Source: Eukaryota sp. GEM-RC1 (lineage: Eukaryota). Taken from it: a stretch of DNA of 64,000 nt. The position numbers were made by a program, and so were the translations under genes. The number at the start of each line of letters is the position of its first letter. Position 1 is the first letter of the stretch. Location: NCBI GenBank assembly GCA_040285855.1, contig JAUFOQ010000002.1, positions 682,001 through 746,000 on the forward strand, given 5' to 3'. Below the pieces are notes generated by a model, which saw only the letters and a list, made by a program, of their open reading frames with translations, was not told where the DNA came from and did not search any database. Positions 1 through 64,000 of this stretch are shown here, piece by piece.

Positions 1-3000
1 TTTCATCAACACTCCATCTAGATGAAAGAAACTGAAGTCTTTTCGTCGTATCAATGTCGATGGGATGAGCACTTTCTTCAACAACAGGAATCTCAACTTG
101 TTGAACTTGTTGAGTCGATTGAACAGTTAAAGCATGTAGTTCAAGACTTCGTTGTTCGTAAATATTTTTTGAATCACAAGAGCGAACATCATGAACTTCT
201 AATGGTACACCAGAAATACCAATCACAGATAATGCTGAAAGCATTAACAGTGTTCCATCCTTTTCAGAACAATGAAAGAATTTAAATCATTGCAAAAATC
301 GATTTTTAACAGTTGACCTGTTAACTCACCACTTGAACAATCAATAATAAATTGAATCTGTTTCTTTGGTAGTTTCAAACCGAAACCAACACAGAACCCA
401 AATTCCGTGATGTACATTATTGTGTCATAATGCTTAACATACACTGCATCTATAATTCTGTCATCTTTGTGACAGGAGCAAAATTCCCATACAGGTTGTT
501 CACCAAGCAGCTCCCTTTCATACAAGTCTAACTTTCGGATGGAACAAGTGCCGACAACTAGAACGAAATCGTCATAGCACTTCAAACTTTTGAATTCTTC
601 ATCACGATCAATTTCAGACATGTTTAAATCCATTAATGTTGAAAAATCTGAACAATCAACACAATTTTTTTCATCTTCCTGCACAAAAATAATCAACAAC
701 AGAGTCTTCGTTGCGACAACAAAACAATTTTTGCAGCAGCCATGTCAATACATTGAGAATCAAAACTGTCTCTGGCCAACGGCAACGGTAATACTCGTCG
801 AATAGTCTTTTGTTTGTCTGTTTTTGGCTTGTATTGAATCATAAATATGGGCCCTTCAAAAGCAATCAGTATGGCCTGGTTAAGCAATTGATGATGAAGT
901 GCAAACATAGTCAATTGATTGTCAAATGGTTTACACTGTGGTCTATCTTGATCAATACTGCGACTGAACCTTCGGAGTTCTTTATCAATGTTGTAGACTA
1001 CAAATCGTAATGTAACATTCAACACAGGAGTAGGAGTAGGAGTAATAGCAGAAAAAAATTCTGTATGGAGAGTTTCGACAACGTTGTTGTCTATATTCAA
1101 CGTTCCAATGGCAATTTTTGATTCAAATGAAAAAACAACATAGAAAGTTCTCATTTCTTCACGTGTAAAATTTAAGATTTGAACATTTTGTCCTAAATAT
1201 TTAGCAGTATGAGAAGAGGCAGTACAATACGACTTAGTCCAAGATGACAAATCCAAAGTACTTGTAGCTACTGGTGACTGGGGCAATGCAGTAGTTTCAC
1301 TAATCATGGGTTCAGGAAGGTCAGCGTTTTCGGGGATCATAGGTTCTTCAACCTTGTGTTGGGCTAAGGTAATTTCAGAATTTACTACTTCATTAAGTGT
1401 AGTACATGATGATGCACATAAAGGACACGCAGGATCAAAGCACATCAACAGGTCCTGTTCATCATTGACTTGGAAATTTAGTAACTGGAAATGATGTTTC
1501 CTTCCATTGACATAATCCACGGTAACTGGTGGACTGTTACTTTTCAGTAAGTTGAAATCAAGAATAATAATGTTGTCATACCATGATTTCAACACAGTTA
1601 TGGGAACCTCACCTTGTTCCGTTAAATATACCAAAATACGTAATCGATTGATACATCCAAAGGTGGATTCGATTGGTAACTCATGATAAGGCCAGTAAAC
1701 ATTCCAGACACGTTTTACCTCAAAAGATCCATGAATATCCAGCTCATTACTGTATACAATTAATTGTTTGAACCTCGAATCTTGACAATGCATTGGTGTA
1801 CCAACCTTGATAGATGGCTTTGCCATTTCCGAAACCAAATTGATATTGAAGTTCATGAGCCATACGATGAACAAGTATTGAAAAGAAGAAGGAATATGAG
1901 ACAAGAATTGTGGAAACTTATCACCAACAGAAATACCATTATGATAACCTAGATCTGTAGGTACAGGGAACAGTGATTTGGCACATTTAACTTCCTTGGA
2001 CCACTCATTATCAATACGAGTGTATTGAGTCAAATCACTACAAGGACTTGACATAATGTCGAAAGTTAATTTAATAGAATTTCTTGGTATATGCAAATGT
2101 ACGATATTACCCCACTGTAACAATTGGTTGTACATGTTCCAAAATTCTGGGTCATTGACAACTTTCAATGCCATTGATAAATTGAATCGTGATTTGATAA
2201 TGAATCTATACCAATCAAGATGGAACGTAAGAGAAAAATTTTTTAATGAATCAAGAGTTCCACGGCACTTGTTGACAAACAGTAGATTTTCAATTTCAGT
2301 TGTATTCTCTGAATGCAACATAACAACAGTGCTTTCGGTTTCACCTGGAGCTAGATCTGAAGTAATTTTAACTTTTGAACATAATGTCTCTGAACGAGTA
2401 CTGTCATCATCACTGTCATTAACTTTTAGAGATTTGGAAGATTTGACAATTTTTTGTTCATCAAACAATTTCTTTATAAAGCTGTTAAATTTTTTCCATT
2501 GACATAACCTTCCAACTTCAACCTAACTGAGAATGAATTGTCTACTACAGTTGAATGGAATGACTTATTGGGATAAGAAGCCACAATGGCTTGAAAGAGA
2601 GACGTCGTTGAATTTGGAGATTCAAAAAGAGAAGAGAAGATTGTTGATTCATTTCGAAACTTATTGAGTGTAACTTCAGAAGGATTTGATATGAAATTGA
2701 CAAGTTTTAGAGCAATGCCTTCCAATGATATTAATTGACTTTTGAGATGAGTATTAGAATCTTCCATATCCACGAAACGTGAAACTAAAGATCTTAGTTC
2801 ATTTAAATATCGCTCTAGTTTTTTCAAAAAAACTAATTTAGATAAATTCTTAAGGGCTTGATCATTAAGGGTTTGATCACGTGTTGGGACAATATCCAGA
2901 TTTTTAATAAATTCGCCACATAAAATGTAATGAACCAAGGATAATTTGAAAAACATGTCTGAACGTACAACTTTAGATTCTTCAATAGTAGAGAGTTGTT

Positions 3001-6000
3001 TGAGTAAAGGAATCGATTGTGAAAAGGTATACAAATCGTAAAATGACATAAAAGTTGTACGAGAGCAACGAATGAACGACATAGAATTGATACCCGCAAG
3101 AAGAATCAATCCAGGACACAGGTAATTGTTTGTTAAACAGAAAAATAAAAACTTGAAGTTGTAGAATGAAATATTGGCATTGGTGCAAATCTTTCCGAGA
3201 TAAGTAAGGGGAGAATTTAGTTGGTTTTTTGAAAGAACATTAGTGCGGAAAAGAACATCAACCGAAGACATGATGTTCTCGCTAGAAGGAACATCAGGCA
3301 GTTGACTGATAAAAAAATTCAGGGGGATTTGGACGATTACTGATTAAAAATTGAGGATTTTCAGCGATCTGTTTGATTGTTAACAATGGCTCAATCAACG
3401 AACAATTTAGAATTTCTGGTTCGTCGAAATGCAATCTCGAAGTTCCATTCGGATATAAGTTTGTCTGCACAAGACGTAACGAAAGTCCAGGAGAATTTCT
3501 TCCAGCACGACCAGAGCGCTGGTCCAAAGAAGCAATGGAGCAATGATGAGTGTCGAGAAGGTCATCTGCATCAGTTTGCTTTGACAAACCACAGTCAATG
3601 ACAAATTTGACCCCATCAATAGTCAAGGAAGATTCTGCTATATTGGTAGCAATGACAATTTTAAATTGTTTTTTCGCTGGTTTAGCCACAGCTGCATCTT
3701 GTTGGACTGAATCCAGACTTGAATACAACGGATACACACCTGGCTTCTCAGAAGAAGCTGGGATGTATAGACCACCAGATCCACTTTTTTCTGACTCTCA
3801 TACTCATTCTCAATAATATTACTGAGAGTTGTAATTTCTGGACTTCCAGGAAGAAACACGAGCAAAGTAAATCCTGTACATTCTGGTTCAAACTGAAAAA
3901 GTTTCTGAGACAGGGAGTAATAACAGAGACATAGTCGGGCTAACGCTCTGAAATTGATACTTTTATATGAAAGAGGATTACAGTGTTGAGTGAAATAGTC
4001 GTAGTATGAGTTCACATTGAAGACAAAATAAGTGTAAATATCAATAAAATGATCGTTGAAAACCTGTTGAAGTGTAGGTTCAAAAATCGGAGTTATCACA
4101 AGTTTTGATATTAAGGGACTATAATGAAATTCATTTTGACGAACAAAATTCACATCAAGGACAATCAGTGGATTGGTTCTTCCAGCTGCATGGATAGTAT
4201 AGGAGGGTTCGGTATCTAAATAATTTCCTTGTGTAAGGTAATTAAAACAAGGATTAGGTTTGTCCATAGTTGCCGAACAGATTACCACTCTCAATTTTGA
4301 ATCAGTTTGGGAAATTATTCTCATTTGTGCTAATAAAATGTCAATGTCACATTTTCTTTCATGAACTTCATCCACCATGATAGTTGCAAATCGAGACAGA
4401 TTGCTATTATTTGTCAGAAATTTAGAAGTGAAGGCAGCGGTTTGAACTTCGATAAATCTTGGTGAATGTACTGGAATGTTCGTATTCTTGTTGCCTGTTC
4501 GGTATCCAGACAGAGGAAAATCACTATGACATAAATCATTGATAAAATCGGAGAGTTTTGTGGCTGGTAGAACTCTAGGTTGACACACAATGATTGGTTT
4601 CAAAGTAACCATAACCACAACAACACCAGTTAAGACAGATTTCCCGGAACCTGTTTGACCAGAAACAATAAACGGAATAATATTGTTGTCTTTGACATGA
4701 TTTTGACCAACAACACGAAACAATTGATAAAAGTGTCTTTTCCTTCATTAACAAATGCAATACGGCAGTTACGTGCTTTTGAAATCAACTGAAAGCAAGA
4801 AAACACCAAGTGGAAGTAGGCGTCATTACTGTCAACTGTATTATTCCACTGTTCATTTAGTGTCAAAATTTGAAGAATTTGTGTTAGTAAATCACTTTCG
4901 CGGACATAAGATTTCAAATGTGCTAATTTAGAGCATACTTTAGGAAAATCAATTGATGTAAATGTACACGTTGGTTCCTCTGGTGAAGTCACAGTGCTTG
5001 GGAAATTGTAAACATAGCGGGGAGGTCGTCTCCATTGAAGATAATGATCTAACAACATCTTGTAATCACTATGATTTGACGCCAACCATGACAATGAGAC
5101 TAAGTATTCCATTGCCTGGAAACAGAAAGACATTAAAGAGAGATCTTTGTTTTCTTTTTTTTGTTCATAATGGTAATGGGCACAAAATGACAGTTGGAAC
5201 ATGAGCATACTCATAGTTTCAATTTTGTTTTCGAAAAAATCTTGATATACAGTAAACTGATGTCGGTAAACTTCTTTCCGTTGTACAACTTGTTTAGTTT
5301 CAGGGTCTTTAATTTCGACAATGCGGCTTTCTTCATCTGTATCCACAAAAGTATAGTGCTCGAGAAAATGACAAAAGTTAAAAAATCTTGAAAGTAATTG
5401 AGAAGTGTAGGACGAATCTCTGATATTATTAAAATCATCCCACATAATACTAAGAGAAGTTTGATTATATAGATCATCAAATCCGTCATCATTTAAAGGA
5501 TCGTCTGTAGGATCGTCAGTATGTTCAAAATCAGAATCTTTGACATCAACATCAGGTATTTTGGGGGCTTCTTTTCAATTAATTCAATAACATGAGCAAT
5601 ATCAAAGATTAACATTTTGAGTTTATAAGTAGCTTTTGACTTTGCAAACTTTTCAATCACTTTTTGGTTTTCTTTGTACATTTCCAAAGTAAATTGATTA
5701 TTCGTACGATCATACACTTGAAGGTTGAGTTTTTTCTCCTCCACAACAAATTGCAGATGGAGCATTGTTAATAAAATGTCCAGCATAACCTCAGGACGTA
5801 CCAAAACTTTAGGGTTGATATTTTGATACAAGGATGTGATACTTAATGAAACATCACTAAGTCTAAAAAGTTTGGAAGGGACATTCATTATAACTGTGAC
5901 CAGGAAGAAGGCAGAAGAGACATGGAGCAATAAAAAGGCAAAACGATTCACGAAAAGAAGGTTGTTTTTGAGGACAATGGGGAGGCATCTCATATTTGAA

Positions 6001-7014
6001 TCCAAGAGGCATAATCGGTAAACTCACAGTAGATTCTCGATTAGGGTCACACAATTGACACCAATATTTATGGAGGGATTCCAACGCTCCATCATAACTG
6101 AGCAAGTAATGATTAGCATCTTGTTGACATTCAATCAACTCCGATTCATAGTGTTTGGCCATGATGTAATTTTCAATTCTCCAATTACTTGGCGTGTCAC
6201 CAGGTTTGCAACACTCTTGTATAATTTGGGCCAGGAACGAGCGTCGTGATTCATTGTCTGGATTGGGAATGACATCTGGAGCGAGATCAGTTAAGTTTTC
6301 GGATTCATCTATAAAAACATGATTCATACATGAACAAACTTGGAAACCAGGTGTTCTTCCAGATCTTAGCACTGGATGGGCAAAAGTTTCATGTGGAATA
6401 CGGCAGTAACGATGCAATATGCCCATGTGGTATTTAGTTCTTTGATTATATTTCTTTTGTTTTAGCTGAGTTTCTTCTGTTGGCGGTTCTTGTGTTGGCG
6501 GTTCTTGTGTTGGCAGTTCTTCTGGTAGCGTTTCTGGCAGAGATGGAGGAGGCGATGGTGACACAGAAGTTCTTCTGGGTCTCTTTACTTCTGGGGATGG
6601 TAAACGATCATGGGGACCTGGATTCTGCTCAACGTCTCCATCGATAGAGAGATCACGTTTCCATGATGTGGACGAGAGGATAGAGCACAGAATAAGCGGA
6701 GACGACATCTTAGGACGAGGAGGGAAGCACGTATCCACACATTTCTTCAACCCACCATCCATATCCCGTGACCGTGCTATGGAAACAGTGTTTGGATGAT
6801 GAGATGAAGCAATGGCGGATGTGGACGAGAGGATAGAGCACAGAATAAGCGGAGACGACATCTTAGGACGAGGAGGGAAGCACGTATCCACACATTTCTT
6901 CAACCCACCATCCATATCCCGTGACCGTGCTATGGAAACAGTGTTTGGATGATGAGATGAAGCAATGGCGGATGTGGACGAGGCGAGGGGTGTTAGCAGT
7001 ATAATAGAAGACAT
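1..7014 (-). CDS. Giant (>2,300 aa, 3'-truncated by the window edge) polyprotein-like ORF: 2A peptide - Pro-rich linker - CCHC zinc knuckle - DEAH/RHA helicase - long uncharacterised C-terminus
   Basis: ORFs 5863..7014, 5493..6005, 4630..5445, 3638..4723, 3294..3737, 2474..3271, 693..2468 and 244..699, plus an open frame from ~260 to 1 (DGTLLMLSALSV...RWSVDE), abut. Each of the 8 junctions (~5866, 5565, 4730, 3788, 3314, 2490, 730, 263) is repaired by a 1-nt change in an A/T run, as in the host genes. One junction splits the helicase between motifs IV and V, showing the pieces belong together. Confidence 0.75.
3380..4680 (-). other. SF2 DEAH/RHA helicase core within the giant ORF
   Basis: Motifs in order: GQTGSGKS (I), CQPRVLPA (Ia), DEVHER (II), CSATM (III), LVFLPGSPEI (IV), PLYSSL, IVIATNIAESSLTIDGVKFVIDCG (V), QRSGRAGR (VI), PEILNCSL. 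Confidence 0.95.
5881..5922 (-). other. CCHC zinc knuckle (Gag/nucleocapsid-type)
   Basis: CLFCLLPGHSYNEC fits CX2CX4HX4C exactly. Confidence 0.75.
6613..6663 (-). other. 2A / StopGo ribosomal-skipping peptide
   Basis: WKRDLSIDGDVEQNPG-P matches the G-D(V/I)ExNPG-P consensus, with the W-x-x-D-L-x-x-D-G context of insect picorna-like virus 2As. Confidence 0.9.
6665..6982. repeat. Perfect 153-bp tandem duplication (2 units + 12 bp) in the leader upstream of the 2A
   Basis: GATGTGGACGAG recurs at 6665, 6818 and 6971; the 51-aa translation is repeated identically. Confidence 0.97.
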
Positions 7015-7164
7015 TGGAGTGGGAAAATTATGGAGCTGTAAACAACTATACTGTACAGATAGAACAAGGAATTCTCATGACTTCACAAATACATTTACAA
7101 GGATCGTTTTGTGTACACTTTTATTTTCTCTTAGATACAAGTAGAACAATTTATTACTGTGCGT

Positions 7165-8873
7165 TTATTCTAAATATTGTAAAGAATGATGTTGATAAAG
7201 TAAAACATAGCCATTTAAAGAAATCTCAGTTAATACTGTCTGTTCGTCTACACCTTTCTTGCAATCACTATTGGTATCATGTAACCACCAAGAACCTTCT
7301 TTTTCCTTTGCATATGTCACACAGTGACCGTCAGCAAGGGAATCGTAATGACAGATCGCAGACAGCAGTCTGTATGTGTATTTTTCTTCAACACTACTTT
7401 TGGTCTTGGTTGACACTTTGGCGGTTGAGGTTCGACTGGTACTTCTTTCCCAATCACTACCTCTAACAAAATGCTGACTCCCACACTTTCTTTCATTTTC
7501 ATTAGAAATGTCAAAGACAGACAATTCTTCTGATGTTGGATAATGAGACAATGTGTAAATGTCCTTAAGTGGCAGTTGTGAGTTGATTTCATTGGTAGGG
7601 GAAAACTCAATCGATTCTGAACCCAATTGTGCTTCAGAAGACAGGAATAGATAGAGTGATAGATTTGAAGAAATAATAACTGGTTGAGGATGTCCAGTCA
7701 GTCTAATGATAAGAGCTTTTGGAAGAGAAGCAAAAGTTTCAGTAATTTCTGATTTTTGTTCAGGACAAGTAGCACAAATTATTTCTTTTCGAAAAGGTAG
7801 ATGAGCTTGCAACAATGATTCGAGATCGGTTGGTCTAGAAGGATACCGCCTTTGGATACTTTCCTTGTTAATTTCCAAGGCGAAGTGAATTTTAGATGTT
7901 GGATCAGTCCCACACCAAGAACATTTTGTTGTTGTTTTAATACAGAAACAAAATGCATTAACAGCACAAGAATGCTTTAATTTTTGAGTTATCAACAATT
8001 GATCTAAATCTTGCTGAAGTGATGATTTGACATCTAACTGAGTCTGAACTTTTTTTTGGTGATGGTTTCTCATCTAAATCATATCCATAATATTGGAAGT
8101 CTGTAGTATCAGTTTCTTCTGATTCAGACTGTGGTTCAAATTTTTGACAAAGAGTGTAATTCATCATTTGATGAAGATGGCAAGGTGGTGCGGAATTCCT
8201 TGTCAAGTGTTTTTAAAAGTTTGGCAAGGAAATTGAAAGGATCGTGTTGACCCGCCGCAAAAACAGGATAAATGTCAGCGATTTGCGCACGAACACCTTC
8301 AATATCTTTCGAATAAAAACAATTGAAGAGAGGAGTAGCAGAAGTATCAAAATCTAGTTCTTTGAAATGATTTACATTGAGTTCGAAGAAACGTTCAATG
8401 TGACGTATAATAAAATGGATAACTGAATAGACATAACAACAATCAGATGAAGTAGAAATTGAAGGAGTAGTAGTTTTAACAGGAATAGCAAGAGCCTCGT
8501 TAACTGTTTTAGTCAAACTGGAAAGAGAAGAAGGGGATACAATCAGGTTATGAGATGAGAGGGTGGTTTTTACGATGAAAGATATCACGTCGCTAATACA
8601 CTGTGTATCTTCAAGGGGAGTGATTGCACGAAGATTAGAGGATGATGTTAAGCTGAAAAGGAACTTTGTTTGTGCAACGTCTGATGTTACAAGAACGAGA
8701 TTTAAATGGTATTGAATATGTCCATTATACACTACGACAATGAAGAAGTCGCCCGCAGTGTCTTGGACGATGACAATTTCAACATCTGTAACTTCCGCAG
8801 GAATGTCATTTACGAAGTCTAGTTGCATCTGTTGTTTGGGAAAACGTTGGCGGACACGGAATGATGTTGACAT
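7165..8873 (-). CDS. Divergent ubiquitin-specific protease (peptidase C19/USP); two homopolymer frameshifts near 8140 and 8055
   Basis: Cys-box-like SSDCCYVYSVIHF, GQHDPFNFL (QxD box), CSWC...CATC Zn pair, LPKALIIRL, His box YRLLSAICHYDSLADGHCVTY, WWLHD and GYVLLY, in canonical USP order. Confidence 0.85.
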
Positions 8874-9045
8874 GTTTGTGCAGAGAGGAAAATTTATGTC
8901 CTAGTCTATTATTACAACAAAGATTCCATTTTTGACTTTCAATCAATACAATAGGGTGGGTTTATTCATTCCGTGATGAATTTGTCATTCACGAGGATTA
9001 ATGTTTTACTATAACTAACTAATACAGGATTAATAAAGGAACCAG

Positions 9046-10563
9046 TGAAGTAGAAATTGAAGGAGTAGTAGTTTTAACAGGAATGGCAAGAGCCTCGTTA
9101 ACTGTTTTAGTCAAACTGGAAAGAGAAGAAGGGTTAGGCAAAATCAGGTCTTGACACTTAATTCGTGGAAGTCGCCATTGATTATTCGTACGATCATACA
9201 CTTGAAGGTTGAGTTTTTGAGAAAGTTCCCACACTAAGAATTTAAGTGTCGGCTGCCACAAACCTAAGAAATCTTACCAACATAAACGTGTTCAAAAATT
9301 TGTTCACTAATCAGTCTGTTGCTGGGTTGAGTACAAATGGCCCAGAACAATGAGCCTTAACTTTATTAATTATCTTGTGACTGGTTCTTTTCATGATGAG
9401 AACTACAGATTTACTTGAAGATACTAAAACAATTTTTTAGTAACGAAAAAGTTTAAATCAAAAACATTCTGTATGAAGAGTTTCGACAACGTCGTTGTCT
9501 ATATTCAACGTTCCAATGGCAAGTTTTTGATTCATGTGAAAATCTGGATCACCATATTGGAGAGCAAATCTGTGGACCAAGTTTTGTTCACTTCGTTCTT
9601 TTCTTGAATAATGGGTAAGGCGTCTACGTCTAAAAAATTTCTCTTCATAGAAACAAGCCTTGAAAGTTTTTGGAACTGAATCAGTTGTAATTAAAACTTT
9701 TTGTAACTCAAATACAACTGCACTTGTGGATAAACAGTAGATTTTCAACATCCACTGCCGTAGCTTTGATGATGCAGCCTCCCTATCCTTATCTAACTCA
9801 ACTCGAGACTGACTCCATTGCAGGGTTTCGGGCTCAGTTGAGTTTAGATAGTCCCAGTATGAAAGGCCTTATTACTTTATGCAAAATTCTGTCTATTAAC
9901 AGGACAGTGATTGATCTGGATATCTCCCCCAACTTAATTGATATTGAAAGTCACATTTTCTGTTTTTCACCAACGAATTTTGTTCCCAAAGAAGCGGGGG
10001 TGGCAGGATTTGAAGAGGTGATGTATATGACATAAAGACCATTTACATCTGTTGATCTACTCTGCTTCTGAATTGTACAGAGGAACGAAGATATACCACC
10101 AAGCTATTGCTCAAGATGTTCCCATTGTGACTTTGAGAAGAAGAGCAGAGAGAAATGAAACGGAGGGAACGAAGAAAGTTATACAGTATGGCCGATGCAC
10201 GATTACTGATTAAAAATTCAGGATTTTCAGCGATCTGTTTGATTGTTAACAATGGCTCAATCACGATGGAACGAAGAAAGTTATACAGTATGGCCAAGAC
10301 AAATCACAAGACAACCATACTTCTCAGAGGACAATCTTCAAGCGGATCTACGAAACATACAATGCAAGAGGCATTCAGCAAGAATCAGTCAGAAATCCAG
10401 TGTTTTCAGCAGAGGAGATAACTGAAGGAGCATCATCACAGAAGAAGTGTATAAAGAGAAAACCACGGAACAACACATTCCTTCAACCCACCATCCAAAT
10501 CCCGTGACCGTGCAATGGAAACAGTATCTGGATGGCGGAATTGAGAAATGGCGGATGTGGACG
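9046..10563. other. Mosaic of short near-identical snippets copied from the adjacent island genes, mixed with unrelated fragments
   Basis: 9046-9133 = 8448-8535 (1 mismatch); 9177-9218 = 5693-5734 (exact); 9466-9534 = 1058-1125 (2 substitutions, 1 indel); 9720-9748 = 2265-2293 (2 mismatches); 10199-10263 = 3333-3397 (1 mismatch); 10473-10563 is a diverged copy of ~6737-6826. All are direct orientation, in scrambled order. Confidence 0.92.
10166..10295. repeat. 28-bp perfect direct repeat bracketing a 74-bp insert that contains a helicase-derived snippet
   Basis: GGAACGAAGAAAGTTATACAGTATGGCC at 10166-10193 and 10268-10295. Confidence 0.97.
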
Positions 10564-11107
10564 CAAAGCAAAGCAATGAGTGCAACCACGATACACCAGA
10601 TGACAACCCAACTCATCTTGCCCACTTGTCGAGTGCAGGAGACAAATTGACAAGAAGAGCGGAATTGCCATCTATGTAAAGAGGTCACTTCTCATAGATA
10701 TACGTGGCAGCAAGCACATATCGTGACCAAAACTTACTTTTGGCATCATCACAATGTCTATAATTAGAAAGATGGAGGATCATACGCATGTCAAGAGAGA
10801 AGAAAAGTGAAATTGCAGTATTCATTTTTGGAGTCTTGTCTTGTTTGTCTACAGATAGCAGACATCTTTTCTGTCTTCGGATATCTCCTACACTTCATAT
10901 ACAACATTTTTGTACTTACTTACTTGACATCATTCATTAATTAATACATCAACAATGTTATTTTCAATGCTCTTGTGTATCACAACATTGACAATACATT
11001 GAACTAGAACGTATATGTTGATTTCGTGTTAACAAGGAAGAGACTTGAAACAAAAGAAGAACGGGATGCTTTATTGATATCTAAACAAAGAAAACTACAA
11101 TAATGAT

Positions 11108-12258
11108 CTATAAAAACAAATTTAAATCGCATATGGTGTATGAGGCTAGCAGTATCACGAGTAGTATCACCAGAGCAATTCGAATAGCTCTTTCAATTAC
11201 TGGGGTGGTGGTTTCACGAAGGGCGGAAGCAACTGCACTAAAGATGAGTTCAAGTTCCTTCTCGTCAAGTGAATGCTTAGAGTTTGCTAAAAGAGTAATC
11301 ACTGCCTCATGACCAGTCTTGACAACGCTGTCAACGTCAACAATCTTCTTAGGTTGAGGTTCAGTTATCTAGAATTAGATCAGTGGATTCATGTATGAAA
11401 GAAAAGTGAACTTCACTTCACATCTTCGAGTCCTATACTAGACCATGCACACTTATCTCATTCAATAAACAACATCTTCTTTATTTTGTTCTACTTGCCA
11501 GTTGTTTCTGCAAAACAGGTCCTACATTTAACTTCTTTATCTCTAACTTCTTTCTCTTATCGCTGCCTGAGATAGGCTTTTCCTTTCCACACGGCTGTCC
11601 CAAAGTCTTGGAAACAAGTGATCCTAGGGAGGATTGAATTTCATTGTTTTCAGTAGGAGTAGAAGGAGCGGATTCAACGGGAGAGTTACGAGAGGACTTT
11701 GTGAGAGGTTCTGGAGTTGTGGCTTCTTTGCTCACAACTTTAGCTTCTTTAAGGTGCTTGTTCTTTTCTTAACAATATGAGTTCTTTCATGAATAACATT
11801 AGGAGCAATTGAATAAAACTCAGAAAGATCTTCGTTTTCTTCAGCATTCATACCATACACTTTCTTAAAACGTGAAGAAATGTCTGGTACTTTTGCGCCT
11901 TGGGAAGCTAAATATTGAGTTCTAGAATTAATAAAGTGAACAATATTCTCAAAAAGTCTTCCTTAGACTGTACCAAGTCTGAGAGGAATTCATCATTGTT
12001 GGTACTTATAGAAAGTCCATCTGTTGAATTATCACGAGGTCGTGAAATTAGAATATAATCCCCATTGGGACCGAGCTGAACACTTTTACCATCCACCTTT
12101 GTCGATGTATAACTAAAGACGTTATAGACATCCTGGTGCTTGTTCATATTCTTTCTTCGGAAAGCGTTAGAGCGTCGTTTCTTGATATAATTGACAGACA
12201 TAGACGTAGCATCATCTGAAGACTGATATGAGAGTGAATAAAGACATACAACTGACAT
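11108..12258 (-). CDS. Hypothetical protein, fragmented (frameshifts and a probable short intron); C-terminal hydrophobic segment
   Basis: Consecutive same-strand ORFs 11908..12357, 11481..11735 and 11108..11302. A CTAAT-TCTAG branch/acceptor motif ending at 11369 is in frame with the last exon. No recognised homology. Confidence 0.35.
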
Positions 12259-12301
12259 TGGATTTTTTGCCGGAAAAATATTTTCCTTCACTATCAATTC
12301 A

Positions 12302-13105
12302 ATGACCAACAATATCTTACAAGATTGTTTGGCAACATTCTTTGAAACATATCTCATTCAACAAATACAAGCATGTGGGTGTATCAAATGCATGGCCATA
12401 GGAGAACTTAACTCTCTTGACAAATTGACATCACTTTTGTCTCACATACATCGTATGAGCTTTCATCCAAATCTTGAAGATGACTTAACTTCTTTATCTC
12501 CTTTACTTTCAATCTGCTCACATATACTAGCGAAATGTAAGACAATGCCGTCGATTCCATTGTGGAACGTGGTATTCAAAATTGTTTGTTGTTGTTGTAG
12601 TAGTGTAGATGTTGAGGGAATGCTAAATTGTTTTTCTGTCCTGTTATTTGTACTTGCAAATTCTTTACAAGCAATGTATAACACGTTGTTGATCACAAAG
12701 TGTGCAAGAATATTGTTTCTCAATGATATTTCCGAATTTCTTTGGAGTATTAGTGATCGGCAGTGTCTAGTTAAAGTATTGACAGTTTTGCTACTGTCCT
12801 TGAATGTTGATGAATGTAGGGAATTGTTACTTACTGAAGTATTCCAAGAGTTTACAGGATGTTCTGAACCATTGACAGATATAATTCTTATGTGTGAGAA
12901 CAGTCAAGATGAGGAGTTTATTGAAATGTCCGTTGTTGTTAAAAGGGTGTCTTCGTTGTTCAACTTGTTTGATGTGAATGAGATTTGTGAATGTGATGCA
13001 GATTGTGACAAGGAGTTTGTGAGTTTCATTGATTCATTGCTTAAGTATAAAGAACAGTTTTATTTTATAACATATAGCAATGAGGAGATTACAGTCGACA
13101 TATAG
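12302..13105 (+). CDS. Hypothetical Cys/Leu-rich protein
   Basis: Uninterrupted 267-aa ORF; no recognisable motif. Confidence 0.5.
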   Translation: MTNNILQDCLATFFETYLIQQIQACGCIKCMAIGELNSLDKLTSLLSHIHRMSFHPNLEDDLTSLSPLLSICSHILAKCKTMPSIPLWNVVFKIVCCCCSSVDVEGMLNCFSVLLFVLANSLQAMYNTLLITKCARILFLNDISEFLWSISDRQCLVKVLTVLLLSLNVDECRELLLTEVFQEFTGCSEPLTDIILMCENSQDEEFIEMSVVVKRVSSLFNLFDVNEICECDADCDKEFVSFIDSLLKYKEQFYFITYSNEEITVDI

Positions 13106-13561
13106 AGAACACAGATCGGTGTGTCCCACTTCTACGAGGAACATCAGCAGTGGAGGGAGGATGAGGATTACCTTGGATTTAGTGAAACAGAAGCAGAAGG
13201 TACCTTGTCTTCAGATAGAATGGCATCAACGAGGGCTAGGAGAGAGAACTCATGTTTGATTTGTAAGATCAAGGGAGTGTCTTTAAAAGACTCGGATATG
13301 AGTTAGAGTGCTCGAAAGTAGTCCAATGACACGATACATTGCTCTATTTCATCAAGATCGATCCCAACACCAACATCACCTTTTACAAAGACATATAATT
13401 TGACATATGAGACGATAGAAAGCTCATCATGGTAGAATAAGCTTCTAAGAATTATGTACGACCAGCATTTTCCATACAGTGGAGATAGATATATAAATTA
13501 TAATGAAAGGAAAGTTTCCCTGCACAATCTGCATCTTAAACATCACCACTTCACACACTCA

Positions 13562-16011
13562 ATGTCCATTATCAACACACTTACAGACGAACAGGCTCAG
13601 GTCTTCCAAGCTATTACTCATGCTAGACCTTCTAAGCGTCGAAATTTCTTCATTACTGGTGGTGCCGGATCGGGCAAGTCTTACCTACTGTACTGTCTTA
13701 AACAGTGGTGGTCTAATGCGGGTTCCAAGCTAATGAGACCCAATGGCCATGTCTTTTTTACTGCTACTACTGGTGTTGCTTCCACTGTCTTTGGTGGTCA
13801 AACCCTACACTCTCTCTTTGGTTATAATTTTATCCGTAATGAAAAACCAATATCTGATGTCATTCGCTCTATGCCTTCAAGTGTTAAGTCTGTTTTACGA
13901 ACTATTAGTGCCCGAAATTCAATGCTTGTTATTGATGAAATTTCAATGTTGACTGCTGAATTATTCAACAGAGCATCAGATATATTTAAAGATTTAATGA
14001 AGTCTCAGTTACCATTTGGTGGACTTCAAGTAGTAATTTTTGGTGATTTTTTGCAACTTGCACCAATTGTAAAGTCTGACTCAAACACACGTACTGTTCT
14101 TCAACTTTCAGACTTTACGTTTTCATCACAGTCTTGGAAGGACTTGAATTTGAATTTTATTGAATTATCTGGAAGTATCCGACAACAAAATGATGTCAAT
14201 TTTTATAATTTTTTGAATGAACTACGTCTCGGTCTTTTTGATGACTATATGAAACATATTTTATTGAAACATAAGTCACTAGCCAAAAATATTGAAAGTC
14301 CAACCAAATTATTTGCTAGAAACAAGGATGTCGCCGACGAAAATTTAAAACAATTTGATATATTATGTGAACAAGGTAATGAAAATGTTGAATTTCATTC
14401 CCTCGATAAGTTCAATGAAAACTTAATTAAATCAGAAATTGTTAAAAGTTGGGCATTTGGTAAGCCTAATGAGGAACAAATGGAAAAGGCTGTTGATTTA
14501 AATTTAAAAAAATTATCAAGTAGGCTAAACGATTTTGCCGAACAAAAATTTCACTGTGTCGTCGGGGGTTTGGTAATGTTTACCCAAAACAAACCAGATC
14601 TGGGCCTAGTAAATGGGTCAAAAGGCAAAATTATTGATTTTTCGGAAAGTTCACATTTCATTAATGTAAGATTCGGGAGGGACGAAGAACCAATCAAAAT
14701 TATTCCGACTAAATTTGAAATTGAGGTGTTGAATGAGAAGAAAAAGCCTGTAATTATAGCATCCCGATTGCAATATCCTCTTCGTCCTTGTTGGGCAATA
14801 ACAGTCCATAGATCTCAGGGACTAACAATTGAAGGAATTGAAGTATCATTAAATTTTTGGGAATATGCCCAATTGTACGTTACATTGAGTCGAGTGAAGA
14901 ACTGGAACTCAATTAAAATTTTAGATATTTCTTCAAGATTTCCCAAACCAAGAATTGATCTTTATCAGTGGTATTATTCCACTTTTCACCCCTGTCGACC
15001 GGTTACAAAACCTCTTTATCCTTTGCCATTAGAAGATGAAAGAATTGTTAGAAATTGGCCTTCTGTGTTGAAAACTTTTGATGAATTTTCGTCCAATATT
15101 ATTTCTAGTGTTGGTCAAAGTACAGAAACTGTTGATGTTCTTGATCCAGTCAGTGAAGAAATTAAGGAAGATTTGGTGGAAAAAGATGTTCCAAAAATTG
15201 AAAATTTTAATACCACTTCTGATTCAGTTTTAGAATTATTCGATAATGAAGTTGTTGTCTCTGGAAGTGATAGTGGAGATGATGAAACTGATGATGATGA
15301 CGATGCGTCGTCTAGTATGAATGATTTTGTTGTGAATGATGACGATGAGTGTCTCAATAATCAAAGTGTAAGTGCCATCAATTCTGATTTAATTTTTAAC
15401 AAGCCTGTGCCAAAACTGAAAAAAACAACAGTTACTGCTTTGCCTAAATTGAGACCAAATCTATTGTGTCGAAATACTCTCAAACCAAATTCGAATTTAC
15501 CTAGTTTGAAATTATCAAAAAAGTTACAGATCATGTGGACACTGAATCTGTCAACAGATTACCAAATTCTCTTGGTATTCAGACAGATTTTGAAAAAAAC
15601 TTGAACAATACTCATAATATTGCAATGCAGACAGAAACAAAGGTTCTCACAATTGTCCACGATATTGTACCACTACACTGGAACCAAAATGATTCAACAT
15701 CAGACTGTCAATCACATATGAGTTTGAAACTTGAGTTGTTAAAAGATTTAAATTTATTGATGGCCAAAATTTTGAATTTTCATTTAAATGATAGGGACAA
15801 GTACTTTAATGTGTTGTCATTGACCAATACTTTTGTTGTGTCGATACTAGATTTAAATGATGAATTGGTTTGTGATGAACAATGTTTGGGAATATTGGAT
15901 GAATATCGTGAAGTGATGTGTGAGTATTGTTGTGGGATTGGATATAAGGAGTCGTTTTCGTTGGCTGTGATGTTTGCGAGGGTGATGGGGGGATATAGTA
16001 GTGTTAGTTAA
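13562..16011 (+). CDS. PIF1: PIF1-family (SF1B) DNA helicase with acidic low-complexity C-terminal extension; frameshift in the A-run near 15520
   Basis: LTDEQ, ITGGAGSGKS, ATTGVAS, GGQTLHSLFG, IDEISML, PFGGLQVVIFGDFLQLAPI, RQQND, LVNGSKG, RLQYPLRPCWAITVHRSQGLTI, QLYVTLSRV. Likely start MSIINTL at 13562. Confidence 0.93.
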
Positions 16012-16060
16012 GTTTGATAAATTGAGATTGTATATTGTATTGGTTGTGTTTAACGACATT

Positions 16061-16606
16061 ATATATAGAAGAAAAAATTATGAGCAACAACAATTCAATA
16101 CACATACGACACGTTGATTGAGATTGATTCTCACCAAATGTTGTTTCACCAAATGTTGTATCACCAAATGTTGTATCACCAAATGTTGTTTCACCAAATG
16201 TTGTAGTTACAAATGTTGTTTCACCAAATGTTGTATCACCAAATGTTGTATCACCAAATGTTGTCATTACAAATGTTGTAGTTACAAATGTTGTTTCACC
16301 AAATGTTGTCATTACAAATGTTGTAGTTACAAATGTTGTTTCACCAAATGTTGTCATTACAAATGTTGTATCACCAAATGTTGTCATTACAAATGTTGTA
16401 TCACCAAATGTTGTATCACCAAATGTTGTAGTTACAAATATTGTTTCACCAAATGTTGTAGTTTCAAATGTTGTATCACCAAATGTTGTTTCACCAAATG
16501 TATATATAGAAGAAAAAAATATCAATGTCAACAATTCATTACACATACGACACTATTGTCATTACAAAAGTTGTATCACCAAATGTTGTAGTTACAAATG
16601 TTGTAC
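16061..16606. repeat. 15-bp minisatellite (core CAAATGTTGT; TCACCAAATGTTGTA and variants), ~25 units at 16131-16500 plus ~3 at 16560-16606, each block preceded by a ~52-bp header
   Basis: Exact 15-bp phase over 370 bp; header TATATAGAAGAAAAAA...ACACATACGACAC at 16061-16112 and 16502-16553. Confidence 0.97.
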
Positions 16607-16919
16607 ATGTAGTTATAACTTGGTGTCTTTGTGTCTTCTGATGCATGAAGCTTCATGAAGCAAACCTTAATGTTTTCCTTGGGAGGATAAGATGTCAATG
16701 TGATGTATGTGTTGTAAGATGGTTGTACAACGTTGATTTTATTCTTGACATGGTTGAACACGGTTCACAATTCTAAGAACGAATACCTGCAAACACGTCT
16801 CTATCTTGAAAGAAGCTCAACACTGGATATCAAACGATGTATGGAATCCATCAAAGAAGGTATAAGTGAATCAGTTTGGGGATGTGGTTATGGGGTGAAG
16901 AGTATTTGGGGTAAAATGA

Positions 16920-16957
16920 TTTTGGGGAGTATGCACCCCAAATGAATTCAACACTAG
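16920..16957 (+). mobile_element. Candidate Helitron-like 3' terminus (hairpin + CTAG followed by T)
   Basis: TTTGGGG-AGTATGCA-CCCCAAA stem-loop (16921-16942), 11 nt spacer, CTAG (16954-16957), next base T; co-oriented with PIF1. Confidence 0.45.
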
Positions 16958-16977
16958 TACAGTAGTACTTCTTTACA

Positions 16978-19634
16978 ATGTCTAAACCACATCGCTCTAG
17001 ATTACCTTATCACCCATCTCAAAGGTTGACTTTGGTCCTCCACCTCCTGGTTACGTTCCTGGTGTGGGCCGTGGACTTATCAACACTCAAACCTTTGGAG
17101 GAGCTTTAGATGGTGGAGGACGCTTCAAAGGAAAACGCATACCAGGTCAACCCATTGAATCTGCTCAAGAGTCCTTCTTTTCTACTGACATTTCTAAAGA
17201 AAAGAAGGAGAACGTATGTGGTCAAACATAGACAATCTCCTTGAATCCCGTAAACGTACTTCCTCCTCCTCACTTCCGACAAAGAGACCTACTCACCTAT
17301 CTGATACCAAATCTTTCCTCACCAAACTCTCCACTTCTGACTGGACAAACATCCCTGACTGTGGTGATCCACTTGCCAGGGAACTCCGTAATGAAGGGGC
17401 TACCATTAGAGAACACTGGACTCCAGTGCCAGACTCGTTGATTGTGACCGGTCACAATCAACTTCGATCAAATATTATGGTTGCTCGGATTGAAGGGTCT
17501 ACTAAAGTCAATTCTGCTGATGATGTTGACGTTTCTGATTACCTACAATCCCTTCGTAAACTTTCCCAAGACGACACCCCACAAGACGAAGCTTTCATTG
17601 GTGATGCAGGCAAGATCTCCTCTATCCTAGACGAGGTAATCAGAGCCAACCCCCACTCCCCCAGTGCTTGGTTATCTGCTGTGAGAGCTGCTGTAAGGGC
17701 GGGATCTTTAAAGAAAGCAAGGGGGTTGGCTTTACAAGGAGTATTGAGATGTCCTAAGAGTGAAGAACTGTGGGTGGAGGTGGTGGAGTTGGTCAAGAGT
17801 GTTGAGGAGAAGAAAAAGATGGTTAAGAAGGGACTGAATGTACTTCCTGAGAGTGAGCAGCTGTGGTTGAGGTATATAGAGATTGTGGAGAAGGGGGATA
17901 GAAAGGAAGTGATTAGAAGAGCTCTTGATCACGTCAGCAAGTCAATCAAGTTGTGGAGGATCTATATTGATTCATTGGATCTTGTTGAGAAGAGTGAGGG
18001 GTTAAGGGAGGCCTCGTTGGCTTTGGAAGATCAATTTATTGAGTTTCATGCTGAGTTGTTAGAGGTTAAGTTACGACTTTTGAGTGAAAATCGTGATTTA
18101 GATATTACCGAGTTGTCAAATTTGATTGATGAGTTCTTTTTGGGAAAGAGTGAAGTTGATTTTGGTGGTCGTGACGGTCTAACTCAGTTTTTAATTGGAT
18201 ATATTAAGAAATTGAATGAGTTTGACTGTTTTTACAGTGTGATATTCATTGAAAAAGTTCGTATCTTTTTAAATTTTGACCATAATGACTTTATATCTTT
18301 TCTATCAAGTCAGGAATCACTATCCGAATTCTCTCTTACAACTACCTTTTTCAACGTTGTTTCCGACCCTCATCACGATCAGAAATGGAAAGAACTCATA
18401 AGTACTGTTGCTTTTTCAAATATTCCTGAACGATTCAGATCAATCTTTCTTCAATTATTTAATTATTTCAATGTTGATCCAAATCCTTCATCATTACCTT
18501 TTGCCTTGTCTCTATCCAATGAACTTTTGAAAAAGTGTTTTACATTTGCCTTCTTCTTTTGCCCAATGTCTACTAAATTGGTTGGAACTTTGGTTAAAAT
18601 TTTAAATTTTAAAAATCATTTGGATCAAGCTGCAAGTGTATGTTTTGAATACTTTAATAATTTAGATATTTCAAATCATCTTGACTCTCAGGATTTACTT
18701 CTCCTTATAGATTTGTTCTGTAAAGTGATAGTTCAACAAAAGTCTATCGTTGCACTGACCGAAGTTTGTCCAATTTTTGAAACAATCATTAACAATCCTG
18801 ATGTAAATCACGATTCTTTTGTTCTCTTGTATGTCAAGGTGCTGATCTCTTTGAATCAACGTGATCAATCAATCAAACTGTTAGCGAACTACTCCCTTGA
18901 AGATTCTGAAACACTGTCAGTTGCACTCTTTTGACCTTTACAGAGATTACTGATTGTGAGCGGTTTGTCTTTCAACTGGTCAACAAGAAGAAGATTTATA
19001 CGTTGGTATTGGAATTGTTTTTCTCGAAGTTGAAAACGTCATCACTGTTGACCTCTCACTCAATAGGAAAGTATAGGGCTTTTCTGGAACGAGTTCTTTT
19101 GATTGCAAAAAAGAGCTCAATCAATCAAAACAAGTTTCTATTTGGTTGTTAATGTCAGAACTAGAATTGAAATTTTCTCTAGATTCTGCTGTTAGTACCC
19201 TAAGTCGAGCTCTCAAAGCACTTCCAGACGAACACAAAGGCCAAATTTACTCTAAATTTTTAAATATTTGTCCACCACCTCTAAAGAAATCAATTACCAG
19301 GGATGCACTCAAACTACTTCCCAATTGTCCTTTTGTTCTTTCTTCTTCTGCCGTTGTTCTCTTCCAACAAGGAGCTCCAAACAAAGCCAAGAAGTTCTTT
19401 AAACTAGCTTCTAAAGTGACACGTCACAATGACGTGGATGTTTTATCTCTTTGGATGAAGTTTGAGCAGTTAAGAAGTGATGACGTTGAGTGTGTTGGGA
19501 TAAGGAATCAGTTTCTACAGATGGATTGGTATATCGGACGAAATTTTAATATTTTCAGATTTGAAAATAATTTAGATTGGGAATTTGATCTAAGCTCAAT
19601 TCAACTATTTATTGGCTCTTTTTCTATCGAGTAA
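16978..19634 (+). CDS. PRP6: Pre-mRNA splicing factor Prp6 (HAT/TPR repeats); four homopolymer frameshifts
   Basis: N-terminal DFGPPPPGYVPGVGRG, ERMWSNID, LSTSDWTNIPDCGD, NPHSPSAWLSA, GVLRCPKSEELW and HAT repeats. Confidence 0.92.
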
Positions 19635-19677
19635 ATTACATAATTCAAACGGTGTTCATTAACACCTTTTAATTCTA

Positions 19678-21418
19678 CTACTGACCAAACACGTCTTCAA
19701 TCCACTTTTTAACGCCTTCATCGTCACGTACCCCTGCCAAGGTTGCCCAACTGTCACTGTCAATATGAGCTGATATCCACGAGATCAATGGAGCATGATT
19801 GATTCCTTCTACATCCATTAAAACTGTTTTCAAAGCTTCACCTAAATCTTCTTCTATAAGCATTAGGTTTTCTTGAAGTTGTTGTTCATGATGAGGAGGC
19901 TTTGGAAGTGATAAAACTGCTCTCAGAACCCTTTCAGTGTTATAGTCAATCTCTTTTTCTTGGAATTCTTCAATGATTTTGGTCTCGGCTTCAATGAGGC
20001 TTTTTTCTCCACCAATAAAGTATTTTACTTCGTTGAGAGCTACTATTATTCGCTGAATTGCGGTAATTACCAGATTACAGATCTTTTCTAGTAAACTAGA
20101 TTCTGTTCTTAAAAGTAATTGTTCTGATCTTATTCTCAACATTGGTTCTCTCAATAGACATTGTTGTTCTAGGGCTTTAGTATCGAGTCCGCTTCCATCA
20201 AGACATCGTAGGAAGAAAGAAAAGATACAGGAGGGATCGAGTGACCTTGTCATCCTGAAGAGAAAACATTTCTGCTACATAGGCAAGTAACAAGCTTTCT
20301 TTGGATGAACAAAGAAGGCGTAGAGGTCCTGGGTATTCACCAGGGAGAAGATCAATAATCAGTTGAATGCAGGCATCAAGAATTGGCATATCACACTTTT
20401 CTGCAACTGACAATGCTATCACCATGGGATTAGCAGGAAACATTGTTTTGTCATCAATTAAAGCCCTTGATGCAATCTCGTGTGTTAAATGTAGCTGAGC
20501 CATTTCTCCCACAAAGTGAGTTCTGACTGCATCTCTGCTCTCCTGATGTTTTGCCATCAAGATTCTGATGGTTTTGGTTTCGATCAATTTTACTATCGTG
20601 TTCAAATAATCAATGGCAGAAGAACATTCAATCAAAATATGATTTTTGACTTCTTTCCTATCAAACAGAGGGATCCATTTACTACAAAAGTCTCGATCAA
20701 AGACTTCTTCTCTTACTATTGTGTACTTTGGTGTGGAAAATCTAGGCAAACTCAGGACTGCAGCAGGTGTTCTTTCGAGTTCTCTCTCAATGATAATTGT
20801 TTCGTAGTCCCCCTTCTTTTGTCTTACTGCGGTTCCCATGACAAGAATGTCTAGAACTGGGTATTCGTACATCGCACATCCTGCAATTGCTATGGAACTA
20901 CCTAAAAACCGTAGAACATCATTAAAGAAGTCTGTTTCCACCACGATGTTCCGTATTTGTCCTAGAAAGAGAACATTTACACCTTCTTCAAGAATCTTCT
21001 CTAGAGTTTGAACGCTTAGATATATTAAACTACCTCCACGAATTTCTGCTGCTTCGTCAGCTTCAGTTAGGAGATCATGTAGAATTGCTTGTTCATCTGG
21101 AAACAGAGGTCGTTCGTTTGGTATTTCCATAATGATTCTTGCAATACTATCCTCCATTTGCTGTCTGGAAAATGGTCCCCAATTATCTGTTAACGAGCAC
21201 CACCGATGTTGAACTAAAGCGATTGTTCGGGTGTATCTCATTAACGCTTTTGTGATGAATACTGTCAATTGACATAATTCTTGCTTATCGTACATTATCA
21301 TTTCTTTGACCAGAAAGTCTTTGAGAGTTGGGAATTTCTGACGTATTTCTCTATTGTTGATGATGTTGGCAACAGCTGTTGTTGGTTGTTTTTGCCGGAA
21401 TATGGCGAGATATGTCAT
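19678..21418 (-). CDS. Hypothetical protein (~580 aa after joining 20198..21418 and 19678..20253)
   Basis: Two long overlapping same-strand ORFs with protein-like composition; no recognised motif. Confidence 0.65.
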
Positions 21419-21661
21419 TCTGATAAGTTACATTTATTCAGAGTTTTTTTGATTACCAAGGTTCGTAATCACTTCGCAGCTTCTTGATAATCTCTCTAAA
21501 CTACGTCACTGCTATTTCTTTTCACATTGGCGTTACATGCCCAATTATTCAATTCAATATTGCAGTTTAATCGAAATCTAGTTCGTTTATTGCCTCTCAG
21601 AAATACCAGTATATCACTATCAGAAAAAGTCAGATTAAGAATAAGAAGATTTTTTTGTTGA

Positions 21662-22327
21662 ATGATTTTCGGATGTTGTACAGAACTTCTCGAAGAAGAA
21701 CTGACGATTCTGTGCTATGATTTAACTGAATCAGACAAAACTCTACTCTATAAAGGTCACCCAACAGTGTTTGCTAAGCTTATCAAACATATGCTTCTTA
21801 ACTTCTCTTCTCTTGTATCCCGCTATCTCTACAACACTGGCTATACCATCAATTCAAGTCAGACTGATCGATATCTTGTGGAAACCAGTCTTCTTTTGCT
21901 TGTCACTGAGTTCTCATATCGGGAACTTATATCAATTGATCAAGTCTTTACATATCCCTCATCGCAATCTCTGACCTTTGAGAAACTGTTACTAGTATAC
22001 ATACTCGCTAAAGCTTTTAAGCGTAAGCACAACGAATTAGTTTTAGATGCATTTGCAAAGGACCCAAGAAGCAATCGTGCGGAGGTTGAACAGAAACTCT
22101 CTGCGTGGAGACACATTAAACCTCTAGCTGAGTACGAGCGTGAGTTTCGAGAACTGTACCGCCAAAATCTTCCCTCTCCAAATGTCAGTCATCGTAAAGT
22201 TACAAGTGATTCTGTTAGTAATAATGATTGTTTACTGCTTCCGGAATACTGTGTTGAAAATCAACAGAGTCCGCTTGATTTTGCACTTTGGGTTCAGGCC
22301 TTGTCACCAAAGAAAGCTGTATTATAA
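21662..22327 (+). CDS. Hypothetical protein (221 aa)
   Basis: ATG-started uninterrupted ORF divergent from the previous gene; no recognised motif. Confidence 0.6.
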   Translation: MIFGCCTELLEEELTILCYDLTESDKTLLYKGHPTVFAKLIKHMLLNFSSLVSRYLYNTGYTINSSQTDRYLVETSLLLLVTEFSYRELISIDQVFTYPSSQSLTFEKLLLVYILAKAFKRKHNELVLDAFAKDPRSNRAEVEQKLSAWRHIKPLAEYEREFRELYRQNLPSPNVSHRKVTSDSVSNNDCLLLPEYCVENQQSPLDFALWVQALSPKKAVL

Positions 22328-22748
22328 GACTGTTTAGTTTGATTGAAATATTTAATTTTTAGTTTCTCAATTTCGTGTAGTCCGGTTTACATCATGGTTG
22401 TTTCGATTTTATGTCCTACATTGTTTTGTCTTATAAAATAGATAGATGTAACTGTACGAGAAAGTGAATCAATGTTGGTAGACATCTATCAATACATACC
22501 TATACTATGTGACCTAAGTTACACTTTACATAAAATTATCTTCTTAGTCTTCTTGGAAATATCCTTTTGAAAAAATAGTTCAAAAACAACAGCTGAGAAG
22601 TTATATAAAATACTCACATCCAATTACGTGTTCTGATAATAGTTGTCCGAGTACGTTGATTGTATTAAATATCAGAGTCGGATTACTAATTGATTTTGTC
22701 TCTCAAAAGGCGGAAGATTTTTCAAACCAGTCTTAGTCGTGGATCATA

Positions 22749-24426
22749 ATGCCCAACGACTTTTCTCCTTCATCCCTTTGGGATCTTGATGATGACGATG
22801 ATCACATTGACCTTGCATATATTTCTGATGTCGATATGTCAGTACTTCAAGAATCCTTACGTAGAGCTGAAGATCAAGCTGTGAACCAATTTTTGGGCTT
22901 TTTCTTCTCTAGACTCCCCTTCATTGGAAGTAGCATCACTATCATCAGAACAGATGTCTTGTCAGAAATCCTCGTCAAACTTTTTTTGACAACATGTCAT
23001 CGAACATGCCGATATCTCACCAAGCAACAGCACAGTCGGATCGTTCGCTAACGACTCCTACTACAACCGGAGATCACTTTGGAAGTGTTTCTGTTTGCTT
23101 CGATCCGAAGCCCCCAAACGATCCAACAGAACCTTTACTGTTCAACCACCTCCTGCTAAACTTATACCGATATCACCCTCAACTCTGTACTCCAGTCCCA
23201 CTACGGAATCCTCATCTTCTCCATCAAACAGATCGAGTATATTCGTATCCGATTCACATGAACAAACAAGTAAGTGTGGTACTCCGCAAGAACCCGGTGT
23301 TTCATCGTTGAAATCTGAAACGACGGATTCCAATGTCAATGATTCCCCAAAACCTTCTCAAAGTCAAAAACTAAACCCGTCCTCCTTTGAGTTTCTGATA
23401 CCCTTGGCACAGAGTGTTTTTGAGCAACAACATCAAGACATTGATCTTTTTAAAGGTCTTTGCCGACCAGCTTTTGCTACCGGGAATTCAGGAATCTTTG
23501 CCACTGGGACTCAAGACATTCGTCCTGAAAAGGCCACATCGAATCTACTCATTGTTTCTGATGTTCAAAGATCTGGTGATGGCCAATTCTTCTCTTCATT
23601 CAGACAAACCTTGCAAGTACCTGCTGCCGTTCGCGACATTCAATTCGTAGCTCCAGACAAAGCCATTGTTGCCTGTGGATCTCGTTTAGCCACCCTCAAA
23701 ATTAACTTCAAGCAAAGCACTGGAATTCCGTCCTATGATTCAGCTTCAATCCAATCCTTTTCCTTCGAGTGGTTGTCTTCAGCTCACGATGATGACATTA
23801 GAGAGATTGCTGTTGGGTCTGTTCATCAACCTACAATAGCTACGTGTGGGTTTGACTCAAAGATCAGGATCATCGACGTGGCTTCAGGAGAAACTCTCTC
23901 AACGTTCAATGCCAATGACGTAGTTGGATCGATCAGATGGCACCCTTTCAGTCCAACTTTTCTTACTGCAACTACTGATTCTGGAATGATTTATGTACTG
24001 GATACCAGGCAAACAGATTCAGTAAAGTCCTTCAATACAAGTAAGTCTGGGCTATTCACACACACTGCTCTGACTCAAGAACAACTTCTTCTGGGCTATG
24101 ATGATGGTACGATTTCCATGTTTGATTTGAGGAGTTCATCGAAACTGGTGGATTTCAAAGATCCTTCTGTTACTTGCATTGGAGATCTGCAATGGTATTG
24201 TTGTCCTTTAACTTCTAAGAACTTCCTCTCTTGTACTGGTATGGGAGGATTATCCATTTGGTCTGGGGTCAATGATCAAATGACTGTAGTTGAGACTGGT
24301 TGTGTAGAGTCTGCGGTTGGTGTTGGTGATTATTATTGTTCAAGTACTTTTGTACGGCATTTAGGAAACATGGCGTTTGCAGATTCTGAAGGTAATTTCG
24401 GATTGTTCAAATACAATCAAGATTGA
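22749..24426 (+). CDS. WD40-repeat protein with Ser/Pro-rich N-terminus (frameshifted between ~22900 and ~23090)
   Basis: AHDDDIREIA, IATCGFDSKIRIID, SIRWHP, GMIYVLDTR and LGYDDGTISMFDLR WD blades. Confidence 0.85.
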
Positions 24427-24589
24427 ATAAATTCTTTCTTCTTTAAAAATAGTCTGCTTGAATATATTTAATTGAGTGACGAAAGTTCTATGACTGAATT
24501 CAAACCTCAGTGTTCATTGTACTGAATATAACATCTCTGGCATTACTTTAAATCATTCAGTTCATTGACAAAACTCGGGGTAAAGAACT

Positions 24590-25330
24590 ATTTTTTACTA
24601 TTCAATTAATTCTAAATGTACTGTAATAGACTAAACAGCTAAAATTTGATAGCATTAAAGCAACACCTGTCGCTAACAAATCATATAACAGCTGTGTCCT
24701 CATTAAAGGAACTCACAGCTAGTAGAGCTTTGGAGATTATTAGAGGAATTTTTTCCAAAATTTTAACCACGATACGATTCATCCATAACATATGATCAAA
24801 ACGTGTGTTCATCCTATTTTTTACAATTTATCCGAAATCGTTTAACAAATTATATACACTTTTTTCCATACGGCCGTCGATTGAAACAGCCAAAGGGCAT
24901 AATTCGTACTCAACATGCTTTACATGTTTTGGAAGCCATCAATGGTTTCTTGTACTTATCCTGTTTGGCTGGTTCAGAAATGTCTAAAGGGGAAGTTTCA
25001 GAGAAAGCATTCTTTAAAAATGACATTTTACATCAACAACAAACAATTTGTCTGAAGAAGAAGGGACAACAACGTCCACTCTCCGTTTACCAAAAACTTG
25101 ATTCTGTTTTTCGTCATTACATTTATTTGATTCTAAAGATCTTACATTGTCGAAGTGGTTCAACAAATGATTCAATTTTGTAAGACTTACACATAGCTGT
25201 ATTTGGTCTCTTACAGCATCGTGCATACAGGTTCAATAAGTTATGTAGCGATTACAACTTAACAAATGAAAAAACGTTAACTGTTTTCCACAGCTACATT
25301 GAAGATCATTTGACAAATTGTATGGCCGTA
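24590..25330 (-). mobile_element. Degenerate 3' part of a CRE/R2-like non-LTR retrotransposon (Zn finger + restriction-like endonuclease)
   Basis: MHDAVRDQI...EPL...VVVPSSSDKLFVVDV; inverted near-copy of ~44780-45380. Confidence 0.8.
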
Positions 25331-25529
25331 AATAGCAACGAAGTCTCATCGTGGTGGTCCAATTTTAATTACATTATGTTTGTATTTGTGTTCTTTTTGT
25401 TTCTTCAGTGTAATTTTTATGGATATAATGAAATATATAGAAACTCAATATCATCAAAGCAAGATTCCTTAGAATCGAACCTTGTTGAAGCGTTGTCTTC
25501 GTAATACACACTGACGGATAATAAAGCTC

Positions 25530-25870
25530 TCGAAATCATTGTTTAATCTCTGGAACTAACTGGTTTTTTGAAATGAGTTCAAAAACTTTCAAATGATTTT
25601 GGATTCCAAGAGCATTATTACTGAGATCGTCTCTTTTTAAAGAAGAATTGCTCTGAATTGCTCGAATAAGCAAAACTGCTTTTAGAATTGTAAAGACAAT
25701 TCTGTTCTGCCAAAAAGAGCGGTCAAATATTTTGTTAGTTCTACGAGCAACAACCTTTGCAAAATGATCTAAGAACTTCAGGGCGAATTTACCCAAACGA
25801 CTATACATAGAAATCGCAAATGGGACAAGTGATATTGTGTTTGTGTTCTTTACAAACGTATTAGATAAAA
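25530..25870 (-). mobile_element. Non-LTR retrotransposon RLE C-terminal fragment
   Basis: LVPFAISMYSRLGKFALKFL...FWQNRIVFTILKA, homologous to 46663..47058. Confidence 0.7.
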
Positions 25871-25994
25871 TGGTCTTAAATAGAGCTCTATAACTGTCTT
25901 CCAATACAGTTTACACAGTTTTTTCCAAAAAAAAGAGGAAGATTTACAAAAACAAGTTACCAAATCTACGAAAAGTGATTCAGTAGATAAAACA

Positions 25995-26065
25995 TAGGGT
26001 TGTACAAAATACGTCACGCACTGCTCCGTGACGTCACCGTGACGGTGAAGTCGGGTGCAACCCTA
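25995..26065. mobile_element. 71-bp hAT-type micro-MITE just upstream of NDC80
   Basis: TIRs TAGGGTTGTAC / GTGCAACCCTA; 8-bp flanks ATAAAACA / GTAAAACA; palindromic interior. Confidence 0.8.
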
Positions 26066-26137
26066 GTAAAACATTTTAAACTGGGTTTGCTCACTAAAAA
26101 AAATTCTCCCTGCACTTTTTCCAAAACACTTATCTCC

Positions 26138-27855
26138 ATGAGAACTCCTTCTGCCAGGAGGAAAACCCTTGGTGGTGGAGCCAGAAGATCATCTGCGGTT
26201 CCATCCAGGAAGTCTTCAATGGCACCTCAAGCTATCCGAACTTCAATGCCTAGACAATCATTTGCTGGACCTCCGTCACGACCATCTATGGCTCCTCGTA
26301 GTTCAATGAGACAGTCTCTCAAGGGACCTTCCAATATGAAAACTTGTTGGAGTACTGTCTTCTCCTTTTTAAGAGACCAACAACCTAGCTTCTCGATCCC
26401 TTCTCTTGATGGTACAAGTCCTCCTCCTGAAACCCTGCTCTACCAGATCGCTACTGAAATAGTTCAGTTCATCTCCCCTGATACCGTTTTCACCAAACAA
26501 AACTTCTCCAAAGACTTCTCAAATCTCCTCAAGTTCCTCAACTACATGGAGAAGATCCCTGCCTCATCCCTCTCCTCCCCCACAGCTCCTCACACGTGGC
26601 AAAGAGTTCTCCCAGCCCTTGCTTGGATCGTTTCTCTAGTCAGAGCCACTACTGATGACGTGGCATCTAACCACTTATTCACTGGAGATCGAGCTGAAGA
26701 GAAAGACTTTCTTGAAAAACTCTCCCATTCTTACAGCCTTTGGTTAACAGAGGACGATGAGTTTGATGCTGATTTGATACAGACCTTGGAGGATACTTTT
26801 ACTAAGAGGAACGATACCTTAAAAAGCGAGATTTCAAGTACTAAACGTAATATTTCTGAATGTGAATCAAGAATTAAAATATTTCATTCTAGTGGTTCAA
26901 AACTTTTCCAGACAAAAGCAGCCCAAAAGACTTTGAAATCTGATTTGTCTAAGATATCTGAGGCCGTTTCTCAATTTGGAAAGAAGAAGAAAGATTTGAA
27001 AGATAAACTTGCTGCTCTAAAATCAACTGTGGAAGAACTGCAATCAAATCATCGTCGATTGATTGAAACTCGTGATTCCTTAGAGGTCAGGGTTGAAAAT
27101 CAAGAGCAATCAAAATCTGAAATAATTCAATTATTATCAGTAAAAGAAAAACGAAATGAAACTTTAATGAAGCTACAACACGAGCTAGAAAGTGTTCAAA
27201 AGTCTTTTGGGAAGCTGAAGTTGATGTTACGAAACAGATGGAAACTGTTGAATTGCTATTCAATACCTTTAGTCACATTACCGCTGAATTGAAACTCGAA
27301 TGCCCTCTTCGATTGTTTTTGACCCAATCAACCTCTGAAAACGTGATCTCTGGGTCATTAGAGGAAACTAATGAGCTCATTAATGATCGATTGACTAAAG
27401 ATGATAGAGAACTTCAAGAGCTTTCAGCCAAGGAACTTGCTTGTTACGACAGACTCAACAAGGCTCGCTATGCTTTAGAGGAAAAGAAGAATCATTTAAG
27501 TGGGTTGGAAGGTAGGACTCAACAGTTGGAAAAGAACTTGTTTGAATTGGAAACAAAAGATTGATGAAGCTGAAGAGAAAGATATTCAAGAAATTTCGAC
27601 CCTGGAACAGGATCTTCGAGTGCTTTCTTTGGATGATTCTGACCGAGTCTTGGAGAATCTTCGTGAAAATAGAGAGAATTTAGATTCTCAAATACTGTCA
27701 GTTGAACAGCAAATGTCAGAGGAAAAGATAAGTGTACTCAAATGTTGGTTTCTATTACTTGTGAGTTGATCAGACATAAGGAAGTTGTGGGAACTTCTTT
27801 AGATCATTCACTAGCTTTTTGTCAAGAAATTTCAAGGAGTTTATTTAAAACATGA
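26138..27855 (+). CDS. NDC80: Kinetochore protein Ndc80/HEC1; three homopolymer frameshifts
   Basis: Basic R/S-rich N-terminal tail, CH-domain end LKFLNY...SSPTAPHTWQRVLPALAWIV, FLEKLSHSYSLWL, long coiled coil. Confidence 0.88.
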
Positions 27856-29325
27856 TTGAAATAGTGATAAATATTGAAGTTGTATAAATATGTGTTCTGT
27901 TGGTTATAGTATCCTTCTTAAGAAATTACTGGCACTTTTGTGTCTCTCCGATGCACTTATTGGAGCCCTACAATCTACGTCTGTGGACACACTGCTTTGT
28001 ATCACGATCTCACTTAGAACAATTGTTCTAATAGTCATGCTGATTCCATTTTGGCCAAGTTGCTCAGTGGTAACTACTTGTAGGAATTGGGTGGTTCGTT
28101 ACTACAACGTTTATTAGACTTCTTTAGATTTTATGTATCTTTAAGAGATAATACATGCTTTTTGTAAATACAACATTCATACTTGTTGTTCTCGTCTCTT
28201 GACTAAAATCAGCTACACTGTTATAACATACTTTTGTTGAATTAAATCGGTGTAGAAAAAACTGCGTTTAAATTCCACATTTCAAGCACATAGCTCTTTG
28301 ATGAATTCGTTTACAAGAGGAGTCTGTCATCCATAATTAACACAGTAGTAGTCAACAATCCAAAGACAAGTAATCTCACCAGTACTGCTGAAGAGTCACC
28401 ACAGACAGTGTTTCAGTATTACAGCACATTATCAATCTGATAATGACCAGTTTTCTCGAGACAAAAACTGTGCAATTAGAAGCAGTTGTTACTGGCACGT
28501 GTATGCTTGTGTTTTGTGCAATTATGGAGGTACAACTGTAGTTATACGGAACATACACTTATTACAATGACTCGAAAACTTGACGGACACATAGAGAAGG
28601 CTATACGATAGCCTAACACGATGTTTCACTCATAATATACATTGCTTTTTTTTATCTATAAAGATGATTTTATGTTGATCCTTAAAGTTCAGATACGAAA
28701 TTCAAATTCTGTCACACGTATAAGAAATCTAAAATTTCAAATTCAAATTCTGTCACACGTATAGCCAATCTCCGTAGAGAAGGTAGGAATTAATTTGGTT
28801 CTAGAAAACACATGTATTGGAACAATGAAGTTGCGCAATTGCCACTACAATTGTATATAGTCAATACAATAGACTCCGGTCTTAGGGAAGTGGACCTTCT
28901 TGATGTAACTATGACCGACAGTTTTCAAATTTAAAGCCACAGTCGTCTGATCAACAACTTGATGATAGATGAATGTTTTAGTGTTTCCATTGGTTAATCT
29001 TATTACGATCGACAATGCTACCATAAAGACTACTGATTCCCTTTGTATAGGCTCAAATTCAATGTTGCGGTACTCATCATAAATATCCTTTCATTATACA
29101 AAAGAGAGATTAATAGTAAGGGGTATGCTTGTATTGTTTTTAAGGTTGCTTGTATTAGGACCTCGACGATATTCAAGTTAGGTTCCTCCATTGTATATTT
29201 TTATAGTAGCGTATCGTAGAATTGGACTTTTTACTTTAGTTTTTTACTTCCTACATAAATCATAGTAGGCATTCTCTTATTCAAGCATCAATACGTATTG
29301 GGTTTTGTAAATAGCCTACTTCGAT

Positions 29326-31990
29326 ATGTTCAACTCCCGTACCACTCCTTCTAGATTACAAACCTCAAGGTCTTCTGGTTCCGCCCAGAGTTATGCTTCC
29401 GCCTATGGTTCCGCCCTTAGCCTCACGACCACCGCTGTCTCCGTTCCGCCTTCGCTCACTTGTCTAACGCCAGGTGCTGTTTTTCTGTGGAAAATCTCTG
29501 TCTTCCTTCGAGATTTTCCCGATCCATCTGAGCTCCCTACCGAGCGCCCTGCTGTTGGTTCTCCTAATATGAGCTCTAAAGTCGATGTACTGAAGAGCAC
29601 CCAACTAGATGAACATGCTGCTACGGAAATACTTTCCTTAGCCAAGGCAGTATTCAAAACATTGATGCCTAAAGATTCGGAAGCCTGGAACGCTGTATTA
29701 GAAAACCGCCGCCAGGAACCTTCGTACTGCCTCTCGAGGGAAAAATTTCCGATGAGCAAAGACTCATCGATGCTCTTAACGAATGTGAGGTAGTTGCTGC
29801 AGGTATAGATGGTAGTGATGCCGATTCTTCTGCAGTAATAGGTCGAACAAAATATTCTTCTGTTTCTTCGTCTTCCCTCCAACGATTTCCTCAAGCAAGA
29901 AGTCAAAATAAATAACATGCCATTTATGGCTACACTTGACTCTGCTTGTCAAACTTCATGTTTTTCCAGTGGCATTGCTGAAGCCACTAGTTGCCGTATT
30001 TCACCATCGAATCTCTCGTTTACCATGGCTGATGGTATAAAGGTACCTTCTCAAGGTAATGCTGCTTGTATGCTTACCTTCTGTTTCGATCGCCTCATTG
30101 CTCCTCAGGTTCATCTTAAAACCACGATTCCGGTTATACCAGGTAAGAAACAGTTTCTTATTGGGTGTGATATCCTAAAGAAATTAGGCCTTCTGTACAG
30201 TAATAGCCTACTCATTAGACTAGACAAGGAACACAAAAAGATCCTTGAGGATGTGTCTTGCCTCGATCACCTCATCACTCAACCGTTCTCCTCACCAACA
30301 AAGATTCTGAACGAAACCGATCCCCCTTCAAACCCTATAACTTTGTCATCAACTCACTTTCCAGTGAAGAACTGGTTCTTTGCCGCATAGAACTACCAAC
30401 TGACCTCGCTGATCAACTAAAGGCTCTTATGAACTCAATTCTCTTGTATTTATGGCCAACCCCACCCCGAGGGAATCACTTGCCCTGAAATGCCCATCCC
30501 TTTCTATGACGAATCAGCTTACCTGCCCGCTACCTCAATCCCGAAAAGTTACGCATAGTTAACGAGCAATTTGACGAACTTATAAACTTTATAAGTTCGT
30601 CAAATTGCTATATATAATATAAAGGATGGCTTCGCAGAAAAAAGCCCCCATGATTGTCCTTTCGCATCTCCTATCGTGATCATCCTTTATCCTGATGGCA
30701 AACGCCCTAGACTCACAGGCGACCACTCTGGCTCACCTGGGATAAACTCCGTGACGAAACCACTACAAGCAAACTTGCCAAGAAATACCGATTGTATCCA
30801 TGTGTCTCTCAAAAGCTCAGTTTATTGCAACGCTGGATTTGCCAAAGGCTTTCTGGCAACTCAAACTCAGAGAACAGGACTGGATGAAAACCACCTTGGC
30901 TATACCTGGTCGCAAAATTTTCTTTAAACGTGCTGCCTTTGGCCTAAACAACGTCCCTTCGTTCTTTCAGAACGTAATGAACGAGATACTTAAATTGGAA
31001 AATGTCTTCATCTACTTAGACGATGTGATTGTCACAGCCAACACTCCTGAATATTTTCTTAAAACCCTCCAAGAAATCTTCTTTCGTGCTAAGCCTCATC
31101 GTCTTTGTTTCGGTTTAAAGAAGTGTTCCTTTATTTCTAGCGATCGTCCTATTAGAATTCTCGGAGCAATCTTCGAGAACGGTAAACGCTCTATTGATCC
31201 TACCTGCATTGCTGCAATCCTCGAACTGCCTCTCCCCACATCGATTGGCGATCTGCGCTCTTTCATTGGATCCATAAATTATCTCCGTGATTGGATCCCG
31301 GGCCTCTCTACCCTTCTCGCTCAGTTTACTGCTTTCACCAAGAAGGACCCCCACGACAGCAGAACAGTGAAAGCCAAATGGACAACTCTGCACACTAAAT
31401 CCTTCATCCGAATCAAAGAGTAGATCTGCCAGTCAACCACCTTAGCCCTCCCTGATCCCGAAGCAAAAATTATCATCTCAACTGATGCATCAGATACTGC
31501 CATAGCAGGTGTTGTGTGGAAACAATTGGATAATACTCCAACTACTGCTCCTTTTGCTGTTCAGAAACTCGAACCGATCTCGTTTTACTCCAAACTCTTG
31601 TCTCCAAGCCAGCGAAATTGGCCAATCATTCTAAAAAGACCTTTTTGCTCTTATCTGGACACTTAATCAACCCGCTTCTTCTTACTTGCTCTTTTTCTTA
31701 CTATCTTCTGTGATCATAAGAATTTAGTGTTTCTTCTTAACCAACCAGAAAAATCTAGGATTGTTACTCGATGGATGACTCTCCTCAGTAACTTTAACTT
31801 TGAACTTATTCACGTAGAAGGTAAAAATTTTTATTCGCCGACCTACTTTTACGTCTTACCCCTGCTCACCCAGACCTCAAACTTATTCCTAATGCTCCAT
31901 TCCCAGACTCTGATGATTCCTCCCCTTACAAATCTGAAACTTCTGACTCTTACTCAGTCACAATAATTCCAGACGACTTGCAGATAAGCC
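29326..31990 (+). mobile_element. Degenerate Ty3/gypsy-like LTR retrotransposon internal region (gag remnant, protease, RT, RNase H)
   Basis: Protease ATLDSACQTS...LIGCDIL; RT LDLPKAFWQL, FGLNNVPSFFQ, IYLDDV, LRSFIGSINY; RNase H STDASDTAIAGV, CDHKNL, RWMTLLSNFNFELIHVEGK. Multiple stops and frameshifts; no integrase seen. Confidence 0.92.
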
Positions 31991-32039
31991 CAACCTTCTC
32001 GATAACTGCTGACAACTCAGAAACTCATCCATGGCTAAA

Positions 32040-32290
32040 TAAATTAAGAACCGCTCAACAACTCGAAATGCCTAATGACGGAGTTTTTAAATTTATTTGA
32101 AAATTTGTGTTCAGAATTTGCCAAGAAGTTTAACAGATCGTACTGGGAGAGTAAATTTGCCTTTTCGATTTTTAGGTCAATGTATAGATATGTTGATTCC
32201 ATTTTGTCCAAGTTGTTTGGAGGCAACTACTTTTCGGAATTAGGTAGTTCGTTTGGTAATTCGTTTTCATAGTGTTTATTTATTTGTTGT
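32040..32290 (+). mobile_element. Non-LTR RLE 3' fragment
   Basis: FAKKFNRSYWESKFAFSIFRS parallels the FW..RIVF.IF motif of the other copies. Confidence 0.6.
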
Positions 32291-32329
32291 TTTCTTACTA
32301 TGTGTTTTTCTCCGCACATAAATCCATTT

Positions 32330-32820
32330 TTGTTTCATTTTTCTTACATTGCTGATGTACAATATCTTTCGGGAGAGGAACCTCAATCTCAACCTGAAGC
32401 TGAGCTCCAACCTGAACCCCAACCTGAAGCTCGCACTACTTCTCGAAAATTGGTTCTGTAGCAAGACAAGATGTTCTTTATGTCTCCCTAAAATTATCAA
32501 TTAAAATCTGACGAAATTACTAGATATCTTGCGGAAGAAATAATCGGACAAAGATCCATGGGAGTGGTGGTGCTCATCTAAAAATCGTTTTCCGTGGGCT
32601 TTCCAAAATTTCAAGGCACTTTCTTGCAATTCAAGCCACAAAAATTCAAGCTACGTAAATACAATATATACTGAAGTCATCATGGTTCTGGTTTGGTTCT
32701 GGCTTTTGCACTTGGAACCAAACCAGAACCAAAACCATGATGGTTCCGGATTTTAGAACCAAACCAAACCAAACCAATCCATTGGTTTAACCAGAACCAT
32801 TGGTTTTTTTGCCTTCCCTA
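32330..32820 (+). mobile_element. hAT transposon 3' remnant (dimerisation domain, AACCA-type subterminal repeats, terminus ...TTTGCCTTCCCTA)
   Basis: Frameshifted RYLAEE..EWWCSSKNRFP.LSKISRHFLAIQAT at ~32520-32640; GGTTC/AACCA repeats at 32684-32800. Confidence 0.75.
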
Positions 32821-34140
32821 GCAGGGAACATAGAATCCCACATTCTGGGAGAGAAAGATGATACCAAACCTTTAGCAGATTGAATGCAACGACAATTACT
32901 GGAATTCAACAGAGTAATTCCATCCATGGGAAATCGTTTCAAAAATTAAAAACAAAGAACTCTTGACACCTGCTAAAAGACCAGAATCTCTGATGATTTT
33001 TGGGTTGAAACCGACCCCTGCGAATGAATATGAATGAAAAGCATGAAAAGGTATCTTAGTCTCATCAATTTCAGCCAAGTGTTACCTTCAGCACAACGGG
33101 AAAGGGAAAGATGTTTATAAACGAATTATACTGACTACGTAACTATACTTATGCCTTTGGCTAACACAAGTTGAAAAGAAAGTTTGATCTAATAGAATTA
33201 AACTTCTTGGCAAATGTTTTAGTTAGAGTTGGGCAAAACTTGACTTGGCCTAGACTTGGACTTGAAATTTTTTCCACTTGAACTTGGACTTGACTTGGGA
33301 TCCTAAAATCCAAGTCAACTTGGACTTGAACTTGACTTGGACTCGAGTCGAACTTGAATTGGACTTGAAAAACACAGAATGGAGCAGAACATTCAGTCTG
33401 TAAAGTAAATTGTACTAGAACACATACAGTCAACCCTGTCTATAGCGTAAAACTCTTTATAGCGTAAAACTCTTTATAGCGTTATTTTTTTCACCCACAC
33501 GACATTTTTTCCAGAACGACAATCTGTTTGTCTCTGTTACGAGTGTAGTATGAAGTGATAAAGTACCTCTAGCTAAACATTCCATTCTGTTCATCATATC
33601 CAACAACTTGATGATGCTTTGACAGCCATTGTCTCACATCATTGTTCTGTTGTAGTTTCTCATCTTCCTTCAAGGTCTACATCGCCTTACGAAGCAACCC
33701 CAGTTCACACACATAGAAAACATTCTTCAACATCTACATTTCTCTAAATATAGACATCTTTTGTGAATAGAGTCAACAGAGTAAAGATATAACGTCGAAG
33801 GCGCACCATCCTCAAAACGAAGGTGTTTAGATCTATCACCTCTCAAACTTGAAAGACTTCTTCCCTTGTATCACCATCACCTCTCTGCTGAACCAATACT
33901 ATAACCTTAAGATACGAAGACGAAGAGTTTATCGTGTTGTAAGAATTGTATCACTTATTATTGAGGTATTGGTATCTCATTTGTCAATATTGATGATAGT
34001 TTGTATTTGTATGAGTGAATAAAAGGCGTTTTTTATATTACTTGTACAACTAAACTAAAATAACATCAACAGATTTGAGATGAAATATGACATTGTGAAA
34101 GTCACAATTCTACTGTTCCATTTCATTCTTCTGTTCTCAT

Positions 34141-34623
34141 CAGTGGTCGAAAATTTTCCACCCGGACGCCACCCAGGTGGTGGGTGGAACCGGGTGGCGT
34201 CCGGGTGAGTTTTCATTTCCACCCGGGTGGTCACCGGGTGGCATTAAAGAACGAGACATAAGTTTTGGTGCAAAAACTACTTTATACACCATATACGATG
34301 AAACTTAAAGTACTTTAGCAGTGTGTGATATAAAATAACTAACAATGAAGAACTTTGTACAGGGTTGGGATTAAAACAACCCTCTGAAAAATAAATAAAT
34401 AAGATGATATTAGCCTATCCGAGCCTAGAAATAACTCCCGTTAAAATAATTGTATTCAGGACACGTTGAACATCGAAGTATGTATTCAGGAAGTCATGGA
34501 TTGAAGATGATGGTATGACCAAAATTATCCACCCAGTACCACCCAGACGCCACCCGGGTGGTGGGTGGAACCGAGTGCCACCCGGGTGGTTTTCATTTCC
34601 ACCCGGGTGGTTTTCAAACACTG
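34141..34623. mobile_element. 483-bp hAT MITE nested in the previous element
   Basis: TIRs CAGTGGTCGAAAA / TTTTCAAACACTG; CCACCCGGGTGG repeats; TSD GTTCTCAT (34133-34140, 34624-34631). Confidence 0.95.
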
Positions 34624-34699
34624 GTTCTCATCAATGCTACGGGTTTTGTTGCGAAATTTGTTGCACAGAATCTTATGGGATGTTTAGAAGTGGTGAACC

Positions 34700-35000
34700 T
34701 ACAATTCCGTAATCCAATACGTACTCTAAAACGTTCTGCTCGTTCCAGTACTAGATTTATTCTTGAAATACACTCTTCGAAGTGTTGCCTACAACAATCA
34801 TGTCATCTGTATAATTAAGTGAATATTTACATCATAATGTTTTGAAAAATGGCTGGTACATTCTTCAATTCAACACATGCTCGTTTGAAGCTAATAGACA
34901 TTCCAGGTATAGACACAGTGGTCTTCTCGACATCTTCTTCAGCTACACTTAGCTGCCAGAATGCTTTAGGAAGGTCAAGTGTTCCAATGAAATGTTGGTC
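34700..35000 (-). pseudogene. Gypsy RT fragment inside the hAT element
   Basis: FIGTLDLPKAFWQLSVAEEDVEKTTVSIPGMSISFKRA..LKNVPAIFQNIM, paralogous to ~30820-30980. Confidence 0.85.
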
Positions 35001-36016
35001 TTAGGTACCATGATTTTGTTTGATCTATTACATTTATAATAAAGGAATATATTTTTAAAAAAAACCATGATGTAAGATAAAAGCAAATTTATAAGAATAT
35101 AAACAAGGTTAATAAGCCATTACACTAACAGAAACTAGCTTTCGAAAGGAACTCTATAACATCACAGACACGTGGCACAAAGAGTGCCAAGCCGACTTGA
35201 CTTGGACTTGACTTGGGATCCGAAAATCCAAGTTGACTTGGACTTGGACTCGAGTCAACTTGAACTTCGACTCAAGTCAAGTCGGAGTCAAGTCGAAACT
35301 TGGAGACTCAAGTCAAGTTTTGCCCAACTCTAGTTTTAGTAAGGGAATAGTCTATTGAACGTAAAAAATCATTACTTTTCCCGGCAAAACAGATCTGGAA
35401 CATTGCAAAAGAAACATGTTTGCTCACATCTAATGATAATATTTTATTTAATTTTGCTTCAATGATAGTCAATGAACCCACAAATTCTGAATGAATTTTC
35501 TCAAAATTTCCCAAAAAGTGCCAAGAAAACGAAAGCAATGAGTATAATAATAGATGACAGGATTATTACAAAAACCCAAATTTGCAAGATTCGAAGACTT
35601 AAAAACAAGAACACCCTTATCAAAATTAATTGTTAAACCAATACTCAAAGAAGGTTCAATGAAACGTGAAAACCTATGTTTGAGAAAGTCAACTGGAGCG
35701 ATCAGCGAAGAATCATCAGCATAATCACAATTTTTTACAGTTGGAAATTCCAATTATGAAATTCTAAATAATTTTTGTAGCGCAAGAAAAAACAAAAATG
35801 AACCTAAAGGATCACCCTGCTTAAAAAAAATAAATTCCACGCTTTACAATATAAATCATAAATATAAGGAATCAACTGAGGAAAAAATTCAGAAAGTTCG
35901 TCAAATATTGTTGATCTTAAAACACAATTAAATGCATTTTTAAAACCAATGTTTAAATGGCATTTTGTTCACTTGAATGAAAAAGAAAATCCGAGGATAA
36001 AGCAGCACACGTAGTA

Positions 36017-36074
36017 CAGTCTACCCTCTATATAGTGACTGCCGTTGGGGTGTCACTATTCAGAGGGTGGACTG
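36017..36074. mobile_element. 58-bp Tc1/mariner-pogo-type micro-MITE
   Basis: CAGTCTACCCTCTATATAGTGAC / GTCACTATTCAGAGGGTGGACTG inverted repeats, TA on both sides; a related solo end lies near 33428. Confidence 0.8.
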
Positions 36075-36553
36075 TACCACCAGGAACTCCAAAGATCACT
36101 TATGTTATATGACTTTTTGGACATTCTTTGTGATGTGCATCATCTTGCAAATTTTTGTTACATTTCCAATACTAAAGTCTTTACAACAACAAAAAAGACA
36201 ATGATGATACCAAATCTTTAGCAGATTGAACCCACAAACAATTATCTAGACTGGAATTCAACAAAGTAATGTCATCCGTTAAGAAACACATTGCGGTCTG
36301 TTTGTACAAACAAACGTTTTATTAATGAACGACTTCATTTTTCAAGAAGTCAAATTGACCACACGAAATACAGCAATTTTGACTTGATTCAGATCAAAAC
36401 GCACATTTTGGGAATGAACCAAAAAAGATACTAGACTTGACTCAAGAGTTACATACAGTTCGAGAAATACATAGAACGAACACGTCACATCACAAAGAAT
36501 GTGTTAGAAGAACAAAAGGAAAATGGGATTTTGTGCGTCAGTATTTTCCTCAC

Positions 36554-37687
36554 ATGTATCAACAACCCAATCCTCAATACGGTCAACCCCAACCCTATAT
36601 GGGTCAACAAATGGGACAGCCCATGATGCAACAACAACCTGTTTGTTTCGTTTTGTGAACTCATTCCAGATGCAACAATCTTATCACCCTCAACCACAAA
36701 TGCATGCTCCTATGTACACTGTTAGTGGTTTCCGAAACCTCCCAAGAAGAAGCAAAAGGGAATCTGTGCAAGTATGTGACTTTCTGACACTCAATTCAGC
36801 TTGTTGTACCTGCTGCTGTGTTATACTCATCATCATCATTGCAGTCCTGGCTTTCGGTGCCGCTGTCTGTGCTAGTCTCGAGACCCAAAGGACCGAAACG
36901 TATACATACGACAAGTGGATGACCTCCGTTAACATTAAAGCTCACAGAGGTGATGTCGAGTTTGTTTATGGAGATTTCGCTGAACCAAAACTTATCATCA
37001 CTGTCCGAAATAACAGAGATGAACCACTTCCTATGGAACTAGAATCAGCTGAAGGCGGAAATTTGTTCTTCTTGGCAAACGATGGTGCCTCATATTTGCA
37101 AGACTGCTTTACAGTGCGTGTAAAGGTTGAATTACCCAACGATTTTATTGGATTTGATGGTACTGGAACCATATATAACTTCAATACCGAGTTCTCCTCC
37201 GCAACTACCGCCGTCTCCAGTAACCCCCCTCAAATTCGGAAGTAAGACAGTTAAATTCAATTCTGCTAAATTGATTGCTAAATCAGGAACTGCAACTGGA
37301 AAGGCAGAGTTCCATGGTACTAACACTTTGGAAGCCACAACTGATGCAACTATTGAAATGGGATATGGTTCTACTCTTACAATCAAAACACAATTCGGAA
37401 GCCAAACCGTTCAAGTTACCGGTACTCATTACTACACTCCCAACAATGGCTGGACCCTTAACCAGGAAACTGAAAGAGGAAATATTGTCACAACATTCCC
37501 CAATGTCTTTGAAGGTAGAATAGCTAAAGAGGGTGACGTCGCTGTATCAGTTAATGGAACTGACAAAGTTTGCACCAACCTTCCTTTAACTCTGGGAGCT
37601 GATTCCTCCAGACTCAACATCAAAAGAACAACTGGCAGTGGTTCGTCTGAGGTTAGACTTACTCAGAATCTTGGTAGTCTTTGTTAA
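36554..37687 (+). CDS. Single-pass membrane protein: Q/P/M-rich N-terminus, Cys-rich TM segment, Thr/Gly-rich beta-strand C-terminal domain; intron 36641-36669, frameshift near 37228
   Basis: Removing the 29-nt GTTTGT...ACTCATTCCAG intron fuses MYQQPNPQYG...QQP in frame to MQQSYHPQ; TM segment CCTCCCVILIIIIAVLAFGAAVC. Confidence 0.8.
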
Positions 37688-37949
37688 TTGTAAATTTTTG
37701 AGTATAAATCGGACTTTTTGTTTTAGCGCTTTCTTTCTTTAACGGATACTTGTGATGTGATGTGTAAGATAAACAAAATTAGCGATCACACCATGAAACA
37801 ACTGGTCTTATGAATGATCAATCAATTCAAATTTTAAAGAATTCGATGATCTTTATGGACATATTGTTACAAAGACTTTGTCACCGTTTTATTTGGATCA
37901 AAATCACAGATAAAAATTTCGTAATAGTCGAGTAAACCACTGTTAAAAC

Positions 37950-38460
37950 TAGTGTTGCACCAAACGTTTCGGCGTTTCCCACGTTTCTGTTTCCGAAACG
38001 TTTCAGAAACGTTAATGACTCCAAGGAAACGCATCCGAAAGGTCAATAAATGTTTCCAGAACTTGATGATTACCGTTAATTTCTTGAAAAATATGGTCCG
38101 TTTATTGCAATTTATTGGTATTTATGTGAATGTTACCAATAAATTGAATGCACAGTAACAAACCGCTAACACGAAAACACTTGCTGACATAACTGTAGTT
38201 TGAGATCCAATGTTCTCTCGAAATTTCATAACATTCGGAAGTACAATCCCTAACAACATGTATAACATCGGCACAGCACATACAACAAAGAACTGGAAAA
38301 TACAAATTATACCAGTCAACCGGAATTTTTTCGAAGAGAGAATGTTGGTGGTAGAAATATTGAGATGTAAGACCATAATATGACGTTTCAGGAACGGAAA
38401 CGCGATTCCGAAACGTAAACGCGTTTCCACAAGATTTTTCACACGTTTCGTGCAACACTA
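37950..38460. mobile_element. hAT MITE (GAAACG subterminal repeats)
   Basis: TIR TAGTGTTGCAC / GTGCAACACTA; TSD GTTAAAAC (37942-37949, 38461-38468). Confidence 0.95.
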
Positions 38461-38468
38461 GTTAAAAC

Positions 38469-39323
38469 CATACTTGGAAAATACAAATACTGTATTTTTT
38501 TGTATTTTTGTATTTTTGTATCTATTTTTACTAAATCAATACTGTATTTTCTGTATTTTTATGGATAAAATGGTACCAGAACAATTTTTGGATAAAGATA
38601 TACTGTTCAATTGTCTCTATTTCTACGTGTTGTCCCTATTTTTGAAACATACTAGACACCAATTGGTCTTATCTTGATCATGAAGAGTCAAAAAGGCCGA
38701 AATGTCTTTCACATGGAACATTGGATAGGACTCTAGGCCTACAATTTTATTTAAGGTCAACTTTACAAAACCATAAACACTGTTGATTGCGTGAACCTCA
38801 ATAATTAACTACCAATGGAGTTAAGAGTATGCACATATGTGATGATCAAAAATCTCGTGTTGATGTACTTCATCTCGAGAACGAAGATGTTATTGATGAT
38901 GACAATGATGATACCATAGGCAACTATGTTTTATTGGAAGATGAATTGGAATCGCAAGTGCAAGTACTAGTAGTTGTTCTTGAAGAATAAATTGTTGTCA
39001 CAAACTCGTCTGATGATGAAGAATATCCCAATCCTCTTGCTGTTTTTGAGGAGCAACGACCTGTGGAATGGTTGAAAAAGTGTGTTGAAAATGCCTTCTT
39101 TTCTGCTCAGAAAAGAAGGCAAAGTGAATAATGGCTAAATGGTATTTGTTCGGTCTCTTTGATGTTTTGTTTAATTCCATAACATTTCAGTCATTGTCAC
39201 TTTTAATAAAAAAAAATCCCATTATGATTTTTGTGAAAGTTTTCTTGGGTCGAGTGATTTCGTATTTTTCTGTATTAAGTGTATTTTCTGTATTTTTTCC
39301 AGTGGTTGTATTTTCCAAGTATG
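38469..39323. mobile_element. hAT MITE (TGTATTTT subterminal repeats)
   Basis: TIR CATACTTGGAAAATACA / TGTATTTTCCAAGTATG; TSD GTTAAAAC (38461-38468, 39324-39331). Confidence 0.95.
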
Positions 39324-39433
39324 GTTAAAACAGAATTCTGTTCTTTGTTATATCCTGAAAAAATCATATATGCAATAATTTATTTTCAATAATTTACTTC
39401 TGTATTTGAAACAGTTCTGTAACGAATTAACCA

Positions 39434-41657
39434 CTATTTGACTAAAACTTTCCCCAAAGAAGACACTAACTTCGGTGGATACAGATCTGAATCACGCGCA
39501 AACTTAGAAAGAGACGTAATCAATGACGTATTTAACTCATCAATCGAGAAACCATTTGATTGGCACAACGAATGATATTCATCTAAATGGAGGAAAGCCA
39601 AAGAAGGAAAGTTTGAATCAGGCAGATTGAACTCTTGCTTATATTCATCACAAAGACATTTAAATTTAGCCATGATAAATTTAAAAATAGCTGTAAAATG
39701 ATGTCGGTACTGAAGGTACATTCGAAGTTCAAGAAGAAGTTCACTACATTTCTTGGTAACACGACCACTGAACATGGAATAAAAACCAACTAATTTACAA
39801 AATTCATCAATTGTTTCGTGTAGTTTGAGCTTGGTTGTATCAATGGTAATAGGTTTAACAAACAAAAACCTTAAAACATCAGAATATGAAAGTTCAATTC
39901 CTGATGTACACAAACAACCAAAATATTTGATAAAATTTGAAATATCTGCTGACACATCGTCATCTGACCCCTCACAAAGTGCTTGAGAGAATGACTTGCT
40001 TAAATCATCCAAAGATAAAACTTCCTTTTCCAGAAAATCAATCACATCATCATCAAGATGAGAGTCAATGAGCTCTTTTAAAGGACGCTGAATACCATCA
40101 TCATGAAAGAATCTCGAAGAAAACTCGGAGACAGTAATTGTTGCTCCGTTGAATATCTTATCGCGTATTTGTTTAATTTCAGACATCTTCACAGACGTAT
40201 CTAAGTCATCAGTAAGTTCTAGAATTGTTTCAAAAGAGAAAGTAAACGTGTTTGATTGATAGTCAGATCATTTTGATTCTTTTTCAAATCAGCAAAGTCC
40301 ATCCACCACGACTCGAACTCATTAAACAAGATGTTTGCTCTAAGTAAGTGAGTGAAAACACGATCTTGAAGGAGGGGGATGACTTCAGAAACAAAGGAAG
40401 ATTTTAAAAATTTCAAAATATGAGAGAAATCGTGGGAGCTGTCGAAAACTCTGGTATTTAGATAATCAATAATGACCTTGTAATCATTGATAGGGTCAAG
40501 AGAATTCAATTGACCAGGTTTAGTGGGTTCTGGAAAAGTCTTGGAAAATCGAGTTTTAGACAATTTTTTGAAAAATTTCAAAACTGAAGGATTCCGGAGC
40601 ATATCTGAACTCAGACCATTTGAGAAACTTTCAGACAGGTTTTTAGAATTTTCTAATTCCCCAGAAAATTTTAAATACAATCTGCTCCCGAGATAGTAAA
40701 GATCATTCGGGTAACAATCACAAAGAAAACTTGCCAAAAGTGGATAAACACGACGGTCAGAAACCCTCAGAAAAACGTGATCTGATTCAGAAGAGCTCTC
40801 TGCAATAGGAAGAATGATTTGAGGTAATGATTTTACAGAAGTAACATAAAAAGCGTCTTGGTTTAAAGTCATTGAAATTTCTGCAGAAATTTGAATTTCT
40901 CTTTCAATTACTTGAACAAAGTTTACCAATTGTAACACCTGATGTTGTGAGAGAGGTTTAGCCATAACAGATGACTCATCACTGACAACAGGAAGGTCAT
41001 CAACGATTAATTTGTCTGAAAATTTCAATTTTTTCAGACACTTTGTTTGATTTCCAATAACTGATTTGAGAAGTTTTCCATCAGTTTTTGATAGATACTA
41101 CGATTACAATAACTTTCTTGCTTGTCATTCATCAAAATCCCCACGGCTGAATTAATTCCAACGACAGAATGGTCACATGAAGAAGTGTCTGTAGTTTCAA
41201 TGAGAACAGAAAGAATTGGATCAATGAATTGCTGAACAACGATGACAAAAGCAGGAAGTAGAGAGAATTGGAAAGGAAGTGGTGTGGTAACAATGGTTTT
41301 AATGAAATCGACGGTGGAGGAAAACAAATCAGATGGGGAAATAGGGAAGACGGATGGAACTGAGGGGAAGTGTGGATCTGAAAAGAAACAGCTAATGGAG
41401 AGGAAGAGGTTACGAGTAGATGAGCCTAATTTGGATTCGAGATCAAGAATATTAGAGTTGATGAAAACTTCGAGAGCTTTGGCATCAGAGTCAGCTGAAT
41501 CAGATGAAGAAACAAAAGAGTAAAGCTCTGTGGGTATGGAAAACTGATTGGGAAGTCTAATTATAGGAAAATCCTTAGCATTATCACTAAGTACGGTAGT
41601 GAGTGAGTGATAGAGATCTGGTGTTGAAGTAGAGTTGGTCTCATCAAAGTTGGACAT
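39434..41657 (-). CDS. Hypothetical, probably alpha-helical protein (~740 aa after joining three ORFs)
   Basis: ORFs 41034..41735, 40219..41028 and 39434..40192 abut on one strand; likely start MSNFDE at 41657. Confidence 0.7.
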
Positions 41658-41711
41658 GTTGGTGACAACTTTTGAATTCTCAGCTACATAACTTCTTCTT
41701 TCTAGACCTCT

Positions 41712-42764
41712 ATGAAGTCCTCCATTATAGAACACATCCGTCTTTCACTGACACTTACTCCTTTTGATGTCTGCTGGATTCCAAACTCTACTCGTTTTGT
41801 TCTTCTAGGAGGTACTCCTCGTGACTATGGTGCCTTTGATGTTTACAAAATGTATAAAGGTGAACTACAGAATATCTCTAGATTTGAACACTCCAAACCT
41901 ATCAGATGTGGTTCTTTTGGTGCTACTCCACTTTCTTCTCGTTACATTGCCTTTGGTGATGCTGGAGGCTATCTCAATCTCGTTGATCCAGAACGTCCTT
42001 CTCGTCCACTCTTCAATGCACATGCTCATACTGGTATTCTGCATGCCCTATCTGCATGTGGTCCAGCAAACTCCTCTGGTGCACCTGAAGTAGCTACTGG
42101 TGGATCCGATGGCTTTGTCAAACTCTGGGACTTTAGACAAAACGATGGTCCTGTTGTAGACATTGAACCTTCGGAAGATTCTCAAGCAAGGGAGTGCTGG
42201 GCAGTGGCTCTAGGAGGATCCTTTGATGCTTACCATCGAACCCTTGTTTGTGGTTATGACAATGGGGATGTTAAGATGATTGATCTTAGAATGGGAAAGC
42301 TCACGTGGCAGACTAACGTTGGAGGAGGAGTGGTAGGGATGGAGTTTGATACTCTAGGAAGAGAGTTGAACAAGCTGGTGGTAACTAACCTTGATGGTTT
42401 TATCTCTGTTTATGATATCAAGACCTTTAATGAACAACGGGGATATCCTTTTGTTAAGAAAAAAGGACATGGTGGAACTGTGTGGAGAGTCAGACATCTT
42501 CCTGATGATAGAGATGTGTTTTGCACAGTTGGGGGCAATGGAGATGTCAAACTGTGGAAGTACCAGTATCCTGAGAACCGTGTGTTCATTGATAAAGAAG
42601 CAGGGGACAAGTACGGGGTTGCCGGCAAAATCAGAGAAATGACGTCATCAACCATCAGCACTCAGCCTGTATGTGCTTTTGATTGGCACCCTAACAAAAG
42701 TGGTTTAGCTGTTTGTGGATCTTTTGATCAGAGTATATCGGTGTTGTATGTAACAAATCTCTAA
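41712..42764 (+). CDS. WDR92: WD40 protein WDR92/Monad (dynein axonemal assembly factor 10)
   Basis: IIEHI...TPFDVCWIPNSTRFV, GAPEVATGGSDGFVKLWDFRQ, GYDNGDVKMIDLR, TVWRVRHLP..RDVF, LWKYQYP, STQPVCAFDWHPNKSGLAVCGSFDQ. Confidence 0.96.
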   Translation: MKSSIIEHIRLSLTLTPFDVCWIPNSTRFVLLGGTPRDYGAFDVYKMYKGELQNISRFEHSKPIRCGSFGATPLSSRYIAFGDAGGYLNLVDPERPSRPLFNAHAHTGILHALSACGPANSSGAPEVATGGSDGFVKLWDFRQNDGPVVDIEPSEDSQARECWAVALGGSFDAYHRTLVCGYDNGDVKMIDLRMGKLTWQTNVGGGVVGMEFDTLGRELNKLVVTNLDGFISVYDIKTFNEQRGYPFVKKKGHGGTVWRVRHLPDDRDVFCTVGGNGDVKLWKYQYPENRVFIDKEAGDKYGVAGKIREMTSSTISTQPVCAFDWHPNKSGLAVCGSFDQSISVLYVTNL

Positions 42765-42932
42765 GTGTTTTTTAATACGCGGAAATCTATTAAATTTAAA
42801 TTAACAAACCGACTTCATCTCCAATAAACAACAAACTACACAAAAAAACCCAACTATATGTATATGTACCAAACAAAAGACCAACCGTAATCAATTAAAG
42901 TCAATGTTAGAAGTCGCATCACCACACATTTC

Positions 42933-44279
42933 TTACCTTGACGACAAGAACTTCCTAGTCTTCTGAAACACTTCAAACGTATCATCTTCAGCCGCTTCTA
43001 CTGTCCTCACTGGCTTGAATACTAAATCTGGATAAACCTCTTGAAGAGGAATAACAAACTTGAAGGCAGTAGGATTAAGATTTCTATTGATTAGATTCTC
43101 AGTTACCAATACTTCCTTATCTAACACGACTTCCCCAGATCCTTCTTTCCTAGGAAATCCATAGTCCTCGTCAAACTGATTCTCGGGCTCTTGGAACATT
43201 ATATTCTCTTCTAGAGGGTCAAAATTAGGAAGGAAACGTTTCCACCGATCACTTCTGACCTCATGAGCAGGGCCTAAGAGAATCAGATTACTAGTGTTAA
43301 TTGTCCCTACAATTGGTCTCAAAGGATGCCAGGTCAGCGCTTTAACTCCTTCTTTAGGACCAGAAAAGGTCTTAATTAACGAATCAAATAGTACATTCCA
43401 AAGAAACAAACGTGAAGCTTCCATCTTAGACAAAGTACTTCCAAGAACATATTCATCATTCGGGGAAAAACAGAAACAACTCCACTTAGAATGGGTGATG
43501 GCGTCATGAAGGTCACTACAGTGAACAAGAGAGGAATCCTGACGTTTGTAAAGACGTGCTCGATGATCATCACAATTGAGGAGAACGTAGTTACCACTGG
43601 GAGAAACAACGAGAGAGGAGACTGGAGAGTTGATGGGGATTGTGTAAAGAGAAGTGTATGAGGGAAGAGATAGAAGGGAGAGTTTGGAAGAGGATTTTGG
43701 AGATGACGAGAGTCGACGAACGATGTATATGAAGTTACCACAGTTGGTGTATTGAGCTATAATGCGAGTAGATGACTTAGTGGAGGCTAATTGTTTGCAA
43801 GAAACAGGGATGAAGGTAGTTTCATCAAGTGAAATTACTCTAGGAGGTTCATTACGAGAGGAAACAATGAAGGTAAAAGGAGATCTAGAGAAAGAAACAG
43901 AAGTGATGCTGTCGTTGAGAGAGAGCTTCTGTAATAAAGAGGCAGATTGAGCATTCCATAGAGTAACTGAACCATCTTCTGATCCTACAAGAAGGAAAAA
44001 GGAACAATTTGACCATTCTATGGTTGATATTGGTGAAGTATGTACATTGAGAACAGTGGCAACAGATCTTGTGAAATAATCAACTATTGAGACTAAGCCA
44101 TTGGAATGTCCTACAGCAATATAACTACCGGAAGGATTGAAGCAACAGACAGTTCCGTCGTTGAGTTCTAGAACATCTTCTACAACCTCAGGAACATCAA
44201 CTGCAAGAGGTCTACCAAGTATGTCAACATGAGGTAAGTGAATGGTCGGATGACTGGAAGCGGGCTCCAAGTCTGACAT
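42933..44279 (-). CDS. RBBP5: COMPASS/Set1C WD40 subunit RBBP5/Swd1
   Basis: DILG...DVPEVVE, IVDYFTRSVA, LIKTFSGPKEGVKALTWHPLRPIV, WKRFLPNFDPLEENIMFQEPENQFDE. Confidence 0.93.
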   Translation of the reverse strand: MSDLEPASSHPTIHLPHVDILGRPLAVDVPEVVEDVLELNDGTVCCFNPSGSYIAVGHSNGLVSIVDYFTRSVATVLNVHTSPISTIEWSNCSFFLLVGSEDGSVTLWNAQSASLLQKLSLNDSITSVSFSRSPFTFIVSSRNEPPRVISLDETTFIPVSCKQLASTKSSTRIIAQYTNCGNFIYIVRRLSSSPKSSSKLSLLSLPSYTSLYTIPINSPVSSLVVSPSGNYVLLNCDDHRARLYKRQDSSLVHCSDLHDAITHSKWSCFCFSPNDEYVLGSTLSKMEASRLFLWNVLFDSLIKTFSGPKEGVKALTWHPLRPIVGTINTSNLILLGPAHEVRSDRWKRFLPNFDPLEENIMFQEPENQFDEDYGFPRKEGSGEVVLDKEVLVTENLINRNLNPTAFKFVIPLQEVYPDLVFKPVRTVEAAEDDTFEVFQKTRKFLSSR

Positions 44280-44329
44280 TTACAGAGGTACAATTTTGTT
44301 TTCGCGTTTTGTAAGAGATACATAACAGT

Positions 44330-45380
44330 ATCTATCAAGAATTTCGCTTGAAAGTACTTGGAGCTTCTATCTCAATCATCGCCGTGAGAGAGACTATGTT
44401 TATTAGGTACCCAATAAGGTAACCTTCCTACAAAACTATGAAATTGTAAAAACAAACATCTGTGATGAAATAGAAAATCTTGCTCCTGAGTTAATGGTCA
44501 CCTTGTTTTCCTGTTACTATCAAAGAAATTCTATATCGAAACATTGTGTCCTTAATATTTGCTTTAAAAAACTACAAAACTATTTATTAAAACATTTTGA
44601 AAGTTTAGATTTTACAGTTCGTCTCAGCTGAGGAAAAAATCCAGATTTTGCTAATTTTTTAATTGACTTAAAGGAGAGTTCTGATGTGGCATTAATTAAT
44701 GAAATTCCACAAGTGTATGGTTTTTTATTAAATGATCATCAATGGACCTACGATGCGACTTCGTTGTGATTTATAGTCATAACATTGGCCAAATGACTTC
44801 AATGTACCTGTCGAATACAATTAACGTTTTCTCATTTGTTCAGTTGTAATCGCTCGCTACATAACTTATCGATCGTGTATGCATGATGCTGTAAGAGATC
44901 AAATACATGCTGTGTGTAAGTCTTACAATATTGAGTCATTTGTTGAACCACTTCTAAGATCTATAGAACCAAATAATAATTGTAATGTCGAAAAACAGAA
45001 CCAATTTTTTGGTAAACGGAGATGTTGTTGTCCCTTCTTCTTCAGACAAATTGTTTGTTGTTGATGTAGTGTCGGTGGATGTTTGTAAAAAGACATCTTT
45101 AAAGAACGCTTACTCTGAACCTTCCCCTTTAGACATTTTTGAACAAGCCAAACAAGATAAGTACAAAACGCCATTGATGGCTCTACAACATGTAAAACAT
45201 GTTGAATAGGAGTTATTGTTTAAAACAATTACGATAATCATCTGCAAAACTTCACTACATTGTAGCTGTGAGTTCCTCTTACGAAAACAAAGCTGTAAGA
45301 CATGATAGCGACGGGTGCTGTTTTCATGATAACAAGATGTTTAGTCTATTACATTTATAAACATTAAAGTGTATAAAAAA
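44330..45380 (+). mobile_element. Degenerate CRE/R2-like non-LTR retrotransposon 3' half with A-rich tail
   Basis: SCNR...MHDAVRDQIHAVCKSYNIESFVEPLL, GDVVVP...VVDVVSVDVCK, AKQDKY RLE motif; tail ...GTATAAAAAA. Confidence 0.85.
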
Positions 45381-45553
45381 TACAATAGACTAATGTGTAT
45401 GTGAACATACCAAGAGAGAAACCCCCAGCAAAAACCAGACTGCTGGGGTTAACATGACAGAGTTAAGAGATTTGCTGTGAGCAGTCGATGAGAGTTGAAC
45501 CTTGTACATGGGCATTAGACCTTTAGACCAGCACAACTTACATTTAAAAAAAA

Positions 45554-46264
45554 GACTCTGGGTAAATGTACCACATTATGCACCATATATTCTATTTATT
45601 TTGTAAAATGCACCACAAAATGCAACTTGCACCACATAATATACTTTTCATTTTACAGAAGCAACAGTAAACACCATTTATAGATCAAAAAGACAAAACA
45701 TTGTCTTTGGCCTTGTTGGGTTGAATTCTTGTACGTCTAACAGGTAGTTCAAAGGTGAACGGATCTGGATTCTTAATGGGAGATCCAGAAAGTCTTCTCC
45801 GAGGTCTACGTGCAACAGAGAGCCCATGTTAGGAAGCTCCATAGGGAGAGAACACAATTGTTGCCTTAAGCAATCTTCGTCTAGGTTGCTTGGCTGAGAT
45901 TGTCATATCTTATTACACGGTTGTTCTCAATCTTTAACCACCTTATAAGAGGAGACCAATCCCTTGAGTTCGTTGATACAAGTGAGGTCATTTTGTTCAT
46001 TTACATGCTCAACCATACTATGGAACGATGTAAGTTTAGTCTTCTGTGTTCTCTTTTTCTTGATGTTAGATACATTCTGTTTGGTTAAAGTCCGTCATCC
46101 AAGGATCTTAAGTAATCCACAATTGTACAATGTTCAACATTAGTGTTGACCAGGGTATCTAATGTTCACTGGTGATGTGTGGTGTGGTTTTATTTATGTG
46201 GTGCATTTTGAATGTGGTGCATTTTACAAAATAAATAGAATATGTGGTGCATTTACCCAGAGTC
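45554..46264. mobile_element. Non-autonomous Mutator (MULE)-type element
   Basis: Long TIRs beginning GACTCTGGGTAAATG, with internal GCACCA repeats; 9-bp TSD TAAAAAAAA (45545-45553, 46265-46273). Confidence 0.9.
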
Positions 46265-46539
46265 TAAAAAAAACGGGGTTTATGATCAGTCAGTGAAATA
46301 AATGCATTTGCAGATGTTAATAACTAACAGACACTAACTAAAGTATCTAAACTATGATCCTTCTGTCCATCACCGAACAACTTACCTAAAATTGAATACT
46401 TACATTTTGAGTAAGTATCGAATCCACTCTAATCAATCAGTTGTATGACAAAAGACAGAAGAATCATAATTCAGCATTTCTAAACTAAGAAACTCCCTTG
46501 TTTCACTACTCCGTTTGGACACAGGAAGAATCTTTAGTA

Positions 46540-48700
46540 CGCATACTAACGGTGTTGCAAATGAATTGTAGTGGAAACAACACTACTATTGATTATAAGT
46601 ACATTGTAATTTTTTTTGGAATTCCGATTTTTATTGACAACAACACTACAGTGTACATACATCTAATAATCAATATCCTCAAAGTCCAGATTGCCTAACT
46701 GGAAATTCTCACCTACCTTATCCTCATACTGTCTGCCAAGAGATAATAGAGCGCTAGATACAGAAGTCACCATACCTTTAAAGATAGCAAACACAATTCG
46801 ACTTTTCCAAAATCTAAGATCAAAAGTCCTAGATGTTTTTTCTGTTACAATCTTCACAAAGATTTCAAATAATGATGTTGCAGATTCAGCTAAAGAACCG
46901 TACAGTGAAAATACAAAACGGTACAACAAGTAATTCGAGTGTGAAGCCGAATTCAATAATTTCAATTTAGCACAATATTTTTCTTTTTTAAATTGTTCCC
47001 CAATCAACAGAGGGTTTTTAGCCTTAGATTTAGCAAGTTTCTTGTTGGATTCAGACATGAAGTAGAGCTATTAGAAACATCCGTTAAGAAATTTGCAAAG
47101 TGGGATTTTTTTCGAAAGAGATTTTTCGAAGTCGAACATTATAATCCAAGCTTTCAAAAATATTTGCGAATTTCTGTTGTAATTTTTTCAGACAGAACTG
47201 AAGATTAGTCCAAGATCTTTCAGGTATTTCAGACACAGATTCTGGGAAACATTGAGACCAAACTTCAAAAGGTGATTTGATTAACGCTTCGTTTAAGTCA
47301 AATAAATATTTACATGAATTGGGGTTAATAACTGAAATATCATTAGAAATCGATTGACAAATTCAAAAATGAATTTTTTCCGCCCCCTAAAAAGAAGATT
47401 TGCAAAGAATTGAAGATTTGGTAAAACCATTACCACCAAAATGAGCAGACGTAAACAAATGACTTCTAAGTAACGTTGAATCAACTTCTAATAATGAAGC
47501 AAAAAGTTAATCCTCAACTCATTAAAAGATCTACAAAAGTTCAAAGCGATTGAAGGAGCAGTAGATCTCAAAAGATGTGTGATTTTTCCAGAGTAACAAA
47601 TTTTTAAAATAAAAAAACTTGATATGTTTTTCAATATCACATGAAGAAATTGTGTTGAGTTCTGAACTAATTTTTTTTTCAAACAATTAGATCATTCTTG
47701 AGAAATTTTGGGAACATTCCCAAGCCAACATCCTAGAAAACGAAAAGAGTCTTCAACATAATTGATAAATGGGATCTGAACTCCATTAATAAATAATTCT
47801 TGTGTAGATCTACCAATTAATAAACATTTGTCTGGGTCCAGAGATAAACCTAGTGTTTTATAAATATCAGCCACTTCCACAGCGACCTTTTTTAACAATT
47901 CATGGGGACCAATAATAGAAATATCATCCACATAGCCAACTATCTTAAGGTCTGGGTATTTTTTTAAAATACTCAAGAGAATCATGAATAGCCAAACAAA
48001 AGAAAAAAAGGACCAAGAGGATCTCCTTGTTTAACACCAGACATACATTTCAATGAATATGAATCATAAATTAAATCACTTGGTTTTCCATAAAATAAAT
48101 AAAAGTAAGACGTCAACTCAGGAAAGTCTTTTTCAATAGCAGCAAAAACAGATTTACGACTAACTGAATTAAAGGCATTTTTGAAATCAAGATTAAGAAT
48201 GAAATTATCATGTGAATTGAAAAACAAATCTGATGTTAAGGCAGCAACAGAAGCCCCGTCAATTGTCTTAATTCCAAACTGAAATGGAGACAAAAAGCGA
48301 CCCGCTTTATCGACCACTCGATTAAACACAATTGATACGAATAAACTAGAAATTGATTCTCCAACTGCAATTGGACGGATTCCATCAGGCTTAATTCCAT
48401 TAGTTGGTTTTACTAAAGCAATAAGTCGAGCAGCAGTCAATTCCATTGGAGGAATAACTTTCAAACAAACCATCTGTTGAAAGCAATTAGCAAGATCTTT
48501 AGAATATACACACAGAAAGTCTTCTTTTGGATGCAATTTCTGAACCGTTTCTGAATTTGGAATAGCCATTGCTGAAGAAAAGATGGACTTAACTCCAGAA
48601 CCATAACGACCACGAAGACATAATTTCCGGACCACCTTAGTGTTAGAAAATGATTTAACTTTGCCAGCACTTGATTTCCTTTACATCATTTTGTTTTTTT
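46540..48700 (-). mobile_element. CRE-clade-like non-LTR retrotransposon: RT + RLE, degenerate
   Basis: ARLIALVKP..GIRPIAVGE, SPFQFGI, LDFKNAFNSVSR, GVKQGDPLGP, GYVDDI, FRFLG; C-terminal KKEKY...FVFSLYGSL...FWKSRIVFAIFKG. Confidence 0.92.
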
Positions 48701-49215
48701 TAGCAAAGAACTTCCAGAACCTCGTGATGTTCCAGTGGTTCTGGTTCAGGTTTGATGTAAATACCTGTAATTAAGTACATTGTAATTGTTAGCAAACAGC
48801 TTTTAGAGTGGGTCATTTGTGATCACAACAATCACATTATGCCATAATGTGGAGAATTTTATTTTTGCATTTTTATATGCTAGTATGAATCAATTACGGA
48901 AACAACATGTAAACTTCTTTTTGTTATTTCAGTACATGGTAAAACACCGTATTTCATCATAATTCAATTTATAAAACCATAAATCATCATCTCCATTCTT
49001 TTAACATGAAATCCGGGATGCACCCAAACTACATTTATAGATCTATATGTATCTCATAAAAACTTATACATTAGTAATTCAACACAAACAACTATCATCT
49101 TTTGTTCTAATATAGGAATGATTAAGCTCCTATTTGCAACAAATTATCTGCCATTAAATATAGCCATTAAAGAAAGAAACAGTAAGAGGTGTTTATTGTA
49201 TAACACGTTGTTAAT

Positions 49216-50403
49216 TTAGGATGTCTCCTTTTTTACCAGTGCATCCTTAAACTCTCTAATGATCGTTGGAACACTAGAAGGACCAGTAGGACCCATTTCA
49301 GACACAATCATATCAATAAACTCCGTTGGAGTCACATCATAGACCAAATTCAACAACTCTAAATTCTTCTTGACCTCCCACCCCTTCAAAGAACGTTCAC
49401 TATTGGCTGTGGGTCTACTGGATGATGCCGATGCAGGTACATCTTCAATTACTAAACTTCTGGGATCTCCGATTTCATTCCACGTGATTGAATCCAACTG
49501 AGACCAATCCATAAACCTATATGATTCACAAAGCACTATTACAGGTAGATTCAGTGAGTGTGACAACGTAGCTACAGAGGCTGTCCCACACATTCCAATT
49601 GCTGCTCCATTGTACAACAATGCGGATACCCCTAAAACTACCTTGGTGACGTCAGAGAGCACGTAGTGGAGTCCGGAGAGTAAACAAAAGGTAACAGGTA
49701 CGTCGGCAGCTGAAAGGCTTGTAACTGCATTAAAACCATCACCATTAGATCTAGAATCGGTAATGATTACCTTAATTGGAATTGATTGGGCAATATTAAT
49801 GAGTGATTCAATTACTGTTGTTGAAGCGCCATAAGTCAATATAACGTCATTTGATCTGACCTTTTCTTTAAGTCCTTGGCTAATAACGCTAGCAGCAGAG
49901 TAAACTCTAAGCTCCTTGAACTCCTCAATGTACCTGGCTAGCGAACCCCTGGCTTTGTCATCATTTTGGCGTAGATTTGACATGAACAGTTTGATGTATT
50001 GAATGATGGAAAGTTGAGCTGGGGCTAATGGTCGGCACGCAGAAAGGAAACGTTCTGAAAGTTCAAGTGCTTGAAGTAGTGTTGAAAGGAAGGGTTCTTT
50101 TGGTGAACATTCGAGATCAGTGACCAAGTCTCTTAGTGCATCTAGCATAGCAACAGATCGTTCTCTGCCACGTCGAAGTACGTGTTGAGCGGATTTTAGG
50201 CCAACAGCTATTATAGAGGGATGAACCTTATTCAAATCAAAATCCTGGCTCAGAGAATAAGAACTGATGTTACTGTACTGTGGAAGGTGGTTGAACAAAT
50301 CATGGGCTAGAGTGCAACAACCATGAGAGGATGAATCCTGTTCTGTATGTGAAGGTGTCGGGGGTTTCTCAGGAAGTTTTTGTTTGGACTTCTTTTTGGT
50401 CAT
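49216..50403 (-). CDS. EIF2B4: Translation initiation factor eIF2B subunit delta
   Basis: [85 protein letters not shown]. Likely start MTKKKSK. Confidence 0.95.
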
Positions 50404-50471
50404 TGAAAAAAAGTTTTTCGAAACAAAAACCTGGACCAAACTCCCCCTTCTCACCTCTTCACCACTCCTTA

Positions 50472-50993
50472 ATGTCTCTTATCACCCCAAAAATCCGCAC
50501 TCGTCGCCCACGCCGTGTTGAAATCACTGAAGAACAGAAAAATGAAATTCGTGAAGCCTTTGACTTGTTTGATACTGAGAAAAAGGGATCTATTGGCTAT
50601 CATGAACTTAAAGTTGCTATGCGGGCTCTGGGATTTGATGTGAAAAAGCCTGAAGTTCTCCAAATCATTGAGGAATACGACAGAGACGGTTCAGGAACCA
50701 TTCATTTCCAAGACTTTTTGGAAGTCATGAGCCGCAAAATATCTGAACGCGACCCTGAGGAAGAAATAGAAAAGGCTTTCAAACTCTTTGATGACGATGG
50801 TACGGGGGTAATCACCCTAAGGAATCTTCGTCGTGTCGCCAAAGAACTTGGCGAGAACCTCAGCGAGGAAGAACTTCAGAGCATGATTGATGAAGTATGT
50901 TTTTTTCTCTTACACTAACCTTATTTTGACAAAGACGGTGATGGTGCTATCAATCTGGACGAATTCAAGGAAATTATGTCGTTTTCCAGATAA
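50472..50993 (+). CDS. CETN3: Centrin (centrin-3/Cdc31 type), two exons: 50472-50894 and 50925-50993
   Basis: [40 protein letters not shown]; the fourth EF-hand [18 protein letters not shown] is restored only by removing 50895-50924. Confidence 0.95.
50895..50924 (+). other. 30-nt spliceosomal intron with apparent GT-AT ends
   Basis: GTATGT donor, ACTAAC branch point, then CTTAT; contains an in-frame TAA. Confidence 0.85.
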
Positions 50994-51189
50994 TCAACAA
51001 TATTGTACTTTTATTTTAATAAATCGAAATAGTCCCTGATCTGATGAGATTACAGTTTTTGGAATAATTGAGAGATTGGACAGAGACAGAATTTTCCAAA
51101 AATAGATCGAGAAGCCAAGGTCTGATCAATAGCAAATCTCCCTATCATCTAGATCACTTCAAAAAGACTCTTACTTCTCCCCCCTATTG

Positions 51190-52503
51190 ATGGATCGCAC
51201 CGATCATTCTATTGATCCTGACGCTAGTATTGAAGATCTTGTCTCTCTCATAGAATTCTATCGTAACCAATCTAATGAGTACAAACATAACTTTGAAACT
51301 CTGCAACAAATCCTCGATGACACCATCAAAGACCATAAGTTAAAGATCGAACATTGGCAAAAAGAAGTAGAACGGAAACACCAGGAGTTTGCTGAAGCTA
51401 ATGTGTTGTCGCAAGAGGATCTTCACGCTATAAGAGAAGAAACCATGGCTCAGGTGTCTGCTATGTATGAGCAACAGCTTAACCAACTCAATCGTGAACT
51501 TAGCAGCCTTCAAGATAGTCACAGTTCCTTAGAACGAGAATACCGTGTATACAGATCAGAAATGGAAGTTAAGCTAGATGGGCTGGAACGATCTTTATCT
51601 GCTGAACGATCTTCACATGAAGACACACAACAGCACTTAATGTCCTTAAGACAGGCACTCAGATCTGGAACCCAAACTGATAGATCACCCTCTAATATTT
51701 CCACAGATGATTGTAACTGTGAGGTCCTTGAAACCAAGCTTCAATTATCAGAAGACCAGGTTCGTGATCTTCAAAGTAAACTTTCTCAACAACAGGAAAC
51801 AAACTTCCGATTAGAGAACGATGTTGTGGAGCTTCGTCATCAGATTTCCAACATGGAATCTAGTCATCGACAAGAGAAAAACTCAAGTGAAGCCCGTGTG
51901 AGGGAACTATCTTTACTCCTTGAAGACAGTGAAAATAGACACTTGGAGTATCAAGATCGTATTGAAATGTTGAAGAGACAGAACAGTGATGTATTTGAAT
52001 GTTTGAAACGTGAGGAGATGCGACGTGAACAGTTGGAGACTCAACTTCAACGCCTATCTCAAGAGTCAGCATCTGTCTCAGAACAACTTATGATATCAGA
52101 CAAGAAATCTAGAGATCTGGAAGATCTAGCATCGCAATTGCAATCAGAAAATAGAAATTTAAATGAAGCTTTGAAAATCGAAGAAGTTAAACGAACTGCT
52201 TTAGAAACAAATTCTACTCAGAAAATTGAATCACTGTCACAGTCATCTTCGCAAGAACTTAAAGATACAAAACAACGCTTACGAAAAGAAACACATAGGA
52301 TAAAGAAGCTAATGGAACGATCTGCCTTGTTAGAGGAAAAACTTCGTTCTGTGAAGAGAGATCATAAGATGGAAGTTGAGGAGATGAGGAAATCTATTTT
52401 GCTGGTAGAACATGAAGCGAAGAGAAAACAAAACTCTCTTTTACGGGAATGCGAGAAGTTGAAGTTTTTACTACAAAGCCATGGAATTACTGAAGTGTGC
52501 TGA
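51190..52503 (+). CDS. Long coiled-coil protein (possibly centrosomal/basal-body)
   Basis: 437-aa E/Q/L/R-rich heptad pattern throughout. Confidence 0.8.
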   Translation: MDRTDHSIDPDASIEDLVSLIEFYRNQSNEYKHNFETLQQILDDTIKDHKLKIEHWQKEVERKHQEFAEANVLSQEDLHAIREETMAQVSAMYEQQLNQLNRELSSLQDSHSSLEREYRVYRSEMEVKLDGLERSLSAERSSHEDTQQHLMSLRQALRSGTQTDRSPSNISTDDCNCEVLETKLQLSEDQVRDLQSKLSQQQETNFRLENDVVELRHQISNMESSHRQEKNSSEARVRELSLLLEDSENRHLEYQDRIEMLKRQNSDVFECLKREEMRREQLETQLQRLSQESASVSEQLMISDKKSRDLEDLASQLQSENRNLNEALKIEEVKRTALETNSTQKIESLSQSSSQELKDTKQRLRKETHRIKKLMERSALLEEKLRSVKRDHKMEVEEMRKSILLVEHEAKRKQNSLLRECEKLKFLLQSHGITEVC

Positions 52504-52650
52504 GGAATCTATTATGGCCTTCTGCGGACTGTTGGACGGTCTGGAGAATGGTGGTTTAGGTTGTGTAATATATTTATTTTATTGTTTTTTACTGCTTATA
52601 ACTTACATGTATGGTTTTTATTTTTGTAATAGATGTTGATATTGTATGTA

Positions 52651-53251
52651 TCGTAGGTGTCCCAATACAAGCAAGGTTCCAATACAAGCAAGTAAAAGTG
52701 TTTGCCTGAATTATTCTCTACACACTGGATGTTGGCCGAGTTAACTTCAGTATACACGTATACTGTTTTAAAATGAATTACAACACATAGAGCTATGGAC
52801 GAACTTCATAGTGTCCACTTGGGTCCGTAAATATTGTTGCGTATTTTTGCTCAAAGAACTCGATGGAGTTATTGTATTGTTTGACATTTATAAAGTCAGA
52901 AGGACAAAAGGGCATATCGAAATCCAATATATGAAACAATAGGCAATAGAATCACTGTCAGTAGAACTTTGCTCCTATACAGACAAGTGTTGTGTAATTG
53001 TAGAACAAATTGAAATACTTTTATTAAAGGATGTGGCACATTAATGTATTGTTATAAAAACTTGTAAGATCTTGCAATCATGACAGTACAAGTGCATTTG
53101 ACCTTACGAAAAAGGGTATGTGGTCCAATAATACAGTATATTGAAACCAAAGGTATCGTCACGTTATCGTATAATAGGGTCCCATTACAAGCAAAAAAGA
53201 ATGTGTTTGCTTGTAGTAGATATAAAGTTGCTTGTATTGGGACACCTACGA
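52651..53251. mobile_element. pogo/Tc1-type MITE
   Basis: TIR TCGTAGGTGTCCCAATACAAGCAA / TTGCTTGTATTGGGACACCTACGA, TA on both sides. Confidence 0.9.
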
Positions 53252-53379
53252 TATACTGTAAATATATCTAACGAAATTGTGAAATTTTTCAATATTTATT
53301 CATTGTATTGTTGTTCTCATTACTGACAAAGAGAAACTAAATTAAACTAACTACTGTAGTATTCTTTGATAGCAAATCA

Positions 53380-53770
53380 ATACTTTTCTAAATCAGGAAT
53401 ATTATTCTGTCGTATAATATTATCAAACCTTGCACTAACACAATATTATGTTATATTACCCAAGTCAAGAAAATCTTCTTGTTTTGACATGTAGTTTTTT
53501 CTTGGTAAATTTGAGATCAGAATTGTTGCTTATTTCACCTGACCTCTGGCAAACTTGTTTCTCAGCTGATATTTGTGAAATACCAGAACGATGTGTCACG
53601 TCTTTAAAATTTGCTCTTAAGAAACTCCAAAAACATCTTTTAAACATTTTGAATGTCTGGATTTTAAACCTCTACTTGGCTCGGCCAAAGGAAAAAAATC
53701 CAGTCTTCGCCAATTTTTTAAACGATTTGAAAATAATGTCAACTTTCTCCGAAAAAGATGGTGGGAAATA
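53380..53770 (+). mobile_element. Non-LTR retrotransposon fragment
   Basis: LRSELL..PDLW...LKFALKKL...EKNPVFANFL, homologous to ~44460-44680. Confidence 0.65.
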
Positions 53771-54119
53771 ATGTTGGTGTTTTGGCTGAGATTTGTGCCA
53801 GAAAACCGATTTATTCGGTCCAACATTTTTCGGAACACGTTAGTACCTGAATCCATATATATATCGAATCCATTCGATTAGTTGTTTAGTTAGTTGTTCA
53901 GGATTTTATCTTTAGTTGATAGCATTATTGCAAAAACATGAAAACTTCTTTCTGTTTTATTCCAAAAAAGCCATTGTCACTAACACGGACCAGTCAGTGT
54001 CAACAGTTCGAAAATTCGACAGAAATAAACTCGTACAAGGATAAGAGTTGAACAAATATACAAGATACACAGACAAAACGGTGTCCCCCAGAAAAAACAT
54101 TAGATTCAAGTAAAAGACA

Positions 54120-54833
54120 TTACAACGTACCTAATTGTTTTCTTAGACAATGCAATTGAGCTGCAGCAAATGCTTTATATGTAGACGCAGAATTATGAAA
54201 TTGTCGAGCCCAACTCTGTTCCATAGTAACAGCATCATTGAAACTTCGCTGGATCACTGCAGGAGGAATATTGGCATTTTTCAAAACAGCCAGTTTGACA
54301 TCTACAAGTTGATCTAATGCCCACTGCCGCAGCTTGACAGGTACAGAACATGAAGGAGAGAACTCAATGACAGGTCTTTCAACCACATGTGGTTTAACTT
54401 CAGGTTGACTTTGTGCCAAACGCTTTTGTTGCATCTTTTGTTTCATAAGTTCAATCTTAGAGAGTTTCTTTCCCTGTGTAGGAGATTCTTGTAATATGGA
54501 TGTAGGTTGTTTTGGTAGTAGCGTTGACTGTGGTTTGGTGGGTATAACAACTAATTTATCCTCCTTTTGTGAAGTCCTGACAGATTGAGACTCGCTGGAT
54601 TGTTCCAATCGTGGGACAGTTACAGGAGGTTCCGACGTTGTCAATTCGGCAACTGTTGAAGTAACTCGAGACCGTGGTTTCAAAGAAAGTTGAACCGGTG
54701 GTCTGTAATTGTACAAGGATAAATCTAAACATCGCGTGGCATCTTTATCATGAGAAAACCAGCAAAGCAAACCACCATTACACTGTGGTCTGGGACATTT
54801 TAATGTAGAAATAACTGAGAATGAAGGAAACAT
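54120..54833 (-). CDS. Protein resembling the non-catalytic N-terminal part of REXO1/Rex3 (Cys/His finger + EloA-BP1-like domain), no exonuclease domain
   Basis: MFPSFSVISTLKCP..QC...LCWFSH; RPVIEF...VPVKLRQWALDQLVD; AVTMEQ...STYKAFAAAQLHCLRK. These recall REXO1 family patterns from memory, not from a search. Confidence 0.55.
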   Translation of the reverse strand: MFPSFSVISTLKCPRPQCNGGLLCWFSHDKDATRCLDLSLYNYRPPVQLSLKPRSRVTSTVAELTTSEPPVTVPRLEQSSESQSVRTSQKEDKLVVIPTKPQSTLLPKQPTSILQESPTQGKKLSKIELMKQKMQQKRLAQSQPEVKPHVVERPVIEFSPSCSVPVKLRQWALDQLVDVKLAVLKNANIPPAVIQRSFNDAVTMEQSWARQFHNSASTYKAFAAAQLHCLRKQLGTL

Positions 54834-55289
54834 TTGAGATCAAGTTTTTGATTCTCAAAGTGTTACTGTACTCAATTGACTAGGCTGCTTTGCTGTACAT
54901 ATTTGCGTTTACTGAAATTCCTTTTAATATTGTGCAATGTGTTGTGAAATTCTGTCTCTAAACACTGTATTTTTCAACCACACTTAGTCTATGATGGCGG
55001 CAATTTCAACCTCTGTATTCGGTACCCAAAAAGGCAACATTCCTCTAATAATGTGAATTTGTAAAAACAACTGTTTTCTCTGCTGCGACTATAACACGTT
55101 AGATCAAAAAAGACTACTGGTGTACTTTTATATTGATCTTTTTTCATTAACATAAATTAACGAAATACATACCGTTCTACTAGTACTTAACAGCTAATAA
55201 TTGCTCTACAACTACTCTAAAACCACGATACAATTTATCTAGTTTACGATTTAAATACTTCGCAAAACTTCTTTATAATGAATATTTTT

Positions 55290-56040
55290 GGTGATTCGCT
55301 ATCCTCAACGCTTCAATTTTAATTTGAAGAATCAAGAATGGATAACTAACATGCATTTGAGATTGTGGCTCTGGCCTGGTGGCTTACTTTAACAGTCTAA
55401 GTGCATCTGTAGTGCTTCATATTTATTCATATGAAATCTGTTCTTCACAACAGTATTCGTGATCAATGTCTTTCTTTCTTTGATTAAATCAAACGGATTT
55501 CATGGTAAAATTGAACCCTATATTGTCTGCGTTTTCTGATTTTTTCATTCGTGTTAAGAGTCGTAGTGATTGAATTGATCCATGATTAAATTGTAAAGAA
55601 GTTGTTTTGGATTTTACAACTGTGTGGTTTTGTAACGATACTGCTAGTAATAAAATATTGGATGACCATAACTCACCTTTGGATAATGCGGAAGAAAAGA
55701 AATGTCTTCGTTATTGTGATTATATTTCTAAATTGAATTCACAAAGACATAATGCTTTGGTGTGTCAACCATTCGGTACAGTATTTCTATTTATGGGAAT
55801 TTGGGTTCTGCAGCTCAAAAGTTTTTTTGATCATTTAATCAAACGTGTTTGCGAATTTGGCAAGAAGTTCAGCATTTGTTTTTGGAGGGATCGTCTTGTT
55901 TTTTCTATATTTCGTTAACTATTTCAAGGATCCGACGGAATTTTGAAGAAACTCTTTTTCTAAGAGTAACTATGATACAGCACCAAACACTCTGATTTCA
56001 TGTTTTCCTTTGATTACGGCACAATTTTGAGAAGACTAAT
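55290..56040 (+). mobile_element. Highly decayed non-LTR RLE fragment
   Basis: DFTTV...PLDNAEEKK..Y...KKFSICFWRDRLVFSIFR. Confidence 0.65.
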
Positions 56041-56536
56041 AGAAGTCTTCAGCAGCGCTTCCAATATTCCCAAGAATTGTTATAACAAAAAGAATCAATT
56101 TACAGGAAGAACAAAAATTGGAATTCGGCTTCTTCTTTGAGTAATCAATGTTTCTGTTATCTGCGTTGGATAAATGATTTAGGGTGTGGCTAAAATCAGA
56201 AGTCAATTACACTTTTGGCCTTGGCGACGGATGGGAATATTACTATCTCTATAATGCTTAAGAAGTGGTTCACTTTTCCCATTAAAACCGTGACATGTAA
56301 ACATTTCTTACGTAACGTCTCGAATTGTGTATAATCGATCTGAACTCGATCGACAAACAATGTGTTTGAAGTCAGCTTTGCTTTTGGTCTTTTATCTCAA
56401 CGATACATAGTATTATCTAACACAACAAATGGAAATGAGCCTACTAGTATGTGTGCACGGATGTTTAGTTGTACAATGTAACTATAAGTTTGATGATGTC
56501 TTCATCATTTTTGGAAGTTTTGTATTTATGCATGTA

Positions 56537-57249
56537 TAGGGATGGGCGAACTCCAACTCGACTTCACTCCACTCGTAGAAATGATAGAACTCCAACTCGA
56601 CTTCACTCCAAACAATAAATATTACAAGTGAACTTCACTCCAACTTCACTTCACTCCAACTCAAGTCACTTGTAGACTTCACTTCACCCAAACTTGTTAA
56701 ATTTTTTTCTTTATAAAATTCCTCTCATTTGACGCTTTTGACACTTCTTCCAGGTATACACAACGGTCACTCAATGTGTTTCGAGTCACACTAAAGCAAA
56801 CACTGTTAGATATCCACTATGGTGATGTCATCACAATGAATCTTTCTATTTTTTTATGAAAGTTTCATTGGTAACCAAAAATCAGTTGGAGAAGTTATTT
56901 CCAAAAACTGAGTTCAGAATTTGGTAAGAAGTTTAAACAGGTCTTGCAGGACGATAGTTTTAACCTTTTGGCCTTTTTTAAACGGAAGCATAGATAAGTT
57001 TATTTCCTTTTGGTCATCTTTAACTGCAAATAGTGTAACTCCCGTTGATATAGGTGTTTTTTGTAAGTTATGTACAATACTTACATAGGAATGCTAATGA
57101 AATAGCAAGTTTCACTCCAACTCGACTTACTCGTAAAATTTTGACAGAACTCCAACTCGACTCCAACTCGTAGAAATTTGGAGTGAAGTGGTGTGGAGTG
57201 GAGTTTGGTGTCTTGGAGTAGAACTCGAGTGGAGTTTTGCCCAACCCTA
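56537..57249. mobile_element. hAT MITE with ACTCC/ACTTC subterminal repeats, carrying a non-LTR fragment (~56870-57060)
   Basis: TIR TAGGGATGGGCGAACTCCA / TGGAGTTTTGCCCAACCCTA; TSD TGCATGTA (56529-56536, 57250-57257). Confidence 0.95.
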
Positions 57250-57677
57250 TGCATGTAATATACAGAAACTATAGTTTCAGTTCTAAATCAGGGCCGAAGT
57301 CTTAATCGATGAGTGCAATTCTTCGGCCTCAATGTATCCCACACCATAATTCACAGCTTGCTGAACTCTAGAAAAGCATTCATCTCATACATGTAGCTCC
57401 TTTATGGAATAGAAACAGTAAAACTGAATAACGAATGGCTTAAATATCAAAAGCCAAAAGAAAAGATGAAGAGTGAAATAAAAACTAAGTGAAACAGCAT
57501 CACAGACGACTGCAACCATATAGCACTTACATGAAATTGCACTAGATCAGAAATATCATATACCCAATGAACAACAAAAGTCTTAAGTAAATCTGTAAGA
57601 ATTAGCGACGAGAAACGATCAAATTCCAAAGACGGTTCTGCAACTACCCAATTCAAAAAGAATAAGAGCTCAATTAC

Positions 57678-58274
57678 TCAATCTAGAACTGTGACTATAC
57701 CCATAGAGATTAACTGCTCCGCATCAGATCGTTGTAACTCGTGAATCATCCCAATACCCAATTCAACGTGGTTCCCAGAAGGTAAAACAATTTGCCCTGC
57801 ATCCTTCACTGCTTCGACCTTAACATAGGGATGAACAGGAGGAGACGAAGCGAAGATGTTGGAACCATACGCCATGGAAACAGTTGTCAGTAACTCATTA
57901 TAACGAAGCAAAAACACCTCTTCATCTCCAATGAGGTTGGATTTAACTTCTGGTGTGATAGTTCCAGATGTTTTTTTACATAAGTTTTGGAGTCTTTTGC
58001 AACGCTCCATAAGATAAACAAGTCCTAAACGTTTGTTGCGTTCTACAACAGCATAATTGGAGAGAACTTTAGAGATAAGGACGGGTGGAACTGCTTCACC
58101 TGTTGATCGATGATGGTCCACGTCAGCAACCTGTTGTGTAAGAATAGGGTTGATGCTATTGATTTCTGTAGCAATTGTACGAAGAGAAGGATCATCAAAC
58201 TTGGGAAGAGTATGTGAAGGAGTACCTTGAAGTCCTCGAATGAGAGAAACGCCTAGTTTTCCAAAAGAAGTCAT
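57678..58274 (-). CDS. PSF1: GINS complex subunit Psf1
   Basis: FGKLGVSLI, LPKFDD, VERNKRLGLVYLMERCKRL, EEVFLLRYNELL, PPVHPYVKVEAVKDAGQI, LQRSDAEQLISMG. Confidence 0.93.
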   Translation of the reverse strand: MTSFGKLGVSLIRGLQGTPSHTLPKFDDPSLRTIATEINSINPILTQQVADVDHHRSTGEAVPPVLISKVLSNYAVVERNKRLGLVYLMERCKRLQNLCKKTSGTITPEVKSNLIGDEEVFLLRYNELLTTVSMAYGSNIFASSPPVHPYVKVEAVKDAGQIVLPSGNHVELGIGMIHELQRSDAEQLISMGIVTVLD

Positions 58275-58351
58275 GATTATTTGAAGATGAAGTCTAGGTT
58301 TAACAACCAGAAATTGCTGTTTTAGACTTTTTCAAGCCAACAACATTCCAA

Positions 58352-61216
58352 ATGGATCTTCTTGCCCAAACTCTTGATCCAACAACTCAAGAACAGGCTA
58401 CTAAACAGCTACAAGTAGCTTCTCGTCAGCCTGGATTCACGAAACAACTTCTTGATTTCATTGGCCAGTTTCAAACACAAGACTTCAAAATCATCCAGGC
58501 AGCTGCCATTCTTTTCAAAAACAACATCAAGAAGTTCTGGCCTGATGAGAACCATCCCGCCTTAACAAAGAGCGATCGATCTTATATCAAAGAACACATC
58601 GTAAAGCTTATGCTGTCTGTCAATGAACTGATACGTCTCCAACTATCCGATGCCATCGCTACCATAGCCGATTCAGATTATCCCTCCGATTGGCCTACTT
58701 TACGTGATGAACTTGTTACCTACTTCTCCTCCACAAATCCCAACCACTTCCTAGGCTCTCTTGCAACATTCGAAGCAATTTTCCGTAAGTACTCCACTTC
58801 CGCTCCCAATGATGAACTTCTTACTGAGATGCTCTTTGTCCTAGAAGACTATAACAAGTTCTGTAAGCCTTTCCTAGAACTCTTTAGAAAGGCTGTTGAT
58901 GCTTTTACCAGCGATCCCAAGATGAAGATCATTCAAAACGTCATTCTGTACAGTCTGGATATCATTTATCATCTCTGTTCGCCTGACTTACCCGAGTTCT
59001 TTGTTCAAAACTTCAAGAACACCAGTCCCACAGAGAATCTCTTGGTGATCCTCAGAACTCTCCTCATTGCTCCTGACGATGAACCTGACGCTGACCGAAC
59101 TGACTCACCTTCAAATAATTTAAAAATTAAGGAAAAGGTGTGCGAGTTGTTACGTTTGTATGGTCTCAAGTACGAGTCTGACTTTCAACCTTTTGTCGAC
59201 CACTATCTGCAGGACGTATTCCAATTGCTCTCCTCCTTGTCAGATGCTCCAAGATTCGATTCACTCACCATCTCTGCAACTCTCTTCCTAGACTCAATCG
59301 CTCGTTCCACTCACAAGCAACGATTTAACAACAAGCCTGTCATTGAAGCTGTTATTAAACAAGTCTGCTTACCTCTTCTCACCTACAGAGATGAAGACGT
59401 TGAGCTTACTGAGGATGATCCTCGGCAGTTCATGCTCACTGATTTAGAGACTGGTTTGGTTGGAGAGAGTAGTAGTAGAAGAGGAGCCGCAACTGAGTTG
59501 ATTAGGGCGTTGGTTGCAGTTTACCCTGCTGACGTGATTGCTATTTCTCAATCACTTGTCGAAGGTTTGATTGCTTCACAGGATTGGAAGGTACGTGTCT
59601 CTGCAGTGTTGTTAGTTTTAGCCATTGGTGTTCAAAAAGAAACACCTGCTAGGGGAGCTACAGATTTAGTTTCAGGAGTCGACATGATTGGATTTTTTAA
59701 TGGTTTCGTTAAGAAACAGTTATTGACTCAACAAAGCGCCTCCTCTCCATTAATGTTGATTATTTGTATTAGGTTCTTTACTGTTGTGCGAAGTTTCTTT
59801 CCAAAGGAAACTGTTACTGAGGTATTTCCTGTATTGATTAATTTCTTGGCTTCTGAGTCTTTCATTGTCCATTCTTATGCTGCTTGGGCTGTGGATAAGT
59901 TGCTTGTTTTGCCTTCTGGAATTGAAATTTTAAATAATTCTGCACATGTTGGTCAACTTCTTGATATTTGTTTTACTGTTTTTTCAAAGAAGCACTCAAA
60001 TCTTAATGAATTCGTGATGAAGCTCATTATGTCGGTGATTGCGTCATCATCTAATAGTGTCCTACTCCCACATGCAGAAAAAGTTGTTCACAACTTGTTG
60101 AACTTTTCTTTCTAAAATTGTTCAAAATCCAACAAATCCTTCATTTAATTATTTTGTTTTTGAATCAATTGCGGCCATCATCAACTCGCTCACATCAGAT
60201 GGAAATATCTTGTCAGCTTTCGAAACCGCGTTAATTCCACCTTTGAAAACAGTTATGGACAAGAATATCGAAGACTTTATCCCATTTGTTTTTCAAATAT
60301 TCTCTCTCTTGTTAGAAAAAGGCACTGGTCCTTGGTCAACAGAATATGTTGAAATTTTAAAAAAGTATCTTTTAGAAAAAGATTTATGGGAAGTCAAAGG
60401 CAACATATCCGCTCTCACTCGCCTCTGCTGTGCTTACATTCGTAGAGGCGGCGAGTCCTTCGCTTCACAAAGACTCGTTGAACCTATACTTGGCCCTTGG
60501 CAACGTCTAGCATCGTCTAAGATGCTTGACCGCTACTCTTTGATATTCTCATGTCAATTATTCAGTACATCTCCTTGGATGGTTTTGGAAACTATTTCAC
60601 TGGAGTCCTTTCTGTATTACTTACTAGATATCACAAATCCCAAACTATTGCTGTTAGGCGAGGTACCTGGGAATCCCTCTCGTTGTTCATTCTTCGTTTC
60701 GGAGGCGACACTCTCTTCAAGTACTTGGAAGCTCTTCAAGTAGGTCTTTCTGAGAGTTTGCTTACTAAATTCCTTATACCAGAGTGTGGAACTTCTTGGA
60801 GTGGACTTATGGTTTCTAAAGCCAAACTTCCTAAAGCTTTAGTTATCTCTGGAGTGGCTTCGTTAATGAAGACCTCACTGGTAAAGTCTAAGCCTGAGCT
60901 ATACATGGGATTAGCATACACTTTAACTCAGCTTGCTATTAACGACAGCACCGCGGAAACTGCCTCTCTATCTCAGTTCACCAATGCTGGAGACCAAGAA
61001 GAAGACGGTGGTTATAGTCCTCAGGGTACTCATTTGAAGAATGCCCCTGAACCTGACAAAGATTGGTATAAGCTTCCTGATGTATCTGATACTGTCGCTA
61101 ACGTTCTAAACGAAGTTTTTGCTTCTGTACCTAAGATTAGAGCCGATATTCAAGCTGATGTTGCTCTTTATCGTAGTCTTAAAGGATTGATCGGTAATAA
61201 GGTTTCTGGATTTTAA
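58352..61216 (+). CDS. CSE1: Exportin-2/Cse1 (importin-alpha re-exporter); frameshifts near 60105 and 60540
   Basis: LAQTLDP, AAAILFKNNIKKFW, QLSDAIATIADSDYPSDWPTL, SPDLPEFF, SRRGAATELIRAL, IVHSYAA, QNPTNPSFNYFVFES, DFIPFVFQI, LWEVKGNISALTRL. Confidence 0.96.
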
Positions 61217-61391
61217 CGTGGTTAGTTTATAAAAGTAGTTGTGGTTGATGTTATGGACACGTGATAATAGTGGATGGTAAGTAATCATAGACATCATAAA
61301 CTGATTTAATTTCATGGAATTCATCACAAATTTACTGAATCATTTATACCAAACATAACACAAATTAATTTGTCATTTCCCTTTTCAAAAG

Positions 61392-63489
61392 CAATGTTCA
61401 GAATTTTGGTTCTGAGGTCTGTGAAGCCTTCCTCCGCAATTTCTGTTTCTGAGGCATCATTGCTGTCTATGTCCTTATTCCCGTGGCCATTACTACCATT
61501 TGCTGTCTAGCGTGCACAGCCTTCCGTGGCATGTCATAGCTGATTACTGTATTACGATTTTGTACTGCTTAATTAATTTGTAAATAAACGGATCATTTTA
61601 AACTACATCTTCTGATGCTAAAGTATTCTATACAGTATTCACCTTGTTGTGGTTTCAGCAACATAGCTTTGAATACCAGGAAACTGTTCCTAAAGAAGTG
61701 TTTCTAGAGTTGAACAACATCAAGAGACCATGAGTCATGGGTATGTTCAAGGATGTTGATGTCATTTCGATACTTTTATCATTTATGTGAAGAGAATTTA
61801 CTGTTTTCATCCGCTCGGAACAGTACATTTATTGTTGTTCCAGCTGCAAGTATTGATACTTTTGAAGTTTTTCTTGATTATATCGAGACTGCCTTCGCAC
61901 TTCTACACGAGCAGCGGTAGTCTTTTAGAGATCTGTAACAGATACACGTTCTATTGATAAAGGAATATTTGACAAAAGAAAACCATTGCTGATGAATTCA
62001 CCATCATCATCGCTATTGATTTATGATGGATTGGATTGATGCGTTGAAATGGGACTTGTTACCTCAAATACTCAGCATCAAATGGCCTCAAGAAGGTCCA
62101 TTAGAGTTCAAAAATGTCTGTCTAAAAAGAGAGAGTTTCAAGTTATGATGCTCTGTATAACTAAACCTCAAGTGTCTGAAGAGCTTTAGAAAGTGTCTAC
62201 AAGACGTCATCAAGACGTGATGAACTTGTTGAACGATAGAGTTGAAAGACAAGGATCACGACCTACTTATTTGTGAGTTGGTCACGATGTAAGTGGATGG
62301 AAAGAGGTGTAATCGATGTCAATACGAGAGGAAAATCGGGATGAAAGATCCTGGTCGACTTTCGAACGTCATAATGGATCCATTCTCTGCCATGATGAAA
62401 GGTGCAAAGCGTACGCTTTATGCTACCATTGTGTTCAACGTGTTGTCAGTGCTCTTGCATGGAGGCTTCATCGTCGTCGGTTTGATCTACCTCATTCAAG
62501 ATGCGGAATGCGATCGCCCTATTGCCCTCTGGTCTTTGGTTTAACAGCCATTGTTTCTCAAGTCTTCGCCTCCCTCATCCCTCTCATCCGGGGTATGACC
62601 TCTGACAAGGACAGGGATAAAACAGTCAAGATGATTGGTGGAATTGTTGGTCTTATTGCTTTCGTTTCGTTCATCATCCTCAATGTTCAGACATTTGGTT
62701 CTGAGGTTTGTGAAGCCTTCCTCCGCAATTTCTGTTTCTGGGGCATCATCGCTGTCTATGTCCTTATTCCCGTGGCCATTATTACCATTTGCTGTCTGGC
62801 GTGCACAACCTTCCGTGGCATGTCATAGCTGATTAATGTGTTACTGTTTTACGATTTTGTACTGCTTAATTAATTTGTAAATAAACGGATCATTTTAAAC
62901 TACTTCTGATGCGGAAGAATTCTATACCAGTACTCAACTTGTTGTGGTTTCAGCAACATATCTTTGAATACCAGGAAACTGTTCCCAAAGTAGTGTTCCT
63001 AGAGTTGAACATCATTAAGAGACGCCATGATTATGTTCGATGATGTCGATACCGTGATACTTTTATCATTAATTGAAGAGATGTTACTGTTTTCATCCGC
63101 GTGGAACAGTACATTTATTGTTGTTCCAGCTGCAAGTATTGATGCTTTTGAAGTTTTTCTTGATTATATCGAGACTGCCTTCGCACTTCTACACGAGCAG
63201 TGGTAGCCTTTCAGAGATCTGGAACAGATACACGTTCTATTGATAAAGGAATATTTAACAAAAGAAAACCATTGCTGTTGGATTCACATTCATAATCGCT
63301 ATTGATTTATGATGGATTGGATTGATGCGTTGAAATGACCCAGCATAAAATGGCCTCAAGAAGGTCCATTAGAGTTCGAAAATGTCTGTTTAAAAAGAGA
63401 GAGTTTCAAGTTATGATGCTCTGTATAACCAAAGCTCAAGTGTCTGAAGAGCTTTAGAGAATATCGTCAAGACGTCATCAAGAGGTGAT
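61392..63489. repeat. ~830-bp direct duplication (61392-62221 vs 62681-63489) including the 3' end of the membrane-protein gene
   Basis: Colinear similarity from CAATGTTCAGA to AAGACGTCATCAAGA.GTGAT with scattered substitutions and indels. Confidence 0.93.
62376..62828 (+). CDS. Small multi-pass (~4 TM) membrane protein; frameshift near 62540
   Basis: MDPFSAMM..., hydrophobic segments, CDRPIALW and CEAFLRNFCFW motifs, Cys-rich end. Confidence 0.7.
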   Translation, partial: GSILCHDERCKAYALCYHCVQRVVSALAWRLHRRRFDLPHSRCGMRSPYCPLVFGLTAIVSQVFASLIPLIRGMTSDKDRDKTVKMIGGIVGLIAFVSFIILNVQTFGSEVCEAFLRNFCFWGIIAVYVLIPVAIITICCLACTTFRGMS

Positions 63490-63527
63490 TGTAAAAGATC
63501 CTCTTTTTGTTCTTCAGTTCCACTTCA

Positions 63528-64000
63528 ATGGACAAACAGGATGTTCCCTTTTCTTTAGTATATTCTCCTGTACTTGAAATCAATAGTTTCTTCTCCCATT
63601 CTGAGACATCTCTTTTTGAAGAATACGATAGTGCGTTTGCTTACAATGTTGGTCGTTTTGAAGATTGGGCTGCAACTACTGCAGAGAAACGCAAAACAGC
63701 TCTTTCTGTTCTGTTAGACCGCCTTGATTCAACTAAATCCTGTTCTCAATCAACATACTCATTGCTCTTCTGTCTTCTAGGCTGTCCCTACTATGCCACT
63801 TCTGGTTCCACCCAGGTCTCTCTCTCACGACAAGCTGCAGTTACTCTTCTAGAACTCGGAGCCATCCCCGTAATCCTCTTCCACGTATCTAGAGTCGCTT
63901 CTCTAGTTGCCGATGACACCCCCTCATCAACCTCTCACCAAACCAATGTCTCTCTTCTCTCTTCCCTTCTTTCCCTCTACTACATTATTCTAGTTCATTG
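63528..64000 (+). CDS. STRIP1/2 / Far11-like protein, N-terminal part (runs off the window)
   Basis: Open frame to the window end: EINSFFSHSE...W....AEKRKTALSVLLDRLD...SLLFCLLG...Q......LLELG resembles the N1221 domain pattern. Confidence 0.6.
   Translation, partial: MDKQDVPFSLVYSPVLEINSFFSHSETSLFEEYDSAFAYNVGRFEDWAATTAEKRKTALSVLLDRLDSTKSCSQSTYSLLFCLLGCPYYATSGSTQVSLSRQAAVTLLELGAIPVILFHVSRVASLVADDTPSSTSHQTNVSLLSSLLSLYYIILVH

Follow-up and report, generated by a model that had tools for sequence, protein, structure and literature searches.

Ribosome skipping at 2A peptides is known from RNA viruses and from reverse-transcriptase (RT) elements, and a CCHC knuckle is a feature of ORF1 in non-LTR retrotransposons. 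Outside RNA viruses, a 2A at the N-terminus is found mostly in non-LTR elements, and RT elements make up 330 of 1,547 class A 2A contigs (bioRxiv 10.64898/2026.09.24.754024). Hybrid class A/B 2A peptides of the H15A/H15B type, which lie in the capsid ORF of RNA viruses, join a W-x-RDL head to a GDVExNPGP core and gave 89–95% skipping when tested. DEAH/RHA helicases are found in cells (DHX36, DHX29, Prp2/Prp43, HrpA/B) and, as HrpA-like stand-alone proteins, in giant viruses (ASFV B962L, Mimiviridae); other microbial eukaryotes also have large multi-domain DEAH proteins. For Helitron-like elements, one source (PMC11417382) gives a stem-loop and CTRR followed by T as the HLE1 right end, a pattern that yields many false positives, and ubiquitin C-terminal hydrolase (UCH) as a known cargo reported almost only in HLE2; its text names no DEAH or 2A cargo. 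The Helitrons of Paramecium contain internal scrambled scraps and minisatellites, with ORFs in either orientation (PMC13085455).

The window, as we call the whole 64,000-nucleotide stretch that we analysed (contig JAUFOQ010000002.1, Eukaryota sp. GEM-RC1), opens with a giant gene. It has no introns, was amplified recently and is a chimera in which a 2A motif and a zinc knuckle are joined to a DEAH helicase of cell type and to a dead DEAD-box domain. From N- to C-terminus it runs from 153-bp repeats through the 2A motif, a Cys/His region with the CCHC knuckle and the DEAH helicase to a tail of about 1,000 residues:

1..7014, minus strand: giant ORF in nine overlapping pieces (frame chain and other copies)
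6665..6982, minus strand: 153-bp units in tandem (2.1 copies), each encoding 51 aa of the leader
6613..6663, minus strand: predicted 2A (StopGo) signal that joins a W-x-RDL head resembling class B to a class A core
6571..6585, minus strand: basic KRPRR patch in the sequence, ten residues past the skip site
5881..5922, minus strand: zinc knuckle C-x2-C-x4-H-x4-C, end of the Cys/His-rich region
3495..4672, minus strand: DEAH helicase core with motifs I, Ia, II (DEVH), III, IV, V and VI
2474..3494, minus strand: winged-helix and ratchet-like region, then helical with low confidence (DHX36 sequence alignment, Prp2/Prp43 predicted fold)
244..2522, minus strand: about 770 residues without a family match, with short hydrophobic strands frequent in the last third
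2..286, minus strand: last piece of the ORF, continued in copy P0158

Nine stop-free minus-strand frames (5863–7074, 5493–6023, 4630–5574, 3638–4744, 3294–3797, 2474–3343, 693–2522, 244–744 and 2–286) overlap their neighbours by 43–161 bp to form a chain, and the path across 1–7014 takes eight frameshifts (breaks J1–J8). Simulated sequences required at least 57 (mean 72, 200 Markov-2 runs) and the plus strand 81. This bears out the initial annotation, which had joined nine fragments into one intron-less ORF of more than 2,300 aa still open at base 1; we count ~2,338 codons within the window, and ~2,480 once 139 residues from another copy are added. Its placing of the joins at A/T runs holds for five of the eight overlaps, which contain a run of at least five, but not for the other three. 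Its view that the frameshifts are artefactual is supported for most of them. When break read-through was scored on 23 proteins from other copies of the gene, J1 was bridged in 6/7, J2 in 4/6, J3 in 7/7, J4 in frame in 2/9 and J5 in 4/7, whereas J6 and J8 were read through in none of the other copies' proteins, and all seven copies reaching J7 stop exactly where the window stops (693–695). Because five of the eight breaks are bridged in other copies and host genes near the giant ORF carry the same type of break, most of the frameshifts are probably assembly errors; J7 may be a true stop or a programmed shift. Such errors chop the gene into short hypothetical proteins and thereby hide the family from current gene models. 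A 38-nt "intron" at J4, present in seven gene models, was rejected because two copies bridge J4 and subfamily B retains the linker, and plus-strand ORF 22–285 was rejected as the true frame because its codon score is lower and the minus frame runs on into Helicase_C.

Many dispersed copies of the gene exist, and it is not a single-copy host orthologue of a cellular DEAH helicase, as the copy count suggested by the initial annotation makes clear. We found 28 other loci on nine contigs (at least 29 copies with the window's own), no two of them within 22 locus tags, and all are named from one Skoliomonas isolate. Helicase core identity is 94.7–100% in subfamily A (five copies) and 65–68% in subfamily B (three copies). 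A search limited to 645–2000 aa gave no named relative from other Skoliomonas isolates. One cluster member, P0146 (39 aa), was dropped since it does not resemble the giant gene.

Helicase motifs I–VI, including the DExH box, are intact in both subfamilies, and the phmmer alignment to DHX36 extends to residue 678 of P0128. The predicted fold, which comes from a model built upon a DEAH alignment and is therefore biased towards the DEAH fold, matches Prp2 (Z 31.6, rmsd 3.7, 524 aligned) and resembles DHX36 and Prp43, unlike NS3, CI or NPH-II; past residue 700, in the expected C-terminal OB fold region, the model is helical and of low confidence. In searches, potyviral and flaviviral helicases scored E ~1e-11 against ~1e-25 for cellular DEAH proteins, and the giant-virus HrpA-like matches (Terrestrivirus, E 2e-23; ASFV B962L, 1e-19) were outscored by cellular DHX29 and DHX36. 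By sequence search and modelled fold, this is a DEAH/RHA helicase of cellular type. The helicase phylogeny that the initial annotation had proposed adds no placement: the branch is long (3.9) in a quick-method tree of 40 of 51 rows, none of them viral, the 11 rows without the required motif VI pattern having been left out. Cellular DEAH/RHA proteins share the core motifs and the winged-helix and ratchet region, but the giant protein is only 20–26% identical to them, is ~2,480 aa long, and adds the 2A, the knuckle, a second, dead RecA2 domain and at least 29 copies. The giant-virus HrpA-like helicases are of the same fold class, yet 14–18% identical and stand-alone; none is known to have a 2A.

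The initial annotation had taken the locus for a replicase-like gene, any polymerase of which would lie left of the window; neither the replicase-like character nor a polymerase that prolongs the ORF leftwards is supported. P0158, the sole copy covering base 1, does extend the ORF by 139 residues, but these lead into a degenerate DEAD-box Helicase_C/RecA2 domain without motifs V and VI and then a stop, which suggests that the giant ORF probably ends ~139 codons left of base 1. No RdRp was found in the polyprotein including the P0158 end, about 770 residues of which have no assignment, and Pfam gave no RT or endonuclease over the same extent. Descent of the gene from an endogenised RNA virus, as its replicase polyprotein, is very improbable: the great length of the ORF, its helicase and the 2A motif at its start would suit one, but in P0158, which alone shows the end, the ORF closes with a dead DEAD-box domain, potyviral and flaviviral helicases rank far under cellular DEAH, and the copies are dispersed and near-identical. 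Nothing in PHROGs, NCBIfam or a PDB sequence search matched the non-helicase parts. A single-sequence fold of 693–2522 was uninformative (pLDDT 31), the ESM Atlas had no usable match for 693–2522 or for P0121 415–1000, and a by-eye impression of a propeller in 244–744 found no support in one pairwise test. Metagenome scans with the C-terminal part returned no relative, and those with the helicase returned 26 generic DEAH loci, none with a 2A or any matching non-helicase piece. A query of sequencing runs with 1–7100 listed none, which counts neither for nor against a wider occurrence. In the searches made, the architecture matches no described element, as the initial annotation had held.

At the N-terminus, the 2A (6613–6663) and the CCHC knuckle (5881–5922) noted by the initial annotation are present, as are its DEAH motifs. 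The eight proteins retaining this end have two to seven leader units. The 153-bp repeat folds into an imperfect hairpin (z -2.2, minus strand); a ribozyme within it is unsupported, an Rfam search of 1–18000 giving no match. The 2A, which includes the consensus core (G/H)D(I/V)ExNPGP and is unchanged in 7/7 other N-terminal copies, is a hybrid class A/B motif and a predicted skipping signal; in a class A 2A library 18.6% of cells fell within the active gate, so that a motif alone is no proof of skipping. It shares head and core with H15A/H15B, but has Lys as its second residue, against the reported W(V/I), and sits in a DNA repeat rather than a viral capsid ORF. The KRPRR patch is a candidate nuclear localisation signal, and the Cys/His-rich region with the knuckle has no Pfam match.

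Beyond the giant gene lies a block of further genes and repeats:

7165..8873, minus strand: UCH gene in pieces, 150 bp upstream of the giant gene and co-oriented
9046..10563: mosaic of six 32–103 bp scraps of the UCH and giant genes
12392..13105, plus strand: 237-aa ORF of no known family, three other copies of equal length
13562..16011, plus strand: PIF1 helicase, stand-alone, its tail acidic and helical; broken once near 15520
16131..16605: 15-bp minisatellite
16921..16957, plus strand: 7-bp stem-loop, 11 nt, CTAG then T, a candidate Helitron-type right end

All four neighbouring genes that were looked up are multi-copy. UCH has nine other copies at ≥90%, and PIF1 has 19+5 members in subfamily A clusters and seven in a 57% identical subfamily; most subfamily A copies share its initiating methionine, and no Rep lies upstream in frame. 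The six mosaic scraps are 84–100% identical to their sources, with orientation kept and order scrambled, and a further scrap derives from the part of the giant gene past base 1. The candidate right end closes the block 20 bp ahead of the likely start of a host PRP6 gene. By expectation, 64 kb would contain its pattern 0.37 times on both strands; the window has three matches, one at this block end, one inside PRP6 and one at 34621, the last a hAT MITE end and not a Helitron end; the fold of the right-end segment has z -1.5.

We hypothesize, with somewhat less than even confidence, that the giant gene is cargo of a large DNA transposon of more than 17 kb, probably rolling-circle, with the UCH, PIF1 and 237-aa genes aboard. 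This reading rests on the 28 dispersed loci, the multi-copy neighbours and the occurrence of two subfamilies in PIF1 as well, on the closing of the block at a stem-loop and CTAG|T by a host gene, and on UCH being a known Helitron-like cargo. It also draws on parallels with Paramecium Helitrons (internal minisatellites, a short-scrap mosaic, genes in both orientations) and on gene model P0300, where a subfamily B PIF1 tail is joined to a sugar kinase, the neighbour here being PRP6; in addition, one PIF1 tag is four tags away from a polyprotein tag. Of the two options in the initial annotation, endogenous virus or giant transposon, the second fits better. The large-transposon reading, however, is weakened in several ways. 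Pfam and a motif search found no Rep/HUH in 1–17000, and PIF1 is stand-alone, unlike the fused HUH-Y2 Rep-Pif1 (RepHel) ORF of HLE1. Helitron helicases differ from PIF1 at the RQxxD motif, which this PIF1 has in common with 111/115 best outside matches. Furthermore, UCH cargo is reported almost only for HLE2 but CTRR ends mark HLE1 (PMC11417382), the end motif is weak, and locus-tag pairing is not significant. Within 13 tags, polyprotein–PIF1 pairs number 2 against 1.4 expected and polyprotein–UCH pairs 2 against 0.5 (p 0.08), in a test without power, as even two halves of one ORF pair 0 times.

No transposase, RT or capsid was found within the block. Rather unlikely, in our estimate, is a large mobile element of a new eukaryotic class, one without known transposase, integrase, RT or Rep. 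It would comprise a ubiquitin hydrolase, a PIF1 that stands alone and a DEAH polyprotein processed at its 2A, and the mobilising activity would reside in the more than 1,000 unassigned residues of that polyprotein. We consider it unlikely that the giant gene forms a unit by itself. On that reading, the ORF1 end of a non-LTR retrotransposon would have acquired host helicase domains and would be retroposed in trans, and the neighbours would be separate repeats of a repeat island. The N-terminal 2A (as in non-LTR elements; bioRxiv 10.64898/2026.09.24.754024) followed by a knuckle, the variable 5' tandem units, the lack of introns, the non-LTR RT remains at 47982–48680 and the absence of visible locus-tag linkage with the neighbours are consistent with this origin. 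In contrast to such elements, the giant ORF continues into a DEAH helicase and has no RT or endonuclease, there is no Rfam ribozyme in 1–18000, and the interleaving of UCH and giant-gene scraps in one mosaic suggests shared travel.

An endogenous DNA virus, Polinton-like or derived from a giant virus, with capsid, polymerase and integrase left of the window, is quite improbable. Giant viruses encode HrpA-like helicases of the same fold, viral Pif1-like helicases are widespread (PMC8788227), and the genes here are intron-less and tightly packed; however, neither the polyprotein nor PIF1 had a relative in the viral contigs scanned, no capsid, packaging ATPase, pPolB or integrase was found in 1–17000, cellular DHX29/DHX36 score higher, and start contexts are host-like. 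Similarly improbable is a lineage-specific host gene family, such as an RNA-sensing defence protein, that acquired its 2A from a retroelement and grew through duplication. A cell-type helicase with motifs intact in two subfamilies would suit it, as would the large DEAH proteins of other microbial eukaryotes, but the near-identical copies sit one per dispersed site beside neighbours that are multi-copy as well, and no named relative comes from other Skoliomonas isolates (645–2000 aa search).

On the large-transposon reading, translation would begin within the repeat array and the ribosome would skip at the 2A, shedding a leader of variable length, so that the working protein would always start at the same proline, with its basic nuclear signal. 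The knuckle may bind RNA and the protein may use ATP to remodel RNA–protein complexes, its most likely role being to counter host silencing by protecting or exporting transcripts of the element itself; the dead DDX39B/eIF4AIII-like domain would serve as a docking decoy. For its copying, the element would depend on a Rep/HUH enzyme, supplied in trans or from a gene to the left of the window, with PIF1 for unwinding. Here, the 2A motif precedes a captured cell-type RNA helicase in an apparent DNA repeat, and, if active, would allow a variable repeat array to be translated and then shed with the working protein untouched. The family, seen so far in one isolate, has limited reach. Nevertheless, if a transposon has retained both an ATP-competent DEAH helicase and a dead export-helicase domain across two subfamilies, it would offer a testable example of borrowed host RNA machinery, perhaps directed against silencing.

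The initial annotation had described the giant gene as nine fragments of one open reading frame across window 1-7014, joined at A/T runs. The single frame is borne out: nine stop-free minus-strand frames tile 1-7014, with overlaps of 43-161 bp between neighbours, and 8 frameshifts suffice to chain them, compared with at least 57 in 200 simulated sequences and 81 on the plus strand. By the codon usage of the central pieces, the last two pieces also score as coding (0.20 and 0.36 bits per codon), and their shifted frames score negative. The proposed placing of the joins holds only in part, as 5 of the 8 overlaps contain an A/T run at least five bases long and the remaining 3 do not. Numbering the junctions J1 to J8 from the N-terminal side, J1 (near 5869) and J5 (near 3317) carry one extra base, and the other six are one base short.

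We compared these junctions with 23 proteins from other copies of subfamily A, the set of 95-100% identical copies to which the window copy belongs. J1 was read through by 6 of 7 copies, J2 by 4 of 6, J3 by all 7, J4 by 2 of 9 and J5 by 4 of 7, and the reading copies skip no DNA at the junctions. The database protein P0127 is uninterrupted for 1,300 residues, from its first methionine through J4. Break sites vary among copies, each at short runs, and in three copies the frame is already broken ~100 bp ahead of J6, at a point where that of the window stays open. The essential host genes PRP6, CSE1 and NDC80 in the window are likewise broken, several at short A/T runs, with short introns possible for some. 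PMC11316075 gives the assembly of the named relatives as Nanopore R9.4 with short-read correction and 48% repetitive. Because copies read through, break sites differ, host genes are broken too and the assembly is of this type, J1-J5 are most likely errors. None of the 23 proteins bridges J6 or J8, and all 7 copies that reach J7 end at the window's own stop. This stop may be genuine; a systematic miscall would also explain its being shared, as a comparison with J4, wrong in 7 of 9 copies, illustrates.

Beyond base 1, the last piece is matched by one of 139 candidates, the protein P0158 (95% identical), which extends 139 residues further and then stops. Pfam identifies this extension as a DEAD-box Helicase_C domain (E 1.3e-4), and its best PDB matches are DDX39B (E 8e-4) and eIF4AIII (E 2e-3). 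Since motifs V and VI are absent, the terminal domain is probably inactive. If the P0158 stop is real, this one copy would give a full protein of ~2,480 residues without a polymerase.

At the other end, the leader consists of tandem repeats of 153 bp; the 8 proteins that include the N-terminus carry between 2 and 7 of these units. The 2A motif combines a canonical class A core with a W-x-RDL head. In bioRxiv 10.64898/2026.09.24.754024, two assayed examples of this hybrid skip 89% and 95%, and most library members bearing the class A core are inactive, so ribosome skipping by the giant-gene motif is predicted only. After the 2A motif come a basic patch, a Pro/Glu tract and a Cys/His region closing in a CCHC knuckle.

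Helicase motifs I-VI are kept in both subfamily A and subfamily B (the second set of copies, 65-68% identical), and the sequence alignment to DHX36 extends through the winged-helix region (E 2e-27). A fold model made from a 64-row DEAH alignment (pLDDT 72) matched DHX29/DHX36 (E 1e-25) and Prp2 (Z 31.6, rmsd 3.7, 524 aligned). Among viral folds, giant-virus HrpA-like helicases ranked top (2e-23), ahead of poxviral NPH-II (1.5e-13) and potyviral/flaviviral helicases (near 1e-11); the tree leaves the helicase unplaced. Searches of the ~400 residues before the helicase and the ~770 after it found no family match.

A search with the helicase piece, covering proteins of 645-2000 aa, returned 288 proteins. 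Among the 120 matches listed, three were close (98, 96 and 65%), each bearing the name Eukaryota sp. GEM-RC1; the others were ordinary DEAH helicases at no more than 34% identity. Clusters of close matches held 20 proteins, one being the window's own. A count of genomic copies, called for in the initial annotation, established the gene as multi-copy: by distinct locus tags there are at least 23 other loci of subfamily A and at least 5 of subfamily B, on 9 contigs, the closest two lying 23 tags apart. The locus lists are incomplete: N- and C-terminal pieces of the giant ORF never fall on neighbouring tags, so that unless the majority of copies are partial, the real copy number must be much higher. 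No relatives of the giant gene were found in the viral and metagenome contigs. Six metagenome contigs (L001, L003-L006 and L011), bacterial-looking and low in GC, encode HrpA-like helicases of 860-990 aa with a divergent motif Ia.

Upstream of the giant gene, in the same orientation, lies a ubiquitin C-terminal hydrolase (UCH) gene (Pfam E 3e-9; 9 other copies), followed by a 1.5 kb mosaic of 32-103 bp scraps of UCH and the giant gene in scrambled order. One scrap inside it, 9769-10035 (+), has no Pfam match and by eye resembles a leucine-rich repeat unit. Beyond the mosaic is a 237-aa ORF with 3 other copies; head to head with it, frames at 11108-12357 (-) overlap in series and probably represent a further broken gene, again without a known family. 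The PIF1 gene has clusters of 19 and 5 members, and 7 more proteins, ~57% identical, form its second subfamily; the best outside match of the local PIF1, P0164, is a 909-aa protein with two tandem PIF1 domains. A 15-bp minisatellite follows PIF1, and then, just before host PRP6, a candidate right end:

16921-16958: 7-bp stem-loop, 11 nt, CTAG then T

Two further sites in the window fit the same pattern, and one of these is a hAT MITE. Locus-tag distances show no significant linkage: polyprotein-PIF1 pairs within 13 tags number 2 (1.4 expected), and polyprotein-UCH pairs 2 within 13 tags (0.5 expected) and 4 within 30 (1.1 expected; p 0.02 in one of 15 tests).

Sequence motifs separate Helitron from non-Helitron Pif1, and the local PIF1, unlike Helitrons, stands alone and resembles the non-Helitron form. 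PMC8788227 separates these clades. According to PMC11417382, a stem-loop and CTRR followed by T mark the right end of one Helitron-like class, HLE1, and UCH, listed as Helitron-like cargo, goes with the other, HLE2. The window resembles HLE1 in its stem-loop followed by CTAG and T, and Helitron-like elements in the UCH beside the giant gene. That these two features go with different classes counts against a Helitron-like reading, as do the stand-alone PIF1, the two further matches to the end pattern and the tag distances. Its minisatellite, scrap mosaic and genes in both orientations recall Paramecium Helitrons, for which PMC13085455 describes minisatellites, a mosaic satellite and ORFs in either orientation. 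No Rep (rolling-circle initiator) was found in window 1-17000, a further point against this reading. We consider it fairly probable that the giant gene is mobile DNA of some transposon kind; that it travels as cargo in a large element, probably one of rolling-circle type, is a tentative reading, just short of an even chance.

We infer a mechanism in which the 2A would shed the leader, whatever its length, and leave a product that always begins at the same proline and carries a nuclear signal; binding and remodelling of RNA would fall to the knuckle together with the DEAH core, and the dead DEAD-box domain would dock onto host export or exon-junction factors. We found no published description of the architecture in the accessible full-text literature, which lies mostly outside subscription papers. 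The element would fall among the large cargo-carrying transposons, an already known kind, and a new class is a realistic possibility.

The window also holds these features:

16978-61216: host genes PRP6, CEP44, NDC80, an eIF2B subunit, PSF1 and CSE1, several split at short base runs
24622-25352 and 44750-45353: 600-700 bp repeat in inverted copies, 71-81% identical
28031-32253: decayed LTR retrotransposon with direct repeats (28031-28100 and 32184-32253), a protease-like ORF and RT (30755-31423)
32400-36300: nest of short inverted-repeat elements, such as 33226-35333 with long terminal inverted repeats
34143-34624: hAT-type MITE with inverted ends starting CAGTG, an 8-bp target duplication and internal GC-rich palindromes
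47982-48680 (-): fragment of a non-LTR-type reverse transcriptase
61392-62221 and 62681-63489: tandemly duplicated sequence (88.6% identity) containing an ORF that resembles a membrane protein

Follow-up and report, generated by a model that had tools for sequence, protein, structure and literature searches.

This locus raises the question of how short, scrambled pieces of neighbouring genes came to be collected in one place, and whether such a collection serves a purpose. The pieces lie at positions 9046-10563 of the window, as we call the whole 64,000-nucleotide stretch of DNA analysed here. The window represents a compact eukaryotic genome with PRP6-like, CEP44, Ndc80, eIF2B, Cse1 and WD40 genes (Pfam). 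Frameshifts split many of its genes, and since housekeeping genes are among those affected, indel error in the consensus is likely. The array is most likely best explained by known capture chemistry operating inside a large cargo element.

Composition of the array

BLASTn of 8501-11500 against the 64-kb window returned six pieces of 32-103 bp in direct orientation, matching a giant DEAH-helicase gene and a USP gene in shuffled order. Their bit scores range from 45.5 to 155, compared to a maximum of 40.1 among 100 shuffled queries, a value that the 32-bp piece 4 barely exceeds. Piece 1 (9046-9133, minus strand) corresponds to the USP gene (source 8448-8535, 87/88 bp, one synonymous difference). 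The others correspond to the giant gene and are likewise on the minus strand: piece 2 (9177-9218; source 5693-5734, 42/42 bp, identical to the neighbour), piece 3 (9460-9542; source 1052-1133, 77/83 bp with one indel), piece 4 (9717-9748; source 2262-2293, 29/32 bp), piece 5 (10196-10263; source 3330-3397, 66/68 bp) and piece 6 (10461-10563; sources 6725 and 6878, 87/103 bp), the last being a diverged version of a 153-bp repeat unit in the N-terminal part of the giant gene.

The first-pass annotation had described shuffled snippets in direct orientation, and this description holds, with all six matches above the shuffled maximum. Piece order and source position are uncorrelated (rho -0.2, p 0.70), the last four sources are in ascending order (1052, 2262, 3330, 6725), and six direct pieces out of six give a one-sided p of 0.016. 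The zero to three differences that had been counted for five of the copies apply to most of them but not to piece 3, which has six over 83 bp, and the "giant ORF" named as their source is indeed where the pieces match but is a gene split into eight overlapping frames.

Two further pieces could be assigned. The spacer at about 9830-9985 that had been read as LRR-type is a fragment of an LRR-family gene (9841-9987, plus strand), 51% and 56% identical to the LRR-family proteins P0001 and P0002. A Fanzor-like nuclease fragment lies at 9545-9652 on the minus strand (61% over 36 amino acids to P0086, library E 8e-4). P0086 itself matches solved Fanzor1 structures (E 4.5e-8); comparing the array ORF directly with solved structures did not find this link, so the Fanzor identity is a two-step one, via P0086. 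Both pieces are without a source inside the window. According to the available text of PMC10530073, Fanzors associate most often with hAT elements. A second chimera was observed at 25539-25910 (minus strand), where the reading frame continues from the 3' end of a non-LTR element into an LRR fragment (45% identity with P0001 over 42 amino acids), showing that LRR scraps are present in other repeat patches too.

The six family pieces amount to 413 bp and all eight assigned pieces to 668 of the 1518 bp, leaving 850 bp unassigned. For seven of the eight, the minus strand is the sense strand (one-sided p 0.035), the LRR piece being opposite. All eight come from multi-copy or mobile genes, which is the enrichment over housekeeping genes that the first-pass annotation had proposed to check; its impression by eye that housekeeping snippets are lacking is borne out by a self-comparison of the whole window, which found none of these and no second patch of giant-gene or USP snippets outside the array.

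Searches of the remaining sequence gave little. Pfam on the six frames of 8.9-13.4 kb returned nothing for the array spacers, NCBIfam had no match for the three array frames (3/3), and the spacer 10268-10504 yielded 16 candidates but no homologue at E <=10 in a search of longer proteins only. The whole-library search covered one of six frames of the array and gave two matches. All three array ORFs were absent from an exact protein look-up, which shows only that these sequences are without a gene call; predicted folds were unusable (pLDDT 29.8 and 38.7), and Atlas scores were all under 0.9. In the array, short fragments of genes form a patchwork that is non-coding.

The pieces are not of one age. 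Piece 5 is flanked on both sides by a direct repeat of 28 bp without mismatch (10166-10193 and 10268-10295), indicating that this piece was inserted later than its surroundings. The recipient stretch, 10031-10460 on the plus strand, has an open frame on either side of the 102-bp insert with its duplication; a homologue search and NCBIfam found no source for it. Divergence differs among the pieces (chi-square p 2e-4, with small counts) and, measured against the neighbour copy, tends to increase towards the right end of the array (rho 0.77, exact p 0.051; with piece 5 dropped post hoc, rho 0.90, p 0.042). The changes, 7 synonymous and 19 non-synonymous, are as expected under drift. The heterogeneous divergence, the later insert with its duplication and the selfish-looking, multi-copy nature of the sources agree with the earlier proposal that short fragments were captured iteratively.

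The donor gene families

The giant gene (244-7014, minus strand, eight frames) encodes N-terminal hairpin repeats and a DEAH/RHA helicase (Pfam, NCBIfam), presumably with a 2A-like peptide near 6620, and belongs to a dispersed multi-copy family. Fifteen predicted proteins match it at about 90% or more on seven contigs and five further ones at about 65%, and its helicase core is present in at least 10 separate copies including the one in the window. Copies outside the window were compared as predicted proteins, not nucleotides; P0074, a C-terminal cluster member with no match in the window, was excluded. The USP (UCH) protease gene (7165-8873, minus strand, two to three frames) belongs to an 11-member cluster, two members of which are the window's own fragments, and has at least 8 copies. 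On the other side of the array, larger gene remnants in both orientations occupy 10900-13450, among them an ORF (12392-13102) with a 4-member cluster, and are followed by a stand-alone Pif1 helicase without a Rep domain (13562-16011, plus strand, 19-member cluster). With four multi-copy genes spread across the first 16 kb, this whole stretch can be regarded as multi-copy; the four housekeeping controls are all single-copy by cluster size.

These genes had been called virus-like, a label that the searches do not bear out. Capsid, packaging ATPase, polymerase and integrase are lacking among the 22 ORFs scanned, a search that covered the block as far as it lies inside the window, and viral contigs contained no relative of any of three proteins (3/3, close relatives only) or of one motif. 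Among outside helicases, the closest are of the cellular DEAH/HrpA type. Metagenomes contain 14 distant relatives of the helicase at 25-49%, and the six examined are generic DEAH/RHA types. An RBR/RING domain had been suspected where the giant gene ends, but it was dropped, being without Pfam support.

The 153-bp repeat is in frame and lies at 6665-6982 (minus strand), upstream of the 2A-like motif, with two copies here and two to seven among eight proteins. It folds as a sense-strand hairpin of about 80 nucleotides (z -4.96), possibly a structured RNA or a fragile palindrome.

Origin of the individual pieces

The earlier claim that the snippets were copied from the neighbouring genes stands for part of them only. 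Pieces 1 and 2 are compatible with the neighbour copy as donor, the residue state of piece 2 being shared with two of six paralogues. Pieces 4 and 5 contain private changes: three in piece 4 are absent from all four paralogues spanning the site and one in piece 5 from all seven, and in both cases the paralogues side with the neighbour. Pieces 3 and 6, in contrast, hold paralogue residues. In piece 6, the neighbour's residues H, N and M are replaced by R, D and L, a triple present in five of the seven repeat units of P0023 but absent from the other seven repeat-bearing proteins. Piece 3 carries D, as do all seven other paralogues, the neighbour's N being private, and also a C found in P0068 only (one of seven paralogues). 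Judged from these residues, the two pieces likely come from distant paralogues rather than from the neighbour. P0023 and P0068 sit on two contigs, neither of which is the window's; they do not overlap, and a single recombinant donor lineage is compatible with the data. Random genome-wide sampling would hardly yield six such pieces (p <1e-5 even at 100 copies in 27.6 Mb) and no such piece is found elsewhere in the window, which ties the capture to the block.

The same residues bear on the idea that the array is a one-off local scar or a scrambled deletion derivative that was copied in cis from the neighbours and then decayed. A span of 8.5 kb holds all six sources, the last four of them in ascending order, and pieces 1 and 2 are 99-100% identical to the neighbour. 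In animal Pack-TIRs, 57% of the donors lie within 15 kb according to the available text of PMC8277862. However, the paralogue-specific residues of pieces 3 and 6 are missing from the neighbour, the divergences are heterogeneous, and the LRR and Fanzor pieces are sourceless within the window; we consider such a scar improbable. An assembly or amplification chimera is extremely unlikely. The frameshifts in housekeeping genes do reveal an imperfect consensus, but the pieces differ by up to 16% from the neighbour and include paralogue-specific changes, the contigs are megabase-sized, and amplification chimeras are mostly inverted and exact.

The surrounding block and its putative right end

At 16956 the multi-copy block comes to an end, 21 bases short of the PRP6-like gene. 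A putative right end is located at 16875-16956 (plus strand), where three short G-rich subterminal repeats are followed by a terminal motif of hAT type next to the PRP6-like gene; a 15-bp tandem repeat array (16131-16605) lies near the end of the block. The window also contains paired inverted-repeat elements with 8-bp target duplications (25995-26065, 33224-35332, 34141-34623, 37950-38460 and 56537-57249, one nested in another) and two further inverted pairs (45578-46252 and 52649-53253). Target duplications of 8 bp are a mark of hAT transposons. The end at 16956 has the six invariant terminal bases common to the eight ends of four paired elements, the 8-base end motif alone occurring 61 times in the window, and four of the five target duplications start with GT, as does the flank at 16956.

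Further support comes from P0024, a giant-gene protein truncated after the helicase. Its tail matches the plus frame of 16929-16952 in 8/8 residues and then departs, a match expected by chance at about 3.5e-5; the residues past the shared eight are not giant-gene sequence, and those before them differ. This is what would be expected if the giant gene reads outward through the far inverted repeat, on the evidence of a protein sequence only, which may rest on a predicted intron. The window was found to contain neither a left end nor a target duplication, a transposase or an inverted repeat matching the end at 16956, and neither the 22 ORFs scanned nor the six frames of 8.9-13.4 kb contain a hAT transposase. 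Within 15 locus tags, the USP and giant genes are together in 2/9 cases, Pif1 and the giant gene in 1/14 and USP and Pif1 in 0/9. The block genes are thus not shown to be fixed neighbours elsewhere, by a test that is itself doubtful, since none of the seven named C-terminal fragments has a tag adjoining a helicase fragment. On balance, we favour the view that a single hAT-ended inverted-repeat element of >17 kb makes up the block, reaching from a left end outside the window, beyond position 1, to 16956, and that the array probably lies inside this cargo transposon.

The sequence at 16920-16957 had first been read as a Helitron 3' end: it forms a 7-bp hairpin followed after 11 nucleotides by CTAG and then T, a configuration found twice in the scan against 0.08 expected. 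After the inverted-repeat scan and the P0024 comparison this reading was demoted. A rolling-circle element ending at 16957 could have taken up its flanks step by step, by end bypass or by nested insertion into family copies. The hairpin and CTAG geometry is the one described for Helraiser (PMC4778049, available text), the block contains Pif1 and subterminal tandem repeats, and stepwise capture is known from maize (PMC3288121, available text); mosaic cargo, a Pif1-family helicase, tandem repeats and a hairpin-CTAG-like end are likewise features of the Helitrons with captures described in the accessible parts of these two papers and of PMC13085455. The block differs from them in several points. 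A HUH/Rep domain is absent from the six frames of 8.9-13.4 kb and from the 15 Pif1 copies listed of 19, and the Pif1 scores 143 bits to cellular Pif1 compared to 82 to Helraiser. Judged from a protein comparison, P0024 appears to have lost the left arm of the hairpin, the end motif is that of the window's hAT-type ends, CTAG-T arises automatically from such an end next to a target starting with GT, and the array itself is free of hairpin-CTAG relics. The Helitron-type capture among the mechanisms first suggested is weakened accordingly, and we regard it as a rather improbable origin of the array.

Formation of the array

We give about an even chance to the explanation that the array is filler DNA, left when gaps were repaired repeatedly with template switching among family copies inside a large hAT-type cargo transposon. 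This explanation builds on the pieces, their mixed ages, the distant donors for two of them, the multi-copy genes on both sides and the one transposon-like end. Breaks would arise in the element through excision or fragile hairpins and would be repaired via strand invasion into a sister or an ectopic family copy. The new strand would slip elsewhere on the same template strand, copy 30-150 bases and return. Such slippage on one template strand would result in family enrichment, direct orientation and shuffled order, family copies as templates would introduce paralogue-specific variants and mixed ages, and copying out and back could leave the piece 5 insert with its 28-bp duplication. Occasional foreign cargo (LRR, Fanzor) might be taken up during the same repair. 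No function of the array is implied. Template switching often yields inversions, and the complete lack of inversions among the six family pieces has to be counted against this mechanism; the available text of PMC2575219 contains nothing on fragment orientation.

Precedents exist for the individual steps. Template switching in interrupted gap repair picks up stuffer sequence from other loci (PMC3814204) and filler DNA can be a complex mosaic (PMC2686159), as described in the available parts of these papers. The fillers reported there for Ac/Ds, P and maize p2/p1 are, like the array, short templated multi-donor mosaics that need no function; however, they measure 1-131 bp and come from one or two nearby sites, whereas in the array no fewer than 8 pieces have been assigned over 1.5 kb, which differ in age and some of which match copies on other contigs. 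With about 12 or more pieces in 1.5 kb it is far more complex than the fillers of 8-131 bp in the available text of PMC2686159, and the likely reading is an unusually complex instance of filler capture.

Similar to the block are also Pack-TIR or Pack-TYPE elements including Pack-hAT-N8_XT, inverted-repeat elements with fragments from several loci (PMC8277862 and PMC6431247, available text). They resemble it in origin as well, since gap filling or template switching is proposed for them and gap filling accounts for most animal Pack-TIRs, a hAT case included (PMC8277862, available text). Here, in contrast, the pieces come mostly from the cargo genes of the element family itself, and the inferred element is >17 kb with whole DEAH helicase, USP and Pif1 genes, whereas the Pack-MULEs in the cited text reach <=7 kb. 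In addition, one end is seen in our case, whereas the second end and the target duplication would lie beyond the window.

Alternatively, the capture might have been RNA-templated, with a non-LTR reverse transcriptase jumping among abundant mobile-element transcripts and pasting the cDNA into the block. We consider this unlikely, although the rising divergence (p about 0.05) together with the common sense of seven of the eight pieces (one-sided p 0.035) keeps it alive. Donors on different contigs would suit capture in trans, the 28-bp duplication resembles a target-site duplication, and reverse-transcriptase remnants are present at 47695-48680. On the other hand, there is no poly(A) at the eight boundaries examined, no retroelement end joined to the array and no duplication of >=9 bp around the whole array. 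The LRR piece has the opposite sense, and the other 47 kb of the window are free of family snippets.

Since donors can be traced to single paralogues, the locus is suited for asking whether transposon gap repair samples family copies in trans. On the preferred explanation, gap repair with template switching, the array also suggests that a little-studied protist harbours a family of very large cargo elements with inverted repeats, in which helicase and protease genes are carried whole. The putative >17-kb element, with its genes each in about 8-19 near-identical copies, is arguably more interesting than the array. A literature search for a cargo element combining a 2A-DEAH helicase, a deubiquitinase and Pif1 listed papers on Polinton-like elements and an insect mobilome survey, none of them a match by title and opening lines; such a large element is apparently undescribed so far.

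A possible function as acquired memory

The earlier comparison with piRNA clusters and spacer arrays leads to the question whether the array is used. A putative acquired small-RNA memory locus would store snippets of selfish elements to silence them. Like piRNA clusters and CRISPR arrays, the locus concentrates mobile-element fragments and has a strand bias and a hint of polarity; it differs from them in being only 1.5 kb long, without repeats and placed among the element's own genes. The exclusive origin of the identified pieces (8/8) from multi-copy or mobile genes, the dominance of one strand and the left-to-right rise in divergence (rho 0.77) would fit such a role. Furthermore, piece 6 keeps the hairpin of about 80 nucleotides (z about -5), with four of seven changed pairs kept and only 7 of 2000 random mutants folding as well. 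In maize, captured fragments feed siRNA, as stated in the available text of PMC13317346.

Against a memory speaks that repeats, a leader and a uniform piece size are lacking (32-147 bp); the search for CRISPR-like repeats in the array found only one 10-mer in three copies. There is no Rfam match, the array sits between multi-copy genes and not in single-copy host DNA, the reference copy for the divergence did not donate at least two of the pieces, and the hairpin may be plain inheritance from the donor. A scan for sigma-70 promoters showed no excess, the motif being irrelevant to a eukaryotic host. Taken together, we find the memory very unlikely. A very improbable claim, too, is a broader one, namely that a giant hAT-ended element of >17 kb, with its 2A-DEAH helicase, deubiquitinase and Pif1, has a growing internal archive of same-strand snippets that are sampled in trans both within the element's family and from other mobile elements, added on one side in the course of time and read as small RNAs or guides. 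Either the transposon or its protist host would then operate a sequence memory that is acquired and lacks repeats. If polarity and strand bias were real, a eukaryote would possess an acquired memory that works without repeats, and the locus could show whether such patchworks feed small-RNA silencing.

Other repeats in the window

Decayed copies of non-LTR retroelements with reverse-transcriptase remnants, which we take to be CRE/R2-like, were observed at 24622-25352, 44750-45353, 46663-48680 and 55586-55918, and a decayed LTR retrotransposon pol with a reverse-transcriptase domain at 29311-32050. At 61392-63489, a tandem duplication of about 830 bp with 89% identity surrounds a small membrane-protein gene.
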